Below, piece after piece: positions 1 to 59,654 of a DNA stretch of 59,654 nt. The position numbers were made by a program, and so were the translations under genes. The notes under the pieces were generated by a model, which did not search any database, was not told the DNA's origin, and saw only the letters and a program-made list of their open reading frames with translations. The DNA is from an uncultured Candidatus Saccharibacteria bacterium. GTDB taxonomy: Bacteria; Patescibacteriota; Minisyncoccia; Phycocordibacterales; UBA5272. The stretch spans positions 1 to 59,654 of the forward strand of contig CAZEDG010000004.1 in the NCBI GenBank assembly GCA_964510805.1. Direction: 5' to 3'. Positions within the stretch are counted from its first letter, which is position 1. Every line of letters begins with the position of its first letter.

Positions 1-2105
1 CCAAGAACAACCCAATCTTGATTGGTGAAGCAGGTACCGGTAAAACTGCTGTTGTCGAAGGTCTTGCGATTCGTATGGCAAAAGGAGATGTACCTGAGTC
101 ACTCAAAGGCAAAGAACTAGTCTCTCTTGATCTTGGTATGCTTATTGCTGGAACTAAGTTTAGAGGTGAATTCGAAGAGCGTCTTAAGGCAATCATGAAA
201 GAGATTGAACGATCAGAAGGCGGGTTCATTCTTTTTATTGATGAGATACATACCATTGTTGGAGCAGGGGCAACCGAAGGTTCGGCAGATGCTGCGAATC
301 TTCTCAAGCCGGCACTTTCTCGAGGAGAGATACGTGCAATCGGTGCAACCACGCTTAAGGAGTATCAGAAGCATATAGAAAAAGACCCAGCGCTCGCAAG
401 AAGATTCCAGCCAGTGTTCGTCGAGGAACCTAATGAGTCAGACGCGCTTGCAATCTTGCGTGGACTTAAGGAGAAGTATGAACTTTTCCATGGCGTGCGT
501 ATTACTGATGATGCACTTGTCTCTGCGGTGAACCTTTCGACAAGATATATTACGTCACGATTTCTTCCTGATAAGGCGATAGATCTTATCGATGAAGCGG
601 CGTCATCGCTTCGTATTGCTCTTGAGAATAAGCCACCACTTCTCGAAGAAGCTCATCGTAAGATTATGCGTCTTGAGATTGAGAAAGAGGCGCTTACAAA
701 AGAGCTCGTTGCCGAAGATGATAAGGAAGATCTTGCAACAACTAAGAAGCGTATCTTGGTGATTGATGAAGAAATTGCAAATGTTAAAGAGCGTACACGG
801 GAGCTTGAACTTAAGTGGAAGAATGAGAAAAAAACAGTAAGTGAGATAAGTGAAATTAAGAAGTCACTTGAATCACTTCGTTCAGAAGCGGATAGTGCAG
901 AATTGCGTGCTGATCTTACTCGTGTCGCTGAGATTAGATACGGTCAGATACCAGAGCTTACAAAAGAACTTCATGAACGTCTTGAGAGACTTAAGAAACT
1001 TCAGAAAACAAGAAGAATTCTTAAAGAAGAAGTAACTGAAGAAGAAATCGCTTCAGTCGTTGCGAAGTGGACTGGTATTCCTGTTGTGAAGATGCTTGAA
1101 GAAGAAGAGGAGAAGCTTGCTCGTATGGAAGAAGAACTTGGTAAACGTGTGATTGGTCAAAGAGATCCTATCGTTAAGATTAGTGGTGCAGTAAGACGTA
1201 GTCGTGCTGGCATCAATGATCCGGGAAGACCAATTGGATCATTTATGTTTCTTGGACCAACAGGTGTTGGTAAAACAGAACTTACAAAAGCTCTTGCAGA
1301 GTTTATGTTCAACGATGAGAAAGCACTTATCAAGGTGGACATGAGTGAATACATGGAGAAGCATAGCACTTCCAAGCTTATCGGTTCACCTCCTGGATAT
1401 GTAGGCTATGAAGAGTCGGGGCAACTTACTGAAGCGGTCCGTCATAGACCGTACGCTGTAATTCTCTTTGATGAAGTAGAAAAGGCTCACCCAGAAGTAT
1501 TCAACCTTCTTCTTCAGGTACTTGATGAAGGGCGTCTTACTGATAGTAAAGGTCGGGTGGTTAATTTCAAGAATACTATTATCATCATGACCTCCAATAT
1601 CGGAAGTCAGTATATTCAGAAGATGGAGCAGATAGGTTTTTCTAGTCACCTCACTGAAGGCAATGAATACACTCAAGTAAAGAGTCGTGTCATGGACGCG
1701 GTAAAAGAGTTCTTCAAGCCTGAGTTTATTAACCGTCTCGATGAGACAATCATCTTCGACGTGCTGACGAAGGAAGAGATAACTTCTATTGTCTCGCTTC
1801 AAGTTGCTATTTTAGCTAAACGTCTTCTTGAAAAAGAAATTATTCTTGAAGTTACTGATGACGCGATTAGATATATTGGCGAGAAGTCATTCGATCCTCA
1901 TTATGGAGCGCGACCGATTAAGCGATTTATGCAGACACATATTCTTAACAAGATTGCAACGCTTATGCTTACCAAGAAGTTTGTTAAAGGTGGTATTGCA
2001 GAAGTTTCTCTTGATAAAAAAGGAGAACTTCAGGTGGAAGCTAAGCGTCCTCGCAAGATACTCAGTCCTCTTGCTACCCAGAATCAGATAACAGAGCACA
2101 GATAA
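1..2105 (+). CDS. clpB: Chaperone ClpB (Hsp100), 5'-truncated by the window edge. The reading frame is already open at position 3 ([15 protein letters not shown]).
   Basis: Walker A GEAGTGKT, coiled-coil middle domain, second AAA+ module (GPTGVGKTE) and a C-terminal domain are all present. The stop codon is at 2103-2105. Confidence 0.9.
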
Positions 2106-2137
2106 AAAGATAACAGAGCACAGATAATAAGACGACA

Positions 2138-2180
2138 GACATAACAAGAGCGACGCCTGTGGCGTCGCTCTTGTTATGTC
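2138..2180 (+). terminator. Perfect 20-bp-stem hairpin (GACATAACAAGAGCGACGCC / GGCGTCGCTCTTGTTATGTC) just downstream of clpB, with no clear U-tract. It forms the core of a palindromic intergenic repeat.
   Basis: The inverted repeat was read directly from the sequence. It is flanked by the direct repeats ACAGAGCACAGATAA at 2090-2104 and 2113-2127. Confidence 0.5.
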
Positions 2181-2300
2181 TAGTATCTGTAAACGAAGTG
2201 GTCTGTACTCTGTTGTCTATTTGTTTGCTATACTTACCCTCAAGTGTTCTTTGTTTAAAGAACGTTCGCATAATTTCAACTAAGTTCAAGGAGGATAATC

Positions 2301-3293
2301 GTGGACTTCGGAATCAATTCACCTCTTGATTTTTTATTGTTTGTGGTGACGGTTGCTTTTTATATCATCACCACGGCAACGTTTAATCTTGAAAAAGTAA
2401 CCAAGCATCATCGTGAAGCAATCCGCACTCAAGAAGGTGTAAAAGCCGAGAAGAAAATATTTGCAGGAGAGATGTTCGGTAATTTCCTAAGATGTCTCCT
2501 GATAGTATTCACCTTCCATGCGCTTGCTGTATTTCCTAACTTAGCGTATATCTCTTCCTCCCTGCTTTTCTTTTTTGCTTGGCGTTCAGTGTACAACGTC
2601 GAGTACTCAACGTGGGGGAAAATGGGTAAGATGTACCCTTCTTCGCAAGCGCTTACGGTGATTGCGCTTGCAGAAGTAGCCTGTAACGTGGACACAATTG
2701 TAGCCACCACAGTTGACGCGTCTCTTGCTCCTCTTATTACAGCTCTTCTTGTCTACTTCGTATTTTTTTCTGCGATAGAAGGGCTTGAGGTTGGGAGAAG
2801 GTTGATTACTTACACGCAAGGATTCATTCTTCTTATTGATCATCCAAACAAGAGAACTTCAGAAGGAAGAAAAATAAATCTGCTCACAGGGAGAGTGCTT
2901 CATGTAATGGCGAACTTCCTCCTGCTTCTTGTTATGGTATGCATGATTCCCTCAGTGCGTCCACTTATCGGAATCAAGCGACTCCTTAGTCGTAATGATT
3001 TTGGAGAGCTTATAACAGGGGTATGGACGTTTATCCTTATCATGCTTGGTGTTACGGTTTTGTTCCAAGCGCCATATGTGATCAAGATCACAACGAGCCA
3101 GGCACTCTTTTTGCAACAGTTCTTGAGTGAGTATGTGACAGGGGTGTCACTTGAGATTGCCAGAGGTGTACTCAAGTGGTATGTTGGTTTGTTTGTTGCA
3201 AGCTGTTGTGCGTTCTGGTATGCGCCTGTGATTGAGAGGCGGTCACTTGCAAAACAAAAAAGTAACGTGGTTCCTCTTAGAAAAACTGCATAA
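2301..3293 (+). CDS. Polytopic integral membrane protein of unknown function, starting at a GTG codon.
   Basis: A 330-aa ORF with multiple long hydrophobic segments. AAGGAGG lies 6 nt upstream of the GTG. Confidence 0.6.
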   Translation: MDFGINSPLDFLLFVVTVAFYIITTATFNLEKVTKHHREAIRTQEGVKAEKKIFAGEMFGNFLRCLLIVFTFHALAVFPNLAYISSSLLFFFAWRSVYNVEYSTWGKMGKMYPSSQALTVIALAEVACNVDTIVATTVDASLAPLITALLVYFVFFSAIEGLEVGRRLITYTQGFILLIDHPNKRTSEGRKINLLTGRVLHVMANFLLLLVMVCMIPSVRPLIGIKRLLSRNDFGELITGVWTFILIMLGVTVLFQAPYVIKITTSQALFLQQFLSEYVTGVSLEIARGVLKWYVGLFVASCCAFWYAPVIERRSLAKQKSNVVPLRKTA

Positions 3294-3306
3294 GCATTTT
3301 CTTCGA

Positions 3307-3345
3307 CCGCTCCTTGCATATTAAGGAGCGGTTTTGTTTTTATTT
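3307..3345 (+). terminator. Rho-independent terminator.
   Basis: CCGCTCCTT / AAGGAGCGG stem followed by a T-tract. Confidence 0.7.
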
Positions 3346-3397
3346 TTATGTTATTATGTAAATAAACAGAATATTACTCTGTTCATTATTTATTTTT

Positions 3398-3772
3398 ATG
3401 AAAACAAAAGAAAAAGGAGATCTTGCAGTAGGAAAAGCTATAAGTTTTTTTATTTCAAAAGGATATGAAGTTTGTTTGCCTATAGGAGATAAACGTGACT
3501 ATGATCTCATTGTTGAAAAAAATGGTCATTTACAAAAAGTGCAAGTAAAGTTCGCAGGATTATATACAAGGGGTAATGTGTGTAAGGTTGGTTTAAGGAT
3601 AACAGGAGGGAATCAATCATTTACACATTCAAAAAAATACAAAGATACTTCTTTCGATCTTCTTTTTATTTATACTGAAAAGGGTGAGCAGTACTTAGTT
3701 CCGTGGAAGGAAATCACATTTAGGAATGAGTTGTCAATTGAAACAAAAAAGTATATAATGTACAAGCAATAA
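3398..3772 (+). CDS. Small PD-(D/E)XK-fold endonuclease-like protein (YraN/Hjc-like).
   Basis: The pattern GDLAVGKAISFFISKGYEV...DYDLIVEKNGHLQKVQVK matches the YraN/Hjc layout (G..AE..A...L...GY...DxDLI....+..VEVK). It ends 5 nt before the tRNA. Confidence 0.5.
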   Translation: MKTKEKGDLAVGKAISFFISKGYEVCLPIGDKRDYDLIVEKNGHLQKVQVKFAGLYTRGNVCKVGLRITGGNQSFTHSKKYKDTSFDLLFIYTEKGEQYLVPWKEITFRNELSIETKKYIMYKQ

Positions 3773-3776
3773 AATC

Positions 3777-3863
3777 GCGTAGATGGTGGAGTGGCCAATC
3801 ACAATTGACTGTAAATCAATCGCCCTTCGGGCTTCGCTGGTTCGAATCCAGCTCTACGCACCA
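3777..3863 (+). tRNA. tRNA-Tyr (anticodon GTA). It is class II with a long variable arm, and the CCA end is encoded.
   Basis: Acceptor GCGTAGA/TCTACGC. Anticodon stem ATTGA/TCAAT with loop CTGTAAA. Variable-arm hairpin GCCCTTCGGGC. T-arm GCTGG-TTCGAAT-CCAGC, then discriminator A and CCA. Confidence 0.9.
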
Positions 3864-3866
3864 TAT

Positions 3867-3893
3867 GAAAAAGCGCCATCAAGGCGTCTTTTT
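3867..3893. terminator. Bidirectional hairpin terminator after the tRNA.
   Basis: AAAAAGCGCC-atcaa-GGCGtCTTTTT. Confidence 0.6.
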
Positions 3894-3901
3894 CGTATGA
3901 T

Positions 3902-3955
3902 GCGTAGAGCAGTAACAACATAGGGATGTTGTTACGGTGGGTTCGAACGAAAAAG
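3902..3955 (+). other. tRNA-like remnant. It has a copy of the tRNA-Tyr 5' acceptor strand (GCGTAGAG), an 8-bp hairpin and a T-arm-like GGGTTCGAAC, but no 3' acceptor strand.
   Basis: Sequence similarity to elements of the adjacent tRNA. Confidence 0.3.
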
Positions 3956-4094
3956 CGGTATACGAAAATAATACAAGAAAAGTTTTATTCCTGACTTTTC
4001 TTGTCATATTTTTGTCGCTTTTTCCCGGGGTCGAGGCTACGTGCCGAGATGATAAAAGCAGAGCTTTTAGAAGCGAGCCGTAGCGGTGACCGAA

Positions 4095-4111
4095 AATCCA
4101 GCTCTACGCAC
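4095..4111 (+). repeat. Direct copy of the tRNA-Tyr 3' end (AATCCAGCTCTACGCAC), att-core-like.
   Basis: A 17-nt match to 3846-3862. Confidence 0.7.
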
Positions 4112-4422
4112 ATTAACAAAAATGAACAGGTCTTTTATAGACCTGTCATTTTTGTATGTGCGTAGAGAGAAAGCCAACTGCTTGGCTTTCGTCTGGATTC
4201 GAAGTCCACAGTGATGTTTCGCTAGCAAACGAAACCACGAGGAGCCGGCCCTGGAGAAATTTTTGTGACGACAAAAATTTACTTGTGGGCGAATCCTCCA
4301 TTTTGATTCTGGGTTCGAACCAGGAAAGGGGTCGGGAAAACGTGTTTAGTTTTTCCCGTGGCGGAAGAATGGAAACCGAGGGGTTTCCAAACCGCACGCA
4401 ACGAAGTGAGGAAGGTTGTGAG

Positions 4423-4440
4423 ATTCCCAGCTCTACGCAC
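4423..4440 (+). repeat. Second direct copy of the tRNA-Tyr 3' end (ATTCCCAGCTCTACGCAC).
   Basis: Match to the tRNA T-stem and acceptor 3' strand. Confidence 0.7.
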
Positions 4441-4499
4441 AAAATAAGTTTCACTAAAAATCTCCTAAAACAAGGGTGTTTTTAGTTTTAACAAAATGC

Positions 4500-4528
4500 T
4501 TGACAAAGTTTTTTGTATGCGCTATAAT
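4500..4528 (+). promoter_or_regulatory. Consensus sigma70 promoter: TTGACA, a 17-nt spacer, then TATAAT.
   Basis: Exact hexamers with canonical spacing. Confidence 0.6.
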
Positions 4529-4534
4529 ATGGTG

Positions 4535-4622
4535 GCACGTCAGCCTGATGACCGAAAGAGGGAAACCTCCTGGTTTAAAAAACAGGCCGCCACTTCACCT
4601 TCGGAGTGGCGTTTTCTTTTTT
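4535..4622 (+). ncRNA. Candidate small RNA of about 85 nt running from the promoter above to an intrinsic terminator (GCCACT...AGTGGC plus a U-tract at 4589-4622).
   Basis: The promoter and terminator bracket a region with no ORF. Internal hairpins include GUCA..UGAC and GAGG-GAAA-CCUC. A single-stranded CCUCCU is present. Confidence 0.35.
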
Positions 4623-5012
4623 ATAATTTATTAAATTCGGTATATACGGAATCATTTTAGATTTCATCAATTCAGTTCGAACATTTTCTATTACTGTGCA
4701 CATTAACAAAAATGAACAGGTCTTTTATAGACCTGTCATTTTTGTATGTGCGTAGAGAGAAAGCCAACTGCTTGGCTTTCGTCTGGATTCGAAGTCCACA
4801 GTGATGTTTCGCTAGCAAACGAAACCACGAGGAGCCGGCCCTGGAGAAATTTTTGTGACGACAAAAATTTACTTGTGGGCGAATCCTCCATTTTGATTCT
4901 GGGTTCGAACCAGGAAAGGGGTCGGGAAAACGTGTTTAGTTTTTCCCGTGGCGGAAGAATGGAAACCGAGGGGTTTCCAAACCGCACGCAACGAAGTGAG
5001 GAAGGTTGTGAG

Positions 5013-5030
5013 ATTCCCAGCTCTACGCAT
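5013..5030 (+). repeat. Third direct copy of the tRNA-Tyr 3' end (ATTCCCAGCTCTACGCAT).
   Basis: Match to the tRNA 3' end. Confidence 0.7.
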
Positions 5031-5091
5031 CAAATAGTTTTCACTAAAAATCTCCTGTAAAAGCAGGGGATTTTTAGTTCTAGCAAAATAC

Positions 5092-5119
5092 TTGACAAAT
5101 ATTTTGTATTTGATATAAT
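5092..5119 (+). promoter_or_regulatory. Consensus sigma70 promoter: TTGACA, a 16-nt spacer, then TATAAT.
   Basis: Exact hexamers. Confidence 0.6.
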
Positions 5120-5125
5120 AGAAAT

Positions 5126-5189
5126 ATAAGGTGGCCTGAAGAAAAGTCCACCATAACATGGCCCGCAACTCGTTGCGGGCCTCTTTTTA
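5126..5189 (+). ncRNA. Candidate small RNA of about 60 nt ending at the intrinsic terminator GGCCCGCAA-CUCG-UUGCGGGCC plus a U-tract.
   Basis: Promoter and terminator pair with no ORF between them. It is paralogous in position to 4535-4622. Confidence 0.3.
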
Positions 5190-5316
5190 TCGAAAATTCT
5201 TGAGATTCGGCATATACGGAATCATTTTAGATTTCATCAATTCAGTTCTAACTTCGTCCACTACAGCGAGCATAAAGTAAATTTTCAGTAAGATCTCCTT
5301 TTTCCTGAAGTTTTTA

Positions 5317-5353
5317 CTACACTATAATTGACTTTGTGTCAATTATAGTGTAG
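5317..5353. promoter_or_regulatory. Perfect palindrome with 16-bp arms (CTACACTATAATTGAC, spacer tttgt, GTCAATTATAGTGTAG). Each arm embeds a TATAAT. It is an operator or divergent-promoter candidate.
   Basis: Exact reverse complementarity was read from the sequence. It lies 50 bp upstream of the 5402 gene. Confidence 0.6.
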
Positions 5354-5401
5354 TATATTTTTGTTGTACTTTTGCAACGTACAAGTAATCAGGAGTTGCG
5401 T

Positions 5402-5686
5402 ATGTCTTCCAACAAGCAAGAGCTCTCTACTCGTTCTGTTCGAGTGGGTAATATTTCTTTTCTTGTTCCGCCATATATTTACCGTATGAACAAAGGATGG
5501 TGCTTGATGTATCCGGGGTATCACTCTGTCTTTTTTGCTGATAACACCTACGGAGCGTCACTGTGGTCACTTCGAGCTTGTATTGACTGCAAGCTCGAGT
5601 TGCTCCGACAAAAACATGGTCGTCTTCCTTATGGACAAGGTAAGGCCCACAACGATGCCTTGATGTCGTATAAGAAGATTGCGTAA
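5402..5686 (+). CDS. Hypothetical 94-aa protein.
   Basis: AGGAG sits 7 nt upstream of the ATG at 5402. A terminator follows. Confidence 0.5.
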   Translation: MSSNKQELSTRSVRVGNISFLVPPYIYRMNKGWCLMYPGYHSVFFADNTYGASLWSLRACIDCKLELLRQKHGRLPYGQGKAHNDALMSYKKIA

Positions 5687-5726
5687 CAAGAAAGAGAAAG
5701 TAACACGAGTTCTTTCTCCTTAATTA

Positions 5727-5769
5727 CACCCCTCGAGATTTTTCTTCGGGGGGTGTTTTGCTTTTTTAT
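5727..5769 (+). terminator. Intrinsic terminator (CACCCC...GGGGGGTG plus a T-tract).
   Basis: Hairpin plus T-run. Confidence 0.6.
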
Positions 5770-5810
5770 GCTACACTAAAATTATCTATTAGAAGTAACT
5801 GCGAAACTAT

Positions 5811-6284
5811 ATGATACCAAGAAATCCAATTGGAATGAATCCTGGAAATTTACCAGAAAATCCAGCTAGAGACAATCACGCTTTTGTAAGAGAGGTTCAA
5901 CATATTGAAGATCATGGAGAAGAACCTAATGTGCTTGATAGGGCTCTTATGAGTCCGGAAGTTACTGCAAAAATCTTAACAAGAGAGTTAGATGGAATGG
6001 CTCATGTTGTTGCTAGTATTTTTATATTACTTGGTGAAAAAGGAATCGACTTGTATGACAATTCAAAGGGAGCACAAGAGGCTAGAGAGGTGCTTAGATC
6101 TTTTGAGATAGACGGCGATTTGTTGACACGGTTACTTGAAACAAGAGATGCATTAAGATCTGTCGAAGAGTTTTTACGAAAGCAGATGCCTCATCGAGAG
6201 TATATTGCAAGAGTGTTGCCAGAAGTTGAACGATATCAAAGCGCTGTAACTGCAGATAATAATAGTAGTCGTAAGGCTGGCTAG
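5811..6284 (+). CDS. Hypothetical acidic 157-aa protein, the first gene of a low-GC four-gene operon.
   Basis: ORF with 27-42-bp gaps to the following genes. Confidence 0.5.
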   Translation: MIPRNPIGMNPGNLPENPARDNHAFVREVQHIEDHGEEPNVLDRALMSPEVTAKILTRELDGMAHVVASIFILLGEKGIDLYDNSKGAQEAREVLRSFEIDGDLLTRLLETRDALRSVEEFLRKQMPHREYIARVLPEVERYQSAVTADNNSSRKAG

Positions 6285-6311
6285 TGGTAGAAAGTTGGAT
6301 AGTAGATAACC

Positions 6312-8420
6312 ATGTTCGAAGAATTTTCTCCTAAACCAGATTCGGTAGTTAATGATTCTATTCCTGATCCCCAAGCACAACCACAACTTTCTTATGAAGA
6401 GCGAATGCAACAACTTGAGGAAAGATTTAGTGTTGGTGTTCCTAAGCAAAAAATTAAAGAAGGTTATCAGACAGCAAGTCAGTTATATAAAGTTTTAAAT
6501 TCTTCTCCTGAAACTATTAGATTTATTGTTGAAGGTCTTAGAAAAAATCCCTTACTTGAAGAAGAAATACAAAAAAATGCAAAAAGTGGACCCAATAAAC
6601 CAACAGAAGCATACTCTCCGTTACTTGTTGAAAAGATTAGAGAAAAACTTAAAGAGAAACGTGAAGATAATATAATTAAAGAAGGATACAAGACAGCAAA
6701 TAAGTTTAGTACTATTTTAAAAAAAGATCCGAAGATAATTAAATCAACTGTTGCAACACTGCTTGCTAATGATCCGACACTTGAAGGTCAGATACAAAGA
6801 GGTGCAAGAACCGGAAGTCAAACAGACGATGCATATTCCCCAATATTGTTACAACTCATTGCAGATCAGTTTCCTCTATTAATGAAAAAAGGGTATTTAA
6901 AGTCAAAAAAACTTGGAGAGATTCTCGGGTATCATGACAAGACGATTAAATTAACGGTAAAAAAAATACTTAAGGAAAACCCATTACTTAAATCTGAGAT
7001 ACAAGAAAATGCAAGAGATGGAGGCTCTCCATCAGAAGCCTACTCTCCATTTTTAATCGAAAAAATTAAACAATTGTTAGATGGTTTAAATCCTAAGGAA
7101 GGATATATGACAGCAAGTCAGATACGTTACCATCTTGGCGCTGCCGTGCCTACAATTGAAAGTGCGATAGAAACGGTTAAATTTACAAGACCGGATTTAG
7201 TATCTCATGTACAAGAAATTGTAATGAGTGGAAAGAAAAAACGTAGCGCTTACTCACCTTTGTTTGTAGATGAAATTAGAAAAGTAATTAAATCTAGAGA
7301 TGTTAATCAAGGGTATTTAACTGTAAAAAAAATAGCACCACTTTTAAATTCCACTAGACAAACTATTGAGTTTATTGTTAAAGAGATCCTTAAAGAAGAT
7401 AAATTTCTAGAAAGAGAGATACAAACAAGAAATATAAAATGGGGCTCAGGAAAATCTCCCGATGCGTATTCTCCTTTTTTTATTGAAAGGATTAGAGAGA
7501 AATTAAATCTAAGTCGTAAGCAGAATATGATTAAGGATGGGTATCAGACAGCAAATGGATTACAAAATATTTTAAATAGTAATTCGAAAACCATTAAAAC
7601 AATAGTTGGAAAACTGTGCATAGATGTACCTCAGTATGAACAAGAAGTGCAAAGGAATGCAAAAATCTACAATAGATTTATTTCGGATGCATATTCTCCA
7701 CTTCTGGTTGAAAAAATTAGAGAAAAACTTAAGGAATCTGAACCTAAAATTCTTACTGTAAATCGTGGTTATATATTTCAGTACTCACTAGAACTCATTC
7801 TTAAACTTGTCGGTAATACAAATATTTTTGTTGAAAAAACCATTAAGATACAAGGAAGAAAAGGTAGCCACAGACCAGATCTGATGCACGTATCTTCTGA
7901 TGATCAAAAAGTAACTATCTTTGATATTAAGTTACAGACAACGACAATAGGTATAGAAAATGATATTGAAAATTATTCGCAATATATTAATGACAAATAT
8001 CCACAAGGTGGTAACTTGGTGTTTCTCTGTCTTAATGGGCCAGAAATTGGGAAAGAAGCTCTAGAAGGAAAAGAAAAAGTGACGGTACGGTATTATCATG
8101 CGCTTGATTTTATTGATAGATTGCTTGATAACTCACGCAATAAATTTCTATTACGCACCCTTAGAGGGAAAGAGAATGACAGTTTATCTGACACAGAACC
8201 TCTTACACCAGAAGAGATTACTAAGATAGAAGAAATTAAGTCACGATTACTTCTTCTAAGAGATCAAATACAGGGAAAAACTATTAACGGTGAGAATGGT
8301 GGTCCAGAACAAGTAGCAAAGAATACTCTCGCGTTAAGAACAAAATTAGGCCGTCTTGCAAAGAAGGCAACTAAAGAAGAGTTGTTACAACTTGATTACA
8401 CAACGTTGATGAATGTGTAG
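6312..8420 (+). CDS. 702-aa protein with six tandem ~70-aa repeats (consensus (K/Q)(E/D)GY.TA......TI...V.....E.Q.....G.....AYSP.L...I). The C-terminal domain carries a PD-(D/E)XK-like motif (RPDLMHV...IFDIK).
   Basis: The repeats are evident in the translation. The D...(D/E)xK spacing fits the restriction-endonuclease fold. Confidence 0.6.
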   Translation: MFEEFSPKPDSVVNDSIPDPQAQPQLSYEERMQQLEERFSVGVPKQKIKEGYQTASQLYKVLNSSPETIRFIVEGLRKNPLLEEEIQKNAKSGPNKPTEAYSPLLVEKIREKLKEKREDNIIKEGYKTANKFSTILKKDPKIIKSTVATLLANDPTLEGQIQRGARTGSQTDDAYSPILLQLIADQFPLLMKKGYLKSKKLGEILGYHDKTIKLTVKKILKENPLLKSEIQENARDGGSPSEAYSPFLIEKIKQLLDGLNPKEGYMTASQIRYHLGAAVPTIESAIETVKFTRPDLVSHVQEIVMSGKKKRSAYSPLFVDEIRKVIKSRDVNQGYLTVKKIAPLLNSTRQTIEFIVKEILKEDKFLEREIQTRNIKWGSGKSPDAYSPFFIERIREKLNLSRKQNMIKDGYQTANGLQNILNSNSKTIKTIVGKLCIDVPQYEQEVQRNAKIYNRFISDAYSPLLVEKIREKLKESEPKILTVNRGYIFQYSLELILKLVGNTNIFVEKTIKIQGRKGSHRPDLMHVSSDDQKVTIFDIKLQTTTIGIENDIENYSQYINDKYPQGGNLVFLCLNGPEIGKEALEGKEKVTVRYYHALDFIDRLLDNSRNKFLLRTLRGKENDSLSDTEPLTPEEITKIEEIKSRLLLLRDQIQGKTINGENGGPEQVAKNTLALRTKLGRLAKKATKEELLQLDYTTLMNV

Positions 8421-8454
8421 ATACTATGTGTATCACTTGCTATACTAAAACCAT

Positions 8455-9513
8455 ATGACACTAGGTCAAGAACGCAAAGTAACTAACGATCATAACAAAG
8501 CTCTCATTCTTAATGACAAGCTAGAAGAATTTCGTGAAGCTCATCCGCGATCAAAAAGACCTGACCAAGAAATAGTTGACGGGATGGTTAAAGATGACGC
8601 ACGCAATCTTTTTCCTTATAAACATTTTTCTCCTGATACCCAAGAGTGGCTTAGAAACTTATCAATTTCTGGAATTAAGGTATTAGAAGATGGGTATCTT
8701 GAGGTTCGTAAGTGGGATAATACTGGACGACATTTTGGTAGACCAAGAAGAATGTTCCAAAGAGTTGATGATATAGATGCCGGGATACGAATGCAAGATC
8801 ATATTCTCGAAGGGTATATTACAAGGAAAGATAGCAAAAAAGATAACAAAGAGAAGGCAAGAGAAGACGAAAGTGTTAGATTAGATTCTATCGAGGAAGT
8901 AATAGAAGAAGCAAACTCACTTTTTCTTGCGTGGAAGTTTGCAAAGCAGGAAGATAAAGAAGAAGTGAAGCAGAGACTTGCTCAAGTAATTCTTACTCTT
9001 GAAAAATGTCGCAATGAGTTCAAGGTACGAACAAAAAGACAAGCACAAGCAGTGCTTCGTATGAAGGATAGTAGAGGAAGAGACAATCCGAGCGCGCTCG
9101 CTCTCCGTACGGTCACCGCTCTTAATAATCTGCAAATGAGATTGCAAGAAATTCAGGATATTGCACCAAAAGTTGCTTTGCGAAAAGAGCTACTTGTACT
9201 TGAGAAGCGTCGAAATGAAAAGCTTTGTTTTAAGGCGGTTGCAAAATTACGTTTTATTTTACGACATGTGTTTTTTGGCAAGAGTCCAAAAAGTCTTAGA
9301 GACTCTGATGCTACCGGACTTCTCGGTAAAGTAGGAGAAGCCAAGGAAGCACTTCGCGAAGTCATCATTTCTCCTTATCGAGAAAGACGTAATCAGGTAT
9401 TGTTTTTTCTTGCAACCCTAGAAGATGTAATGAAATCAAAAGAATCAATGACAGAAAACAGAGAGATGATTAAGAAACTATTACTTGATATTATAAAAAT
9501 GTTGGAGGAGTAG
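8455..9513 (+). CDS. Hypothetical 352-aa coiled-coil-rich protein.
   Basis: ORF in the operon with no recognisable motif. Confidence 0.5.
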   Translation: MTLGQERKVTNDHNKALILNDKLEEFREAHPRSKRPDQEIVDGMVKDDARNLFPYKHFSPDTQEWLRNLSISGIKVLEDGYLEVRKWDNTGRHFGRPRRMFQRVDDIDAGIRMQDHILEGYITRKDSKKDNKEKAREDESVRLDSIEEVIEEANSLFLAWKFAKQEDKEEVKQRLAQVILTLEKCRNEFKVRTKRQAQAVLRMKDSRGRDNPSALALRTVTALNNLQMRLQEIQDIAPKVALRKELLVLEKRRNEKLCFKAVAKLRFILRHVFFGKSPKSLRDSDATGLLGKVGEAKEALREVIISPYRERRNQVLFFLATLEDVMKSKESMTENREMIKKLLLDIIKMLEE

Positions 9514-9555
9514 GTGTTGTTTTTGTGACTGGTTATTCCGTGCTACTATATCCTC

Positions 9556-10980
9556 ATGCAATATCTTCTCATTCCTTCCCGTCACATTCTTTATAGCAAA
9601 GAGCAGTATGACGCTTTGCTTAATCATCTTAAGAAAAATTCTTATGAGAAAGTAATTCTCGCGATTACTTCGTCTGATCTTAATAATTGTAAGTACTCAT
9701 CGATCGATATCTTCTATCGCACACTTATGGCAAGCACGCTTGCTGGGCATCTTCTTAGGGAATGTAATGCTACCTGTGTTATTACAACTGTTCCTCATAC
9801 CAGGAAAACAGATTCGTATGCATCGTATGTGGTGAAGCATGTTTTTTGGAAAATAGGGCTTACGCTTACACCAGAAAATACAAGAGTCTTCTCGTATGGA
9901 AAGTACATGTCAGAGTCTTTTTCTTCTGCTTCATATGATACCGTATCTTGTTTTGTTAAAGACCATGTGCATCTTTTTGAAAAACTTTTTAGAGAAGGGG
10001 ATAGTGAGTATTTTTGGAGTATGCTTTCTTTACCAAGTGAGCAAGTGTTTTCTCATCAAAGCGAACTTCTTGGAATAACCAAAAAAATATGGCTTGATCC
10101 TATTCTCAAAGAAATGGGAAGTATCACCGAGACACGTAATTATCATATTTATACGCATGCTATGAGTAATGAGCAGGTGATTGAGTACAAGTACAACGAT
10201 ATTAAGGATTATCTTGTGGAAGGAAAAATTGTTGATGAGGGGTGTGCTGATTGTGCGCTCTTTATTCCTGTTGCGCGAGACTTTCCTGATTCTGATCTTA
10301 TTGGTGTTGAGATCTCAAGTGATTTTATCGCAAGAGCAAATGAAAGAATCAGGGAAGGGTTCTTCGGTGGAAGCTTCGTGACAGTGCTTCAGGCGAATTT
10401 GCTTTTTCCTATTTTCCAAAATGAATCTATTGATACGGTGATTTGTAACTCTACGCTTCATGAGATTTGGTCTTATAATAACAAGATGGAATCTCTTAAG
10501 GGATATCTTACTTACAAATATAATCAGCTAAGGAAAGGTGGAAGACTTATTGCTCGTGATGTAGTTGGCGTGGAAGATCCTCGCAAGGTGGTGCTTCTTA
10601 GAGATGTGACCGATAACAATACGATGTGGAAGAAGTTCTTGAATGACTTTGATCATGTGGGTGATGATGTTTGCGAGGAGGTAGTGGTTAATGGTCAGGT
10701 CTATGCGAAGACTTCGTATAAGCTTGCTTCTGAATATTTGCTTCATAAGGATTATCAAGATAATTGGCAGAGTGAGATGCATGAAGAGTTTTGCCACATG
10801 AATAGTACTTCTTGGAAAGAATTGCTTCTTTCGGTCGGGTTTACAAACGTTATCGTGAATGCGTATCAGAATAGCTGGATTGTTGAGAATCGTTTCAAAG
10901 GTAAAGTGATACTTCTTGATGAGTCATTTCGCGAAGTTGCATATCCTCCAACAAATGTAGTGATTGTCGCGGAGAAGTGA
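9556..10980 (+). CDS. 474-aa protein with a C-terminal class-I SAM-dependent methyltransferase-like fold and an uncharacterised N-terminal half.
   Basis: Motif I-like VDEGCADCALF, post-I acidic LIGVEIS, and motifs II/III at FVTVLQANLLFP...IDTVICNSTLHEI. No D/NPPY motif, so it does not look like an N6/N4 DNA methyltransferase. Confidence 0.5.
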   Translation: MQYLLIPSRHILYSKEQYDALLNHLKKNSYEKVILAITSSDLNNCKYSSIDIFYRTLMASTLAGHLLRECNATCVITTVPHTRKTDSYASYVVKHVFWKIGLTLTPENTRVFSYGKYMSESFSSASYDTVSCFVKDHVHLFEKLFREGDSEYFWSMLSLPSEQVFSHQSELLGITKKIWLDPILKEMGSITETRNYHIYTHAMSNEQVIEYKYNDIKDYLVEGKIVDEGCADCALFIPVARDFPDSDLIGVEISSDFIARANERIREGFFGGSFVTVLQANLLFPIFQNESIDTVICNSTLHEIWSYNNKMESLKGYLTYKYNQLRKGGRLIARDVVGVEDPRKVVLLRDVTDNNTMWKKFLNDFDHVGDDVCEEVVVNGQVYAKTSYKLASEYLLHKDYQDNWQSEMHEEFCHMNSTSWKELLLSVGFTNVIVNAYQNSWIVENRFKGKVILLDESFREVAYPPTNVVIVAEK

Positions 10981-11160
10981 CGTATTAAAGCAAAAAAGCG
11001 TTGATAGATATACATAAAAAGGGAGATTTTATAGATAGAAATAATGGAATTGTAAATATTGACAAATATAATTATATATGATAAATTAATCTTGTCTCAA
11101 AATTGGGTTTCCCAACAAGAGCAAATGTAGTTCATCGTTAATCAATCAGGAGAATTCTCA

Positions 11161-13230
11161 ATGGAAACTGTAGGTGGTATCTTCAACGTGATTTCCGGCC
11201 ATCTTGGCACGATCATCGCTTTCATCGCCTTGGTCGCATTCATCCTCCTCTACAAGTGGACGTTCCGTCTCTTCGGCATCTACATCATCCCCGATGACTC
11301 GCTCGGCACACTGACCAAGAAGTTCGTGCTGTTCGGCGCGAACCGCCAGCTGCCAGCGGGCAAGATCGTGGCGCTCCACGGCGAGGCTGGCTACCAGGCC
11401 GACACCCTCGCTCCCGGCATCCACTTCTTTCTGTGGCCGTGGCAGTACGACGTGAACATCTCGAAGTTCACCGTGATCCCTCCGGGGCAGGTCGGTGTGG
11501 TCGAGGCGTGCGATGGTCTACCTCTTCCGGATGGGCGCATCATCGCCAAGGACGTCGTCTGTGATAACTTCCAGGACGCACGCGCCTTCCTCGAGAATAG
11601 TGGTGAGCGTGGCGTGCAGGTGGGCATCATCCCGCCTGGCGCCTGGCGCATCAACACTCTGCTGTTCACGGTGAAGATGTCCCCGATGATCGTCGTCGGC
11701 CCCAACCAGATCGGTGTGGTCGAAGCGCACGACGGTGCCCCGCTCTCAGGCGGGCGCATCCTCGGCAAACATGTCGACAGCGACATGTTCCAGGATGGTC
11801 AAGCCTTCCTCAACAACGGTGGTGAGCGTGGCCCGCAGATGACCATCATCCCCCAAGGTCAGTACCGGATCAATCCGGCACTGTTCAAGGTCGAGATGGC
11901 CGATGTGGTCGACGTGCCTGATGAGAAGATCGGGGTGGTCACCACCAAGGAAGGCGCTCCGCTTCCCACTGGCGACATCGCCGGCGAAGAGGTCGACGGG
12001 CATAACTCGTTCCAGGACCCGATGGCGTTCGTTGGAAGTGGCGGCACCAAGGGTCTCCAGGTCCAGGTGCTGCGCGCCGGTCGCTACTTCATCAACCCGA
12101 AGTTCGCCATCGTGGAGATGAAGGACATGCTCGAGGTGCCGATCGCGCACGTCGGCGTCGTCATCGCGTTTGTCGGCAAGAAGGGCGAGGACGTCACCGG
12201 TGCCGGGTTCAAGCACGGCAACATGGTGCGCAAGGGCGAACGCGGTGTCTGGATCGACGTGCTCGATCCGGGCAAGTACCCGATGAACCCGTACGCCTTC
12301 AAGGTGATCAACGTTCCGACGGCAAACGTCGTGCTCAACTGGGCCAACAGCAAGACCGAGAGCCACAAGCTCGACGAGAAGCTGTCGACCATCACCGTCC
12401 GCTCTTCCGACGGCTTCCCGCTCAACCTGGACGTCAGCCAGATCATCCACATCCCGACCAGCGAGGCCCCCAAGGTCATCGCCCGGTTCGGCAGCATGCT
12501 GGCGCTGGTCACGCAGGTGCTCGAGCCCACCATCGGCAACTACTTCCGCAACGCGGCGCAGAGCTACGGTTGCATCGACTTCGTCGTCGGCCGTGCGCAG
12601 CGCCAAGCCGAGGCTGAACAGGCCATCAGCGAGGCGCTGAAGGAGTACGACGTGGTGGCTGTCCGCACGCTGATCGGCGACCTCGTTCCGCCCCAGGAAC
12701 TGATGGACACGCTGACTCAGCGCAAGGTGGCCGAGCAACAGAAGCTGACGTACGGCGTACAGCAACAGGCGCAAGAGGCGCGCAAGCTCCTCGAGCAAGC
12801 GCATGCGCAAGCCGAGACCCAGGCGAGCGTGGTGACCGCCGAACGTTCCGTCGAGATCGCTCGCTTCAATGCGAGCGCCGCGGTGGAGACCGCGGAAGGT
12901 GGTGCCAAGGCGAAGAAGATCAACGCCAATGCGGACGCTGAAGTCCTCCGTGTCGTCGGCGAAGCCGAAGGCGCGAAGATCACTGCGGTGGGTTCCGCCG
13001 AAGCTGAGGTCATGACTCGCAAGACGACCGCCATCGGTGCCGACAACTACGCGCGCATTCAGGTCGCCGATTCGCTCGGCAAGGCCGGTATCAAGCTGGT
13101 TCCCGACGTCATGGTCGCAGGTGGTGACGGAACGCGCGGTGGCACCATTGTCGACGCACTGCTCGGCAACATCCTTGCCAAGGGTCTCCCTGGCACGCCC
13201 TCCGCGAAGCCGGCCGAAGCCAAGGCTTGA
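11161..13230 (+). CDS. Flotillin/SPFH (band-7) family membrane protein with an N-terminal TM helix, four ~60-aa internal repeats and an Ala/Glu-rich flotillin-type C-terminus. The CDS is strongly GC-rich.
   Basis: Repeats of the form IIPPGQVGVVEAxDGxPLPxGRI...FQDxxAFLxNGGERG. C-terminal AEAEQ.../EAEGAKI stretches. AGGAG lies 9 nt upstream of the ATG. Confidence 0.7.
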   Translation: METVGGIFNVISGHLGTIIAFIALVAFILLYKWTFRLFGIYIIPDDSLGTLTKKFVLFGANRQLPAGKIVALHGEAGYQADTLAPGIHFFLWPWQYDVNISKFTVIPPGQVGVVEACDGLPLPDGRIIAKDVVCDNFQDARAFLENSGERGVQVGIIPPGAWRINTLLFTVKMSPMIVVGPNQIGVVEAHDGAPLSGGRILGKHVDSDMFQDGQAFLNNGGERGPQMTIIPQGQYRINPALFKVEMADVVDVPDEKIGVVTTKEGAPLPTGDIAGEEVDGHNSFQDPMAFVGSGGTKGLQVQVLRAGRYFINPKFAIVEMKDMLEVPIAHVGVVIAFVGKKGEDVTGAGFKHGNMVRKGERGVWIDVLDPGKYPMNPYAFKVINVPTANVVLNWANSKTESHKLDEKLSTITVRSSDGFPLNLDVSQIIHIPTSEAPKVIARFGSMLALVTQVLEPTIGNYFRNAAQSYGCIDFVVGRAQRQAEAEQAISEALKEYDVVAVRTLIGDLVPPQELMDTLTQRKVAEQQKLTYGVQQQAQEARKLLEQAHAQAETQASVVTAERSVEIARFNASAAVETAEGGAKAKKINANADAEVLRVVGEAEGAKITAVGSAEAEVMTRKTTAIGADNYARIQVADSLGKAGIKLVPDVMVAGGDGTRGGTIVDALLGNILAKGLPGTPSAKPAEAKA

Positions 13231-13396
13231 CTCCTGGCTGGTTGAGTAACACTCACTAGTGCAAGGCTAGTGCGAGCCCTGTCAAACGTTAAATCGTTTC
13301 GGGGCTTTTTTCTTTTCCTAACTTTTACTATTTTTTGTATCGTGTACACATTATTAGCTTTTTTGTTGTGGAACTTTTTGGTAGTATATAAAGTAT

Positions 13397-14056
13397 ATGA
13401 GTACAAAGTCTTCAGATATTCGTTTTGCTATTGTTTCTACTGATATTATTTTGCTTCGAGAAAATGAAGGCGATATCGAATTTGGCGTGATGGATATTGA
13501 TAGACCTCCTTACTATGTTCATATGGAGGGTTTTGTCGGTGGTGTACTCAGACCAGAAGAGACTGCTCTTATGGCGAGTCATCGAATTTTGGAAGAAAAG
13601 ACTTCTATCAAACCTAGCGAAGTGCAGTTCTTTCCTCTTGGTTTTTATGATGACCCTAAGCGAGATGAGAGAGGGCGTGTCGTTGCGCTCGCATATCTTG
13701 GTATTCTTACGGGATCAGGTGAGGAATATGGGCTTACTTGGTACCCACTGTACAAGAAGGCAAAGTTTGCATACGATCACACACTTATGTTACGTGATAC
13801 GATAGAGTACCTTAAGTCACATCTCTATGTCTCAACGATTGCACTCGCGTTTCTCCCTAAACATTTTGTGGTAAGTAAACTCAAAGCTATTTTTGATTAC
13901 ATAGAAGGGGAGGAGATTGATAAGAGAAATTTTTATAAATTCCTAGACACCTATCCGGTAGAAAAAACAAAAGAACTGCAGAGTGAAGGGAGGGGGAGGC
14001 CAGCACTTATTTATAAGAAGAAACAGACTAAAGCTTTCTTTTTATCTAAGAAATAA
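13397..14056 (+). CDS. nrtR: Nudix hydrolase fused to a C-terminal winged-HTH, i.e. an NrtR-like NAD-metabolism regulator.
   Basis: Nudix box GGVLRPEETALMASHRILEEKTSI. C-terminal DKRNFYKFL...GRGRPALIYKK resembles the NrtR DNA-binding domain signature. Confidence 0.6.
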   Translation: MSTKSSDIRFAIVSTDIILLRENEGDIEFGVMDIDRPPYYVHMEGFVGGVLRPEETALMASHRILEEKTSIKPSEVQFFPLGFYDDPKRDERGRVVALAYLGILTGSGEEYGLTWYPLYKKAKFAYDHTLMLRDTIEYLKSHLYVSTIALAFLPKHFVVSKLKAIFDYIEGEEIDKRNFYKFLDTYPVEKTKELQSEGRGRPALIYKKKQTKAFFLSKK

Positions 14057-14140
14057 TGTTAGAACCTACACACTTAAGTGACGTGTAGAGAAAACACCTT
14101 ATTTGTGGGTGTTTTTTGCTTTATTTTGCTTGTACACATG

Positions 14141-14229
14141 TTAATTAGTGTAAAACTTGCACTAATTAATCACCTATGCTAGAGTGTAGATAGATATTAG
14201 TGTAGTTAATACACTAATAAATACAAAAG
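14141..14229. promoter_or_regulatory. Two palindromes upstream of the PP2C gene: TTAATTAGTG-N9-CACTAATTAA (14141-14169) and TATTAGTGTA-gttaa-TACACTAATA (14205-14229). Both share the half-site TTAGTGTA/TACACTAA.
   Basis: Read directly from the sequence. The same half-site appears upstream of nadE. Confidence 0.5.
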
Positions 14230-14289
14230 GAATCAATTAAAAATAATTCCATAAAGTTCTTTGAAATTATAGTTCTGAAAGGAAATCAT

Positions 14290-15153
14290 ATGAACACTGT
14301 TTCGCATCTTGAAGAATTGTTTAGAGTTGGTGCAGGAAAAGTTCCTGGAACTGATCATACAATGCCCGGGCTTCCTGCTTGGAAAAATTGTCAGGACGCG
14401 TACCGTGTAGAAATAAACAAGCACGCCATCGTTATCGTTGTTTGTGACGGTAATGGTAGTGAGTCAAATAGCGAAGTTGGAGCATCTCTTTCGGCGCAAC
14501 TCTTGGCAAGAAAAATTGCTGAAGAGGTGAAGATTAGAGAGGTTTTTGAACCAATCGAAATTCTTGAAGAGGCACGCTGTGCACTCATGCAACTTTTTCT
14601 TGATCTCGGTGAGCATCTTATGGGAAGCTTCACTGAGAACGCAAATCGTTTTATGCTTGCAACTGCGCTTGTTGCGATTGTGACCGAAGAAGAAACAGTA
14701 ATTGCTGGTATTGGTGATGGATATTATGCGGTAAATGGAGAAGTTGTTGAAATTGGCCCATTCCCTGGTAACGCACCACCGTACCCTGTCTATGCAATTA
14801 CCGGATCGTCACTTGCTTCGCATTCGCCTGAACTTGTTCGCTTCACTTTATATCGCAGGATGCCAACTCAAGAAGTTGATACGCTTGCGATTATGAGTGA
14901 TGGGGTGAAATATCTCATTCAAGCAGTTGGCACGCCTCTGCCTAAGAAGCCTCATGAACAAGTTCCTCCTCTTGATACATTTTGGTTGGAAGAGCGGTAT
15001 GTGAAGAATCCTGACAATATTCGTCGTCAGCTTGCGCTTATTAACATCGAAACGATTTCGTACACCGAAGATGGTAAGCCTTACTTACGTACTGGCGTGC
15101 TCAAGGATGATACAACAATTGTCATCATGAGGCGTAATACGTCTAGTACGTAG
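14290..15153 (+). CDS. PP2C-family Ser/Thr protein phosphatase.
   Basis: Metal-binding motifs VCDGNGS, GIGDG and MSDG. Confidence 0.65.
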   Translation: MNTVSHLEELFRVGAGKVPGTDHTMPGLPAWKNCQDAYRVEINKHAIVIVVCDGNGSESNSEVGASLSAQLLARKIAEEVKIREVFEPIEILEEARCALMQLFLDLGEHLMGSFTENANRFMLATALVAIVTEEETVIAGIGDGYYAVNGEVVEIGPFPGNAPPYPVYAITGSSLASHSPELVRFTLYRRMPTQEVDTLAIMSDGVKYLIQAVGTPLPKKPHEQVPPLDTFWLEERYVKNPDNIRRQLALINIETISYTEDGKPYLRTGVLKDDTTIVIMRRNTSST

Positions 15154-15178
15154 TCGTCTTGCTAACCCAAAAGGAGAT

Positions 15179-17056
15179 ATGATGGACGTCATGATTGATG
15201 GGAAGCGTTTTCGGACGAATCCTTCGAAACTTATCGGCCAAGGAGGTGAAGCTCTGATTTATGATATTGGCAACAATACCGTACTCAAGCTTTACAAACT
15301 TCCAACTCATCCTGACTTCGTTGGCAACAAGGAGGCAGTTGATGGCGCTGTTGCAAGAATTGCTGAACACCAAACCAAACTTGCTCTCTTTCCAAAAGGA
15401 ATGCCTAAGCGTGTAGTTGGTCCAAAGTCTCTTGCGCTTGATACAAAAGGGGATGTGGTCGGATACACTATGCCACTTATTTCTCAAGGAGAAGTGTTAC
15501 TTCGTTATGGAGAACGTAGATTCCGTGAGATGGGAGGCATCAAAGAAGAGACTCTTCGTCTGATTTATCTTGACCTTCATACAACGGTGCTTGGTGTACA
15601 TAAGGCTAATGCGGTAATTGGAGACTTCAATGACTTGAATGTGATTGTTGTTGGCGATGAAGCATATCTTGTGGATACTGACAGTATGCAATTTGGTTCA
15701 TTTTATTGTCGTGTCTTTACTGCAAAGTTTCTTGATCCGACTCTTGCAAAAGAGTCAGGTGGTAGTCTGATACTTGCAAAGAAGCACAATCAAAATTCTG
15801 ATTGGTATGCTTACAGTATCATGCTTATGCAAGCGCTCCTGTATGTTGGTCCGTACGGCGGAGTATTTCGCCCACAGGATAAAAATCATACCTTGAGTCA
15901 TGACTTGCGTCCACTTAAACGGATTACTGTTTTTCATCCTGAAGTTAAGTATCCAAAACCGGCACGTCATTTCCGTGTACTTCCGGACGATCTTTTGCAT
16001 CAGTTTGAAAACATCTTTACAAAAGATGTTCGTGGAGTATTTCCAAGACATCTTGTTGAAAGTCTTGTTTGGAAAACCTGTAGCACGTGCGGTATGCTTC
16101 ATATGCGTACATTGTGCCCGGCGTGTGTCCAAATGACACCTCCTATGGTGCAAGAAGTTTCTACAGATACAGTGACAGCACGTAAAGTTTTCAGGACAAC
16201 AGGAACGATTCTCACGGTTGCTTATCAAGGTCGCACTCTTAAGTGGGTGTATCATGAAAGCGATAGATATCTTCGTGAAGATGGAAGTCTTGTCGCACAT
16301 GGAGCTCTTGATCATCTTTTGCGAGTGAAGATTGTCGGTAAAGAAACATTGCTTGCAAAGAGTGGTCGTGGAATGCTTGTTGGTGCAAAAGGTGCACATA
16401 AGCATTACAGCTTCGACATGTTCGGCAATCTTCCGATTGTTGACACTAACAATGAAGCACTTTTCTTTGTCTTGAATGGAAGTCTTGTACGATCTCTAGA
16501 AAGCAGTCTTCTTTCAGGTGAAGAAATTATCGGAAGTGTGCTTGCTAACCGTACTCTTGTATGGGTTGGCGAAGAACTCGGCTTTGGTTTTTATAAAGCA
16601 GGGTCACTTACACGGTACTTGATCTGGAACATAAAGAGTCGCGCAATCAATGATTCGATTATTCTTCCTTCTGTATCTTCACAAATCGTTGATGCAAAAG
16701 CATATTTTGGTCACCGAAATGTTTGGTTCATGATGACCGTAAAAGAAGGAGGAGAAGTGTACAATCGCATGTATTTGATTAGTGATACTGGTCAAGTAGA
16801 AGCACGTGCCGAAGGGAAGGCAGGAGACTCTTCATGGATTGGAGATTTGCGCGGTAAGTGCGCAATCGGTAATGCACTCTTTGTTCCGACTGATGATGGA
16901 ATTGTACGTGTCGAAGCTAGACAAGGAACAATTGTTCCAGTCAAAGAGTTTTCTAGCACTACAAAATTCGTTGATAGCGCTTCAATGCTTTTTCCTGGAA
17001 ACCCAGGAATTGTCTCTGTGCGAAATGGAGAGATCTGGAATTTGGAAATGAAATAA
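15179..17056 (+). CDS. Protein-kinase-like (PKL-fold) protein with a Cys4 zinc ribbon and a long beta-rich C-terminal region.
   Basis: Gly-rich loop GQGGEA, Lys in TVLKLYK, catalytic-loop-like VIGDFNDLNV, DFG-like DTDSMQFG, and CSTCG...CPAC. Confidence 0.55.
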   Translation: MMDVMIDGKRFRTNPSKLIGQGGEALIYDIGNNTVLKLYKLPTHPDFVGNKEAVDGAVARIAEHQTKLALFPKGMPKRVVGPKSLALDTKGDVVGYTMPLISQGEVLLRYGERRFREMGGIKEETLRLIYLDLHTTVLGVHKANAVIGDFNDLNVIVVGDEAYLVDTDSMQFGSFYCRVFTAKFLDPTLAKESGGSLILAKKHNQNSDWYAYSIMLMQALLYVGPYGGVFRPQDKNHTLSHDLRPLKRITVFHPEVKYPKPARHFRVLPDDLLHQFENIFTKDVRGVFPRHLVESLVWKTCSTCGMLHMRTLCPACVQMTPPMVQEVSTDTVTARKVFRTTGTILTVAYQGRTLKWVYHESDRYLREDGSLVAHGALDHLLRVKIVGKETLLAKSGRGMLVGAKGAHKHYSFDMFGNLPIVDTNNEALFFVLNGSLVRSLESSLLSGEEIIGSVLANRTLVWVGEELGFGFYKAGSLTRYLIWNIKSRAINDSIILPSVSSQIVDAKAYFGHRNVWFMMTVKEGGEVYNRMYLISDTGQVEARAEGKAGDSSWIGDLRGKCAIGNALFVPTDDGIVRVEARQGTIVPVKEFSSTTKFVDSASMLFPGNPGIVSVRNGEIWNLEMK

Positions 17057-17122
17057 CAAGAAGAGGTCAGAAGATCTCCAGGTTATTTTTCATCAACGCT
17101 CAACCATGAAAGGAAACTGAGC

Positions 17123-18169
17123 ATGAACCCGTCATTCTACAACGCGAGCAATGCATCCAACTGGGCATATCGCCCCGATCAACGAGCTGTGTTTCTCGAA
17201 GCACAGGAAACCATCAAGCGTGAGAAGATTCGTCCTCACAACACTGACAAAAAGAAGGTACACCTTCTCATGATCGATGTGCAGAAGGACTTCTGTCTCC
17301 CGGAAGGAACTCTGTATGTTGGTGGTCGTTCTGGTACTGGTGCAATCGATGATTCTCGGCGTCTTGCTGAGTTCATCTATCGTGAAGTGAAGAACATTAC
17401 TGAGACAACGGTAACGCTCGACACTCACTTTTCTCACCAGATTTTCTTTCCGTCGTTTTGGGTTGAAACAGCAACCGGGTCTGCACCTCTTCCTCATACT
17501 GAGATTACAACTGAAGAAATTAGGAAGGGTAAGTTCGCACCACATCCGGCAATGGCTTGGCTCTTCAAGCAGTTCGGTGGTCAGTATGCTTGGCTTCAAA
17601 AACAAGTTTTGTACTATTGCCAAGAGCTTGAAAAGGCTGGTAAGTACAAGCTTTATCTGTGGCCTGAGCATTGCATCATTGGATCTGATGGGCACGCGCT
17701 GGTTGGTGTTGTGCATGAAGCACGCATGTTCCATTCGTATGTTCGTAGCGCTTGGTCGAACGCAGAAGTGAAGGGTGGTAATCCTCTGACAGAGAATTAC
17801 TCGATCCTTTCACCTGAAGTCACGACAACCTGGCAAGGTGGCGCGCTTGCACAAAAGAATTCCAATTTTGTGAAAACGCTCCTTGATGCGGATCGAGTGA
17901 TTATTGCAGGTCAAGCTTCGAGTCACTGTGTCGCGTCTTCTACGGACGACCTTTTGCATGAGATCAACGCTCAAGATCCTGAACTTGCAAAGAAGGTATA
18001 CGTTGTGACTGATCTTATGTCAGCTGTGACGGTGCCTGATGGTAAGGGAGGGTTCTATCTCGATTGCACTTCGCAAGCAGAGATGGCGTTTGCTCGCTGG
18101 GAAAAGGCTGGCATGAAGCTCGTCACTTCGACGGTAAGCATGGCAGACTGGCCCGGCATGGATCTCTGA
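17123..18169 (+). CDS. pncA: Nicotinamidase (isochorismatase-family cysteine hydrolase).
   Basis: LLMIDVQKDFC N-terminal motif and the catalytic Cys in SSHCVAS. Confidence 0.65.
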   Translation: MNPSFYNASNASNWAYRPDQRAVFLEAQETIKREKIRPHNTDKKKVHLLMIDVQKDFCLPEGTLYVGGRSGTGAIDDSRRLAEFIYREVKNITETTVTLDTHFSHQIFFPSFWVETATGSAPLPHTEITTEEIRKGKFAPHPAMAWLFKQFGGQYAWLQKQVLYYCQELEKAGKYKLYLWPEHCIIGSDGHALVGVVHEARMFHSYVRSAWSNAEVKGGNPLTENYSILSPEVTTTWQGGALAQKNSNFVKTLLDADRVIIAGQASSHCVASSTDDLLHEINAQDPELAKKVYVVTDLMSAVTVPDGKGGFYLDCTSQAEMAFARWEKAGMKLVTSTVSMADWPGMDL

Positions 18170-18202
18170 ACCTAACCAAGCAACCAAAGAAAGGAGTTCA
18201 TC

Positions 18203-19057
18203 ATGAGCTCAGTTTCCGTTAAGGACCTTTTCGGTGGGGCCGTCAATGTCGGTGATTTGTCGACACAAGCAATGCAACTTGTAACGGTTCCTGATGTTGG
18301 TAATCAGATTCAAGCTGGTCTTGGTATCTCAGTTGATGATGTGACCGCATCTGATGGGGTTACTCTCGTCGGTACTCTGATTGATGATTCTGGTTCTATT
18401 CGTAGTGCGGGTAATTCCCAAGTGGTGCGTGATGGTCACAATCTTGTGATTGATTCACTTGGTGCATCTAAGCAGAAGGATAGCATCCTTGCGCAGTGCA
18501 TGTACTTGAATGGCCACCAACATTATCCGTTTGTGATGTTGGATCAGACTGTTCCTATGACTGTGCAGAACTATAATCCGAACAAAGGCACCCCACTCTA
18601 TGATCAGTCCATCGTTTTTCTCGGGCTTCAGCTTGCAAAGGCACAGGAGTTCCTTGATAACGGAGTTGCTGTTCGTACGGTCGGTGCAATCATTACTGAC
18701 GGTGCTGATGTACATTCTGCAAAGACTGCTTCTGATGTGCGCAAGATTGTCGAAGATATGGTTAGGAGTGAGCGCCATATCGTGCTCTTCATGGGCATTG
18801 ATGATCAGTACACTGACTTTTATGAAGTTGCAAGTGGCTGGACCAAGGCTGAGGTAGAGCAGATGAAACAAGCTGACACGCTATCATCTGCAAAAGCAAA
18901 AGGGGGTATGGGTATTCCTCCGGCTTGGGTGCTCAATCCAGGTAATACGCAAAGTGAGATCCGCAAAGCGTTCGCGCTTGTCTCTCAATCCGCGGTACGC
19001 GCTTCGCAAGGGGGCAAAGCCTTCTCGCAAGTTGCAACTGGCGGGTTTGGTGGGTAG
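18203..19057 (+). CDS. von Willebrand factor A (vWA) domain protein.
   Basis: MIDAS motif DDSGS and the downstream TDG motif (ITDGAD). Confidence 0.55.
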   Translation: MSSVSVKDLFGGAVNVGDLSTQAMQLVTVPDVGNQIQAGLGISVDDVTASDGVTLVGTLIDDSGSIRSAGNSQVVRDGHNLVIDSLGASKQKDSILAQCMYLNGHQHYPFVMLDQTVPMTVQNYNPNKGTPLYDQSIVFLGLQLAKAQEFLDNGVAVRTVGAIITDGADVHSAKTASDVRKIVEDMVRSERHIVLFMGIDDQYTDFYEVASGWTKAEVEQMKQADTLSSAKAKGGMGIPPAWVLNPGNTQSEIRKAFALVSQSAVRASQGGKAFSQVATGGFGG

Positions 19058-19115
19058 TAAGTAAACTGAGTTGTTCTTTTATACGTAGATAAAGACAAAT
19101 ACGTCCCTCTACGCA

Positions 19116-19162
19116 AGCCTCTTAGATACATCTTCGGATGATTTTGTAAGAGGCTTTTTTGT
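19116..19162 (+). terminator. Intrinsic terminator.
   Basis: AAGCCTCTTA...TAAGAGGCTT plus a T-tract. Confidence 0.6.
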
Positions 19163-19251
19163 TTGATTGGTTTTTTGTACAAGAAGTCTACAAAACTCCT
19201 TATAAAACAAGCTTTTTTGTGGAAACTGTGGATAAGGCTTGCATTCTTTTT

Positions 19252-19280
19252 TTAATTAGTGTATAATATACACATATTAA
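19252..19280. promoter_or_regulatory. Palindrome TTAATTAGTGTATAATATACACATATTAA overlapping a TATAAT -10, upstream of nadE. It shares the TTAGTGTA/TACAC half-site with the 14.1-kb sites.
   Basis: Read directly from the sequence. Confidence 0.5.
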
Positions 19281-19296
19281 TATAACATCATCACCT

Positions 19297-21147
19297 ATGA
19301 ACACTTACCCACGCATCACTATCGCTCAACTAGAAGTTAAGCCTCTTGATATTGAAGGTAATCTTAAGCGAATGTTTTCTTGTATACAAAAAGCAAAAGA
19401 TGATCATTCGGAAATCGTTATCTTTCCTGAACTCTGTATTTCTGGGTATCTTCTTGGTGATCGTTTTGAATACGAAGATTTGCTTATGACGCTACGAGAT
19501 GCAAATGAGCGAGTGCGAGAAGCAAGTACTGACATTGTAATTATTTGGGGAAATATTGTTTGTGATGAGAATACAATTGGAGAAGATGGTCGTATGCGTA
19601 AGTATAATGCGGTGTGTATCGCAGAGAACGGACAGTATGTAAGTAACGGTGTTCTTAGTGGGTATATGCCTAAGACACATCTTCCTAAGTATAGAATTTT
19701 TGATGATGCGAGACACTTTTATCCTGCATATAAGTTGGCACAAGAAATGGGGCTTTCTTATGAAAAATTTTTTAGACCATTTTGTATTACAAGAAAAGAT
19801 GGAAGTGTGTATTCATTAGCACTTACCGTGTGTGAGGATATGTGGGAAGATGAGTACCAGATTTCTCTTGCAACTATGTACGCACAAGCACATGTAGATC
19901 TTCTTATCGATATCTCAGCATCTCCATGGACTCTTGGAAAATGGCATGCTCGCGAAACAATGCTTACAAAAAGAAGTAAGACTATAGGTGTTCCTCTTGT
20001 GTATGTGAATTGTGTTGGGCTTCAGAATAATGGCAAGAATCTCGTGCTCTTCGATGGTGCGTCAGTGATTGTTACCGGAGAAGGTGAGTTTGCATATCGT
20101 GCGAAGTTGTATGACCCTACTTGTGATACTATTGATTGTGATCCTTCATGTAAGCTACTTACTCCTTATGTAAGAAAAAGTGAGATAGAGGAGCTTCATG
20201 ATTCTCTTATTCAAGGAATTAAAATTTTTTATACTCCTTTTCAAAAAATCATCATCGGGCTTTCTGGCGGTATTGATTCTGCACTTATGCTTGCTCTCTT
20301 GGTTCGGGCACTTGGAAGTGAAAAGATTCTTGCGATTAATATGCCGACAAGATGGAATTCTGTAACCACAAAACGCCTTGCAGAAGAATGTGCTAAGCGG
20401 TGTGGTGTTGCCTATCAAGTTGTTCCAATTGAAGGATTGTATGAAGAGCAAGTGAGGCTCCTTACAGCAAGTGGTGTACAGGAAGTTACTACTCTTACCA
20501 AAGAAAATATACAAGCACGTCTTCGTGGGTCTGTACTTGCAACATTTGCTTCACAGTATCAAGGAGTCTTTACTTGTAATGGCAATAAGACAGAAGTCGC
20601 AATGAACTATTTTACACTCTATGGCGATGGGGCAGGAGCGTCTGCATTCCTTGGGGATCTTTGGAAAGGACAAGTGTATGCTCTTGCGCGATATATCAAC
20701 AGCAAGTCACAAGTTTCTCTTATTCCAGAAGGAATACTTACTATCGTTCCAAGCGCAGAACTATCTGACGCACAGAACGTAGACGAAGGAAAAGGTGATC
20801 CAATTGTGTATGAATTTCATGATGCCCTTCTTAAGGCGTTTTGTGAGACAAGGCTTGGTGTGAAGACATTACTTAAGCTGTATCTTCGTGGTGATTTTTG
20901 GAAAACAATAGGACTTGCTTCTGGTTCTTTTGAAACGTATTTTAGAACTAAGCAAGCATTTGTAGACGCGATTCTCCATGCATGGAATGCATACAACACT
21001 GAGTACAAGCGGGTACAACTCCCTCCTGTATTCCTTACATCAAGACGTGCATTTGGTTTTGACAGAAGAGATACTATCGCTACTTCAGTCATTGATAGTG
21101 AAACAAAATCTCTTGTAGAATCAATCCTCTCAGAATCTTCACCTTAG
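19297..21147 (+). CDS. nadE: Glutamine-dependent NAD+ synthetase (nitrilase domain plus NAD synthetase domain).
   Basis: N-terminal CN-hydrolase (FPELCISGY) and C-terminal SGGIDS PP-loop. Confidence 0.85.
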   Translation: MNTYPRITIAQLEVKPLDIEGNLKRMFSCIQKAKDDHSEIVIFPELCISGYLLGDRFEYEDLLMTLRDANERVREASTDIVIIWGNIVCDENTIGEDGRMRKYNAVCIAENGQYVSNGVLSGYMPKTHLPKYRIFDDARHFYPAYKLAQEMGLSYEKFFRPFCITRKDGSVYSLALTVCEDMWEDEYQISLATMYAQAHVDLLIDISASPWTLGKWHARETMLTKRSKTIGVPLVYVNCVGLQNNGKNLVLFDGASVIVTGEGEFAYRAKLYDPTCDTIDCDPSCKLLTPYVRKSEIEELHDSLIQGIKIFYTPFQKIIIGLSGGIDSALMLALLVRALGSEKILAINMPTRWNSVTTKRLAEECAKRCGVAYQVVPIEGLYEEQVRLLTASGVQEVTTLTKENIQARLRGSVLATFASQYQGVFTCNGNKTEVAMNYFTLYGDGAGASAFLGDLWKGQVYALARYINSKSQVSLIPEGILTIVPSAELSDAQNVDEGKGDPIVYEFHDALLKAFCETRLGVKTLLKLYLRGDFWKTIGLASGSFETYFRTKQAFVDAILHAWNAYNTEYKRVQLPPVFLTSRRAFGFDRRDTIATSVIDSETKSLVESILSESSP

Positions 21148-21206
21148 AGGAAGATTCTGAGAAGAAAGTGTTGTTCTTTGTTACAAATCGCCTAAAGGAG
21201 GCACAT

Positions 21207-22520
21207 ATGGACACGAATCTGCGCGCGCTCGTCGAAGAAGTGAAGAACTCTGTCTTCGGTAGCACGTTTGTTCCGCCAGTTCAAAGTCTCATGGAGAATG
21301 ACTTCTATAAGTTCACCATGGGACAATGGATTCATAAGTATTATCCGGATGTTGTGGTTACCTTCAAGGTGATCATTCGTGATAAGAAGGTGCGACTGTT
21401 TGAGTTCGTTGATCGTGAAGATCTTGAGCGGGCATTTGATCATCTTCGGTCGCTTCGGTTCCGTCGTACTGATCTTTATTACTTGCGTGGTATTGATCTC
21501 TATGAAAAGTACATGTTCAAGGAAGAGTTTTTGCAATTCCTTTGGAACTTCCAACTTCCTCCGTATCAGATTACTCAATCAGACGGTGTCACTGAGATTT
21601 CGTTCACGGGTAAGTGGTGCGAGGTGAGTCAATGGGAGACGCTTGCGCTTCCTCTCATCATGGAACTGTACTATCGTGGCGTGATGAAGAGACTCTCTTC
21701 TTTCGCAATTGATTCTTTGTTTGAAGTTCTTGACCATAGACTTGTATCTAATCTTTACCGCATTCGTAATTTTTCTTCACCAATTACATTTGCCGACTTC
21801 TCGCTTCGTCGTAGGTTCTTGCATCTGTGGCAAAAGCATGCCGTCAAGACCGCGGTTAAGGTTCTTGGAAACAAATTTGTTGGTACATCCAACACGTGGA
21901 TGGCCTTCAATCAAGATCTTGTTCCGATCGGCACAAATGCTCATGAGATGCCAATGGTTGCTGTTGCTCTGCAGAATCATCCAGATGACATGATCTCTAC
22001 CCAGTATGACATTCTTCGGAAGTGGGAAGAGATGTACGGACAAGCTATGCGCATCATGCTTCCTGATACCTACGGGTCAGAACAGTTCTATCGTAATGCG
22101 CCAGAATTCTTGAAGAATTGGCGTGGACAGCGTCAGGACTCAGGTGATCCAATCGTAGAAGGTGAGCGTTACAAGGCATGGCTTAGGTCGCATGGCATTG
22201 ATCCGAAGACTAAGATCTCCATCTTTTCTGATGGGCTTAATGTTCCTGAGATGGAGAGGCTTGCGTCACATTTCAATGGCAATCATCTCTATACTTTTGG
22301 GTGGGGAACTCTCTTCGCAAATGATACAGAGGGGGTTGTCCCTGGCAACGAAGACATGCGTCCCTTCTCGATTGTATGCAAAGTCGTAGGAGCAAATGGT
22401 CGCCCTTGTGTGAAGCTCTCTAACAATCCGAATAAGGCGACTGGTCCAAAAGAAGAGATTGATCGTTACATGAAGATCTTCCACCCGGAAGGGCTTGTTG
22501 CAAGCGACGTGGTGGTCTAA
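21207..22520 (+). CDS. pncB: Nicotinate phosphoribosyltransferase.
   Basis: DFYKFTMGQ motif. AAGGAGG directly precedes the ATG at 21207. Confidence 0.8.
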   Translation: MDTNLRALVEEVKNSVFGSTFVPPVQSLMENDFYKFTMGQWIHKYYPDVVVTFKVIIRDKKVRLFEFVDREDLERAFDHLRSLRFRRTDLYYLRGIDLYEKYMFKEEFLQFLWNFQLPPYQITQSDGVTEISFTGKWCEVSQWETLALPLIMELYYRGVMKRLSSFAIDSLFEVLDHRLVSNLYRIRNFSSPITFADFSLRRRFLHLWQKHAVKTAVKVLGNKFVGTSNTWMAFNQDLVPIGTNAHEMPMVAVALQNHPDDMISTQYDILRKWEEMYGQAMRIMLPDTYGSEQFYRNAPEFLKNWRGQRQDSGDPIVEGERYKAWLRSHGIDPKTKISIFSDGLNVPEMERLASHFNGNHLYTFGWGTLFANDTEGVVPGNEDMRPFSIVCKVVGANGRPCVKLSNNPNKATGPKEEIDRYMKIFHPEGLVASDVVV

Positions 22521-22531
22521 CCACTATCTCT

Positions 22532-22566
22532 CTGGCGAAGTGTTGTATTACTTCGCCAGTTTTATA
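22532..22566 (+). terminator. Intrinsic terminator.
   Basis: CTGGCGAAG...CTTCGCCAG plus a T-tract. Confidence 0.7.
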
Positions 22567-22651
22567 AAGCATAAAAGTAGTATACTTTCCAAAAATTGCA
22601 TGGAAAGACTTGTATGTTTTTAAAACTCTTATTATTTTTTACTTTTAACAT

Positions 22652-23599
22652 ATGAAAAAAATCGGTGTCATCGTAGCAAGGTTCCAAGTTCCTTCTCTTC
22701 ATGAGGGACATCTTCATTTACTCACTTCTACTGCTCGTGAAGTTGATGTGCTTATTGTTGTGCTTGGGTATAAGGTTAATCAACCGGACAGCAAGAACCC
22801 TCTTTCCCTTTCTGTAAGAACTGCTATGGTGAAGCAAGCTTTTAAAAAACATTGTAATCCAAATGCTAAGCTCATAGTTCTTTCTCTTCAAGATCATCCT
22901 TTATCTAATGAAGCATGGTCACAAGAACTTGATCTTCTTATCGGAGAGGAGGTTGTGCGACTAGAGCAAGAGACACAAGAAACTTTTGCTGTTTGTCTAT
23001 ACGGGTCACGTGACAGCTTCATACGATATTATCATGGGCTTTATCAGCATCAAGTAATTGATGAAATAGAAGCAATTTCTGGTACAAAGGTACGTGAGCA
23101 AGTGAAGTCTCGTGATCCAGAATCATTTGGTGATCAGGAACGAGAAGGTATGGTGTATGCACTTACAACACTCTACAAGACAGGGATGGCTGTTGTTGAT
23201 ATTGCGGTATACAAAGAAGAGTACGGAGAAAAATACGTACTCCTTGGTCGCAAAAAGAGAGAGACGCAATATAGATTTATTGGTGGATTCTTTGATCCAG
23301 AAGTAGATAACTCCCTTGAAGATTCTGCGTTACGAGAACTTAGAGAAGAAGCTGGAGATGATCTTGTTGTTGATTCACTTAGCTATTGCATGAGTCATAA
23401 GATTGACGATTGGCGTTATAGAGATAATGATCACAAGATTGTGAGTGCACTTTTTTTGGCTAAGTATAGACATGGCGAAGTTACTCCGCTTGATGATATC
23501 GAGGCACTTGCTTGGCATAAGCTAACGCATGAGTTACCAGAGAAGGTGGTAGCTAATCATAGACTTTTTGCAGAGAAGATAGCGGGGATGCTTTTGTAG
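22652..23599 (+). CDS. nadM: Bifunctional NMN/NaMN adenylyltransferase (NadM-type) fused to a C-terminal Nudix hydrolase.
   Basis: N-terminal (H/T)xGH nucleotidyltransferase motif FQVPSLHEGH. C-terminal Nudix box GGFFDPEVDNSLEDSALRELREEAG. Confidence 0.7.
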   Translation: MKKIGVIVARFQVPSLHEGHLHLLTSTAREVDVLIVVLGYKVNQPDSKNPLSLSVRTAMVKQAFKKHCNPNAKLIVLSLQDHPLSNEAWSQELDLLIGEEVVRLEQETQETFAVCLYGSRDSFIRYYHGLYQHQVIDEIEAISGTKVREQVKSRDPESFGDQEREGMVYALTTLYKTGMAVVDIAVYKEEYGEKYVLLGRKKRETQYRFIGGFFDPEVDNSLEDSALRELREEAGDDLVVDSLSYCMSHKIDDWRYRDNDHKIVSALFLAKYRHGEVTPLDDIEALAWHKLTHELPEKVVANHRLFAEKIAGMLL

Positions 23600-23831
23600 C
23601 TGTCTTTAGTTATTCTTGTGCCAAGAAAGCATCAGAACTCAATCCAATTGAGGCGCTGAGGTATGAGTAGGGAAAAGAAGGAAGAATGAGGAGTGAGGAA
23701 TGAAGGGGATAAGATTAACTAAACCAAGAAAGAAAGTGTGTAAATATGAAGGAAAAAATTAAATATTTTTTGACTTAGTTACCAACATATTGTAGTATCA
23801 TGTGAGTTGTTTTTTAGAAAGGATTTTGATC

Positions 23832-24725
23832 ATGAACGCAAAGTATCTTATTGCGTTTGCTCTTGTTTTCTTGTTTGCTTGCACACAAGAAGCTCCAGCA
23901 TCGCAGAAGGTGGAACAGGGAGATAAGGATCCATGTCCTTATACCTACATGTCTTGGAATTTGCTTAACTTTGGTAAGTCTAAGTCAGATGACGCACTTC
24001 GTGTCATGGCAAAAGTGCTCGCACCTTCAGATGTTATTGGAGTACAAGAAGTAAATGCTGGTAAGGAGTATGGTGCTCAAGCGATTGCAAAGCTTGTTGG
24101 GTATATGAACGAAGAAGCAAGTAAGCTTCCTGATAAAAAGAAGCACGTAGGTTTCGACTACGTTGTATCTAACCCGACAATGCCACGTAACACTGAGACT
24201 GAGCGGTATGCTTTCATCATAAGAAAAGGACTTACTTTTTCTCGTGATAGTGCTACACTCGTTACTTCGATTGAAAAGAGTGTAAGTAGGGAGCCATATG
24301 CAGTTACTGTTTCTTTTGAAGAGAAATCAGTTACATTCTTCACATTCCATGCAGTACCTTCTAACAAGGCTCCACTCGAAGAAGTGAGGCGACTTACGGA
24401 AGCACAAGAAATTACGTCTCCCTCACATGCAATTTTTTCTGGAGATTTCAATATTCAAGCAGGGAAGATTAATGATCTTTTTGCTAGTATGGGTTATGGT
24501 TATGATGTGGTCAACACAAGAACAACATTACGAAAAGAGTACTCAGCGAATCGCGGATATTTGTTCCAAGAATTTGACCACATCTTTCCAAAAGGGGTGA
24601 AGGTGTGTAAGAGTGGTGCTGTTGATTTCGTCAACGACTACTTCAGAAAAGATGGTAACGTTGATGTGGTCGGTGCACACAAGGTGAGTGATCATCTCCC
24701 TGTTTTTGTTCGTTTTGGTTTTTGA
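23832..24725 (+). CDS. Secreted or lipoprotein endonuclease/exonuclease/phosphatase (EEP) family protein.
   Basis: Lipobox LFAC after a signal peptide. Catalytic motifs of the EEP type (SWNLLNFG, GDFN, SDHLPV). RBS AAAGGA. Confidence 0.6.
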   Translation: MNAKYLIAFALVFLFACTQEAPASQKVEQGDKDPCPYTYMSWNLLNFGKSKSDDALRVMAKVLAPSDVIGVQEVNAGKEYGAQAIAKLVGYMNEEASKLPDKKKHVGFDYVVSNPTMPRNTETERYAFIIRKGLTFSRDSATLVTSIEKSVSREPYAVTVSFEEKSVTFFTFHAVPSNKAPLEEVRRLTEAQEITSPSHAIFSGDFNIQAGKINDLFASMGYGYDVVNTRTTLRKEYSANRGYLFQEFDHIFPKGVKVCKSGAVDFVNDYFRKDGNVDVVGAHKVSDHLPVFVRFGF

Positions 24726-24839
24726 TTTTTTTGCCCTAGGCAAGTGATGGAAGCGCGCTCTATGAGTTACGCTTTCTTTTTTTGTAGAGCTGGCTGTATA
24801 CTAGGTTGCAGTACGTACTTTTTTGGAAGAGAGGTTGTC

Positions 24840-24965
24840 ATGTTCAATCCGTATCTTCTCTTGTGTATGCTTATGAGGCCTTATCTGGTTCTTTTCGCAG
24901 GTTCTCTTGTTCTTGTACTTCCTGTAGAGAGTAAACGCTCTTCGGGTAAGCAAAGGAATTCATAA
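24840..24965 (+). CDS. Candidate 41-aa hydrophobic small membrane peptide.
   Basis: GAGAGG RBS 6 nt upstream of the ATG at 24840, a -10-like TGTATACT near 24795, and a terminator at 24978-25020. Confidence 0.3.
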   Translation: MFNPYLLLCMLMRPYLVLFAGSLVLVLPVESKRSSGKQRNS

Positions 24966-24977
24966 GCAAAAAAAACT

Positions 24978-25020
24978 GCAAGCAACCTTTAATAGTGCTT
25001 GCGGTTTTGCTTTTTGTTTT
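24978..25020 (+). terminator. Intrinsic terminator.
   Basis: GCAAGCA...TGCTTGC followed by a long T-rich tract. Confidence 0.5.
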
Positions 25021-25042
25021 TCTGCTATACACTATAGAGCGT

Positions 25043-25639
25043 ATGCATTCTTATCGAATCGGTATTGATGAAGTTGGTCGTGGTCCTATCGCTGGACCTC
25101 TTGTGGTGTGTGCGTGTGCAGTGAGAGATGATGTCGATATCTTGGATCTTTTCCCAAAGAGAATTCTTAAGGATAGTAAGAAGCTTACCGAAAAGAACCG
25201 TGAAGCAATTATTACTTCACTTGCTGATTTTACAAAAGAAAAGAAAATTCTCTTTGGTATAGGTGAGATTTCAAGTGAGCGTCTTGATGAAATCGGCCTT
25301 ACACCTGCCATCAATGAAGCTATCAAACATGCACTTACTGTTCTTCATAGTAAGGATGTAAGTCCGCATTCATTTGTTTTTCTTGATGGGGCACTTCATG
25401 CTCCAGAAACCTATTCGCAGGAGACGGTGATTAAAGGAGATGAAAAGATCGGAGAGATTGCGCTTGCCTCAATTATTGCTAAGTCATATCGTGACATGTT
25501 CATGAAGACAATGCATGAGGTCTATCCGCTGTATGGTTTTGATTCTCATGTTGGCTATGGTACCAAGGCTCACTATGAAGCGATACATAAGCATGGGCTT
25601 ACCCCGCTTCATAGAAGAAGTTTTTTGAAAAAAATGTAA
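25043..25639 (+). CDS. rnhB: Ribonuclease HII.
   Basis: IGIDEVGRGPIAGPLV N-terminal catalytic motif. The preferred start is the ATG at 25043. Confidence 0.85.
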   Translation: MHSYRIGIDEVGRGPIAGPLVVCACAVRDDVDILDLFPKRILKDSKKLTEKNREAIITSLADFTKEKKILFGIGEISSERLDEIGLTPAINEAIKHALTVLHSKDVSPHSFVFLDGALHAPETYSQETVIKGDEKIGEIALASIIAKSYRDMFMKTMHEVYPLYGFDSHVGYGTKAHYEAIHKHGLTPLHRRSFLKKM

Positions 25640-25680
25640 AATGGTAATTCGTTATTGGTTATTCGTAATTAGCGGTTATA

Positions 25681-25802
25681 GATTTTAGACGTTAGACTTT
25701 AGATAATAGAGAATACAGAGAACGACACCGAAGGTGTCGTTCTTGTGTTGTATTTTTATCTAGAGTCTAAAGTCTAACGTCTAATATCTAGCTTCTAAAA
25801 TC
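25681..25802. repeat. Palindromic intergenic element (family B) with arms containing TAGACGTTAGAC/GTCTAACGTCTA around the terminator hairpin GAACGACACC-gaag-GGTGTCGTTC.
   Basis: Inverted repeats read from the sequence. Related copies lie at 36186-36304 and 36875-37026. Confidence 0.6.
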
Positions 25803-25839
25803 TGCTATACTGAGTACACACAACAAAACACAAAATCAT

Positions 25840-26223
25840 ATGTCGAGTATTTTTTCAAAAATTGCATCCCGTGAGATACCTGGGTACTTTGTGTACGAAG
25901 ATGATACAGTCTTTGCAATTCTCGATATTAATCCGATGCAAAAAGGGCACACCCTCGTAATTCCTAAACAAGAAGTTGATAAACTTTTTCATCTTGATGA
26001 CGAAACCTACACACATTTGATGCAGGTGGCAAAAAAACTTGCTCTTCATATGGAAGAGAAGCTTGGGTGCACGCGTGTCTGTGTTGTTGTCGAAGGGTAT
26101 GCTGTTCCTCATGCTCATGTACATCTTATTCCTACGAATCATCCAGATGATTTCGACAAGCGAAATGTGTATCAGGCAAGTAAAGAAGAACTAGAGGAGG
26201 TATATACTCTTCTCACCGCATAA
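25840..26223 (+). CDS. HIT-family nucleotide hydrolase.
   Basis: Histidine triad HAHVHLIP. Confidence 0.8.
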   Translation: MSSIFSKIASREIPGYFVYEDDTVFAILDINPMQKGHTLVIPKQEVDKLFHLDDETYTHLMQVAKKLALHMEEKLGCTRVCVVVEGYAVPHAHVHLIPTNHPDDFDKRNVYQASKEELEEVYTLLTA

Positions 26224-26237
26224 ATTTTATTACATGT

Positions 26238-26594
26238 ATGTTGCGTCATCTTCTTATACGAACAACAGCAATTCTTATCGCAAGCTATCTTACTAAGGTT
26301 GGTGTACCTCTTGTCTTTGACACTTCGAATCAAGCCTTTCAGACTTTTGGTACAGCTTTTTTTGTATACTTTGGGCTTGCGCTACTTAATCACACCATTA
26401 AGCCAATTCTCGTACTTATTTCTATTCCTATCAACGCCGTAACGTTTGGGCTATTCTCAGTAGTGATTAATACGCTTATGGTGCTTATTGTAAGTCACAT
26501 AGTGAGTGGCTTCATGCTTCCTTCTATTCCAATGGCAATGTTCTTCGCAGTGGTACTCGCTACAGTGAATTGGTTGCTCCATGTGCTTGACTAG
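26238..26594 (+). CDS. Small polytopic membrane protein (YvlD / phage-holin-4-like family).
   Basis: 118 aa with about four TM helices. Confidence 0.45.
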   Translation: MLRHLLIRTTAILIASYLTKVGVPLVFDTSNQAFQTFGTAFFVYFGLALLNHTIKPILVLISIPINAVTFGLFSVVINTLMVLIVSHIVSGFMLPSIPMAMFFAVVLATVNWLLHVLD

Positions 26595-26658
26595 GATATC
26601 TTTGTGTATTAGTATGCAATATTGGTGTTTCAACTTACTTTGATCAAAGGAGATTGTC

Positions 26659-27204
26659 ATGCGTCGTGTTGTCCAAGTGTACGAGCTTCCAATTGAGAAG
26701 GTTGGTTCTTTCATAGAGTTTTTTTCTGGTGAAATTTTTGAAAACGATGAACAAGCTGGCTTATTTATTACAGAAAATGATAAGCCTGGTTATGTTCAGG
26801 TTGAATTACATGCGGAAGCCGATATTCGAACTGTCTCTAGTCTTCATATAAGAGCGAGGCATGGATGGTGGATTGATTTCGCTCAATATGTCAAGAACAG
26901 CGCAATCCCTGATAATGCGGTGTATGTACTGTCAGATTCTTTGATTGCTCCGTTCCTCGAAAGATTCAAGGATTCTGAACTTTCCAGGGTTGCAAGGGTT
27001 GAGGTGTTACCTATTCCTAACACCAACAGTTTTGAAGTTTTGGTGAGTGCACAATCATTCGCTTCCTTTTTGTTAGAAAAATCAGTTACAGGTGGCATGC
27101 TTTCCGTCTATAAAGAGTCCCTTCGGTATCTTTTTGTTGGGAACAAACGTTATCTTGTTTCTGATGGTAAGTTTTCCGAAGCTAATTACGAAGAAAAACT
27201 TTGA
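26659..27204 (+). CDS. Hypothetical 181-aa protein.
   Basis: AAAGGAG RBS and a terminator downstream. Confidence 0.5.
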   Translation: MRRVVQVYELPIEKVGSFIEFFSGEIFENDEQAGLFITENDKPGYVQVELHAEADIRTVSSLHIRARHGWWIDFAQYVKNSAIPDNAVYVLSDSLIAPFLERFKDSELSRVARVEVLPIPNTNSFEVLVSAQSFASFLLEKSVTGGMLSVYKESLRYLFVGNKRYLVSDGKFSEANYEEKL

Positions 27205-27215
27205 AACAGTGTAGC

Positions 27216-27245
27216 AAAGCGCGACCGCGGGTCGCGCTTTCTCTA
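27216..27245. terminator. Bidirectional terminator between convergent genes.
   Basis: AAAGCGCGAC...GTCGCGCTTT. Confidence 0.65.
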
Positions 27246-27277
27246 TATTGATACTTGTTTATTGATACTTTTTTGCT

Positions 27278-27823
27278 CTATTTTTTATTTGAGGTTGAAT
27301 CTTTGTTTTCGTCCTGATCATCGGTAATCTCCTCAACATCTTCTTGAATCTCATCAGCGTCCTTCTGAATCTCTTCAACGTCACCCTGAATCTCATCAAC
27401 GTCCTTCTGAATCTCTTCGATATCTTCCTGAATCTCTTCGTTGGCTTCCTGAATTTCTTCAACATCTTCTTGAATCTCATCCACATCCTTCTGAATCTCT
27501 TCGATATCTTCTTGAATTTCTCCACTTACTTCTTGAATTTCTTCAACATCTTCTGCAATTTCATCGATTTCTTTTTCGACACTTGCAAGTGCTCTCGCTT
27601 GGTAGTTCACACTCATTTGAATAAAGATAGAGAGATAGATTGCTTCGAGCGAGACCAGTGTAGTAAGCACAAGAAGCACTTTTTCGAAATTGATTCCAAA
27701 GAGAACAAGTACAAAAGCAAAGATAAAGACGATTGTATGGATAATTACTGACCAGATAGACCCGATGCCTCGTGTGACACCAAGCGCGAAGGACTCTGCT
27801 TTTGATAATGGAGTAGATTGCAT
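27278..27823 (-). CDS. Membrane protein (DUF1003-like N-terminus) with a C-terminal acidic heptad-repeat tail (EIQEDVE)n.
   Basis: A 21-nt period DNA repeat at 27300-27560 encodes EIQxDxE heptads. The start is probably the internal ATG at 27823. Confidence 0.5.
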   Translation of the reverse strand: MQSTPLSKAESFALGVTRGIGSIWSVIIHTIVFIFAFVLVLFGINFEKVLLVLTTLVSLEAIYLSIFIQMSVNYQARALASVEKEIDEIAEDVEEIQEVSGEIQEDIEEIQKDVDEIQEDVEEIQEANEEIQEDIEEIQKDVDEIQGDVEEIQKDADEIQEDVEEITDDQDENKDSTSNKK

Positions 27824-27864
27824 ATAGTGTCCACTATAGCACAAAAATGCTATACTGTAAGGGT

Positions 27865-29010
27865 ATGGCAGTAACAATTTTTATAGTTGTTGTTCTTTTA
27901 CTCCTTGTGATTCTTGCGGGAGGTGTTAAGTTTTTTTATTCATTAATTAATCCACATTCTATGCATCAAGAGAATAAAACAAAAGCACTCGATGTGTTCG
28001 TATACTTAGGAATTGCAATTTCACTTATTACAAGTGTGACTAATTTATTGCAAATTCTTTTTACTGCGATCGATCGTAGATTTCCAGATATTCTAAGCAC
28101 ACCAGGGTATTATGCAGACACATCAGAATCAACAATGCGTTTTGCGGTTGCTTCTATAGTGGTAATGTTCCCGATTTATACGCTTCTTTCTTGGTACACT
28201 TCTTCTGATATTAAGAAGTTTTTGTACAAGCAGGATATTCCTGTGCGTAAGTTCATGGTGTATCTTACACTTTTTGTAACAGTGCTTACGCTTATCGGCA
28301 CACTTATCTCAGTGATCTATACATACTTAGGAGGTGAGCTTTCGGTAAGGTTCGGCTATAGAGCACTCAGTGTTTTCTTTGTAGCGCTTGCACTTTTTGG
28401 ATACTATTATTACGCACTTAAGCGTGACTATAGCAAGAAGACCAAGGTTCCTGTACTTATTACACTTGCCTCATCTGTAGTCGTTCTTATTGCTGTTGTG
28501 TGGAGTGTAAATATAGTTGGTTCACCAAGTGTCATGAGAGCAAAGAAGATTGACAGTATGAGACTTGGACACATTTCTCAACTACAGCAAGAATTGCTTA
28601 ATAAAGTGAACATGAAGGATATGCTTCCAGAAAAGTTAGATGAGCTTACCAACGCTTTCCAAGGATTCCAAGTACCAGTTGATCCTGTTACCAAAGAACC
28701 GTATGAATATCATTTGATTCAGCAGGCTGTTGTGAAGATGAACTACACTCTCAACAAAAAAGAACTCACTAATCAGGCTATCTTTGAGCTTTGTGCTGTA
28801 TTCGAAACAGAAAGAGATGTTAATGGTTCAGGTATGGGAATGTCAGAGCCTGTAGTTGTCTCGTCAGCCCCAGCATTAAGTAGTATTGATGCTAAGTATT
28901 CAGCACAGAATTACTATTATGATGGAGACCAGACACCGTTTTGGAATCATGGTGTAGGCAAGACTTGTTTCAAGAGAATCATTACTCCGGAAATGTATTA
29001 TGGGAGATAG
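27865..29010 (+). CDS. Polytopic membrane protein of unknown function.
   Basis: AAGGG RBS before the ATG at 27865. Multiple TM helices. Confidence 0.55.
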   Translation: MAVTIFIVVVLLLLVILAGGVKFFYSLINPHSMHQENKTKALDVFVYLGIAISLITSVTNLLQILFTAIDRRFPDILSTPGYYADTSESTMRFAVASIVVMFPIYTLLSWYTSSDIKKFLYKQDIPVRKFMVYLTLFVTVLTLIGTLISVIYTYLGGELSVRFGYRALSVFFVALALFGYYYYALKRDYSKKTKVPVLITLASSVVVLIAVVWSVNIVGSPSVMRAKKIDSMRLGHISQLQQELLNKVNMKDMLPEKLDELTNAFQGFQVPVDPVTKEPYEYHLIQQAVVKMNYTLNKKELTNQAIFELCAVFETERDVNGSGMGMSEPVVVSSAPALSSIDAKYSAQNYYYDGDQTPFWNHGVGKTCFKRIITPEMYYGR

Positions 29011-29031
29011 AAAGATAGACCGCTTTGCTTA

Positions 29032-29154
29032 CAGAACACAGATAAGTAGATAACAGATACATGCAAAGTATAAACCAGAAGAGCGATACCTACGGTATCG
29101 CTCTTCTGGTTTTGTCTATACTCTATTGTCTGTAAGCAAAGCGATCTGTTGTCT
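29032..29154. repeat. Palindromic intergenic element (family A). A 15-bp outer inverted repeat CGCTTTGCTTACAGA / TCTGTAAGCAAAGCG encloses the terminator hairpin AAACCAGAAGAGCGATACC-tacg-GGTATCGCTCTTCTGGTTTT (29083-29124).
   Basis: Read directly from the sequence. The hairpin core AGAGCGA..CC/GG..TCGCTCT is shared with 2138-2180. Confidence 0.6.
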
Positions 29155-29208
29155 AGACAACGTTTTTCTTTTCTTCTTATTCTTCATCTGGTAGTATAGG
29201 AAGTATCT

Positions 29209-31656
29209 ATGGCATCATATAATCACAACGACATTGAGAAAAAATGGCAAAAGAAATGGGAAGAAAATAACCTTTACAAAACACAAGAAGGAGGAGACAA
29301 AAAGTTCTACATTCTAGATATGTTTCCGTACCCGTCCGGTGAAGGGCTTCATGTGGGACATCCTAAGGGGTATATTGCAACTGATGTATATAGTCGTCTT
29401 AAGAGGATGCAGGGATACGATGTGCTTCATCCGATGGGGTTCGATGCTTTTGGTCTTCCTGCTGAGCAGTATGCACTTAAGAATAAGGTTAACCCTAACG
29501 TGTCCACTGCTAAGAATGTTGCGAGGTATAAGGCACAATTACAGATGCTTGGTCTTAATTATGATTGGGAAAGAGAAGTGAATACTACTGACCCTAAGTT
29601 TTACAAATGGACCCAGTGGATGTGGAAACAAATGTATAAAAAAGGTCTTGCTTATGAGAGTTATGATCCTATTGTTTGGTGTCCTTCATGTAAGACAGGA
29701 CTTGCAAATGAGGATCTTGAGGATGGTAAGTGTGAGCGTTGTGGAAGTGATGTTGAAAAGAAGCCACTTCGTCAATGGACTATTCGTATTACTGATTATG
29801 CGAAGCGTCTTGTTGATGATCTTGATAAGCTTAACTGGGAGCCTCATATTAAGGAGCTTCAGCGTAATTGGATAGGACTCTCAGAAGGAAGTGAGATAGA
29901 TTTTAGAGTAGAGACGACAGGTACTAAGCTTGATGCGAAGTTCACTGTGTTTACCACAAGAGCGGATACACTCTTTGGTTGTACGTACTGTGTACTTGCA
30001 CCAGAGCATACTCTTGTTGAAAAATTTCTCACAGAGGGTGTGATTACTAATGGTGATGAAGTAAAAAAGTATCAAGAAGAGGTCAAGAAAAAAACTGATA
30101 TTGATCGTTCTGCAGAAGGAAAAGAAAAAACTGGGGTGAAGTTAGAAGGAATCTTTGCAGTTAATCCTGTTAATAATGAACAAGTTCCGGTATTTATTGC
30201 TGATTATGTACTTCCTCAGTATGGAACAGGGGCAATTATGGCAGTGCCAGCTCATGATGAACGTGATTATGAGTTTGCAATGAGATTTAATCTTGTTGTT
30301 AAACAGGTAATTGCAACAGATACTGGTTCAGTAACTGACGACGGAATACTCATTAACTCAGATCTATTCACAGGACTTACTTCAGAAGAAGCTCGTAAGA
30401 AGATTACTGAGAAAGTTGGTGGAAAAATTGTTACTAAGACCAAGCTTCGTGACTGGGTATTCGCGCGACAGAGATATTGGGGAGAGCCGTTTCCAATCGT
30501 GTTTGATGAGAATCATAAGTCTTATGCAGTTGCTGACAGTGAACTTCCTGTAGAGCTTCCTATGGTGGACGCATACGAACCAACGGGGACAGGGGAGAGC
30601 CCTCTTGCTACTATTAAGGACTGGGTCGAAGTGTATGGATATATTAATGAAGAAGGGGAGTTTGTGAGTTGTGATAAAGGCGACGAAAAAGCGAAGCTTT
30701 TTCGTCGCGAAACCAACACTATGCCACAATGGGCGGGCTCATCATGGTATTACCTTCGCTATATCGACCCTAAGAATGATACAGTCTTTGCGGATAAAGA
30801 AAAAGAAAAGAAATGGTCCCCTGTTGATTTTTATGTTGGTGGCGCAGAACACGCAACACGGCATTTGATCTATGCACGATTTTGGCATAAGTTCCTCTAC
30901 GATCTTGGGTATGTGCATTACGATGAGCCTTTTACCAAGCTTCAAACGGTCGGCCTTATTATTGCAGAAGATGGTCGCAAGATGAGTAAGAGATGGGGCA
31001 ATATTGTGAATCCTGATGAAATTATTCATGAGTATGGAGCAGATACACTCCGTATGTATGAGATGTTTATGGGGCCTTTTGATCAAGCGGTTGCATGGAG
31101 CACAAAAGGAGTTCAGGGTGTGAAGCGTTTTCTTGATCGATTTGTAAGACTTGGCGAGTCGCTTAAAGAGGGTGTTTTACTTAGTAAAGAAAACGAAACA
31201 TTGCTTCATCAAACAGTCAAAAAAGTTGGAGAAGATATTGAAAGCTTTAAGTTCAATACCGCTGTTTCTTCACTCATGATTCTCCTTAATGCTCTTGAAA
31301 AGGAAGAAGGAGTGGCAAGAGAAGTTTACAGGACTACAGTCCTTCTTATTGCGCCTTTTGCCCCTCATCTTGCTGAGGAATTGTGGGAAATGTACGGTTT
31401 TAAGGAAGGAGATCGTTCAATTCATGAGGAAAAATGGCCTTCGTATGATGTGGAAAAACTCACCTTAGATACGGTGGTATATGCAGTGCAGGTTAATGGC
31501 AAGTTACGAGGTGAACTTTCTGCTAAACATGACGAGAGTGAGGATGTCCTAAAAAACGCTTTAAAATCAAGTGAAATTTACAAAAAGTACGTGCATGAGA
31601 GTGAACCAAAGAAGCTTATTATTATCAAAAACAAAATTATCAATATCGTTATTTGA
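29209..31656 (+). CDS. leuS: Leucyl-tRNA synthetase.
   Basis: HVGH and KMSKR class-I motifs. 815 aa. Confidence 0.95.
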   Translation: MASYNHNDIEKKWQKKWEENNLYKTQEGGDKKFYILDMFPYPSGEGLHVGHPKGYIATDVYSRLKRMQGYDVLHPMGFDAFGLPAEQYALKNKVNPNVSTAKNVARYKAQLQMLGLNYDWEREVNTTDPKFYKWTQWMWKQMYKKGLAYESYDPIVWCPSCKTGLANEDLEDGKCERCGSDVEKKPLRQWTIRITDYAKRLVDDLDKLNWEPHIKELQRNWIGLSEGSEIDFRVETTGTKLDAKFTVFTTRADTLFGCTYCVLAPEHTLVEKFLTEGVITNGDEVKKYQEEVKKKTDIDRSAEGKEKTGVKLEGIFAVNPVNNEQVPVFIADYVLPQYGTGAIMAVPAHDERDYEFAMRFNLVVKQVIATDTGSVTDDGILINSDLFTGLTSEEARKKITEKVGGKIVTKTKLRDWVFARQRYWGEPFPIVFDENHKSYAVADSELPVELPMVDAYEPTGTGESPLATIKDWVEVYGYINEEGEFVSCDKGDEKAKLFRRETNTMPQWAGSSWYYLRYIDPKNDTVFADKEKEKKWSPVDFYVGGAEHATRHLIYARFWHKFLYDLGYVHYDEPFTKLQTVGLIIAEDGRKMSKRWGNIVNPDEIIHEYGADTLRMYEMFMGPFDQAVAWSTKGVQGVKRFLDRFVRLGESLKEGVLLSKENETLLHQTVKKVGEDIESFKFNTAVSSLMILLNALEKEEGVAREVYRTTVLLIAPFAPHLAEELWEMYGFKEGDRSIHEEKWPSYDVEKLTLDTVVYAVQVNGKLRGELSAKHDESEDVLKNALKSSEIYKKYVHESEPKKLIIIKNKIINIVI

Positions 31657-31706
31657 CGTTTTTGGCAAGTTCTGGTAGAATGGAATAACTTAATTTAATA
31701 AATCAT

Positions 31707-32735
31707 ATGTCAGGTATTACTTTTAAACCCAAAGCCGTTTCCAAAAAGCTTCTTTCGACGCTTAACCCAAGAACACGAGAAATCGTGATCAATCGTTATG
31801 GTCTAGAGAAAGAAAATAGAATGACCCTTGAAGCAATCGGGAAGACATATGATATTACTCGTGAACGAGTAAGACAGATCGAAAACTTTGCACTCACTTC
31901 TATCAAGAAGTCTAAGGAGTACAAAGAGCATCTTTTTGTATTCGAAGAACTCAAGAAGATTGTTGAAGATCTCGGTGCTGTTGTCTCAGAGGATCATCTT
32001 ATGCGTCATATCTCTAAGGATCCTGTGATTCAGAATCATATCAATCTCTATCTTGCACTTGGTGAAGATTTTAAGAAGCATAAAGAAGACGATCATTTCC
32101 ACGCTCACTTCACAACTAACGATAAGACTGCTGAACATGTACGTCAAGCACTCCATAAGCTCTATGGATCTATAAGTGAAGAAGATCTTATTGGAGAAGA
32201 AGAGGTGTTCTCAAGATTTATGAGTCATCTTAACGAGCTTATTGCTGAGTATAAGGAGAACAAGGAGATTATTTATCGTTACCTTGCGCTCTCTAAGGTT
32301 GTTGGCAAGAATCAGTTAAGTGAATGGGGTCGCACTTCATCTCCTCATGTAAAGGCTCGTGGTATTAAGGATTATGCATACCTTATTATGCGTCGCGCTA
32401 ATCGTCCTATGCACTTCAAGGAAGTTGCGCAAGAGATTAACAAGACTTTTGGTAAGAAGGCACATGTTGCGACATGTCATAATGAACTTATCAAGGATTC
32501 TCGTTTTGTTCTTGTTGGTCGCGGAATGTACGGCCTTAAGGATTGGGGTCATACAGGTGGCGTTGTCCGTGATGTGATTACTGAAGTTCTTAAGGAGGCA
32601 GGTCGCCCTCTTCCAAAAGATGAAATCATTAAGCGTGTACTACAGAAGCGCATCGTAAAGCCTAACACTGTGCTTGTAAACCTTCAAAATACTAAACATT
32701 TCCGTAAGGTTGCTGGAGATTATACAGTTGTGTAG
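31707..32735 (+). CDS. Sigma-70 region-4-like HTH protein with a C-terminal HARE-HTH domain.
   Basis: TLEAIGKTYDITRERVRQIENFAL, then a C-terminal MHFKEVAQEI...RFVLVGRGMYGLKDW. Confidence 0.5.
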   Translation: MSGITFKPKAVSKKLLSTLNPRTREIVINRYGLEKENRMTLEAIGKTYDITRERVRQIENFALTSIKKSKEYKEHLFVFEELKKIVEDLGAVVSEDHLMRHISKDPVIQNHINLYLALGEDFKKHKEDDHFHAHFTTNDKTAEHVRQALHKLYGSISEEDLIGEEEVFSRFMSHLNELIAEYKENKEIIYRYLALSKVVGKNQLSEWGRTSSPHVKARGIKDYAYLIMRRANRPMHFKEVAQEINKTFGKKAHVATCHNELIKDSRFVLVGRGMYGLKDWGHTGGVVRDVITEVLKEAGRPLPKDEIIKRVLQKRIVKPNTVLVNLQNTKHFRKVAGDYTVV

Positions 32736-32763
32736 CAGATCTACAAATTGCAGTTTTAAAAAA

Positions 32764-32806
32764 TAATCACCCTACACATTGAAAATGTAGGGTGATTATT
32801 TTTCTA
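32764..32806 (+). terminator. Intrinsic terminator.
   Basis: AATCACCCTACAC...GTGTAGGGTGATT plus a T-tract. Confidence 0.7.
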
Positions 32807-32893
32807 TTGCTTTTTTGTATTTTTTATGGTAGTGTTTTTTTGGATGATACTTGACATGGTGTCAAGTTCCGTTTTCCTGAAAGGGGAAAGTTA

Positions 32894-33556
32894 ATGAGTT
32901 CTCTTAATGCAGAAGAAATGATGCAGGCTCTCATGTTGTTGCATACTCCTCCAAAACATACCGCAGATGCAATTTTCATTCACGGTTCATCAATTAGGAG
33001 TGACGAGCTCGATAAAGCACTCATTTCTCACGCATGTTCTTTGGTTCGTCGGCGAGTTGCTCCTGTCGTGGTTGTGAATGGTTTGTCCGATAAGGTGTGT
33101 CGAGAAAAGAATTTGGCGTATGCCGGAGCAGATTCCTGGAGAGATATGTTGCATAAGCGTAATGTTCCTGTTCTTCAGATCCCCGCGTCCCCACACACTC
33201 CTGCGGAGTGTGATAATTTGATCAAGTTTGCATCTGAACAAGGATGGAAACGCGTTGAAGTCTTGTCTTTGCCTCATCATTTGCTTCGGTGTGCAGCTCA
33301 GATGGTATTTTGTTTGAAGCGGGCCGAGTCTCCTCTTGAAGCTTTTTACTCTTCTTTTGTGTTCGCCTCGTGGAATATGCACGCAGTCAAACCAGTTCTT
33401 GGTGGCGGTGTTGAAGAAGGGAGTTTCTTTGACCACATCGGAATTGAACACTCTCGTTTTGAGAAGTATTCTGATCAGAGCGGAAGCGGGTATACTCCGA
33501 ATGCTTCACTTGGTGACCTGGTCGAGTATCTCAAAAAACTTTACAAGGTTTCATAA
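32894..33556 (+). CDS. DUF218 (YdcF/ElyC/SanA-like) family protein.
   Basis: Pattern resemblance (VVVNG and the SPHTPAECDN region). Assigned with low confidence. Confidence 0.4.
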   Translation: MSSLNAEEMMQALMLLHTPPKHTADAIFIHGSSIRSDELDKALISHACSLVRRRVAPVVVVNGLSDKVCREKNLAYAGADSWRDMLHKRNVPVLQIPASPHTPAECDNLIKFASEQGWKRVEVLSLPHHLLRCAAQMVFCLKRAESPLEAFYSSFVFASWNMHAVKPVLGGGVEEGSFFDHIGIEHSRFEKYSDQSGSGYTPNASLGDLVEYLKKLYKVS

Positions 33557-33571
33557 AAAGAGTTTTGTTCT

Positions 33572-33606
33572 AGCCACGGATATGTCGTATGTCCGTGGCT
33601 TTTTTG
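33572..33606 (+). terminator. Intrinsic terminator.
   Basis: AGCCACGGATAT-gtcg-TATGTCCGTGGCT plus TTTTTT. Confidence 0.7.
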
Positions 33607-33640
33607 ATCCACTATTTTTTTGTACTGAAGAATAAGGGAC

Positions 33641-35242
33641 ATGGTATACTTTCTAAGTATGCAGATACTTATCGACATAGGTCTTCTTTTTGTTTATATT
33701 ACTTTACTTTCTTTACTCTTCATTTGGTTTGTTAGATTTTGGATGATGTATAGGAACCAGGAATATAATAATAGTTTGAAATGGACAATGCTTGAAATTA
33801 AACTTCCTGCCGAAATCAATAAATCTCCGTACGCTACAGAGCTTGCTATTTCTTCATTATTACAAAATGGTGGAGTAAGTACAAAATATGATACAAAAAT
33901 TCTTGGCAAGCAGGCAGTGTTTTCTTCACTTGAAATAGCTTCAATAGAAGGTGTCGTTCATTTTTATGTTCGTATTCAGTCAAGGTTTAAGAATTTAGTA
34001 GAAGCAAGTTTTTATGCTCAGTATCCCGGGATAGAAATTGTGGAAGCTGATGATTACACAAAACTTATTAGATACCATCATTTGTCTAATGATGTTTCTA
34101 TGTTCGGAGCAATGTATAAACCTTCAGCTAAATGGATACCAACTAATCCAAAAACAGGCAAACCTTATAAGAAAGGTGGTTCAGAGAGTGATGTTCCCGG
34201 AGAAAAAGATGATAAAGTATCTCTGCCTGCTGATTTTTTACCATTTAAGACGTATGTTGATTATGGTCTCGATAAAGATCCAAAAGAAGAATATAAGATA
34301 GATCCTATTGTTCCAATATTGGAAGCTATGGGGACTCTCGGAAAAGGTGAGCATATGTGGTATCAGATTCTTTTTTCTGATGAAAGTGTTTATAACGATA
34401 AGAAAATGCCAAAACTGTATGTTAATCCGGTGACGCATAAACATCTTAATCTAAAAGAAATGGCTGACTCGAGAAAAGAACAAATAAGAACAGCTTCTTG
34501 GAATATAAAAGGTTCAGTTAAGGCAGATGAATTTGGTGTTCCTTCTGTTGTGGATGCTTATAAAAAAAATGAAGACGGATCTTATGAGCAATTATTTGAT
34601 ATAGAAACAGATAAGGATGGTAAGCAAATTAAAAAACCAAAAAAGAAATTTGCTCAATTTCTGGAGACGAAGCCGGTTTTTAAACCAGAAATGAGTTTAA
34701 CGCAAGATGAAAAAGATGAACTTGAAGCTATTAATAGAAAATTTTCTAAACATCTTGCTCTGACTAATATTCGTCTTGTTTATATTGCTAAAAGAGAGAA
34801 TTTTAAAGGGAGCAATGTCCCCCCTTTAATAGTTTTCCCGAGAAATTTTAAAGGAGTTAACTCTTTTGGTCTTGGAACTTCTGATCCTTATGATTATCCT
34901 TGGCAAAAGAGATTCCATGGTGTTGAGTGGAGAACAGAAGAAATGTTTGAAGCTTACGTGGAACGCGAAGCTTTTTTCCCGCACATAGGAGGAAGAAAAG
35001 TCTTGGATCAATGGGAGGACCGGTTTTTCTGGTCTTCCCCAATGAAGCATCGCAAAATTTTCAGAATGATCTATGAAGGTATCTTTCATCCGTTTGGTCA
35101 CCCTCAACCCGAGTGGGTTTTTACAGCGAACCTAGAAGAAATTGCAACTCTTTGGCATCTTCCTGGAGCAACCGCAGCTACTCCGACGCTTCCTCGTATT
35201 AACAGTACTAAAGGGGTGGCGCCTGTTAATCTTCCACTGTAG
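33641..35242 (+). CDS. Membrane-anchored hypothetical protein, 533 aa.
   Basis: N-terminal TM helix. Which ATG is the start is uncertain. Confidence 0.5.
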   Translation: MVYFLSMQILIDIGLLFVYITLLSLLFIWFVRFWMMYRNQEYNNSLKWTMLEIKLPAEINKSPYATELAISSLLQNGGVSTKYDTKILGKQAVFSSLEIASIEGVVHFYVRIQSRFKNLVEASFYAQYPGIEIVEADDYTKLIRYHHLSNDVSMFGAMYKPSAKWIPTNPKTGKPYKKGGSESDVPGEKDDKVSLPADFLPFKTYVDYGLDKDPKEEYKIDPIVPILEAMGTLGKGEHMWYQILFSDESVYNDKKMPKLYVNPVTHKHLNLKEMADSRKEQIRTASWNIKGSVKADEFGVPSVVDAYKKNEDGSYEQLFDIETDKDGKQIKKPKKKFAQFLETKPVFKPEMSLTQDEKDELEAINRKFSKHLALTNIRLVYIAKRENFKGSNVPPLIVFPRNFKGVNSFGLGTSDPYDYPWQKRFHGVEWRTEEMFEAYVEREAFFPHIGGRKVLDQWEDRFFWSSPMKHRKIFRMIYEGIFHPFGHPQPEWVFTANLEEIATLWHLPGATAATPTLPRINSTKGVAPVNLPL

Positions 35243-35277
35243 AGTGTGAGTGTTTTGTATTTTTTTATTTTTCTTGT

Positions 35278-36183
35278 ATGCAAAAAAATAACCACATAAC
35301 AGCATTCTCAGTTATCGCTACCGTTTTTGCTGTAAGTTCTGCATATCTTTATTATGCTTTTTTTGTCCCGACAAAACACTTTCCGAAGAGTAAACAATTC
35401 ACTGTTAACGAAAATGAATCATTAAAGACAATTAGTGAAAGACTTTTTCGAGAAGGATTTATCTCATCGCCACTTCTTTTTAGGGCGGGGGTGTCTTTTC
35501 TGAACAAAGACACATCGGTGCAACTTGGTGGGTATGTTTTTGACAGAGAAATGAGTCTCCTTCAGGTGATTCATTCGCTTACTTCAGGTAACGAAAGATT
35601 ACCGCTCCTCTCTGTAACAATTCCAGAAGGAAGTACTTCGTATGAGGTTGCTTCAATTATCGTAAAAGCATTTCCTTCATTTTCTCAGGAAGTGCTTCAA
35701 AGACTTATTGAACAATATCATGCGAAAGGTAAGCTGTTCCCTTCTACGTACTACCTACTTCCTTCTTACAAAGAAGAAGATGTTATTAAGTTGATGCTTA
35801 CAACTTTTTCTAAAAAAGCAGAAAAAGAAATCTCTGAGACCAACGTTGCTTCACCTCTTACATCGCTTGATGATGTGCTTACTCTTGCTTCTATCTTAGA
35901 AGGGGAAGCAAAGACAGAAAAAGATATGAAGATAGTGTCAGGTATTCTTCTAAAAAGACTTACGCTTGGTATGCCTCTTCAAGTTGATGTTGCAAAAGAG
36001 ACATATAAAGAAAGAGGTTTACCAAAAGAACCACTCAATAATCCAGGTCTTGTGGCAATACGAGCAGTGCTTTTCCCTACAGCTACCGAGTATCTTTATT
36101 ATATTACAGGGAAAGACGGGCAGATGTATTATGCGAAAACTTTTGAAGAGCATAAGAAAAATATACAGAAATACTTGAGATAG
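35278..36183 (+). CDS. mltG: Endolytic murein transglycosylase MltG (YceG-like).
   Basis: N-terminal TM helix and the C-terminal YceG signature (LPKEPLNNPGLVAIRAVLFP...YYITGKDG). Confidence 0.75.
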   Translation: MQKNNHITAFSVIATVFAVSSAYLYYAFFVPTKHFPKSKQFTVNENESLKTISERLFREGFISSPLLFRAGVSFLNKDTSVQLGGYVFDREMSLLQVIHSLTSGNERLPLLSVTIPEGSTSYEVASIIVKAFPSFSQEVLQRLIEQYHAKGKLFPSTYYLLPSYKEEDVIKLMLTTFSKKAEKEISETNVASPLTSLDDVLTLASILEGEAKTEKDMKIVSGILLKRLTLGMPLQVDVAKETYKERGLPKEPLNNPGLVAIRAVLFPTATEYLYYITGKDGQMYYAKTFEEHKKNIQKYLR

Positions 36184-36185
36184 GT

Positions 36186-36304
36186 ATTAGATATTAGACT
36201 TCAGATATTAGAAAAAAAATACATTCAATGATAAAATTTAAGCTTAAGACTTGTGAGTTTGTGCTTTTTCCAAAGTCTACTGTCTAATATCTAACCTCTA
36301 ATTA
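36186..36304. repeat. Palindromic intergenic element (family B copy) with arms TTAGATATTAGAC / GTCTAATATCTAA.
   Basis: Read from the sequence. Confidence 0.5.
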
Positions 36305-36305
36305 T

Positions 36306-36857
36306 ATGAAAATTCACAACCTTGCTTTTATCGATACAGAAACAACAGGAACCAACCCGCAGTATCATGAGATTATTGAACTTGCGGTTATCATTGCAAG
36401 ACAAGTTCCAAGAGAGGGCCGTGGACCTAAACTTGAGATAATAGAAGAGTGTGAATGGAAGATAAAGATGCAGAGACCTGAACGTGCAGAAGAGCAAGCG
36501 CTTCGTGTTAACGGATATAATGAAGTAGATTGGATGTTTGCAGTTGACCGCAAGAAGGCAATGGAAGAGTTCGCAAAAAAGACACAAAGTTGTTCATTTG
36601 TTTCTCATAACCTTGTGTTTGATTACCAGTTCTTGATGCAAGCTTTTGAAGAAACTGGTGTTGAGAATCGTATGCATTACGCTAAGATCGATACTATTTC
36701 TCTTGCTTTTGGAAGACTCTATGATGCACCTCAAGCTGATAAGTTTTCTCTTCGAGCGCTATGTGATCTTCTTAAGGTGGAGAACGCTAAGGCTCACACT
36801 GCGCTTGCAGACACAAGAGCGCTTGTTGAGGTGTATAAGAAGATTATGAATGCGTAA
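36306..36857 (+). CDS. DEDDh 3'-5' exonuclease (DnaQ/epsilon-like).
   Basis: Exo I FIDTETTG, Exo II HNLVFDYQFL, Exo III HTALADTRAL. Confidence 0.8.
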   Translation: MKIHNLAFIDTETTGTNPQYHEIIELAVIIARQVPREGRGPKLEIIEECEWKIKMQRPERAEEQALRVNGYNEVDWMFAVDRKKAMEEFAKKTQSCSFVSHNLVFDYQFLMQAFEETGVENRMHYAKIDTISLAFGRLYDAPQADKFSLRALCDLLKVENAKAHTALADTRALVEVYKKIMNA

Positions 36858-36874
36858 AGACAGATAATAGATAG

Positions 36875-37026
36875 TAGACGTTAGATATTAGAATTTGTTT
36901 CAAAATGTAAGGTTATAGTAAAATCATTGCACAGCTTTTGAAATTGTTTGTCAATTATGGTATACTGCATCAACTGTAGAGGGGTAGACGGATATATTTT
37001 TCTAATACCTAACGTCTAATATCTAT
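36875..37026. repeat. Palindromic intergenic element (family B copy). Arms TAGACGTTAGATATTAGAA / TTCTAATACCTAACGTCTAATATCTA surround an extended -10 (TGGTATACT).
   Basis: Read from the sequence. Confidence 0.55.
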
Positions 37027-37038
37027 CTTCTAGTCCTT

Positions 37039-39651
37039 ATGAAAAAACCAGAGCAAATAGAAAAAATAATCGTCAAAGGTGCACGAACACATAATCTCAA
37101 GAATATTACTGTAGAGATGCCACGTCATAAGATGATTGTGTTCACTGGGCTTTCTGGATCTGGGAAGTCTTCTCTTGCATTTGATACTATCTTTGCAGAA
37201 GGTCAACGCCGTTACGTGGAGTCTCTTTCTGCTTATGCTCGTCAATTTTTGAACCAGATGCAAAAGCCTGATGTTGATGAAATTGTCGGACTTTCTCCTG
37301 CGATCTCGATTGATCAGAAGTCGGCTGGGCGTAATCCTCGTTCAACAGTTGCAACAATAACAGAGATCTATGATTATCTTCGTGTACTCTATGCTCGTGT
37401 CGGTAAGCCGTATTGTGTTGAATGTGGCGCAAAGATACAAAAACTCTCAAATGAAGAGATTATGCACTTTATTTTAGATCGCGTAAAATCAGTTGACTAT
37501 AAAAAGGTTAAGACAGATGTGCTTGGGGTTGAGTTCTCTCATGCAGAAGTCCATATTCTTTCACCTCTTGTTCGTGGTAGAAAAGGTGAGTACTATCAGA
37601 TGCTCTACGATATGCTTGGCAAAGGGTACACCGAAGCCGTGGTTGATGGTGAACGTAAAAGTCTTCGAGAGCAGATTATTCTTTCTAAAAATAAAAAGCA
37701 TGAGATCTCTGTAGTTGTTGACTCTATTACACTCGACGAGCTTCGTCAGAAGGCAACACAAAAGGACGCCTACACACGTCTCTCAGAAGCAATTGAGCGA
37801 GCGCTTCATGAGTCAGAAGGGCTTCTTGAGGTTGAGATTCTTGGAGAAAAAACAATTATGAGTAACAAGTTTTCGTGTGCCTCATGTGGTTTTTCTTTTC
37901 CGGAAATAGAACCAAGACTTTTTTCTTTTAACTCACCATATGGCGCATGCCCTACTTGTAATGGTCTTGGTACAAAGTACTTCGGAGGACTTGATGAATG
38001 TGAGTCATGTAATGGTAAGCGACTTCGTAAGGAAGCGCTTCATGTGTATCTCGATGATACCGAGAAGATTAACATTGTTGATATTACGGCGCTCAGTATC
38101 AAGGATGCACAAGAGTATTTTGCCCGTATCCCTCTCACCAAGAAGGAGCAAGAGATTGCGTCGGTTGTGATTAAGGAGATTGAATCGAGACTTATTTTTA
38201 TGTTAAATGTCGGCCTTGATTATCTTGCACTTAACCGAAAAGCGGACACTCTCTCAGGAGGGGAGGCTCAGCGTATTCGCCTTGCGTCACAGCTCGGTTC
38301 TCAGCTTGTGGGGGCACTCTATGTACTTGATGAACCGACTATTGGTCTTCATCAGCGTGATAATGATCGTTTGATTAAGACACTTACTCATCTTCGTGAT
38401 ATTGGAAATACTATTATCGTAGTTGAGCATGACGAAGATACTATTTTTGCTTCGGATTATATTATTGATATTGGGCCAAAGGCTGGAGTACATGGAGGTG
38501 AAGTGGTGGTTGCTGGATATCTTGATGAACTTTTAACTGCGCCTAAAAATAAGTCAGGAAGCCTCACCCTCTCATATCTTCGTGGTGAAAAAATGATTCC
38601 TGTACCAAAACGTAGAGATGCGGACAAAGGGACACTTCGAGTAACTGGAGGAAATATTTTTAATATTAAAGATCTTTCTGCAAATGTTCCACTTGGAAGA
38701 TTCAACGTGATCACTGGAGTGTCGGGTTCAGGGAAGAGTTCTTTTATGTATGAAATTCTTTACAAAAATCTTCTTGCGCGTCTTGAGCGAAAACATCGCA
38801 CGGTAAAGATATTTAACTGTGAGACATTCTCTGGTACGGAGTACGTTTCTCGTGTTGTGCTTATCGATCAGTCTCCAATTGGTAGAACACCACGATCTAA
38901 TCCGGCAACGTACACCGGAGCATGGACACATATCCGTGATCTGTTTGCGGAGACAGAGGAAGCTCGTGTGCGAGGATGGAAGTCTTCTCGATTTTCTTTC
39001 AACGTAAAAGGTGGAAGATGTGAAGCCTGCCAAGGTAATGGCGAGATTGCGGTGGAGATGCATTTCCTTCCAACGGTATATGTTGAATGTGATGTCTGCC
39101 AAGGTAAGCGCTTCATGAAAGAAACACTTGAGGTAAAGTGGAAAGGTAAGAGTATCTACGACATTCTTAGAATGACTGTTGAAGAAGCGCTCACATTCTT
39201 CTACGAAATACCTGCAGTGTATGATCGTATCAAAACACTTAATGATGTAGGACTTTCATATCTTGAGCTCGGACAATCCGCAACAACGCTTTCAGGAGGA
39301 GAAGCTCAACGCGTTAAGATTTCGAGCGAACTCTATCGTCCACATGTCGAGAAGACTATCTATCTTCTTGATGAGCCTTCTATCGGTCTTCATTATGAAG
39401 ATATTGCAAAGCTTATCGAGATACTTAATAAGTTAGTGGATAAAGGCAACACAGTTGTTCTCATCGAACATAATCTTGATATTGTGAAGTGTGCAGACCA
39501 TATTATTGATATTGGACCAGAAGGAGGAGTTGGTGGTGGCCGGGTTGTTGCGTCAGGATCACCTGAGCAAGTGGCAAGTAACCCAAAGAGTTACACAGGT
39601 GCATATCTTAAGAAGGTGCTCAAAAAAGCAAAAGAGTATCAAGGGGAATAA
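37039..39651 (+). CDS. uvrA: Excinuclease ABC subunit A.
   Basis: Two ABC ATPase modules (GLSGSGKSSL, GVSGSGKSS), LSGGE signatures and zinc-finger cysteines. Confidence 0.95.
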   Translation: MKKPEQIEKIIVKGARTHNLKNITVEMPRHKMIVFTGLSGSGKSSLAFDTIFAEGQRRYVESLSAYARQFLNQMQKPDVDEIVGLSPAISIDQKSAGRNPRSTVATITEIYDYLRVLYARVGKPYCVECGAKIQKLSNEEIMHFILDRVKSVDYKKVKTDVLGVEFSHAEVHILSPLVRGRKGEYYQMLYDMLGKGYTEAVVDGERKSLREQIILSKNKKHEISVVVDSITLDELRQKATQKDAYTRLSEAIERALHESEGLLEVEILGEKTIMSNKFSCASCGFSFPEIEPRLFSFNSPYGACPTCNGLGTKYFGGLDECESCNGKRLRKEALHVYLDDTEKINIVDITALSIKDAQEYFARIPLTKKEQEIASVVIKEIESRLIFMLNVGLDYLALNRKADTLSGGEAQRIRLASQLGSQLVGALYVLDEPTIGLHQRDNDRLIKTLTHLRDIGNTIIVVEHDEDTIFASDYIIDIGPKAGVHGGEVVVAGYLDELLTAPKNKSGSLTLSYLRGEKMIPVPKRRDADKGTLRVTGGNIFNIKDLSANVPLGRFNVITGVSGSGKSSFMYEILYKNLLARLERKHRTVKIFNCETFSGTEYVSRVVLIDQSPIGRTPRSNPATYTGAWTHIRDLFAETEEARVRGWKSSRFSFNVKGGRCEACQGNGEIAVEMHFLPTVYVECDVCQGKRFMKETLEVKWKGKSIYDILRMTVEEALTFFYEIPAVYDRIKTLNDVGLSYLELGQSATTLSGGEAQRVKISSELYRPHVEKTIYLLDEPSIGLHYEDIAKLIEILNKLVDKGNTVVLIEHNLDIVKCADHIIDIGPEGGVGGGRVVASGSPEQVASNPKSYTGAYLKKVLKKAKEYQGE

Positions 39652-39716
39652 ATAAGGTAAAAAGTTGGATGACATAGCTACACCAAAATATTTTTGGTCG
39701 CTCTATAGCAAAATGA

Positions 39717-39742
39717 AAAGGCGCACATCAGTGCGCCTTTGC
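39717..39742. terminator. Bidirectional terminator.
   Basis: AAAGGCGCAC-atca-GTGCGCCTTT. Confidence 0.6.
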
Positions 39743-39746
39743 TCGA

Positions 39747-39965
39747 TCAGTACCTGCTGATGACATTGCCACCTTGACGGCGTTGTCCTTCGCAGATTGG
39801 AATCTTGAAGATTTTTTCTTGTTGCTGGAAGCAAACCGGTGTTGCTGGTTTGTCTTCCGTGAGTGATACATCATCACCTGGCACATAGGTTGGTGCATGC
39901 ATTGTGCACTCGTCTCCGTGTGCACACTTTTTGCACCAGCCATCTTTTTTTGTCTCCGGCATCAT
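39747..39965 (-). CDS. Candidate 72-aa Cys-rich small protein (possible zinc ribbon).
   Basis: ORF with GAAAGG a few nt upstream of the ATG. GWCKKCAHGDEC and later cysteines. It lies between convergent and divergent genes in a locally GC-elevated patch. Confidence 0.3.
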   Translation of the reverse strand: MMPETKKDGWCKKCAHGDECTMHAPTYVPGDDVSLTEDKPATPVCFQQQEKIFKIPICEGQRRQGGNVISRY

Positions 39966-40228
39966 TATACCTTTCCATGGCTCCTAGTTGGTTGCTGGGG
40001 TGTATTCTTTCAGTTCCTTTCGAAGTTGCTCTGCAACTTCTTCTGGGAAATGGCAATCCGCACCACCTGCACCATGCTCTTTTTCTCCAAAGAGAGGGTG
40101 CATATTTTTTTGACCTCTTCGGAAAAGGAGGTCGACAACCTTTTGAATCACTTAAGAACTCCTCGGTCTAGTTGTGAACCCTTTATTCATCCTTGAACAA
40201 GGGAAGTTTCTATTGTACAATACTATAA

Positions 40229-41443
40229 ATGAAAAAGCAAGACCTGACTTCTCTTTCGCTTCCTGATACACCCGGAGTCTATTTTTTTAGAGGGGAACAG
40301 GACGAGATTCTCTATATTGGCAAGGCTACGTCGCTTCGTGATCGGGTGAGGAGTTATTTTGGTGATGATCTTATTACCACAAGAGGACTTCGACTTGTAA
40401 GTATGGTTACTGTTGCTAAAACAGTTACGTACCAAGAGACAGGAAGTGTTCTTGAAGCACTTCTTCTTGAAAGTAAGCTGATCAAGGAGCACACTCCTTC
40501 GTATAATGTACGTGAGAAGGATGATAAGAGTTTTAGTTGTGTGGTAATAACCAAAGAGAGGTATCCCAGAGTGCTTGTAATGCGTATTCGTGATTTTGAA
40601 AAACGTTTTTCAAAAAAAGATATTCAATCTGTATATGGGCCGTTCGCCTCACTTTCGCAACTTAAAGAGGCAATGAAAATAATAAGAAAAATGTTTCCTT
40701 ATCGTGACACGTGTGAAGAAGGGGCTAAAAGACCTTGCTTCAATGCTCAGTTACGACTTTGTCCTGGTATTTGTGTTGGTCTTATTTCGGAAGAGGAGTA
40801 CAAAAAAACGATTAAGAATATACAAAAGTTTTTTGAGGGGAAGAAGGAAGAAATTAAGAGATCTCTCGAAAAAGAGATGAAAGAACTTGCTAAGAAAAAT
40901 CTTTTTGAGAAGGCAAGTCTTGTTCGTAATACTCTATTTACGCTTGATCATATAAAAGATATAACTTTAATTAAAGAAGAAAAAGTACTTTCTTTTAAAG
41001 ATAAGTCGTTCAGAATTGAGGGGTACGACGCATCTCATATTTCAGGCACGGGAAGAGTGGGAGTAATGACAGTTCTTGTAGGCGGAGAAAAAGAGAAAAA
41101 TGAATATCGTAAGTTTAAATTAGAAGAAGGAGTTAATGATGATTACGAAGGATTACGAGAAATACTTCTTCGGCGTTTTTCTCACAAAGAATGGACCTTT
41201 CCAGATCTTATTGTGATTGACGGTGGTCTTGCGCACAAACAGACGGCAGAAAGAGTAATTGCAGGACTTTCTCTTCTTATTCCTTGTGTTTCTGTTGTTA
41301 AAGACGAGCGACATAAACCAAAAGACATACTAGGGGATAAAGTACATGTGGATTACCATAAAAAGGATATTCTTTTGGTTAATGCAGAAGCGCACAGATT
41401 TGCAATTGGGTATCATAAAACCTTACGAGATAAGCGTCGCTAG
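40229..41443 (+). CDS. uvrC: UvrC homolog, short form. It has the GIY-YIG domain and the C-terminal RNase-H-like endonuclease domain but no UvrB-interaction or (HhH)2 region.
   Basis: GVYFFRGEQDEILYIGKATSLRDRV at the N-terminus. IDGGLAHKQTAERV near the C-terminus. 404 aa against about 600 for canonical UvrC. Confidence 0.7.
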   Translation: MKKQDLTSLSLPDTPGVYFFRGEQDEILYIGKATSLRDRVRSYFGDDLITTRGLRLVSMVTVAKTVTYQETGSVLEALLLESKLIKEHTPSYNVREKDDKSFSCVVITKERYPRVLVMRIRDFEKRFSKKDIQSVYGPFASLSQLKEAMKIIRKMFPYRDTCEEGAKRPCFNAQLRLCPGICVGLISEEEYKKTIKNIQKFFEGKKEEIKRSLEKEMKELAKKNLFEKASLVRNTLFTLDHIKDITLIKEEKVLSFKDKSFRIEGYDASHISGTGRVGVMTVLVGGEKEKNEYRKFKLEEGVNDDYEGLREILLRRFSHKEWTFPDLIVIDGGLAHKQTAERVIAGLSLLIPCVSVVKDERHKPKDILGDKVHVDYHKKDILLVNAEAHRFAIGYHKTLRDKRR

Positions 41444-41571
41444 AGATGTGGTCTTATGATAGTCAAGGGTAACTATTGACACTACCATCTCGGACAAAAA
41501 TAATGGCTTTTATGTAATAAATGTGTACACTCTATATATTAGTAATCTTATAAATAATCGATAGAGTTTGT

Positions 41572-44499
41572 ATGGCAATTCTGCAAATAATCAAGAAAAG
41601 AAATGGGGAGATGGTTCCTTTTGATGTAGACAAGATTGAGAAGGCGATTAATAAAGCTTTTATAAGTACCATTAGAGAAGAAAAACCAGAGATTGCAAAG
41701 CATATAGCAGAACTGGTTGCTAAGGAGCTTGAGCTTGAAGCAATCACTAAGGAAGGGTACACTCCTTCGGTTGAGCATACCCAAGACCTTGTAGAGAAGC
41801 ACCTCATGAGTGCTGGCTTTTTTGATGTTGCCAAAGCGTATATTATCTATCGATATGAACGATCAAAAGAGCGTGAAGAGGAGAAACTTGAAGCGCTAGA
41901 AAAGGTTGAAGAAGGGGGCCTCTTTATCACAAAGAAGAATGGCAAAAAGGAGCGTTTTAGTATCGAAAAAGTAAAGAAGACTGTAGAGAGAGTTGTACAT
42001 GGATACGAAAAAGACGTAGATGTGATGCAGGTTGTTAATCAGGTGAAGCTTGAGATTTATGAAGGTATGCCTACTACAGAAATCACCAAAGCTCTTGTAA
42101 TGACGCTTCGTTCCATGATTGAGCGTGACCCTGCATATTCTTATGTTGCTTCTCGTATGGTACTCTCACAGGTTAACCAAGATCTTCTTGGTGATTCACT
42201 TAACTATAATGCAATTGAAGTGCAGTACCGAGATAGTTTTGTAAACGGAATCAAAAAAGGTGTAGAGCGAGGACTGCTTGATGCTCGTATGGTTAATTTT
42301 GATCTTGATCGTCTTTCTAAATCTCTTGTAAGAGAGCGTGATGATCTCTTTATGTACCTCGGCACACAAACTCTCTATGAGCGTTATCTTGTGCGCGATG
42401 TAGAAGGTAACGGGAAGATCATTGAACATATTCAAGGATTTTGGATGCGTATTGCTATGGGGATTGCACTTGCAGAGAAAGAACTTGAAAGAACTTCAAA
42501 AGCAATAGAATTCTATGAGGTTATGTCGACGCTTCGTTTTGTTCCTTCATCTCCTACGCTTTTTCACGCAGGAACAAAACACCCACAACTCTCTTCTTGT
42601 TACCTTAACACTGTAGGAGATTCACTCGAGTCTATTTTCAAAGTATATGCAGATAATGCACAACTCTCTAAATGGGCTGGAGGTATTGGAACTAACTGGA
42701 CTTCTGTTCGTGCATCAGGTTCTCTTGTAAAGCGGTCAGGAATTAAGTCAAACGGTACAGTTCCTTTCCTTAAGATTGCCAACGACGTTACTGTTGCAAT
42801 CAATCGCTCAGGTCGTCGTCGAGGTGCTACTTGTGTTTACCTTGAGAACTGGCACTATGATATTGATGAGTTTTTGGAACTTCGTAAGAATACAGGAGAT
42901 GATCGTCGCCGTACTCATGATATGGATACTGCGCTATGGATTTCTGATCTTTTCATGAAGCGCGCCCAAGCTGATCTTGAATGGACTCTCTTTTCTCCAG
43001 ATGAGGTTCCTGAACTTCCAGAGACCTATGGCGATATATTCGAAAAGCATTATGCACGATATGAAGCGCTTGCCAAGGAAGGTAAAATAAAAGTATATAA
43101 GACTATTAAGGCTCGTGATCTTTGGCGTAAGATGATTACCATGCTTTACGAAACCGGTCATCCTTGGATTACTTTTAAAGATCCTTCCAATCTTCGTTCA
43201 CCTCAAGATCATGTAGGTGTTGTCCATAATTCAAATCTCTGTACAGAGATTACACTTAATAACTCTCTCGATGAAACCGCAGTATGTAATCTCGGTTCAC
43301 TTAATTACCAGAGACTTATGCGCGGAGGTAAGTTCGATGTTGACCTTGTTGCATCAACGGTTCGTGTTGCAATGAGAATGCTCGATAATGTGATTGATGT
43401 AAACTACTACCCTACAGTTGAGGCAGAGAGAAGTAATATGCGTCACCGACCTGTTGGTCTTGGCATTATGGGATTCCATGATGCGCTCTATATGATGAAT
43501 ATTAATTTTGATTCTGATGAGGCTGTTACTTTTGCAGATGAATCTATGGAGCTTATTTCGTACCATGCAATACTTTCTTCTTCAGAGCTTGCGAGAGAGC
43601 GAGGGGCGTACTCAACCTTCAAAGGAAGTAAATGGGACAGAGGAATATTTCCAGTTGATACGATTGCACTTCTTGAAAAAAGTAGAGGATCTGAAATTCC
43701 TGTTCGAAAAGGCGGTAAGCTTGACTGGTCTTCTGTTCGTGCGTCAGTAAAGGAATACGGTATGCGTAACTCTAACTGTATGGCGATGGCTCCAACTGCA
43801 ACGATCTCTAATATTGTTGGATCTGTTCCATGTATCGAACCAATATATAAGAACATCTATGTTAAGTCGAACATGAACGGAGAGTTTATTATTATTAACC
43901 CTTACTTAGTTTCAGACCTTAAGGCGCTCAATCTTTGGGATTTTGAAATGATAGGTCTTCTTAAGTATAATGATGGCTCTGTTAAAGATATTCCTTCTAT
44001 ACCTTCTCATCTTAAGGATAAGTATAAAGAGGTGTTCCAAATTGATCCTTCATGGATTCTTAAGTCTGCAGCATATCGAGGTAAGTGGGTTGATCAATCA
44101 CAGTCCCTTAATATTTATTTTGCAGGAACTTCAGGAAGAGAGCTTGCTTCTGTGTATGAGTATGCGTGGTCACTTGGGCTTAAGACCACCTACTACTTAC
44201 GTTCACTCGGTGCCTCACAAGTAGAGAAGAGTACCGTCAATGCCTCAGAGTATGGGTCTACTCATAAGCGTACTCAGGTGACACAAGGGCAAGACGCTCA
44301 ATCTCAACAAGTAATCACTTCTCCGCTTTCACAAGCCGTAGCACAGGCAGTAGAGTCTACTCCGAGTACTTTTGTAAGTCAGCCGATTCCTTCGATGGTT
44401 CAGCCTACCCATATTCCTGTAGCTGTTCCACAGGAAGTACCAAAAATGAAATACAAGATTACTGTTATGCCAGAAGCAACCTGTGACGGATGTCAGTAG
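41572..44499 (+). CDS. nrdA: Ribonucleotide reductase class I alpha subunit with an N-terminal ATP-cone.
   Basis: ATP-cone at the N-terminus, catalytic-core motifs (NLCTEI), and a C-terminal CDGC pair. Confidence 0.9.
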   Translation: MAILQIIKKRNGEMVPFDVDKIEKAINKAFISTIREEKPEIAKHIAELVAKELELEAITKEGYTPSVEHTQDLVEKHLMSAGFFDVAKAYIIYRYERSKEREEEKLEALEKVEEGGLFITKKNGKKERFSIEKVKKTVERVVHGYEKDVDVMQVVNQVKLEIYEGMPTTEITKALVMTLRSMIERDPAYSYVASRMVLSQVNQDLLGDSLNYNAIEVQYRDSFVNGIKKGVERGLLDARMVNFDLDRLSKSLVRERDDLFMYLGTQTLYERYLVRDVEGNGKIIEHIQGFWMRIAMGIALAEKELERTSKAIEFYEVMSTLRFVPSSPTLFHAGTKHPQLSSCYLNTVGDSLESIFKVYADNAQLSKWAGGIGTNWTSVRASGSLVKRSGIKSNGTVPFLKIANDVTVAINRSGRRRGATCVYLENWHYDIDEFLELRKNTGDDRRRTHDMDTALWISDLFMKRAQADLEWTLFSPDEVPELPETYGDIFEKHYARYEALAKEGKIKVYKTIKARDLWRKMITMLYETGHPWITFKDPSNLRSPQDHVGVVHNSNLCTEITLNNSLDETAVCNLGSLNYQRLMRGGKFDVDLVASTVRVAMRMLDNVIDVNYYPTVEAERSNMRHRPVGLGIMGFHDALYMMNINFDSDEAVTFADESMELISYHAILSSSELARERGAYSTFKGSKWDRGIFPVDTIALLEKSRGSEIPVRKGGKLDWSSVRASVKEYGMRNSNCMAMAPTATISNIVGSVPCIEPIYKNIYVKSNMNGEFIIINPYLVSDLKALNLWDFEMIGLLKYNDGSVKDIPSIPSHLKDKYKEVFQIDPSWILKSAAYRGKWVDQSQSLNIYFAGTSGRELASVYEYAWSLGLKTTYYLRSLGASQVEKSTVNASEYGSTHKRTQVTQGQDAQSQQVITSPLSQAVAQAVESTPSTFVSQPIPSMVQPTHIPVAVPQEVPKMKYKITVMPEATCDGCQ

Positions 44500-44629
44500 A
44501 AAAGGGAAGAAAGGATACAAGGATACCTTAAAAACTCTATACTTACCGACTTGCGTCTTTTAGATCCTTTCGGTACACTCTTTAGTACAAAGTCTTTTTG
44601 CCTACATTTATTAACCTAAAAATTACAGT

Positions 44630-45706
44630 ATGGATTACCAGAATCAATCTACTCCAAATAGTACCCCTAAGCCTATTATTGATAGGTCTGCTGGGCGTGT
44701 TGATGTGAACAAAAGAAAAATCATTAACGGGCAAGATGCTGATGTTGTACAGCTTTGGCCTATTAAGCATACATTTGCATGGGATGCATACAATGTAGGT
44801 AATGCCAACCACTGGCTCCCGACAGAGATTAGTATGCAGGCAGATATTGAGCAGTGGAGATCCAAGACTGTCTTGAGTGATGATGAACGACATGCATTTC
44901 GAATGGTTCTTGGCTTCTTTACGACAGCAGACTCGATTGCTGCAAATAACATTGTGCTTGCTTTCTATAAGCATATTACTTCACCTGAGACAAGATTATA
45001 TCTTCTTCGTCAGGCATATGAGGAAGCAATTCATACTCAAGCGTACCAGTATATTGTTGAGTCACTTGGTCTTGATGGAACAGAGATCTTTAACATGTAT
45101 CGCGAAGTTGATGCGATTTATAACAAAGATGAATTCATCCTTTCGTTTAATGAGGGAATTTTTGATCCTCACTTTAAGACCGGAACGTTTGAAGCTGATC
45201 AGAAGTTTCTTGAGAACATGTGTGTCTTTTCGCTTATTCTAGAAGGTGTCTTCTTCTACTCTTCCTTTGCAGTGATGTTTGGTTTCCAGAGACAGAATAA
45301 GCTTGTTGGTTCTGCAGAGCAAATTCAATATATTATGCGTGATGAGAGTACTCACATGAATTTTGGTATTGATATGATTAATACAATCAAGCAAGAACAG
45401 CCAGAACTCTGGACACCTGCTTTTGTCGAGAGGTTCACTAACCTTATGAAAAAAGCAGTAGAGCTTGAGTACCGCTTCGCTGTAGATGTATTCCCAAAGG
45501 GTATCTTTGGGCTTAATGCTGAGGGTTTTAAGCAGTATATAGAACATATTGCAGATAGAAGACTTGCTCGTGTTGGTATAGAGCCGATTTATGGATCTTC
45601 TAACCCATTTCCATGGATGAGTGAAGCTGTTGATCTTAACAAGGAAAAGAATTTCTTTGAGACACGTGTGACGGAATATAAGACAGGAGGGACGCTTTCT
45701 TGGTAA
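44630..45706 (+). CDS. nrdB: Ribonucleotide reductase class I beta subunit.
   Basis: Diiron ligand motifs EEAIHTQAY and DESTHMNF, and the radical tyrosine region. Confidence 0.9.
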   Translation: MDYQNQSTPNSTPKPIIDRSAGRVDVNKRKIINGQDADVVQLWPIKHTFAWDAYNVGNANHWLPTEISMQADIEQWRSKTVLSDDERHAFRMVLGFFTTADSIAANNIVLAFYKHITSPETRLYLLRQAYEEAIHTQAYQYIVESLGLDGTEIFNMYREVDAIYNKDEFILSFNEGIFDPHFKTGTFEADQKFLENMCVFSLILEGVFFYSSFAVMFGFQRQNKLVGSAEQIQYIMRDESTHMNFGIDMINTIKQEQPELWTPAFVERFTNLMKKAVELEYRFAVDVFPKGIFGLNAEGFKQYIEHIADRRLARVGIEPIYGSSNPFPWMSEAVDLNKEKNFFETRVTEYKTGGTLSW

Positions 45707-45732
45707 GATATTTTTTAAAAAACAAAGACAAA

Positions 45733-45761
45733 AAAACCTCTCACTGTAAGAGGTTTTTTTG
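45733..45761 (+). terminator. Intrinsic terminator.
   Basis: AAACCTCTCAC-tgt-AAGAGGTTTTTTT. Confidence 0.75.
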
Positions 45762-45806
45762 CTATACACTCTACCCTAGTTACGATAGCTTTGTTATACT
45801 TACAGT

Positions 45807-46745
45807 ATGCTCAAAGTCTCTAGCAGTTTACCTGACATTGCAGTAATAAGAGGTGGTAATGTAGCCTTCAAGGATTCTCTTTCAGAAGGGGCTGATATTC
45901 TTAATTCTCTATCAAAAATAGGTTATGAACCGGTCGATGTTCTTGTTGATAAAGACGGAACTTGGACTTCAAAAGGTTTCCCTACAGACGCTCACAAAAT
46001 ATTTTCTCAGTCACATACGATTGTTGATACAACAAGAACAAAAGATACACAGTTCCATCATCTGGCAAAGAAGATGGGGATCCCTCTTCTTTTTTCTCAT
46101 GACACACATCGTTATGATAGAGAAACAATATATAGACTTTTAAGACAGCAAGACATCCGAGTCCCTGAGACTTTTGTTGTAAGGGCTTTGGAGCCAATTC
46201 AAGATTCATTATTTAGAGAAGTATGGCTTCGCTTTCATACACCACTTCTCATACGACCTCTTCTTAGAAATCCTACCGTTTCTTCTAAAATTGTTCGTAC
46301 TTTTCATGAATTTGAAGCAACAGTAAGATCATACCATGGTCAAGGAGTTGATCTTCACATTCTGACATATCGTAAAAAGCCGACAACGTCTATCGCTGTT
46401 CTGCCTCACTTTAGAAATGAAGAAGTGTATACACCTTTGTGGGTTGATGTGTTTCCTGATGATGATTTACCAAACAAAGATTCACCGCATAGACCTCATC
46501 TTCAAGCTCCTCAATTTAAAAAAGAACACATGAACTCAGTCACCAAAAAGGTCTACCGGACGCTTGGTGTAGCTACTCCTCTTTGTATTGATTTTATTTA
46601 TCATAACAATGAGTACGTTGTGGTCAATATTGATCTCAATCCTTCACTCAGAAAAGAAGGTCGTTTTATGCAATCTCTTATGACAACGGGTGTAGATATA
46701 GGCCAGTATGTTCATGAATATATTCTTCATGACATCGAACGATAA
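45807..46745 (+). CDS. ATP-grasp protein, D-Ala-D-Ala ligase-like and divergent.
   Basis: The N-terminal IAVIRGGNVAFKDSLSEGADIL...GYEPVDVLVDKDGTW resembles the Ddl N-domain. Confidence 0.4.
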   Translation: MLKVSSSLPDIAVIRGGNVAFKDSLSEGADILNSLSKIGYEPVDVLVDKDGTWTSKGFPTDAHKIFSQSHTIVDTTRTKDTQFHHLAKKMGIPLLFSHDTHRYDRETIYRLLRQQDIRVPETFVVRALEPIQDSLFREVWLRFHTPLLIRPLLRNPTVSSKIVRTFHEFEATVRSYHGQGVDLHILTYRKKPTTSIAVLPHFRNEEVYTPLWVDVFPDDDLPNKDSPHRPHLQAPQFKKEHMNSVTKKVYRTLGVATPLCIDFIYHNNEYVVVNIDLNPSLRKEGRFMQSLMTTGVDIGQYVHEYILHDIER

Positions 46746-46833
46746 AAAAATCATTAGTCTTGTTATTGGTTTACCGTTTCTTTTACTTATTTTTATTTAC
46801 CTCTTTTTAATACAAGGGAAGTAAAGAAAAAGT

Positions 46834-46867
46834 AAAAACCGCCCCTCTGGTAAGTATGGCGGTTTTT
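46834..46867. terminator. Bidirectional terminator.
   Basis: AAAAACCGCC...GGCGGTTTTT. Confidence 0.7.
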
Positions 46868-46924
46868 ACTTTGTTCTTATATTAGAAATAAGAGACGTCT
46901 TTGTTTGATGCGTACGGTTGCTTC

Positions 46925-47233
46925 TTAAGCTTCCAATGGAACAACTTTTTTGGTAGCTGTCTTCTTGGAAACATTAGACGCTCCCGGTTTGTTGGCAACT
47001 TTTTTTGAAGGTTGCTTCCCAGTTGTTTTTGAAGCCGCATCTGCTTTTTTATCGGCATCGACAAGGACTGCCTTTGATACCCATTCAGCTAACTTTTTAG
47101 CAGCAGTCATGGCACCTGATTTTTTTGCATATCCTTCGGATGCGCATACAGGCTCTCCATTCTTTGCTAACAGTTTGAATCGGTATTGGCCTTTCTTGTC
47201 TTGATAGACTTCAAGGATTGTCGTCTTTGACAT
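46925..47233 (-). CDS. DUF1508 (YegP-like) domain protein with a Lys/Ala-rich basic C-terminal tail.
   Basis: YQDKKGQYRFKLLAKNGEPVCASEGYAKKSGA matches the DUF1508 pattern. The start was taken at an internal ATG. Confidence 0.5.
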   Translation of the reverse strand: MSKTTILEVYQDKKGQYRFKLLAKNGEPVCASEGYAKKSGAMTAAKKLAEWVSKAVLVDADKKADAASKTTGKQPSKKVANKPGASNVSKKTATKKVVPLEA

Positions 47234-47349
47234 TCTTTTTTCTATTAAAAGCTGATAATGAAACAACTGCCTACTTACTAGTGTAGCAATACTCTGTGTT
47301 ATACTCAAGAAGTAAAAGAGAAGTTATTCACACCTCGCATTTTCTCGTC

Positions 47350-48147
47350 ATGAAAGAAAGGAAAGATGATTTATTTATTGATGAGGTTGTTAGTTTCTAT
47401 CAAAGAGAAGGGAGACATGATTTGCCTTGGAGGAAAAAGCGTACACCTTATCGTATTCTTGTGAGTGAAATAATGCTACAACAAACACAAGTAGGAAGGG
47501 TGTTGTATAAGTTCAATGAGTGGATGCAAAAGTTTCCTCAACTTAAAGACTTACGAGAAGCTTCTTTTGTTAATGTGTTGCATCTCTGGCAAGGCCTTGG
47601 ATATCAGCGAAGAGCTCGTGCGCTCCATGCAATAGCAAAAACTCAAACTACTCTTCCGAGAACATTTGAAGGACTGCAGAATCTTCCAGGCATAGGAGTA
47701 TACACAGCGTCAGCGATAATGGCTTTTGCATATAATAAATATTCTCACCCAGTGCTTGAGACTAATATTCGTACAGCACTTATTTTTTATTATTACGAAG
47801 ATACTCACGAAAAAATAAAAGACACCACTTTGTACGACATTCTTTTTAGAATAGAAAAAAAAGCGCAAGAGAAAAAAGTTGAAGCGAGAGATCTATATTA
47901 TGCACTCATGGATTACGGTGCTTGGTTAAAATCCCAAGGTGTTTCTTATAATGAGAAGAGTGCCCACTATCATAAGCAAACAAAGTATAAAGGGTCTCTC
48001 AGAGAGTTGCGAGCAAAAGCACTTTTTGCTATTGCGCACAATAAGCCTTTACCTTGCGATGAGAGGCTGGAGGAGGTTCTACAACAACTTACAGCAGAAG
48101 ATTTTATTGTGAAAGAAAAAAATCATTTCGTTATTAAGAACAGGTAG
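47350..48147 (+). CDS. HhH-GPD DNA glycosylase, MutY-like, with no obvious FeS-cluster cysteines or C-terminal domain.
   Basis: LPWRKKRTPYRILVSEIMLQQTQV and LPGIGVYTASAIMAFA (HhH-GPD). Confidence 0.6.
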   Translation: MKERKDDLFIDEVVSFYQREGRHDLPWRKKRTPYRILVSEIMLQQTQVGRVLYKFNEWMQKFPQLKDLREASFVNVLHLWQGLGYQRRARALHAIAKTQTTLPRTFEGLQNLPGIGVYTASAIMAFAYNKYSHPVLETNIRTALIFYYYEDTHEKIKDTTLYDILFRIEKKAQEKKVEARDLYYALMDYGAWLKSQGVSYNEKSAHYHKQTKYKGSLRELRAKALFAIAHNKPLPCDERLEEVLQQLTAEDFIVKEKNHFVIKNR

Positions 48148-48165
48148 ACTCGTGTGACATCTTAT

Positions 48166-48864
48166 CTATTCAAAAGGGGTAAGGTTACACTCTTTAAGCA
48201 GTGTAGCTGTTTGTGTGCTTGAGAGAGGGTGTACTGCTCCTTGACGTAGACCATGGATTACAAAAGAAAGAATCCTGACTCTTTTAAGAGAAAGAACGGT
48301 AAGGTTGAGAGCGTTTAACATGCGTCTGATCTCATGTTTTTTTCCTTCAGTAAGAATAATCTTAAGAGAGTGACCTTCATTATAAATAGAGACAGCTTTT
48401 ACAGGAGCGTAACTAGCTTCTTGCGTAGAAATTCCTCGTTTAAGAATTGTAACAACCCTTGGTGTAGCTTTTTCACGTATTGTCACTTCGTATTCTTTTT
48501 CTCTTTTGAATTTTGGGTTAAGAAGAGCATCAACTAAACGATAGTCGTTAGAGTAAAGAAGTAAACCTTCGCTTTCCTTATCTAATCTTCCGAGTGGTTC
48601 ACAACCTTCTAGTTTCTCTAGTTTGCCAGTTACTTCTCCTCTTGGTTTGTGATAAAGTGCATAGATTGGTTTTTTGTACAAAGTTTTAATTGACACAACG
48701 TCTCCTTTTTTTACTTTTGAACCAAGAGTCGCTATTTTTTTATTAATAGTTACCAGGTTACTCTCTATTGCGTTGTCGATAGATCTTCGAGATCCAAATC
48801 CTTGATCACGTAAAAAAGCGTTAATGCGAACCTCTTCTTTATTTGTAACGTTGATTTCTTTCAT
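48166..48864 (-). CDS. Pseudouridine synthase, RsuA/RluB family, with an S4 domain.
   Basis: N-terminal S4 region (RINAFLRDQGFGSRR) and the catalytic GRLD motif. Confidence 0.8.
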   Translation of the reverse strand: MKEINVTNKEEVRINAFLRDQGFGSRRSIDNAIESNLVTINKKIATLGSKVKKGDVVSIKTLYKKPIYALYHKPRGEVTGKLEKLEGCEPLGRLDKESEGLLLYSNDYRLVDALLNPKFKREKEYEVTIREKATPRVVTILKRGISTQEASYAPVKAVSIYNEGHSLKIILTEGKKHEIRRMLNALNLTVLSLKRVRILSFVIHGLRQGAVHPLSSTQTATLLKECNLTPFE

Positions 48865-48871
48865 ATAATTG

Positions 48872-50044
48872 TTAGCGTGTATCCTTCATTGGAAGTATAT
48901 AAGCAATACTCCATAGTATAGCGCATCCAAGAATAATAAACATGAGTTGAGGACGAGTTGTTAGAAAAGGTGCAACAATAACACCAACTACACCAACAAT
49001 AAATGTTCCAAGTCCGTGCATGTTAATAAAAAGTGCAGTAAGAGAAGGGTCATTATCTCCAACTTTTTTAAAATAGTAACTAAAAGACATTGTTTCTACA
49101 AAAGAAGCACCAATACGAGAAACAAGAAAAAGAAGAGTCCAGAGAAGGATATTTTGTGTCGTGAGAACAACACAAAGAAATGTCGTTACAGTGAGAATAA
49201 GTAATCCAATTACAAGCATTTCTTTTTCTCCAAATTTGCGATCAGCAAGGAGACCAAGCTCGTAAGGAAGAACAACAAGAGGAATTAATGCTATTGGAAG
49301 AATAATACTAAGATAGCTTGTTAAAGAAACCCCAATAGAATCAAGATAAAGAGGTGAATAAATAATCATGACCGCATAAAAGGATTGAACGATGAGCTCA
49401 GCAATAACCGCAGCTTTTAGATTTTTATTTTTAATGACATTAGTGATAGCGCCAAAGACATCGATCTTACGGTACACGGGGTCTTTAACATGTTGAAGGT
49501 AGGTATGCATGAAATAAAGATAGGGAACAAGGGTGAGCGCAGATACTGTGTAAAGCACAGGAAAAGAAGAGGTGAGTTTAAGAATGAATCCACCGATAAG
49601 AGGAGAAACAAGAATGCCGAGATTAAGAATAGCTAAGAACATTCCTCGAATACTTCCTGTTTTTGTGTGAACGCTAAAGCTTTCAACAAAAATATTAAGA
49701 CAAATAAAAAGAAGTATTTGTAGAATAAAATGAATAATAAAAAGGACAGGGAGAATATAAGGATCTTGGGAATAGCCAAATAAAATGACGGTAATAATCT
49801 CTGCAAGAGCAATACCGAAAGTAAATTGGTAGGTGTGGAATTTTTTTATAGACTGAGAAACACTAAGAGAAGCAAGAAGAGAGAGTACGCTTCCAACTAA
49901 GTAAACAGCACTCACAAGAGAAGAACTAAAGTATTGATGAAGATAGGAAGATGTGGCGTATACCGGAATGGCATAATGAAGCGCATACAAAAAAGTCATT
50001 GCATACGTAACAAGGAGTAATTTATGTCGAACAAAAAAATCCAT
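48872..50044 (-). CDS. MFS-type transporter.
   Basis: 390 aa with about 12 TM helices. Confidence 0.6.
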   Translation of the reverse strand: MDFFVRHKLLLVTYAMTFLYALHYAIPVYATSSYLHQYFSSSLVSAVYLVGSVLSLLASLSVSQSIKKFHTYQFTFGIALAEIITVILFGYSQDPYILPVLFIIHFILQILLFICLNIFVESFSVHTKTGSIRGMFLAILNLGILVSPLIGGFILKLTSSFPVLYTVSALTLVPYLYFMHTYLQHVKDPVYRKIDVFGAITNVIKNKNLKAAVIAELIVQSFYAVMIIYSPLYLDSIGVSLTSYLSIILPIALIPLVVLPYELGLLADRKFGEKEMLVIGLLILTVTTFLCVVLTTQNILLWTLLFLVSRIGASFVETMSFSYYFKKVGDNDPSLTALFINMHGLGTFIVGVVGVIVAPFLTTRPQLMFIILGCAILWSIAYILPMKDTR

Positions 50045-50112
50045 AAAGATACTAGAAGTATAGCAACAAAAATCCTCTTCTTATAGAGGTTTTCTGTTAA
50101 TAGAGGCTTATA

Positions 50113-51966
50113 TTACACAGTAATGATTACTGGGATAATGACAGGGCGTTTTGCTGTCTTTTGTAATAAGAATTTAGAAGTTGCGTCTGCAATGTCTTGT
50201 TTAATTTGATCAAGGTTCGTGTACCCTCCACGAGAAAGGGCATCGTCAATAATTTTTTTGGTAAGAAGTCTTGTTTGGTAGAGAAGTTCTTGAGATTCTT
50301 TAAGATAGACGAAACCTCTAGAAATAAGATCTGGAGATTTTTTAAGTTGATGGGTATGACTATCAATAACACCAATCACTACGAACATTCCGTCTTCTGC
50401 AAGCGCTTGACGATCTCTCATTACAACATCTTGAATCTTGCCAACAGAAGTTCCGTCAACAACAATCATCTCACTAGGAGCTTTTTCTTTGATTGAAGTA
50501 ATAGTTCTACCTTCATTCTGTATCTCAATAATCATTCCGTTATCAGGTATCACAATGTTCTCTTCTGGTGTGCCTAGTTTTCTCTCGAGATCTGCATGGA
50601 CTCGTAGCATATAGTGGTAACCATGAACAGGAATAAAGAACTTAGGGTGAATTTTTCTATGAATCCATAGAAGTTCATCTGCGTTCGCGTGACCAGAAGA
50701 GTGGACATCTGATGTTTTATAGTGAATAAGATGTGCACCTTGTCGAGAAAGCTTGTCTTTAAGATTCTGTACTGCTCGTTCATTTCCAGGAACAACAGAC
50801 GAAGACATAAGAATGGTATCTCTTGGAGTAAGTCGAATAAACTTATGTGTTTTGTTGGCAATCCTTCCAAGTGCAGCGAACTCCTCTCCTTGTTGACCTG
50901 TTGCAAGAATAATCATTTTATTTTCTGGGTATCTGACCATCTCTTCAAGAGGGATAAGGGTTTCTGGGCGGACTTTAAGCATTTCGGCAAGTTTTGCAAT
51001 TTCAACATTTGTTTTCATGCTACGTCCCTCAACCACAACCTTTTTACCATAACGTTCAGCTGTCTCTAGCATAAAGAGCATGCGCTCTACTTGTGAGGCG
51101 AAGGTGCTAATAATAAGTCTGCCTTGAGTTTCTCGTATAATTGTTTCGATATTTCGGTACACAACACTATCAGAAATAGAGAATCCAGGATTTTCACAGT
51201 TGGTAGAGTCTGCCATAAGAAGCAGTGTCTTTCTATTTTCAAAAACTTTATAGCGATCCTCTTCATCGTCGGTCGGAACACCATCAGTATGCTCAAGGCG
51301 AAGATCCCCCGTGTGAACAATGTCTCCATAAGGTGTTTCGATAATAATTCCCATACTGTCAGGAATAGCATGAGTAACACCAAAAAAACGTACTCGCAAG
51401 TCACCAAGAGTAACAGTGTCTCCACGTTCAACAACATTAATTGTAAGAGGGGGAAGATGAGGAAATTCTTCTTGGCGCTTCTTAATCATAAGAGAAGTGA
51501 AGAGTCTTGCGTAGATTTGAGGGCTACCTATACGTGGCATAATGTAAGGCACTGAACCTATGTGATCAAGATGGCCGTGCGTTACAAGCATGCCTTTTAT
51601 TTTATGCTTATGTTCCTCGAGATATCTTGTGTTCGGAAGAATAAAATCAATACCCGGGGTGCTGGTTTCTGTAAATTGAACACCACAGTCAACAATCAAG
51701 ATAGTGTCTTTATACTCAACCATACTCATATTTCTACCAATTTCCTCAACACCACCAAGATGAATGATTCGGATGTCACCGTCTTTAAGTGGAGGGATAT
51801 GATCAGTTTCTCTTTTTGTTGCAACTGTTGTGTCAAATTTTGGACCAACGACAGGGCGAGACTGTCGTCCTCCTCGTGGTTTATTTTGTCTTATGTTATT
51901 TTTTTGCATAGGCGGTTGACTAGTAGTGTTTTGGTAAGATGTTTCTTGTTGTTGATCGTTGTTCAT
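50113..51966 (-). CDS. rnj: Ribonuclease J (metallo-beta-lactamase / beta-CASP).
   Basis: HGHLDH motif, beta-CASP region, 617 aa. Confidence 0.85.
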   Translation of the reverse strand: MNNDQQQETSYQNTTSQPPMQKNNIRQNKPRGGRQSRPVVGPKFDTTVATKRETDHIPPLKDGDIRIIHLGGVEEIGRNMSMVEYKDTILIVDCGVQFTETSTPGIDFILPNTRYLEEHKHKIKGMLVTHGHLDHIGSVPYIMPRIGSPQIYARLFTSLMIKKRQEEFPHLPPLTINVVERGDTVTLGDLRVRFFGVTHAIPDSMGIIIETPYGDIVHTGDLRLEHTDGVPTDDEEDRYKVFENRKTLLLMADSTNCENPGFSISDSVVYRNIETIIRETQGRLIISTFASQVERMLFMLETAERYGKKVVVEGRSMKTNVEIAKLAEMLKVRPETLIPLEEMVRYPENKMIILATGQQGEEFAALGRIANKTHKFIRLTPRDTILMSSSVVPGNERAVQNLKDKLSRQGAHLIHYKTSDVHSSGHANADELLWIHRKIHPKFFIPVHGYHYMLRVHADLERKLGTPEENIVIPDNGMIIEIQNEGRTITSIKEKAPSEMIVVDGTSVGKIQDVVMRDRQALAEDGMFVVIGVIDSHTHQLKKSPDLISRGFVYLKESQELLYQTRLLTKKIIDDALSRGGYTNLDQIKQDIADATSKFLLQKTAKRPVIIPVIITV

Positions 51967-51976
51967 ATATTTTTAT

Positions 51977-53698
51977 TTAATGGATAATATTCTCTATAAT
52001 TTCTATTGCTTTTTTATAATATGTTTTTGGCCATACAGTGTCCGTGAATCTATACCACTCTTGAACAGATTGGAATCTAGAGGAATTATCATAGCTATAT
52101 TGAGGAAGTATTGTTGTTACTTTATCTTTCACTATATATAAAAGTTTTGGTGAGTAAAGAAATATCCCGGGCGTCTCCTCTTCAAATTCTTTAAGCACAG
52201 AAGTATAAGCATCTTTTTGCTCATCTTTATCTCTTGAATTACGAAGGATTTCTAGGTTTTCATCAAGAGTCTTGCTTACATAATTAGAAACGTTAAGCCC
52301 TGGATATGATCGTTGTGAAGAATGCCAAAATGCGTACAAATCAGAAGGGGTTTCGGTTATAGCACCAAAAAGAAGTGCCTGGAATTCTCTATCTTTAATA
52401 ATTGACTGATTAAGGTCGGAAACGTCGTAGATAGAAATAGTGGTATGTACCCCGACGGCTTCCCAGTCTGCTTTTATAAGTTCTGCCACCTTCTTCATCT
52501 CGTCGGTATTGGCAGTTACTAGAGTAATATCTAGAGTACTCGAGGCATTTTTTATTAATTTACTTTTAGAAATAAGATCTCTTGCTTCTTCTTTATTATA
52601 TTCTGATGAAGTGGCATTCGCATCGAAAGGGTAAGGACCACTTAACGGTTTTCCGTATCCATATAACACAGTATCAACAATGGCTTTTTTATTAATCGCA
52701 AGCTCAAGAGCTTTTCTTATATTTTTATCTGCGAGAGGTTGAAGCTTATTTGGGTTAAAAAAGACTGCAAATGTTCGAGGGAGAAGGGATGTTTTTATCG
52801 CAGTTTCTGGTAACTGAAGCGTCGCTATTTTTTCTGGAGAAAGACCGTGAACTCTTGTAATATCACCATCTTGGAATGCTTTTATTAAGTATTTTTCGTT
52901 TTGATAGCTTGAGATAAATATGTTTTGAATATAAGGCCTACCTAATGTGTATTCTTCGTGAGCGGTAAGTTCAAAAGCAACAGGGATCCCTGATTCTGTC
53001 ACTACCTGAGTAAGCGCATAAGGTCCACAACCAATAGCATGAATATTAAGATCACTTAGGCTAAATTGGTCCTCATTTAAATTTTTCCAAACATGTTTAG
53101 GAAGAATACCAAGGGTAAGGGTTTCCATAAACAAAGGAAAAGGTTTTTTGAGTGTTAAGGTGAGTTCGCGTTCTCCTTTCTTTTGTACTTCAACACCTTC
53201 CCATAGTATTCTGTAAGGACTTTTAATAGTAGGGTTTTGCACCATGTTAATTGTATAGATGAGATCATCTGCGGTGACGCTACTGTCATCATGGAATACT
53301 GCATCTTTTTTAATAACAATGTCGTACTGGAGTCCGTCTTCACTTTCAGAAATACTTTCTGCAACATCTGGAACAATTGTCCCATCCTCTGTTTTTTTTG
53401 TAAGCCCTGCAAAAAGAAGAGATGTGAGATCTTTATCTTGTTCCGATGTTGCAAGTACAGGATTGATAAAACGTGGAGTGCCGACTATTCCTTCACGGAC
53501 ACTTCCACCATAGATAGGGACTTTGATAAGGAATGATTTATTAATACTTACAAGGCAAAAGAAAAAACTCAGCGTCGACAAAAAAACAAGAGCGTAGAGC
53601 GTTAAAACCTTTTCCGGAGAAAAAGTTTTAACTATAGAATGAATAGATGTGTAGAATCGCGTGATTCTTTCTTTGATCTTTGGTAATAATGTACCCAT
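51977..53698 (-). CDS. Membrane-anchored solute-binding protein, family 5 (peptide/oligopeptide-type).
   Basis: N-terminal TM anchor followed by an SBP_bac_5-like sequence. Confidence 0.55.
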   Translation of the reverse strand: MGTLLPKIKERITRFYTSIHSIVKTFSPEKVLTLYALVFLSTLSFFFCLVSINKSFLIKVPIYGGSVREGIVGTPRFINPVLATSEQDKDLTSLLFAGLTKKTEDGTIVPDVAESISESEDGLQYDIVIKKDAVFHDDSSVTADDLIYTINMVQNPTIKSPYRILWEGVEVQKKGERELTLTLKKPFPLFMETLTLGILPKHVWKNLNEDQFSLSDLNIHAIGCGPYALTQVVTESGIPVAFELTAHEEYTLGRPYIQNIFISSYQNEKYLIKAFQDGDITRVHGLSPEKIATLQLPETAIKTSLLPRTFAVFFNPNKLQPLADKNIRKALELAINKKAIVDTVLYGYGKPLSGPYPFDANATSSEYNKEEARDLISKSKLIKNASSTLDITLVTANTDEMKKVAELIKADWEAVGVHTTISIYDVSDLNQSIIKDREFQALLFGAITETPSDLYAFWHSSQRSYPGLNVSNYVSKTLDENLEILRNSRDKDEQKDAYTSVLKEFEEETPGIFLYSPKLLYIVKDKVTTILPQYSYDNSSRFQSVQEWYRFTDTVWPKTYYKKAIEIIENIIH

Positions 53699-53765
53699 GG
53701 AGATAGAAATAATACTTATAAGTATATCTCAGCTATCATGTTTAGTGTAGTCGTATTTTGTTGCG

Positions 53766-53990
53766 TTAGTGGAAAAAAACAGGGAGTAACAAAGAAAGTG
53801 CAAAAAGGGTTACAACTATTATCGTAACTTGATGAAGAACTTTCTCTCCTCCTCTTTTTTTAAGTGCAACCGCGGTACCTCCGTCAGTACTGAAAGCGCC
53901 AGAAGCGTCAGTATTTGCTCGTTGAACGAGTACAAGTGTGATAAGAATTACCGCAAGAACGATGTGCACAATAGATAGCATTTGAAACAT
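53766..53990 (-). CDS. secG: Preprotein translocase subunit SecG.
   Basis: Two TM helices flanking a Gly-rich loop (SGAFSTDGGTA). A TATAAT lies immediately upstream of the ATG, so the mRNA is possibly leaderless. Confidence 0.6.
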   Translation of the reverse strand: MFQMLSIVHIVLAVILITLVLVQRANTDASGAFSTDGGTAVALKKRGGEKVLHQVTIIVVTLFALSLLLPVFFH

Positions 53991-54125
53991 GTGGAGATTA
54001 TACCAAAAAAATAACCAGAACGCAAACAAGGAATAGGTGAGTCTTTCTTTTGGTAAAAGAGTCTAGCGTGGCTAAATGTATAGTAATTTTGAGCTATTTT
54101 TACAGATAATTACTTCTATCTCATT

Positions 54126-57100
54126 TTATTGAGGTGTTTGTTCTGAAAGTTGACGTATCTCGTCTATGACTATTGTTTTTTCATTGTTTCGTGTGGAGAC
54201 TTTTCCTCTAAAAATAAGAGGGGAATCAATGATACATAAGTCTTTATAACGCCTATATGTCTCAGGGAATACAGCAACTTCTATAAAATCTTCGTAGTCT
54301 CGTAATCTAAGGAGTGCCATCTTATCTCCTTTTTTAGTTACTGTTATTTTGCATACCTCTATGATCGAAGCAAGAGTCACTTCAGTCCCATCTTTAATAT
54401 CGTGATGTACTTTTGAAATAGTAACACCTCTTTCTTGTATTTTTTCTTTCCAAGGATCAAGAGGAAAACCCGAAACAAAAAGACCAAGAAGTTCTTTTTC
54501 CCATGAAAGTCTTTGTTTTTTTGTTGCAGGAGTAGTTTTTTTCATAGAAAAAGTTCCAGCACCACCTATATCACCAAAAAGACTTCCTTGGAGAACGTTT
54601 TCTTTGACAACATGTTTATGATAGTCGAGAATGCCTTCTAAGTTAAAGAGTATTTGATTTCTTTCACCAAAAGCGTCAAGAGCTCCACACATAGTGAGGG
54701 CTTCTAAAGACTTTCTATTGAGATTTTTATGAGTGACTCGTTTAATAAAATTTTCAAAAGAGGTGTATGGGCCAGCTTTTTTTCGTTCTTCGATAATTGC
54801 ATCAGAGATGTCTGTCCCTAGGTTTTTTATTGTATAAAGCCCGAATCTAATCTCCTCTTTTCCATCGGTAGTGATGATACTGAAGCCTCCTTCGCTTGTA
54901 TTGATATCTGGAGGTAAAACGTTCACACCCATTCTTTTACATTCAGAAACTATTTCTGATATTTTTTCCACATCACCACTCTCATTGGTGAGAATTGCGG
55001 TCATGTATGCAACAGGGAAGTGTGCTTTCATATATGCGGTCTGATACGCAACTCTACCATAGCTGGCAGCGTGAGCTTTGTTAAAACCATATGCAGCAAA
55101 AGGCTCGATCAACGACCAGAGTTCCTGACTCTTTTTCTCTGAGAGTCCGTGCTCTAGGAAACCTTCGTGAAGTTTCTCTTTTTGTGCCTGCATTTCAGCT
55201 GGGATTTTCTTACCCATAGCCTTGCGTAATTTGTCTGCCTCAAGCCAGGAATATCCTGCAAGGTGGATAGCAATAAGCATCACGTCATCTTGGTATACGA
55301 TCACACCAAAAGATTGATCTAGTATTGGCTCTAGGCGCTGGTCAAGATAGGTTACCAAGGAAGGATTTTGTTTTCTTCTTATATACTCAGGTATCATTTC
55401 TAGAGGTCCCGGACGGTAAAGGGCAACCATAGCGTTGATATCAAAAATAGTCGTAGGCTTAAGCTCTTTAAGGAATCTGGTCATACCTGAACCATTAAGC
55501 TGGAAAAGACCCATCGTCTCTCCTCGTGCAAGCATCTCGAATGTTTTTTTGTCATCAAGAGGGATTGCTTCTATATCTACGTCAACGTTATAACGTTCTT
55601 TTGTAATCTTAATTGCATCACCAAGAATTGTTAGGTTTCTGATACCAAGAAAGTCAAATTTTAGAAGACCTGCATCTTCGATGGTGTACATGTCGTACTG
55701 AGTAATAATTTTTCCTCCTTTAGGGTCTTTTTGGACAGGGGTAAAATCCCATAAAGGTGAAGGAGAAATCACTGTGCCTGCAGCGTGCACCGAAATATGG
55801 CGAGCACACCCTTCCACTCTTTGTGCCATATCAAGAATCTCTTGAGCCTCTCTGTCGGTGTCGTGAAGGGCTTTTAGTTCAGGGACTTCTTCGATTGCTC
55901 CCGCTATAGTAACAGGGAACCCTTGCCTTGGAGGAGGAATAAGTTTACTTATTCTGTCGCCTACGATATAAGGATATTTCAAAGCTCTTGCAACGTCTCT
56001 TACGGCACCTCTTGCCATCATGGTTCCAAAAGTACCTATTTGTGCCACGTTGTTTATACCATATTTTCTTCTTGCGTAATCAATAACATCATCACGCCTT
56101 GTATCAGCATAATCCATGTCTATATCAGGGGCAGAAGGTCTTTCAGGGTTTAAAAATCTTTCAAAAGGGAGCTTGTAAACAAAAGGGTCACATTTTGTAA
56201 TTTGAAGAAGGTACGTGACAAGAGACCCAGCAACGGAACCACGGATATTTGTAAGGATTGAGTTCTCTCTTGCAAAGCGAAGAAGGTCGTATACGACAAG
56301 GAAGTACGGGGAATACCCTTTGTCTGCAATAACTTTTAATTCGTAATCAAGACGTGTCTTAACTGCCTCGGTAAGAGACATGTTACGTACCTGAAGGCCT
56401 TTGTATGCCAGATCTCTAAGATCGTCATCATAACCATTTTTTGACTCTATTGCAGGAAATACCCATTTTCCAAGAGGTATTTCTAGTGTGCAGGAGTCTG
56501 CTATCAAGGAAGTATTTGTGATAGCTTCGGGGACATCTTTGAAAAGTTCTTGTGCTTCTCTATCAGTAAGATAGGCAAAAGTATCTTTTTGAAAAAGTTC
56601 TGCGTATTCAAGTTTAGATTGCTCATCGCCGTGAACAAGGAAAAGCACTTTTTGTGCAGACTTGTCGTTGATATCTAAATAATGTGAATTGGCTGTAGCC
56701 ACAAGAGGGATATTTTCTTGTTTTGCAAATACAATAGTTTTTTCTCTAAGAATCGAGGAGTTATCAAGAAGACGTTGAGGGTTTATTTCTAGGTAGTAAT
56801 TTGATTTGAAAATTTCTTTATAAAAATCAATTCTTTTTTTTGCTAGATCATTGTCGATTAATAAAAAATTATTAACATCACCCCAATAGCCACCTGAGAG
56901 CGCTATGATTCCTTCTGCGTATTTTTTAAGAATTTCATCGGTAGCAAAAGGATTCAAAGGGTCCTCGACATTTATTACTGAAATAAGTTCCATTAAATTT
57001 TTGTAACCCTCAGATGTTTTTGCGATCAATACGAGTTTAAAGAAACGGTCTTGGACTTTAATAGTAATCTCTGAACCAATAATTGGTTTAATATTTTCTT

Positions 57101-57263
57101 TTTTACAAGTGCTAAAGAATTCAATAGTCCCGTACATATTATTGTAGTCTGTAAGCGCAAGAGCAGTAGCATTGTTTGTTTTTGCATACTTAACAAGCTC
57201 CGAAATTTTTGGGAGAGCCTTAAGGAGAGAGTAGTGTGAATGGTTCCTTAAATTGATAAACAT
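54126..57263 (-). CDS. dnaE: DNA polymerase III alpha subunit (compact form).
   Basis: N-terminal PHP domain (HSHYSLL), polymerase core motifs, 1045 aa. Confidence 0.9.
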   Translation of the reverse strand: MFINLRNHSHYSLLKALPKISELVKYAKTNNATALALTDYNNMYGTIEFFSTCKKENIKPIIGSEITIKVQDRFFKLVLIAKTSEGYKNLMELISVINVEDPLNPFATDEILKKYAEGIIALSGGYWGDVNNFLLIDNDLAKKRIDFYKEIFKSNYYLEINPQRLLDNSSILREKTIVFAKQENIPLVATANSHYLDINDKSAQKVLFLVHGDEQSKLEYAELFQKDTFAYLTDREAQELFKDVPEAITNTSLIADSCTLEIPLGKWVFPAIESKNGYDDDLRDLAYKGLQVRNMSLTEAVKTRLDYELKVIADKGYSPYFLVVYDLLRFARENSILTNIRGSVAGSLVTYLLQITKCDPFVYKLPFERFLNPERPSAPDIDMDYADTRRDDVIDYARRKYGINNVAQIGTFGTMMARGAVRDVARALKYPYIVGDRISKLIPPPRQGFPVTIAGAIEEVPELKALHDTDREAQEILDMAQRVEGCARHISVHAAGTVISPSPLWDFTPVQKDPKGGKIITQYDMYTIEDAGLLKFDFLGIRNLTILGDAIKITKERYNVDVDIEAIPLDDKKTFEMLARGETMGLFQLNGSGMTRFLKELKPTTIFDINAMVALYRPGPLEMIPEYIRRKQNPSLVTYLDQRLEPILDQSFGVIVYQDDVMLIAIHLAGYSWLEADKLRKAMGKKIPAEMQAQKEKLHEGFLEHGLSEKKSQELWSLIEPFAAYGFNKAHAASYGRVAYQTAYMKAHFPVAYMTAILTNESGDVEKISEIVSECKRMGVNVLPPDINTSEGGFSIITTDGKEEIRFGLYTIKNLGTDISDAIIEERKKAGPYTSFENFIKRVTHKNLNRKSLEALTMCGALDAFGERNQILFNLEGILDYHKHVVKENVLQGSLFGDIGGAGTFSMKKTTPATKKQRLSWEKELLGLFVSGFPLDPWKEKIQERGVTISKVHHDIKDGTEVTLASIIEVCKITVTKKGDKMALLRLRDYEDFIEVAVFPETYRRYKDLCIIDSPLIFRGKVSTRNNEKTIVIDEIRQLSEQTPQ

Positions 57264-57958
57264 GTTTGTCAGCGGTTATGTTTCTTAAGTATACATTCTT
57301 ATTCAAAAAATACATGTCGAAAACTCAGTAGATGTTTAGTAAAAATTAGTTATTTGTTTTGTAATAATTTTTTAAATATTAATTAGATAAAACAAAAAAT
57401 TAAAATATATTATTATATAACAATATATAATAAACTTTTATAAAAAACAGAAAGTATAATTTAAAATTAAAAAATAAAAATAGGGGGTTATTCTAGAATT
57501 AGACAAAAAACCAACTAGATTAGTAAAAAAGATTTAATAAACGATATCTATTAAATTTAAATCTTGATCTAATATATTTTAAAAAATAAAACTAAATAAA
57601 TAGTTTATTTTATAAAAAAGCTTATTTTTCAATAATATTAAACTATTAGATTTAACTAAATAGATTATTGTCATGTTTATGCCATGTTCTAAAATAGGGG
57701 TAAGAGGTAAATAAAATAAGTATTTTTTGTTTTAAAATAAACCCAAATAAAGCACCTGACTAGTCTCTTAAATTAGGTTAAAAATAAAGAGCATTTTTTA
57801 TTTCTTTTTGCATCATTTTGTAAATTCTAATTTGTTTCTAAATTTTCAAAATTACTATTCTAAAATAAGGATTTTTTTTATGTACTTTATCCACAATTTT
57901 TTTATATTTTAGACTATGTTTTAGTGGATTTTATTTTATACTTAATGTATAAGATTTC
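57264..57958. other. About 700-bp extremely AT-rich non-coding region lying between divergent dnaE and the collagen-like gene. It contains one perfect DnaA box (TTATCCACA) at 57881-57889.
   Basis: Composition and motif read directly. No ORF is present. Confidence 0.7.
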
Positions 57959-59654
57959 ATGCAGATTTCCTTTAAACGAATCCGACGTTCATTGTCTATA
58001 TTTGTGTCTGTATTTTTAATACAGTCCCTTTCGTTTTCAACAGCTTATTCAGCTGTTATTGGAACTGACTTTCTTTCTCCTTCTTTCGGTAAGAAAAATG
58101 AGATCTTTTCTCATTTTGATATCAAGAATCTTTTTATTTTTAGGAATGATAAGCTTAATACTAAAAATATAAGCGTACTTCCTCTTTTTTCTTCTACGTT
58201 ATTGAGTTCTGGTAACTCTACTTTTGTTAACATTGATGTGCTTGGCGCTCCTTCAAGAGAGGTGAGTGTTGCCGGGGTATATATTGCTCCACCTATACTT
58301 CTTTCTTTGGTAAAAATTATTTCACAGCATAATTCAGTTCCTTTCAGTGATTCAAATAATTTTGTTATAACACCAAAAAACCTTGTTCATTTTTATAGTG
58401 TTAATACTACACAAAAAACCTTCGCAGATACAAAAATCGATAACGAAAAAAACATAGAAGGAAGCATTATTTCTTCTCAAGCGTTTGATAAAATATCCTT
58501 AAATTTCTACTGTTTTTCAGCATCCCTCTTTTACGCTTTAGATAAAGCAAAGTGTGTTTATGGTTCTGACTTTGCACCAAAAGTAACTTCAGAAGACGTC
58601 GCTTCTTCTTCAGAAATTTCAAAAAATAATTCAGGTATTTTTGGAGTAAATAATTATTACTACTCAACAAGTACGGTAACTTACGTAACTCGCTTCATTA
58701 CTGTTCCTGGATCTAATGGTAAGGATGGTAAGGACGGTAAAGATGGGCGAGACGGTAAGGACGGGTCGACCGGCGCTTCGTTCTTTTCTGTGGTTAATTC
58801 TGGTACAGGATCTACTGGTCAGTTTTCTGGTCCTCTTAACAATATCTCAATCTCAAGCTCTACTTTTAATGGTCAAAGTGTGTTTAGTGGAGACGTTATT
58901 TTTGCTGGCAATATTACTGCAACAGGAACTTCGCAGTTAGCAACAACAACAATAACAGCACTTCACCTTCTAGGGCCTGTCTATGATGTGACAAGTTCTT
59001 CTGGACTGTCGGGCCAAGTACTTGTTTCTAATGGGACTTCAACTTATTGGGCTAATGCAACAGGTACGATAATAGGTGGATCGGCGACAGGGTCAACTTT
59101 GTATTGGAATGGTAATACATGGATTGAAAATAATGGTTTTTTTGTAGACGGTGTAGGTAATGCAACTTCAACAGGGAACCTGGCAGTTCTTGGTAGTTTA
59201 ACTATTTCAACATCAACCATAAATGATCTTTATGTGGCCAGCTCTACCATGGGTAGTTCGGTAATAGGTAATTTAGTGGTTAATAATTCAACCACGACTA
59301 GTGCCTTTGTTTCTAATTTAGAGGCTTCAAATGCCACAGCAACCTCATTTTTTGCATCCTCTGGGACTATTTCTAGTCTTAGTAGTGATTTTTTGAATGC
59401 ACAAAACGCTATATTTACAAATAGTACGAGCACTAACGGTTTCTTTAATTCTCTTATAGCTACTCTTTTGCAAGCTATTGATGCTATCTTTACTAACCTT
59501 ACAGCAACTAATGCAACCTTAACTAACGCTACTTCAACCAACTTCTTCTCAACTACAGGTACAATCACCAACTTCTTCTCTACCTTAGCTACCATCTCTG
59601 ACCTTATCGTCACTAACTCAACTACTACTAATGCTGTAGTAACTAACTTAACTG
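57959..59654 (+). CDS. Secreted repetitive surface protein with a collagen-like GKDGKDGKDGRDGKDG segment and long Thr/Asn/Ser-rich NATxTN repeats. It is 3'-truncated by the window edge and is absent from the ORF track because it has no stop codon.
   Basis: Manual translation from the ATG at 57959. Signal peptide MQISFKRIRRSLSIFVSVFLIQSLSFSTAYSA. The frame stays open to the end of the window. Confidence 0.6.
   Translation, partial: MQISFKRIRRSLSIFVSVFLIQSLSFSTAYSAVIGTDFLSPSFGKKNEIFSHFDIKNLFIFRNDKLNTKNISVLPLFSSTLLSSGNSTFVNIDVLGAPSREVSVAGVYIAPPILLSLVKIISQHNSVPFSDSNNFVITPKNLVHFYSVNTTQKTFADTKIDNEKNIEGSIISSQAFDKISLNFYCFSASLFYALDKAKCVYGSDFAPKVTSEDVASSSEISKNNSGIFGVNNYYYSTSTVTYVTRFITVPGSNGKDGKDGKDGRDGKDGSTGASFFSVVNSGTGSTGQFSGPLNNISISSSTFNGQSVFSGDVIFAGNITATGTSQLATTTITALHLLGPVYDVTSSSGLSGQVLVSNGTSTYWANATGTIIGGSATGSTLYWNGNTWIENNGFFVDGVGNATSTGNLAVLGSLTISTSTINDLYVASSTMGSSVIGNLVVNNSTTTSAFVSNLEASNATATSFFASSGTISSLSSDFLNAQNAIFTNSTSTNGFFNSLIATLLQAIDAIFTNLTATNATLTNATSTNFFSTTGTITNFFSTLATISDLIVTNSTTTNAVVTNLT

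Follow-up and report, generated by a model that had tools for sequence, protein, structure and literature searches.

Introduction

The operators of NrtR-family regulators have in common a palindrome of 21 bp and a GT-N7-AC core (Rodionov et al. 2008, PMC2330246). In SoNrtR, Arg41 and Arg98 contact ADP-ribose (PMC4666351). A bifunctional NadM acting with a two-domain NadE has been documented in Acinetobacter, and the Francisella-type route to NAD passes through NMN (PMC3376133). Sets of a kinase with a Zn ribbon and a beta-rich domain, a PP2C phosphatase and a vWA protein are known from conflict systems (PMC7159879).

Here we analyzed a single 59.6-kb genome window, the whole stretch of DNA studied, from which the regulon described below is known. 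The window probably carries the NAD-salvage genes of a bacterium of CPR/Patescibacteria type, organised as a regulon under an NrtR-family repressor. NAD-recycling genes under one such repressor with three matching operators are an ordinary arrangement. The nicotinamidase gene, by contrast, shares its operon with genes for a kinase, a phosphatase and a vWA-like protein, a combination that recurs with the same operators in many other bacteria. A literature search found no description of this cassette under NrtR control.

The regulator

The gene nrtR (13397-14056; all genes and hairpins given here are on the + strand) encodes a 219-aa protein. Its N-terminal part is a Nudix-like domain, and its C-terminal winged helix bears the motifs DKRNFYKF ... 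GRGRPA. Both domains exceeded their Pfam cut-offs (PF21906 NrtR_WHD, 1.4e-10; NUDIX, 3.4e-5). PDB searches returned BtAraR (1e-15) and SoNrtR (2e-5) for the single sequence, and AraR (1e-26), EF2700 (2e-14) and SoNrtR (6e-14) for the family profile. The AF2 model (pLDDT 72.7; residues 187-219, the DNA-binding wing, have low confidence) matched AraR and the SoNrtR-DNA complex with TM 0.65-0.69. By sequence and fold, the protein is an NrtR-family Nudix/winged-helix regulator. A reading of the window made from sequence only (the sequence-only reading) had proposed this, and its call of an NrtR-type winged helix is borne out by NrtR_WHD and by the AF2 match to the SoNrtR-DNA complex. The Nudix box is degenerate (R63-I-L-E-E67-K68-T-S), and the protein is therefore presumably not a hydrolase.

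Among solved structures, the arabinose regulator AraR is closer to the protein than any ADP-ribose-responsive NrtR, with BtAraR the top match in both sequence and structure. Corynebacterium NdnR is reported to sense NAD, and AraR and XylR a pentose. Effectors have diversified within the family (PMC2330246; PMC4666351), and the switch logic would differ if the regulator sensed NAD, a pentose or a phosphorylated derivative instead of ADP-ribose. We regard this as unlikely. R36 and the invariant R92 are the alignment equivalents of SoNrtR Arg41 and Arg98, and the Arg98 position is occupied by Gly in the arabinose-specific AraR (PMC4666351). Sugar-utilisation genes are absent from the cluster and from syntenic loci, and the regulated genes (pncA, pncB and nadE, with prs-nadV in the comparison locus L006) fall exactly into the gene classes given for ADP-ribose-responsive NrtRs (PMC2330246). 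We infer that ADP-ribose is the effector.

Predicted operators

The window contains a 21-bp palindromic motif, TTAGTGTA-N5-TACACTAA, with three copies close upstream of two operons. O1 (14145-14165, TTAGTGTAAAACTTGCACTAA) has 1 mismatch and extended 10-bp arms spanning 14141-14169. O2 (14197-14217, TTAGTGTAGTTAATACACTAA) is a perfect palindrome with 0 mismatches, and the PP2C gene starts 73 nt downstream. O3 (19256-19276, TTAGTGTATAATATACACATA) has 2 mismatches and lies 21 nt upstream of nadE. The sequence-only reading had placed the extended palindromes at 14141-14169 and 19252-19280 correctly; its third, 14205-14229, was about 8 nt off the true O2. The extra half-site that it listed is present as AGTGTA at 14183-14188, but is partnerless and has no statistical support.

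Allowing up to 3 mismatches, the motif matched 4 times in the window versus 0.25 expected, a count reached by 0 of 100 shuffles; the fourth, weak match (58395-58415) is intragenic. A PWM was trained on 15 sites, all in other loci, with the window's own sites left out. It ranked O2, O3 and O1 as the top three of the 59.6-kb window (28.5, 22.8 and 17.8 bits, versus 15.9 bits for the 95th percentile of shuffle maxima).

Relatives with an NrtR 27-63% identical to that of the window carry the same operators in equivalent places. The locus L003 (NrtR 57% identical) has the same eight genes, with two sites before the PP2C gene and one before nadE. Paired sites in the nrtR-PP2C spacer are present in L003, L047 and L055. 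In L012 they lie in the spacer downstream of nrtR, where the contig stops before the next gene, and in L006 2+2 sites flank prs-nadV. In all, sites are present not only in L003, L006 and L055 but also in L009, L012, L013, L017 (NrtR 27% identical), L037, L047 and L089. Across close and remote loci alike, the sites keep their places ahead of NAD genes, a result that speaks for the sequence-only reading, and the palindromes are taken as predicted operators of the NrtR-like regulator. The earlier suggestion of an unusual, lineage-specific site is not supported: the motif has the generic NrtR features of a 21-bp palindrome and a GT-N7-AC core (PMC2330246).

It is very improbable that the palindromes arose by chance as AT-rich inverted repeats, or act as RNA or terminator elements, rather than as protein operators. 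The DNA between the genes is rich in AT and has further hairpins, and one weak motif match falls inside a gene, but the shuffles and the externally trained PWM argue otherwise. The core is also kept at equivalent promoter positions in loci of 40% to 72% GC, which AT-richness cannot explain, and an Rfam search of the window returned only a tRNA and no other RNA family.

Predicted transcription units and putative promoters

Terminator-like hairpins set apart four transcription units. A terminator scan placed one with a U-run after nrtR (14089-14117, fold -18.4 kcal/mol, z = -3.3), and one with a weak U-tract after pncB (22532-22559, -18.2 kcal/mol, z = -5.5). The end of operon 1 carries a third with U6 (19115-19163, AAGCCUCUUA...UAAGAGGCUU, -18.9 kcal/mol, z = -2.65). 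The nadE-pncB operon has an operator of its own, O3. The PWM scan of the window gave no NrtR site before nadM-Nudix or before nrtR, and, given also the hairpin after pncB, some pathway steps may lie outside the regulon. The single repressor regulon proposed earlier is thus retained for two operons, and not for these two genes.

TATAAT (19262-19267), as read directly from the sequence, lies inside O3, and TTGCAT (19239-19244) lies 17 nt upstream of this TATAAT. The orthologous L003 site, ATAGTGTATAATATACACTAT, also contains TATAAT, in agreement with the earlier statement that the palindrome overlaps the nadE -10. TTGCAC (14157-14162) is a possible -35 overlapped by O1. The proposed promoters were not picked up by a consensus promoter scan, and the assignments at O1 and O3 are putative. 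The operator positions are compatible with a repressor (PMC2330246).

Genes for a plausible route to NAD

All five genes named by the sequence-only reading are present in the cluster; the PP2C, kinase-like and vWA-like genes inside its coordinates had been omitted. The nadE gene (19297-21147) encodes a glutamine-dependent NAD synthetase with a nitrilase-like and a synthetase domain (Pfam CN_hydrolase, 5e-14; NAD_synthase, 1.1e-41), which matched NCBIfam PRK13981 at 1.8e-101, under the model cut-off. The nicotinate phosphoribosyltransferase gene pncB (21168-22520; Pfam NAPRTase, 2.5e-33; NAPRTase_N, 2.7e-19) scored 373.8 bits against NCBIfam PRK05321, whose cut-off is 379. As its orthologues are 436 aa long, translation of pncB probably begins at the ATG at 21207. 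The nadM-Nudix gene (22652-23599) encodes an NMN/NaMN adenylyltransferase fused to a Nudix domain (Pfam CTP_transf_like, 4.7e-6; NUDIX, 6.2e-11), with RFQ..HEGH and ISGTKVR motifs in the transferase and an intact RELREE core in the Nudix domain. NCBIfam bifunctional NadM-Nudix models matched it far under their cut-offs. NadD is not present in the 59.6-kb window.

The cluster plausibly encodes a route from nicotinamide to NAD. The complete Preiss-Handler route claimed earlier would hinge on NadM adenylylating NaMN, which we infer, or on a Francisella-type NMN route in its place (PMC3376133).

The nicotinamidase cassette

Operon 1, previously described simply as pncA, is instead a conserved cassette encoding a PP2C phosphatase, a kinase-like protein, a nicotinamidase and a vWA-like protein, in that order. 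The first gene (14290-15153) encodes a 287-aa PP2C-type protein phosphatase (Pfam PP2C_2, 4e-19), with orthologues at the equivalent position in L003, L017, L027-L029 and many metagenome loci. The second (15179-17056) encodes a 625-aa protein with an N-terminal protein-kinase fold, a CxxC..CxxC Zn ribbon at about residues 300-316 and a C-terminal beta-propeller (residues 325-624). A Pfam search with this protein gave no match; its L003 orthologue matched Pkinase at 3.9e-6. Foldseek with the AF2 model (pLDDT 90.1) returned GRK2, PKA and IRAK4 at E of ~1e-6 to 1e-7; the propeller matched DDB1. The G-loop, K36, D148/N153 and D165/D167 are invariant.

The pncA candidate (17123-18169) encodes a large-type nicotinamidase, atypical in its length of 348 aa, with weak Isochorismatase and PRK11609 matches under the curated Pfam and NCBIfam cut-offs. 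Its family has >4,500 homologues at ~60% identity, many of them annotated as nicotinamidase. D52, K217 and C269 are retained across the family, as are D100, H102 and H183, which by their motifs would form the metal site. The last gene (18203-19057) encodes a 284-aa protein with MIDAS-type residues (D61-x-S63-x-S65, T130 and D166 in a 17-sequence alignment). Pfam VWA matched 2 of the 17 family members weakly (best 0.0012), and PDB and NCBIfam searches with the 284-aa protein gave no match; a vWA fold is assigned tentatively.

The cassette is conserved across phyla: its four genes keep their order on contigs of CPR, Elusimicrobia and Haliangiaceae and on one of 1.3 Mb. It occurs on a jumbo-phage-like contig and on IMG/VR contigs, in one of which phage DNA polymerase and primase adjoin it. 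Of 30 metagenome loci with good flanks, selected for their similarity to PncA, 17 have the full trio, with NrtR nearby in 8 of these 17. The PP2C/kinase-ZnR-propeller/vWA cassette encloses the nicotinamidase, which here is never expressed on its own.

Like TerY-P systems, the trio combines a vWA protein, a PP2C phosphatase and a Zn-ribbon Ser/Thr kinase (PMC11090510), and it resembles the set in conflict systems (PMC7159879). The cassette could thus act independently in stress or phage defence, as a module of TerY-P type that lies by chance between nrtR and the NAD genes, with the amidase as an effector or accessory rather than a housekeeping PncA. The phage-associated contigs, and the 9 of 30 well-flanked loci in which neither a NAD gene nor nrtR lies within 10 kb of the cassette, are consistent with this. 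We nevertheless consider it doubtful. PADLOC models matched none of the four proteins, the amidase retains all nicotinamidase catalytic and metal residues, and PncB, NadE, NadM or NAD kinase adjoin the cassette in many loci. Exact GTGT-N7-ACAC cores occur in the 300 nt preceding the PP2C gene in 14 of 27 cassette loci, at a density of 2.73 per kb versus 0.049 per kb elsewhere (56-fold). These loci span GC 0.40 to 0.72; 9 of the 14 have no nrtR in the flank, and some have no other NAD gene in view, which suggests that the cassette is wired to the NAD/ADP-ribose signal itself. Recognisable sites are absent in about half of the 27 loci, including every phage-like one. Membership of a NAD regulon and a stress or anti-phage role are not mutually exclusive.

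Proposed mechanism

In the proposed NAD-salvage regulon, NrtR dimers on O1, across the proposed -35, and on O2, a short way past the -10, would repress transcription of operon 1, and a dimer on O3, over the nadE -10, would repress nadE. ADP-ribose freed by NAD cleavage would bind the Nudix-like domain and release the repressor. Derepression would supply nicotinamidase (Nam to NA), PncB (NA to NaMN) and NadE, together with NadM-Nudix, through read-through or its own promoter. The NadM transferase domain would complete the route, either from NaMN to NaAD and then by NadE, in the Acinetobacter style, or via NMN, and its Nudix domain would break down ADP-ribose, resetting the switch. Most conjecturally, by analogy with TerY-P systems, the kinase/PP2C/vWA trio might form a phosphorylation switch that gates or scaffolds the nicotinamidase.

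Base composition and neighbouring gene

Several of the genes had been described as somewhat GC-richer, and the cluster as a possible mobile or acquired island. GC3 is raised in pncA (0.479), the vWA-like gene (0.439) and pncB (0.488), ~3-4 SD over the background of 0.307 ± 0.047. The other five of the eight genes (nrtR, PP2C, kinase, nadE and nadM) are normal (0.27-0.35). As the rise is patchy, the evidence for an island is weak. A recently acquired, non-ancestral mobile island would fit the three raised genes, the foreign gene immediately upstream and the scatter of the cassette over phyla and phage-like contigs, yet it is improbable. The same eight genes, with the order of the 3' end reshuffled, and the same operators are found in other CPR-type contigs with NrtR 27-63% identical, a sign that the lineage has had them for a long time. 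PncA identities form a star-like matrix, and a close non-CPR donor is absent.

The upstream gene, an SPFH gene that was not among the cluster genes listed earlier, is clearly foreign (GC3 0.82), and seems to have been inserted separately, with a conserved methyltransferase gene on one side and nrtR on the other.

Gene organization of the NAD salvage cluster

The cluster comprises eight genes on the + strand at 13397-23599. The first, nrtR (13397-14056), encodes a 219-aa regulator and is followed by genes for a PP2C phosphatase (14290-15153), a 625-aa kinase-like protein (15179-17056), a 348-aa isochorismatase-like protein assigned below as a nicotinamidase (pncA candidate, 17123-18169) and a 284-aa vWA-like protein (18203-19057), and then by glutamine-dependent nadE (19297-21147), pncB (21168-22520) and a nadM-Nudix fusion (22652-23599). 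Neither the kinase-like nor the vWA-like protein has a Pfam match. The sequence-only reading had described a five-gene NAD salvage cluster here; all five genes are present, and its gene count was too low. Hairpins followed by U-runs lie 3' of nrtR, the vWA-like gene and pncB, which suggests four transcription units: nrtR, PP2C-kinase-pncA-vWA (hereafter the cassette), nadE-pncB and nadM-Nudix.

The sequence-only reading had also suggested that the cluster is a mobile or acquired island, which appears unlikely. GC3 is raised in pncA, the vWA-like gene and pncB (0.44-0.49, vs a background of 0.307 ± 0.047) and normal in the other five cluster genes, and the synteny of the cluster is kept in other CPR contigs. 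Recent horizontal transfer of pncA was considered and rejected, as the PncA identity matrix is star-like and points to no donor.

The regulator is a member of the NrtR family

The 219-aa regulator contains a Nudix domain (Pfam NUDIX, 24.3 bits vs a cut-off of 21.1). Its C-terminal domain, previously read as an NrtR-type winged helix, does model as one: it scored above the cut-off for PF21906 NrtR_WHD (41.6 bits vs 27), and an AlphaFold model of the regulator (pLDDT 72.7) superposed on AraR and the SoNrtR-DNA complex with TM of 0.65-0.69 (0.67 for the complex, 3gz6), the wing (residues 187-219) being poorly resolved at pLDDT < 50. Foldseek aligned residues ~10-145 with the Nudix domain of Shewanella oneidensis NrtR (SoNrtR, 3gz8) and with other Nudix proteins. 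PDB searches gave end-to-end alignments with Bacteroides thetaiotaomicron AraR (BtAraR, 1e-15) and SoNrtR (2e-5) from the single sequence, and full-length alignments with AraR (1e-26), EF2700 (2e-14) and SoNrtR (6e-14) from the family profile. The regulator thus shares the two-domain fold of SoNrtR (PDB 3gz5/3gz6/3gz8) and BtAraR (PDB 5bs6), and the GRGRPA-type wing motif of SoNrtR; in fold alignments it is closer to AraR (25-27% identity) than to SoNrtR (18-19%).

In the Nudix box (G49-x5-E55-x7-R63-I-L-E-E67-K68-T-S-I), three residues of the signature have given way to others that are invariant across the family of the regulator. Nudix signatures are likewise perturbed in the catalytically dead, ADP-ribose-responsive NrtRs of Shewanella and Synechocystis (PMC2330246). 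In SoNrtR, ADP-ribose is contacted by Arg41 and Arg98, the latter being replaced by Gly in the arabinose-specific AraR (PMC4666351). Profile alignments place R36 and the invariant R92 of the regulator at these two positions, which favours a nucleotide-sugar effector, predicted to be ADP-ribose.

Operators and promoters

Palindromes of the form TTAGTGTA-N5-TACACTAA were found before the PP2C gene at 14145-14165 (O1) and 14197-14217 (O2), and before nadE at 19256-19276 (O3), with 1, 0 and 2 mismatches, respectively. Allowing up to 3 mismatches, the window contained 4 matches vs 0.25 expected, and no shuffle reached 4. The remaining match (58395-58415, 3 mismatches, 16.3 bits) lies inside a long ORF for a probable surface protein and is borderline relative to the shuffles, and was attributed to chance. 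In the sequence-only reading the second pair (14205-14229) had been placed ~8 nt off, and its extra half-site, although real sequence, is unsupported as a site. That reading had also held that the operator departs from known NrtR motifs. The sites are 21-bp palindromes of the form G6T7-N7-A15C16, exactly the pattern that most NrtR groups share (Rodionov et al. 2008, PMC2330246), and the proposed departure is therefore not borne out.

The occurrence of the motif upstream of NAD genes in relatives, proposed earlier as a check, was confirmed in contigs encoding NrtR homologues. L003/L004, with an NrtR of 57% identity, match the window in all eight genes; two sites lie between nrtR and PP2C, and another immediately precedes nadE. 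In L006 (NrtR 59%), where the gene order is nrtR-prs-x-nadV, a pair of sites precedes prs and a further pair follows nadV. Sites also adjoin nrtR in L009/L010, L012, L013 and L017, the last being a Patescibacteria MAG whose NrtR has only 27% identity. A matrix (PWM) derived from 15 of these sites, all external to the window, ranked the three sites of the window 1, 2 and 3 among 59,634 positions. The operators are thus 21-bp palindromes with a GT-N7-AC core that stand at NAD-gene promoters and are conserved in relatives, and on this comparative evidence their link to the regulator is well supported.

O3 encloses a TATAAT box (19262-19267) with TTGCAT 17 nt upstream, and its orthologue in L003 likewise encloses TATAAT. 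Reading from the sequence, O1 overlaps a possible -35 box (TTGCAC, 14157-14162) and O2 lies just 3' of a possible -10 box (TAGAGT, 14180-14185); a consensus promoter scan did not call the proposed promoters at O1, O2 and O3. With O3 on TATAAT and O1 and O2 flanking a putative promoter, the regulator would act as a transcriptional repressor.

By PWM, operators are found only at the cassette and nadE-pncB units, and none at nrtR or nadM-Nudix. Autoregulation of nrtR was rejected, since the best upstream match (13332-13352) scores only 7.1 bits; L017 and L013, unlike the window, have sites before nrtR.

Comparison with described NrtR regulons (Rodionov et al. 2008, PMC2330246) shows a Nudix-like and winged-helix regulator encoded beside its targets, 21-bp palindromes with a GT-N7-AC core overlapping promoter elements, a Nudix box that is degenerate, like those of SoNrtR and syNrtR, which are catalytically inactive, and pncA, pncB and nadE as targets, with prs-nadV in the related locus L006. 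The window differs in its lineage (CPR/Patescibacteria), in having NadM-Nudix, without a site, instead of NadD, in the addition of the PP2C, kinase-ZnR-propeller and vWA-like proteins to the pncA operon, and in the lack of a detectable autoregulatory site. The cluster thus appears to be a real NrtR-type NAD salvage regulon, ordinary in kind, in a lineage for which we found none described in the literature.

In the relatives, NrtR-type operators also precede genes without a Pfam match, namely a pair encoding proteins of 283 and 388 aa in L009/L010 (L010 844-2927), and a gene for a protein of at least 214 aa beyond nadV in L006 (9779-10547). These genes are candidate new regulon members. No homology was detected between the L010 pair and the two genes (237 and 370 aa) that follow NrtR in L028, an Elusimicrobia MAG.

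Nicotinamidase and the route to NAD

The 348-aa protein belongs to a family of >4,500 homologues at ~60% identity, spread over Myxococcota, Elusimicrobia, CPR and others, many of them annotated as nicotinamidase by the source records. Both the Asp-Lys-Cys triad (D52, K217, C269) and the metal-binding Asp/His/His set (D100, H102, H183) that mark nicotinamidases are present, and are invariant in 23 family members. In HMMER alignments, the motifs DVQKDF, WPEHC and SSHCV align with those of Mycobacterium tuberculosis PncA (3pl1). Scores against curated models were below the cut-offs (Pfam Isochorismatase, 18.5 bits vs 27; NCBIfam PRK11609, 22.5 vs 174), and a phmmer search of the PDB gave E = 0.088. 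The protein appears to represent a distinct, long (~350 aa) nicotinamidase subfamily, and the adjacency of PncB in many loci supports the predicted activity.

NadM-Nudix combines, in one polypeptide, an NMNAT domain (CTP_transf_like, residues 16-149) and an ADP-ribose-pyrophosphatase-type Nudix domain (NUDIX, residues 181-306), and its translation contains the motifs HEGH, ISGTKVR and RELREE. It shares with the bifunctional NadM-Nudix proteins of Synechocystis (slr0787), Acinetobacter and Francisella (PDB 2qjo) the H-x-G-H and ISxTxxR motifs of the NMNAT domain, the fused Nudix domain with an intact REUXEE core, and co-occurrence with NrtR. Its best NCBIfam matches were all bifunctional NadM-Nudix models, with equivalog scores far under the cut-offs (62.8 vs 397 bits), so that it is a divergent member. 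Because the RELREE core looks intact, the Nudix domain plausibly hydrolyzes ADP-ribose.

Among the Preiss-Handler enzymes, PncA-like, PncB and glutamine-dependent NadE are present and NadD is absent within the window. The nicotinamidase would convert nicotinamide (Nam) to nicotinic acid (NA), and PncB would convert NA to NaMN. NaMN could then be converted to NaAD by NadM and to NAD by NadE, or alternatively to NMN and then NAD. Both routes are known in bacteria with NadM in place of NadD, and in Acinetobacter a bifunctional NadM occurs together with a NadE of the same two-domain type as that of the window (PMC3376133). As seen from this one genome window, the cluster would encode a complete route from Nam to NAD, with the NaMN step requiring a bifunctional NadM.

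Related CPR clusters also contain an NAD kinase gene between the vWA-like gene and pncB (L037 12116-12976, L047 11367-12149, L017 14678-16060); in L017 the kinase forms part of a 460-aa fusion protein with a cytidylyltransferase-like (NMNAT-type) domain.

A kinase, a phosphatase and a vWA-like protein accompany the nicotinamidase

The high-confidence AlphaFold model of the 625-aa protein (pLDDT 90.1) places a CxxC..CxxC zinc ribbon between an N-terminal protein kinase and a C-terminal beta-propeller, and Foldseek matched the kinase domain to GRK2, PKA and IRAK4. All 33 kinase homologues compared retain the glycine loop, a lysine, D148..N153 of the catalytic loop and D165/D167. In the 284-aa protein, the D-x-S-x-S, Thr and TDG Asp of a vWA MIDAS site are kept, and a per-member scan of its family gave weak Pfam VWA matches in 2 of 17. 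Its family profile had no match in the PDB, a search of NCBIfam gave noise only, and an hhalign comparison with a manually entered integrin I-domain sequence aligned only the ITDG strand (probability 8.5%). Its vWA assignment is tentative.

Together with the PP2C protein, identified by Pfam, these proteins resemble the TerY-P triad, which PMC11090510, summarizing Anantharaman et al. 2012, describes as a TerY-like vWA protein, a PP2C and a Ser/Thr kinase-Zn ribbon protein; PMC7159879 likewise mentions a kinase-ZnR-beta-rich/PP2C/vWA set. Apparently in common are the predicted co-transcription of three genes that would encode this set of domains and a Zn ribbon directly after the kinase, the kinase fold and ribbon being recognized by structure and the putative vWA domain by MIDAS-type residues and weak Pfam matches. 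The window differs in the extra C-terminal beta-propeller of the kinase, the nicotinamidase gene between the kinase and vWA genes, and the NrtR operators at the cassette promoter.

A PADLOC scan of the regulator, cassette, NadM, SPFH (see below) and endonuclease/exonuclease/phosphatase (EEP) family proteins gave no match, and for the PP2C, kinase, amidase and vWA proteins no family was found at E <= 0.01, including the anti-phage TerY-P models. Stand-alone anti-phage variants of TerY-P were reportedly described by Gao et al. in 2020.

Occurrence of the cassette and its operators

The order PP2C-kinase-nicotinamidase-vWA was found in the CPR contigs L003, L017, L037, L047 and L089, in the Elusimicrobia MAG L028, where PncB, a Band_7 gene and NrtR come next, and in a Haliangiaceae contig (L029) and a 1.3-Mb contig (L027). 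A metagenome sample comprised 80 loci picked by nicotinamidase similarity only. Among loci with room for the neighbour, the kinase gene was immediately upstream of the nicotinamidase gene in 32 of 63, and the vWA gene immediately downstream in 35 of 61. The whole trio was present in 17 of 30 long-flank loci, 8 of these 17 with nrtR within 10 kb. All eight cluster genes occurred in one sampled locus, L089.

A strict palindrome filter (>=8/10 complementary positions) missed real sites, and was replaced by reading of the spacers and a count of GTGT-N7-ACAC cores. Of 27 independent cassette loci, 14 have exact cores in the 300 nt preceding PP2C, at a density of 2.73 per kb vs 0.049 per kb elsewhere in these loci. 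They are usually paired, 22-26 bp apart, and abut TTGAC(A/T) and TAnnnT boxes, in high-GC relatives as well. In nine of the 14 core-bearing loci, with GC values up to 0.72, the fetched flank lacks nrtR. The cassette is therefore a component of NrtR-type regulons that recurs across phyla, rather than a peculiarity of one genome.

In IMG/VR, five contigs classed as viral (L110-L114, 81-545 kb) bear the cassette; L110 and metagenome locus L084 are one contig. In L113 (6322-11812) the copy is divergent (31-45% identity) and has as neighbours a primase and a DNA polymerase of phage type (phrog_1252, 4e-154), and L111 also contains NadE- and PncB-like genes. No NrtR-type sites were found in these five contigs.

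A pyridoxamine-5'-phosphate oxidase (PdxH) gene lies directly 5' of the cassette promoter in three loci (L049 6527-7168, L107 6591-7580, L050 6474-7133), and a homologue farther upstream in L031 (1809-2468), which hints at a wider cofactor-salvage neighbourhood.

Possible roles of the regulon and the cassette

CPR/Patescibacteria are ultrasmall, mostly uncultured bacteria whose cofactor supply is thought to be host-dependent, and to our knowledge almost nothing is known of their regulation. The NrtR part of the cluster provides, for this lineage, a regulon of a transcription factor whose operators are defined. For metabolic reconstruction and for the design of cultivation media (nicotinamide or niacin supplements), a salvage route to NAD that is under tight regulation and nearly self-contained would be useful. 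A full-text literature search returned no mention of NrtR in CPR, and no paper tying nicotinamidase to PP2C and vWA or to TerY. The placement of a nicotinamidase inside a TerY-P-like kinase/phosphatase/vWA cassette, which has NrtR operators across phyla and is present on a jumbo-phage-like contig as well, is unexpected and apparently undescribed.

More broadly, the long nicotinamidase is highly conserved (~60% identity across phyla) and is accompanied by the trio of kinase, phosphatase and vWA-like protein, with NrtR-type operators in front in diverse bacteria. The effector and the NadM step are inferred here, and so, most tentatively, is the role of this trio. If the trio truly controls the nicotinamidase, it would represent a phosphorylation-gated bacterial NAD salvage that is, as far as we know, undescribed, and would give a metabolic function to the TerY-P-like triad, for which we know of no established mechanism.

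One speculative and rather unlikely reading is that the cassette is an undescribed ADP-ribose-induced module, in which phosphorylation would set the rate of nicotinamide clearance and of its channelling into NAD resynthesis, with a role in NAD-centred conflicts. It might support recovery from NADase-type immune effectors, or deny nicotinamide to phage NAD-reconstitution pathways. Such a role would explain why many bacterial phyla and jumbo phages share the cassette, and why it has NrtR operators even without another NAD gene nearby.

Genomic setting and neighbouring genes

The window comes from a cellular genome (~40% GC) and also encodes ClpB, LeuRS, a sigma-70 factor, UvrA/UvrC, ribonucleotide reductase, RNase J, DnaE and a DUF5671 protein; its Rfam content is one tRNA, with no further family. 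The nearest relatives of the NrtR and kinase-like proteins are in CPR/Patescibacteria MAGs (Lloydbacteria, Falkowbacteria, Paceibacterota, Sungbacteria, Uhrbacteria, 'Parcubacteria'), and on this basis the source is taken to be a bacterium of CPR type.

Upstream of the cluster, a + strand gene (9556-10980) encodes a 474-aa protein with an N-terminal half to which no domain was assigned and a C-terminal SAM-methyltransferase domain, orthologous to the 555-aa methyltransferase that adjoins nrtR in L037 (35% identity, E 1e-102). Clustered homologues lie near the clusters in L047 and L003, and the methyltransferase gene appears to be a conserved neighbour. In the window it is parted from nrtR by a 689-aa SPFH/Band_7 gene (11161-13230, +), directly 5' of nrtR, with GC of 0.63 and GC3 of 0.82 in a genome of GC 0.40. 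The SPFH-nrtR junction is reproduced in two independent assemblies (L001, L002; 99.6-100% identity), and among deposited phages SPFH is best matched by the uncultured phage LR756502.1 (642 kb), with 48% identity across 75% of the SPFH protein. The SPFH gene looks like a recent foreign insertion between the methyltransferase gene and nrtR. A functional partnership with the cassette was also considered, as L028 has a Band_7 gene beside it, but a tblastn search of the other 80 loci yielded no SPFH, and the co-occurrence was taken as coincidence.

On its 3' side, nadM-Nudix is adjoined by a gene (23802-24725, +) for a 307-aa EEP family protein with an N-terminal hydrophobic segment, apparently a signal peptide. 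Near the end of the window (57300-59654), a 660-bp intergenic stretch of only 23% GC is followed by an ORF that runs past the window end and contains a collagen-like GKDGKDGKDGRDGKDG repeat (~58720-58770) and long Thr/Asn/Ser-rich repeats; it probably encodes a surface or fibre protein.
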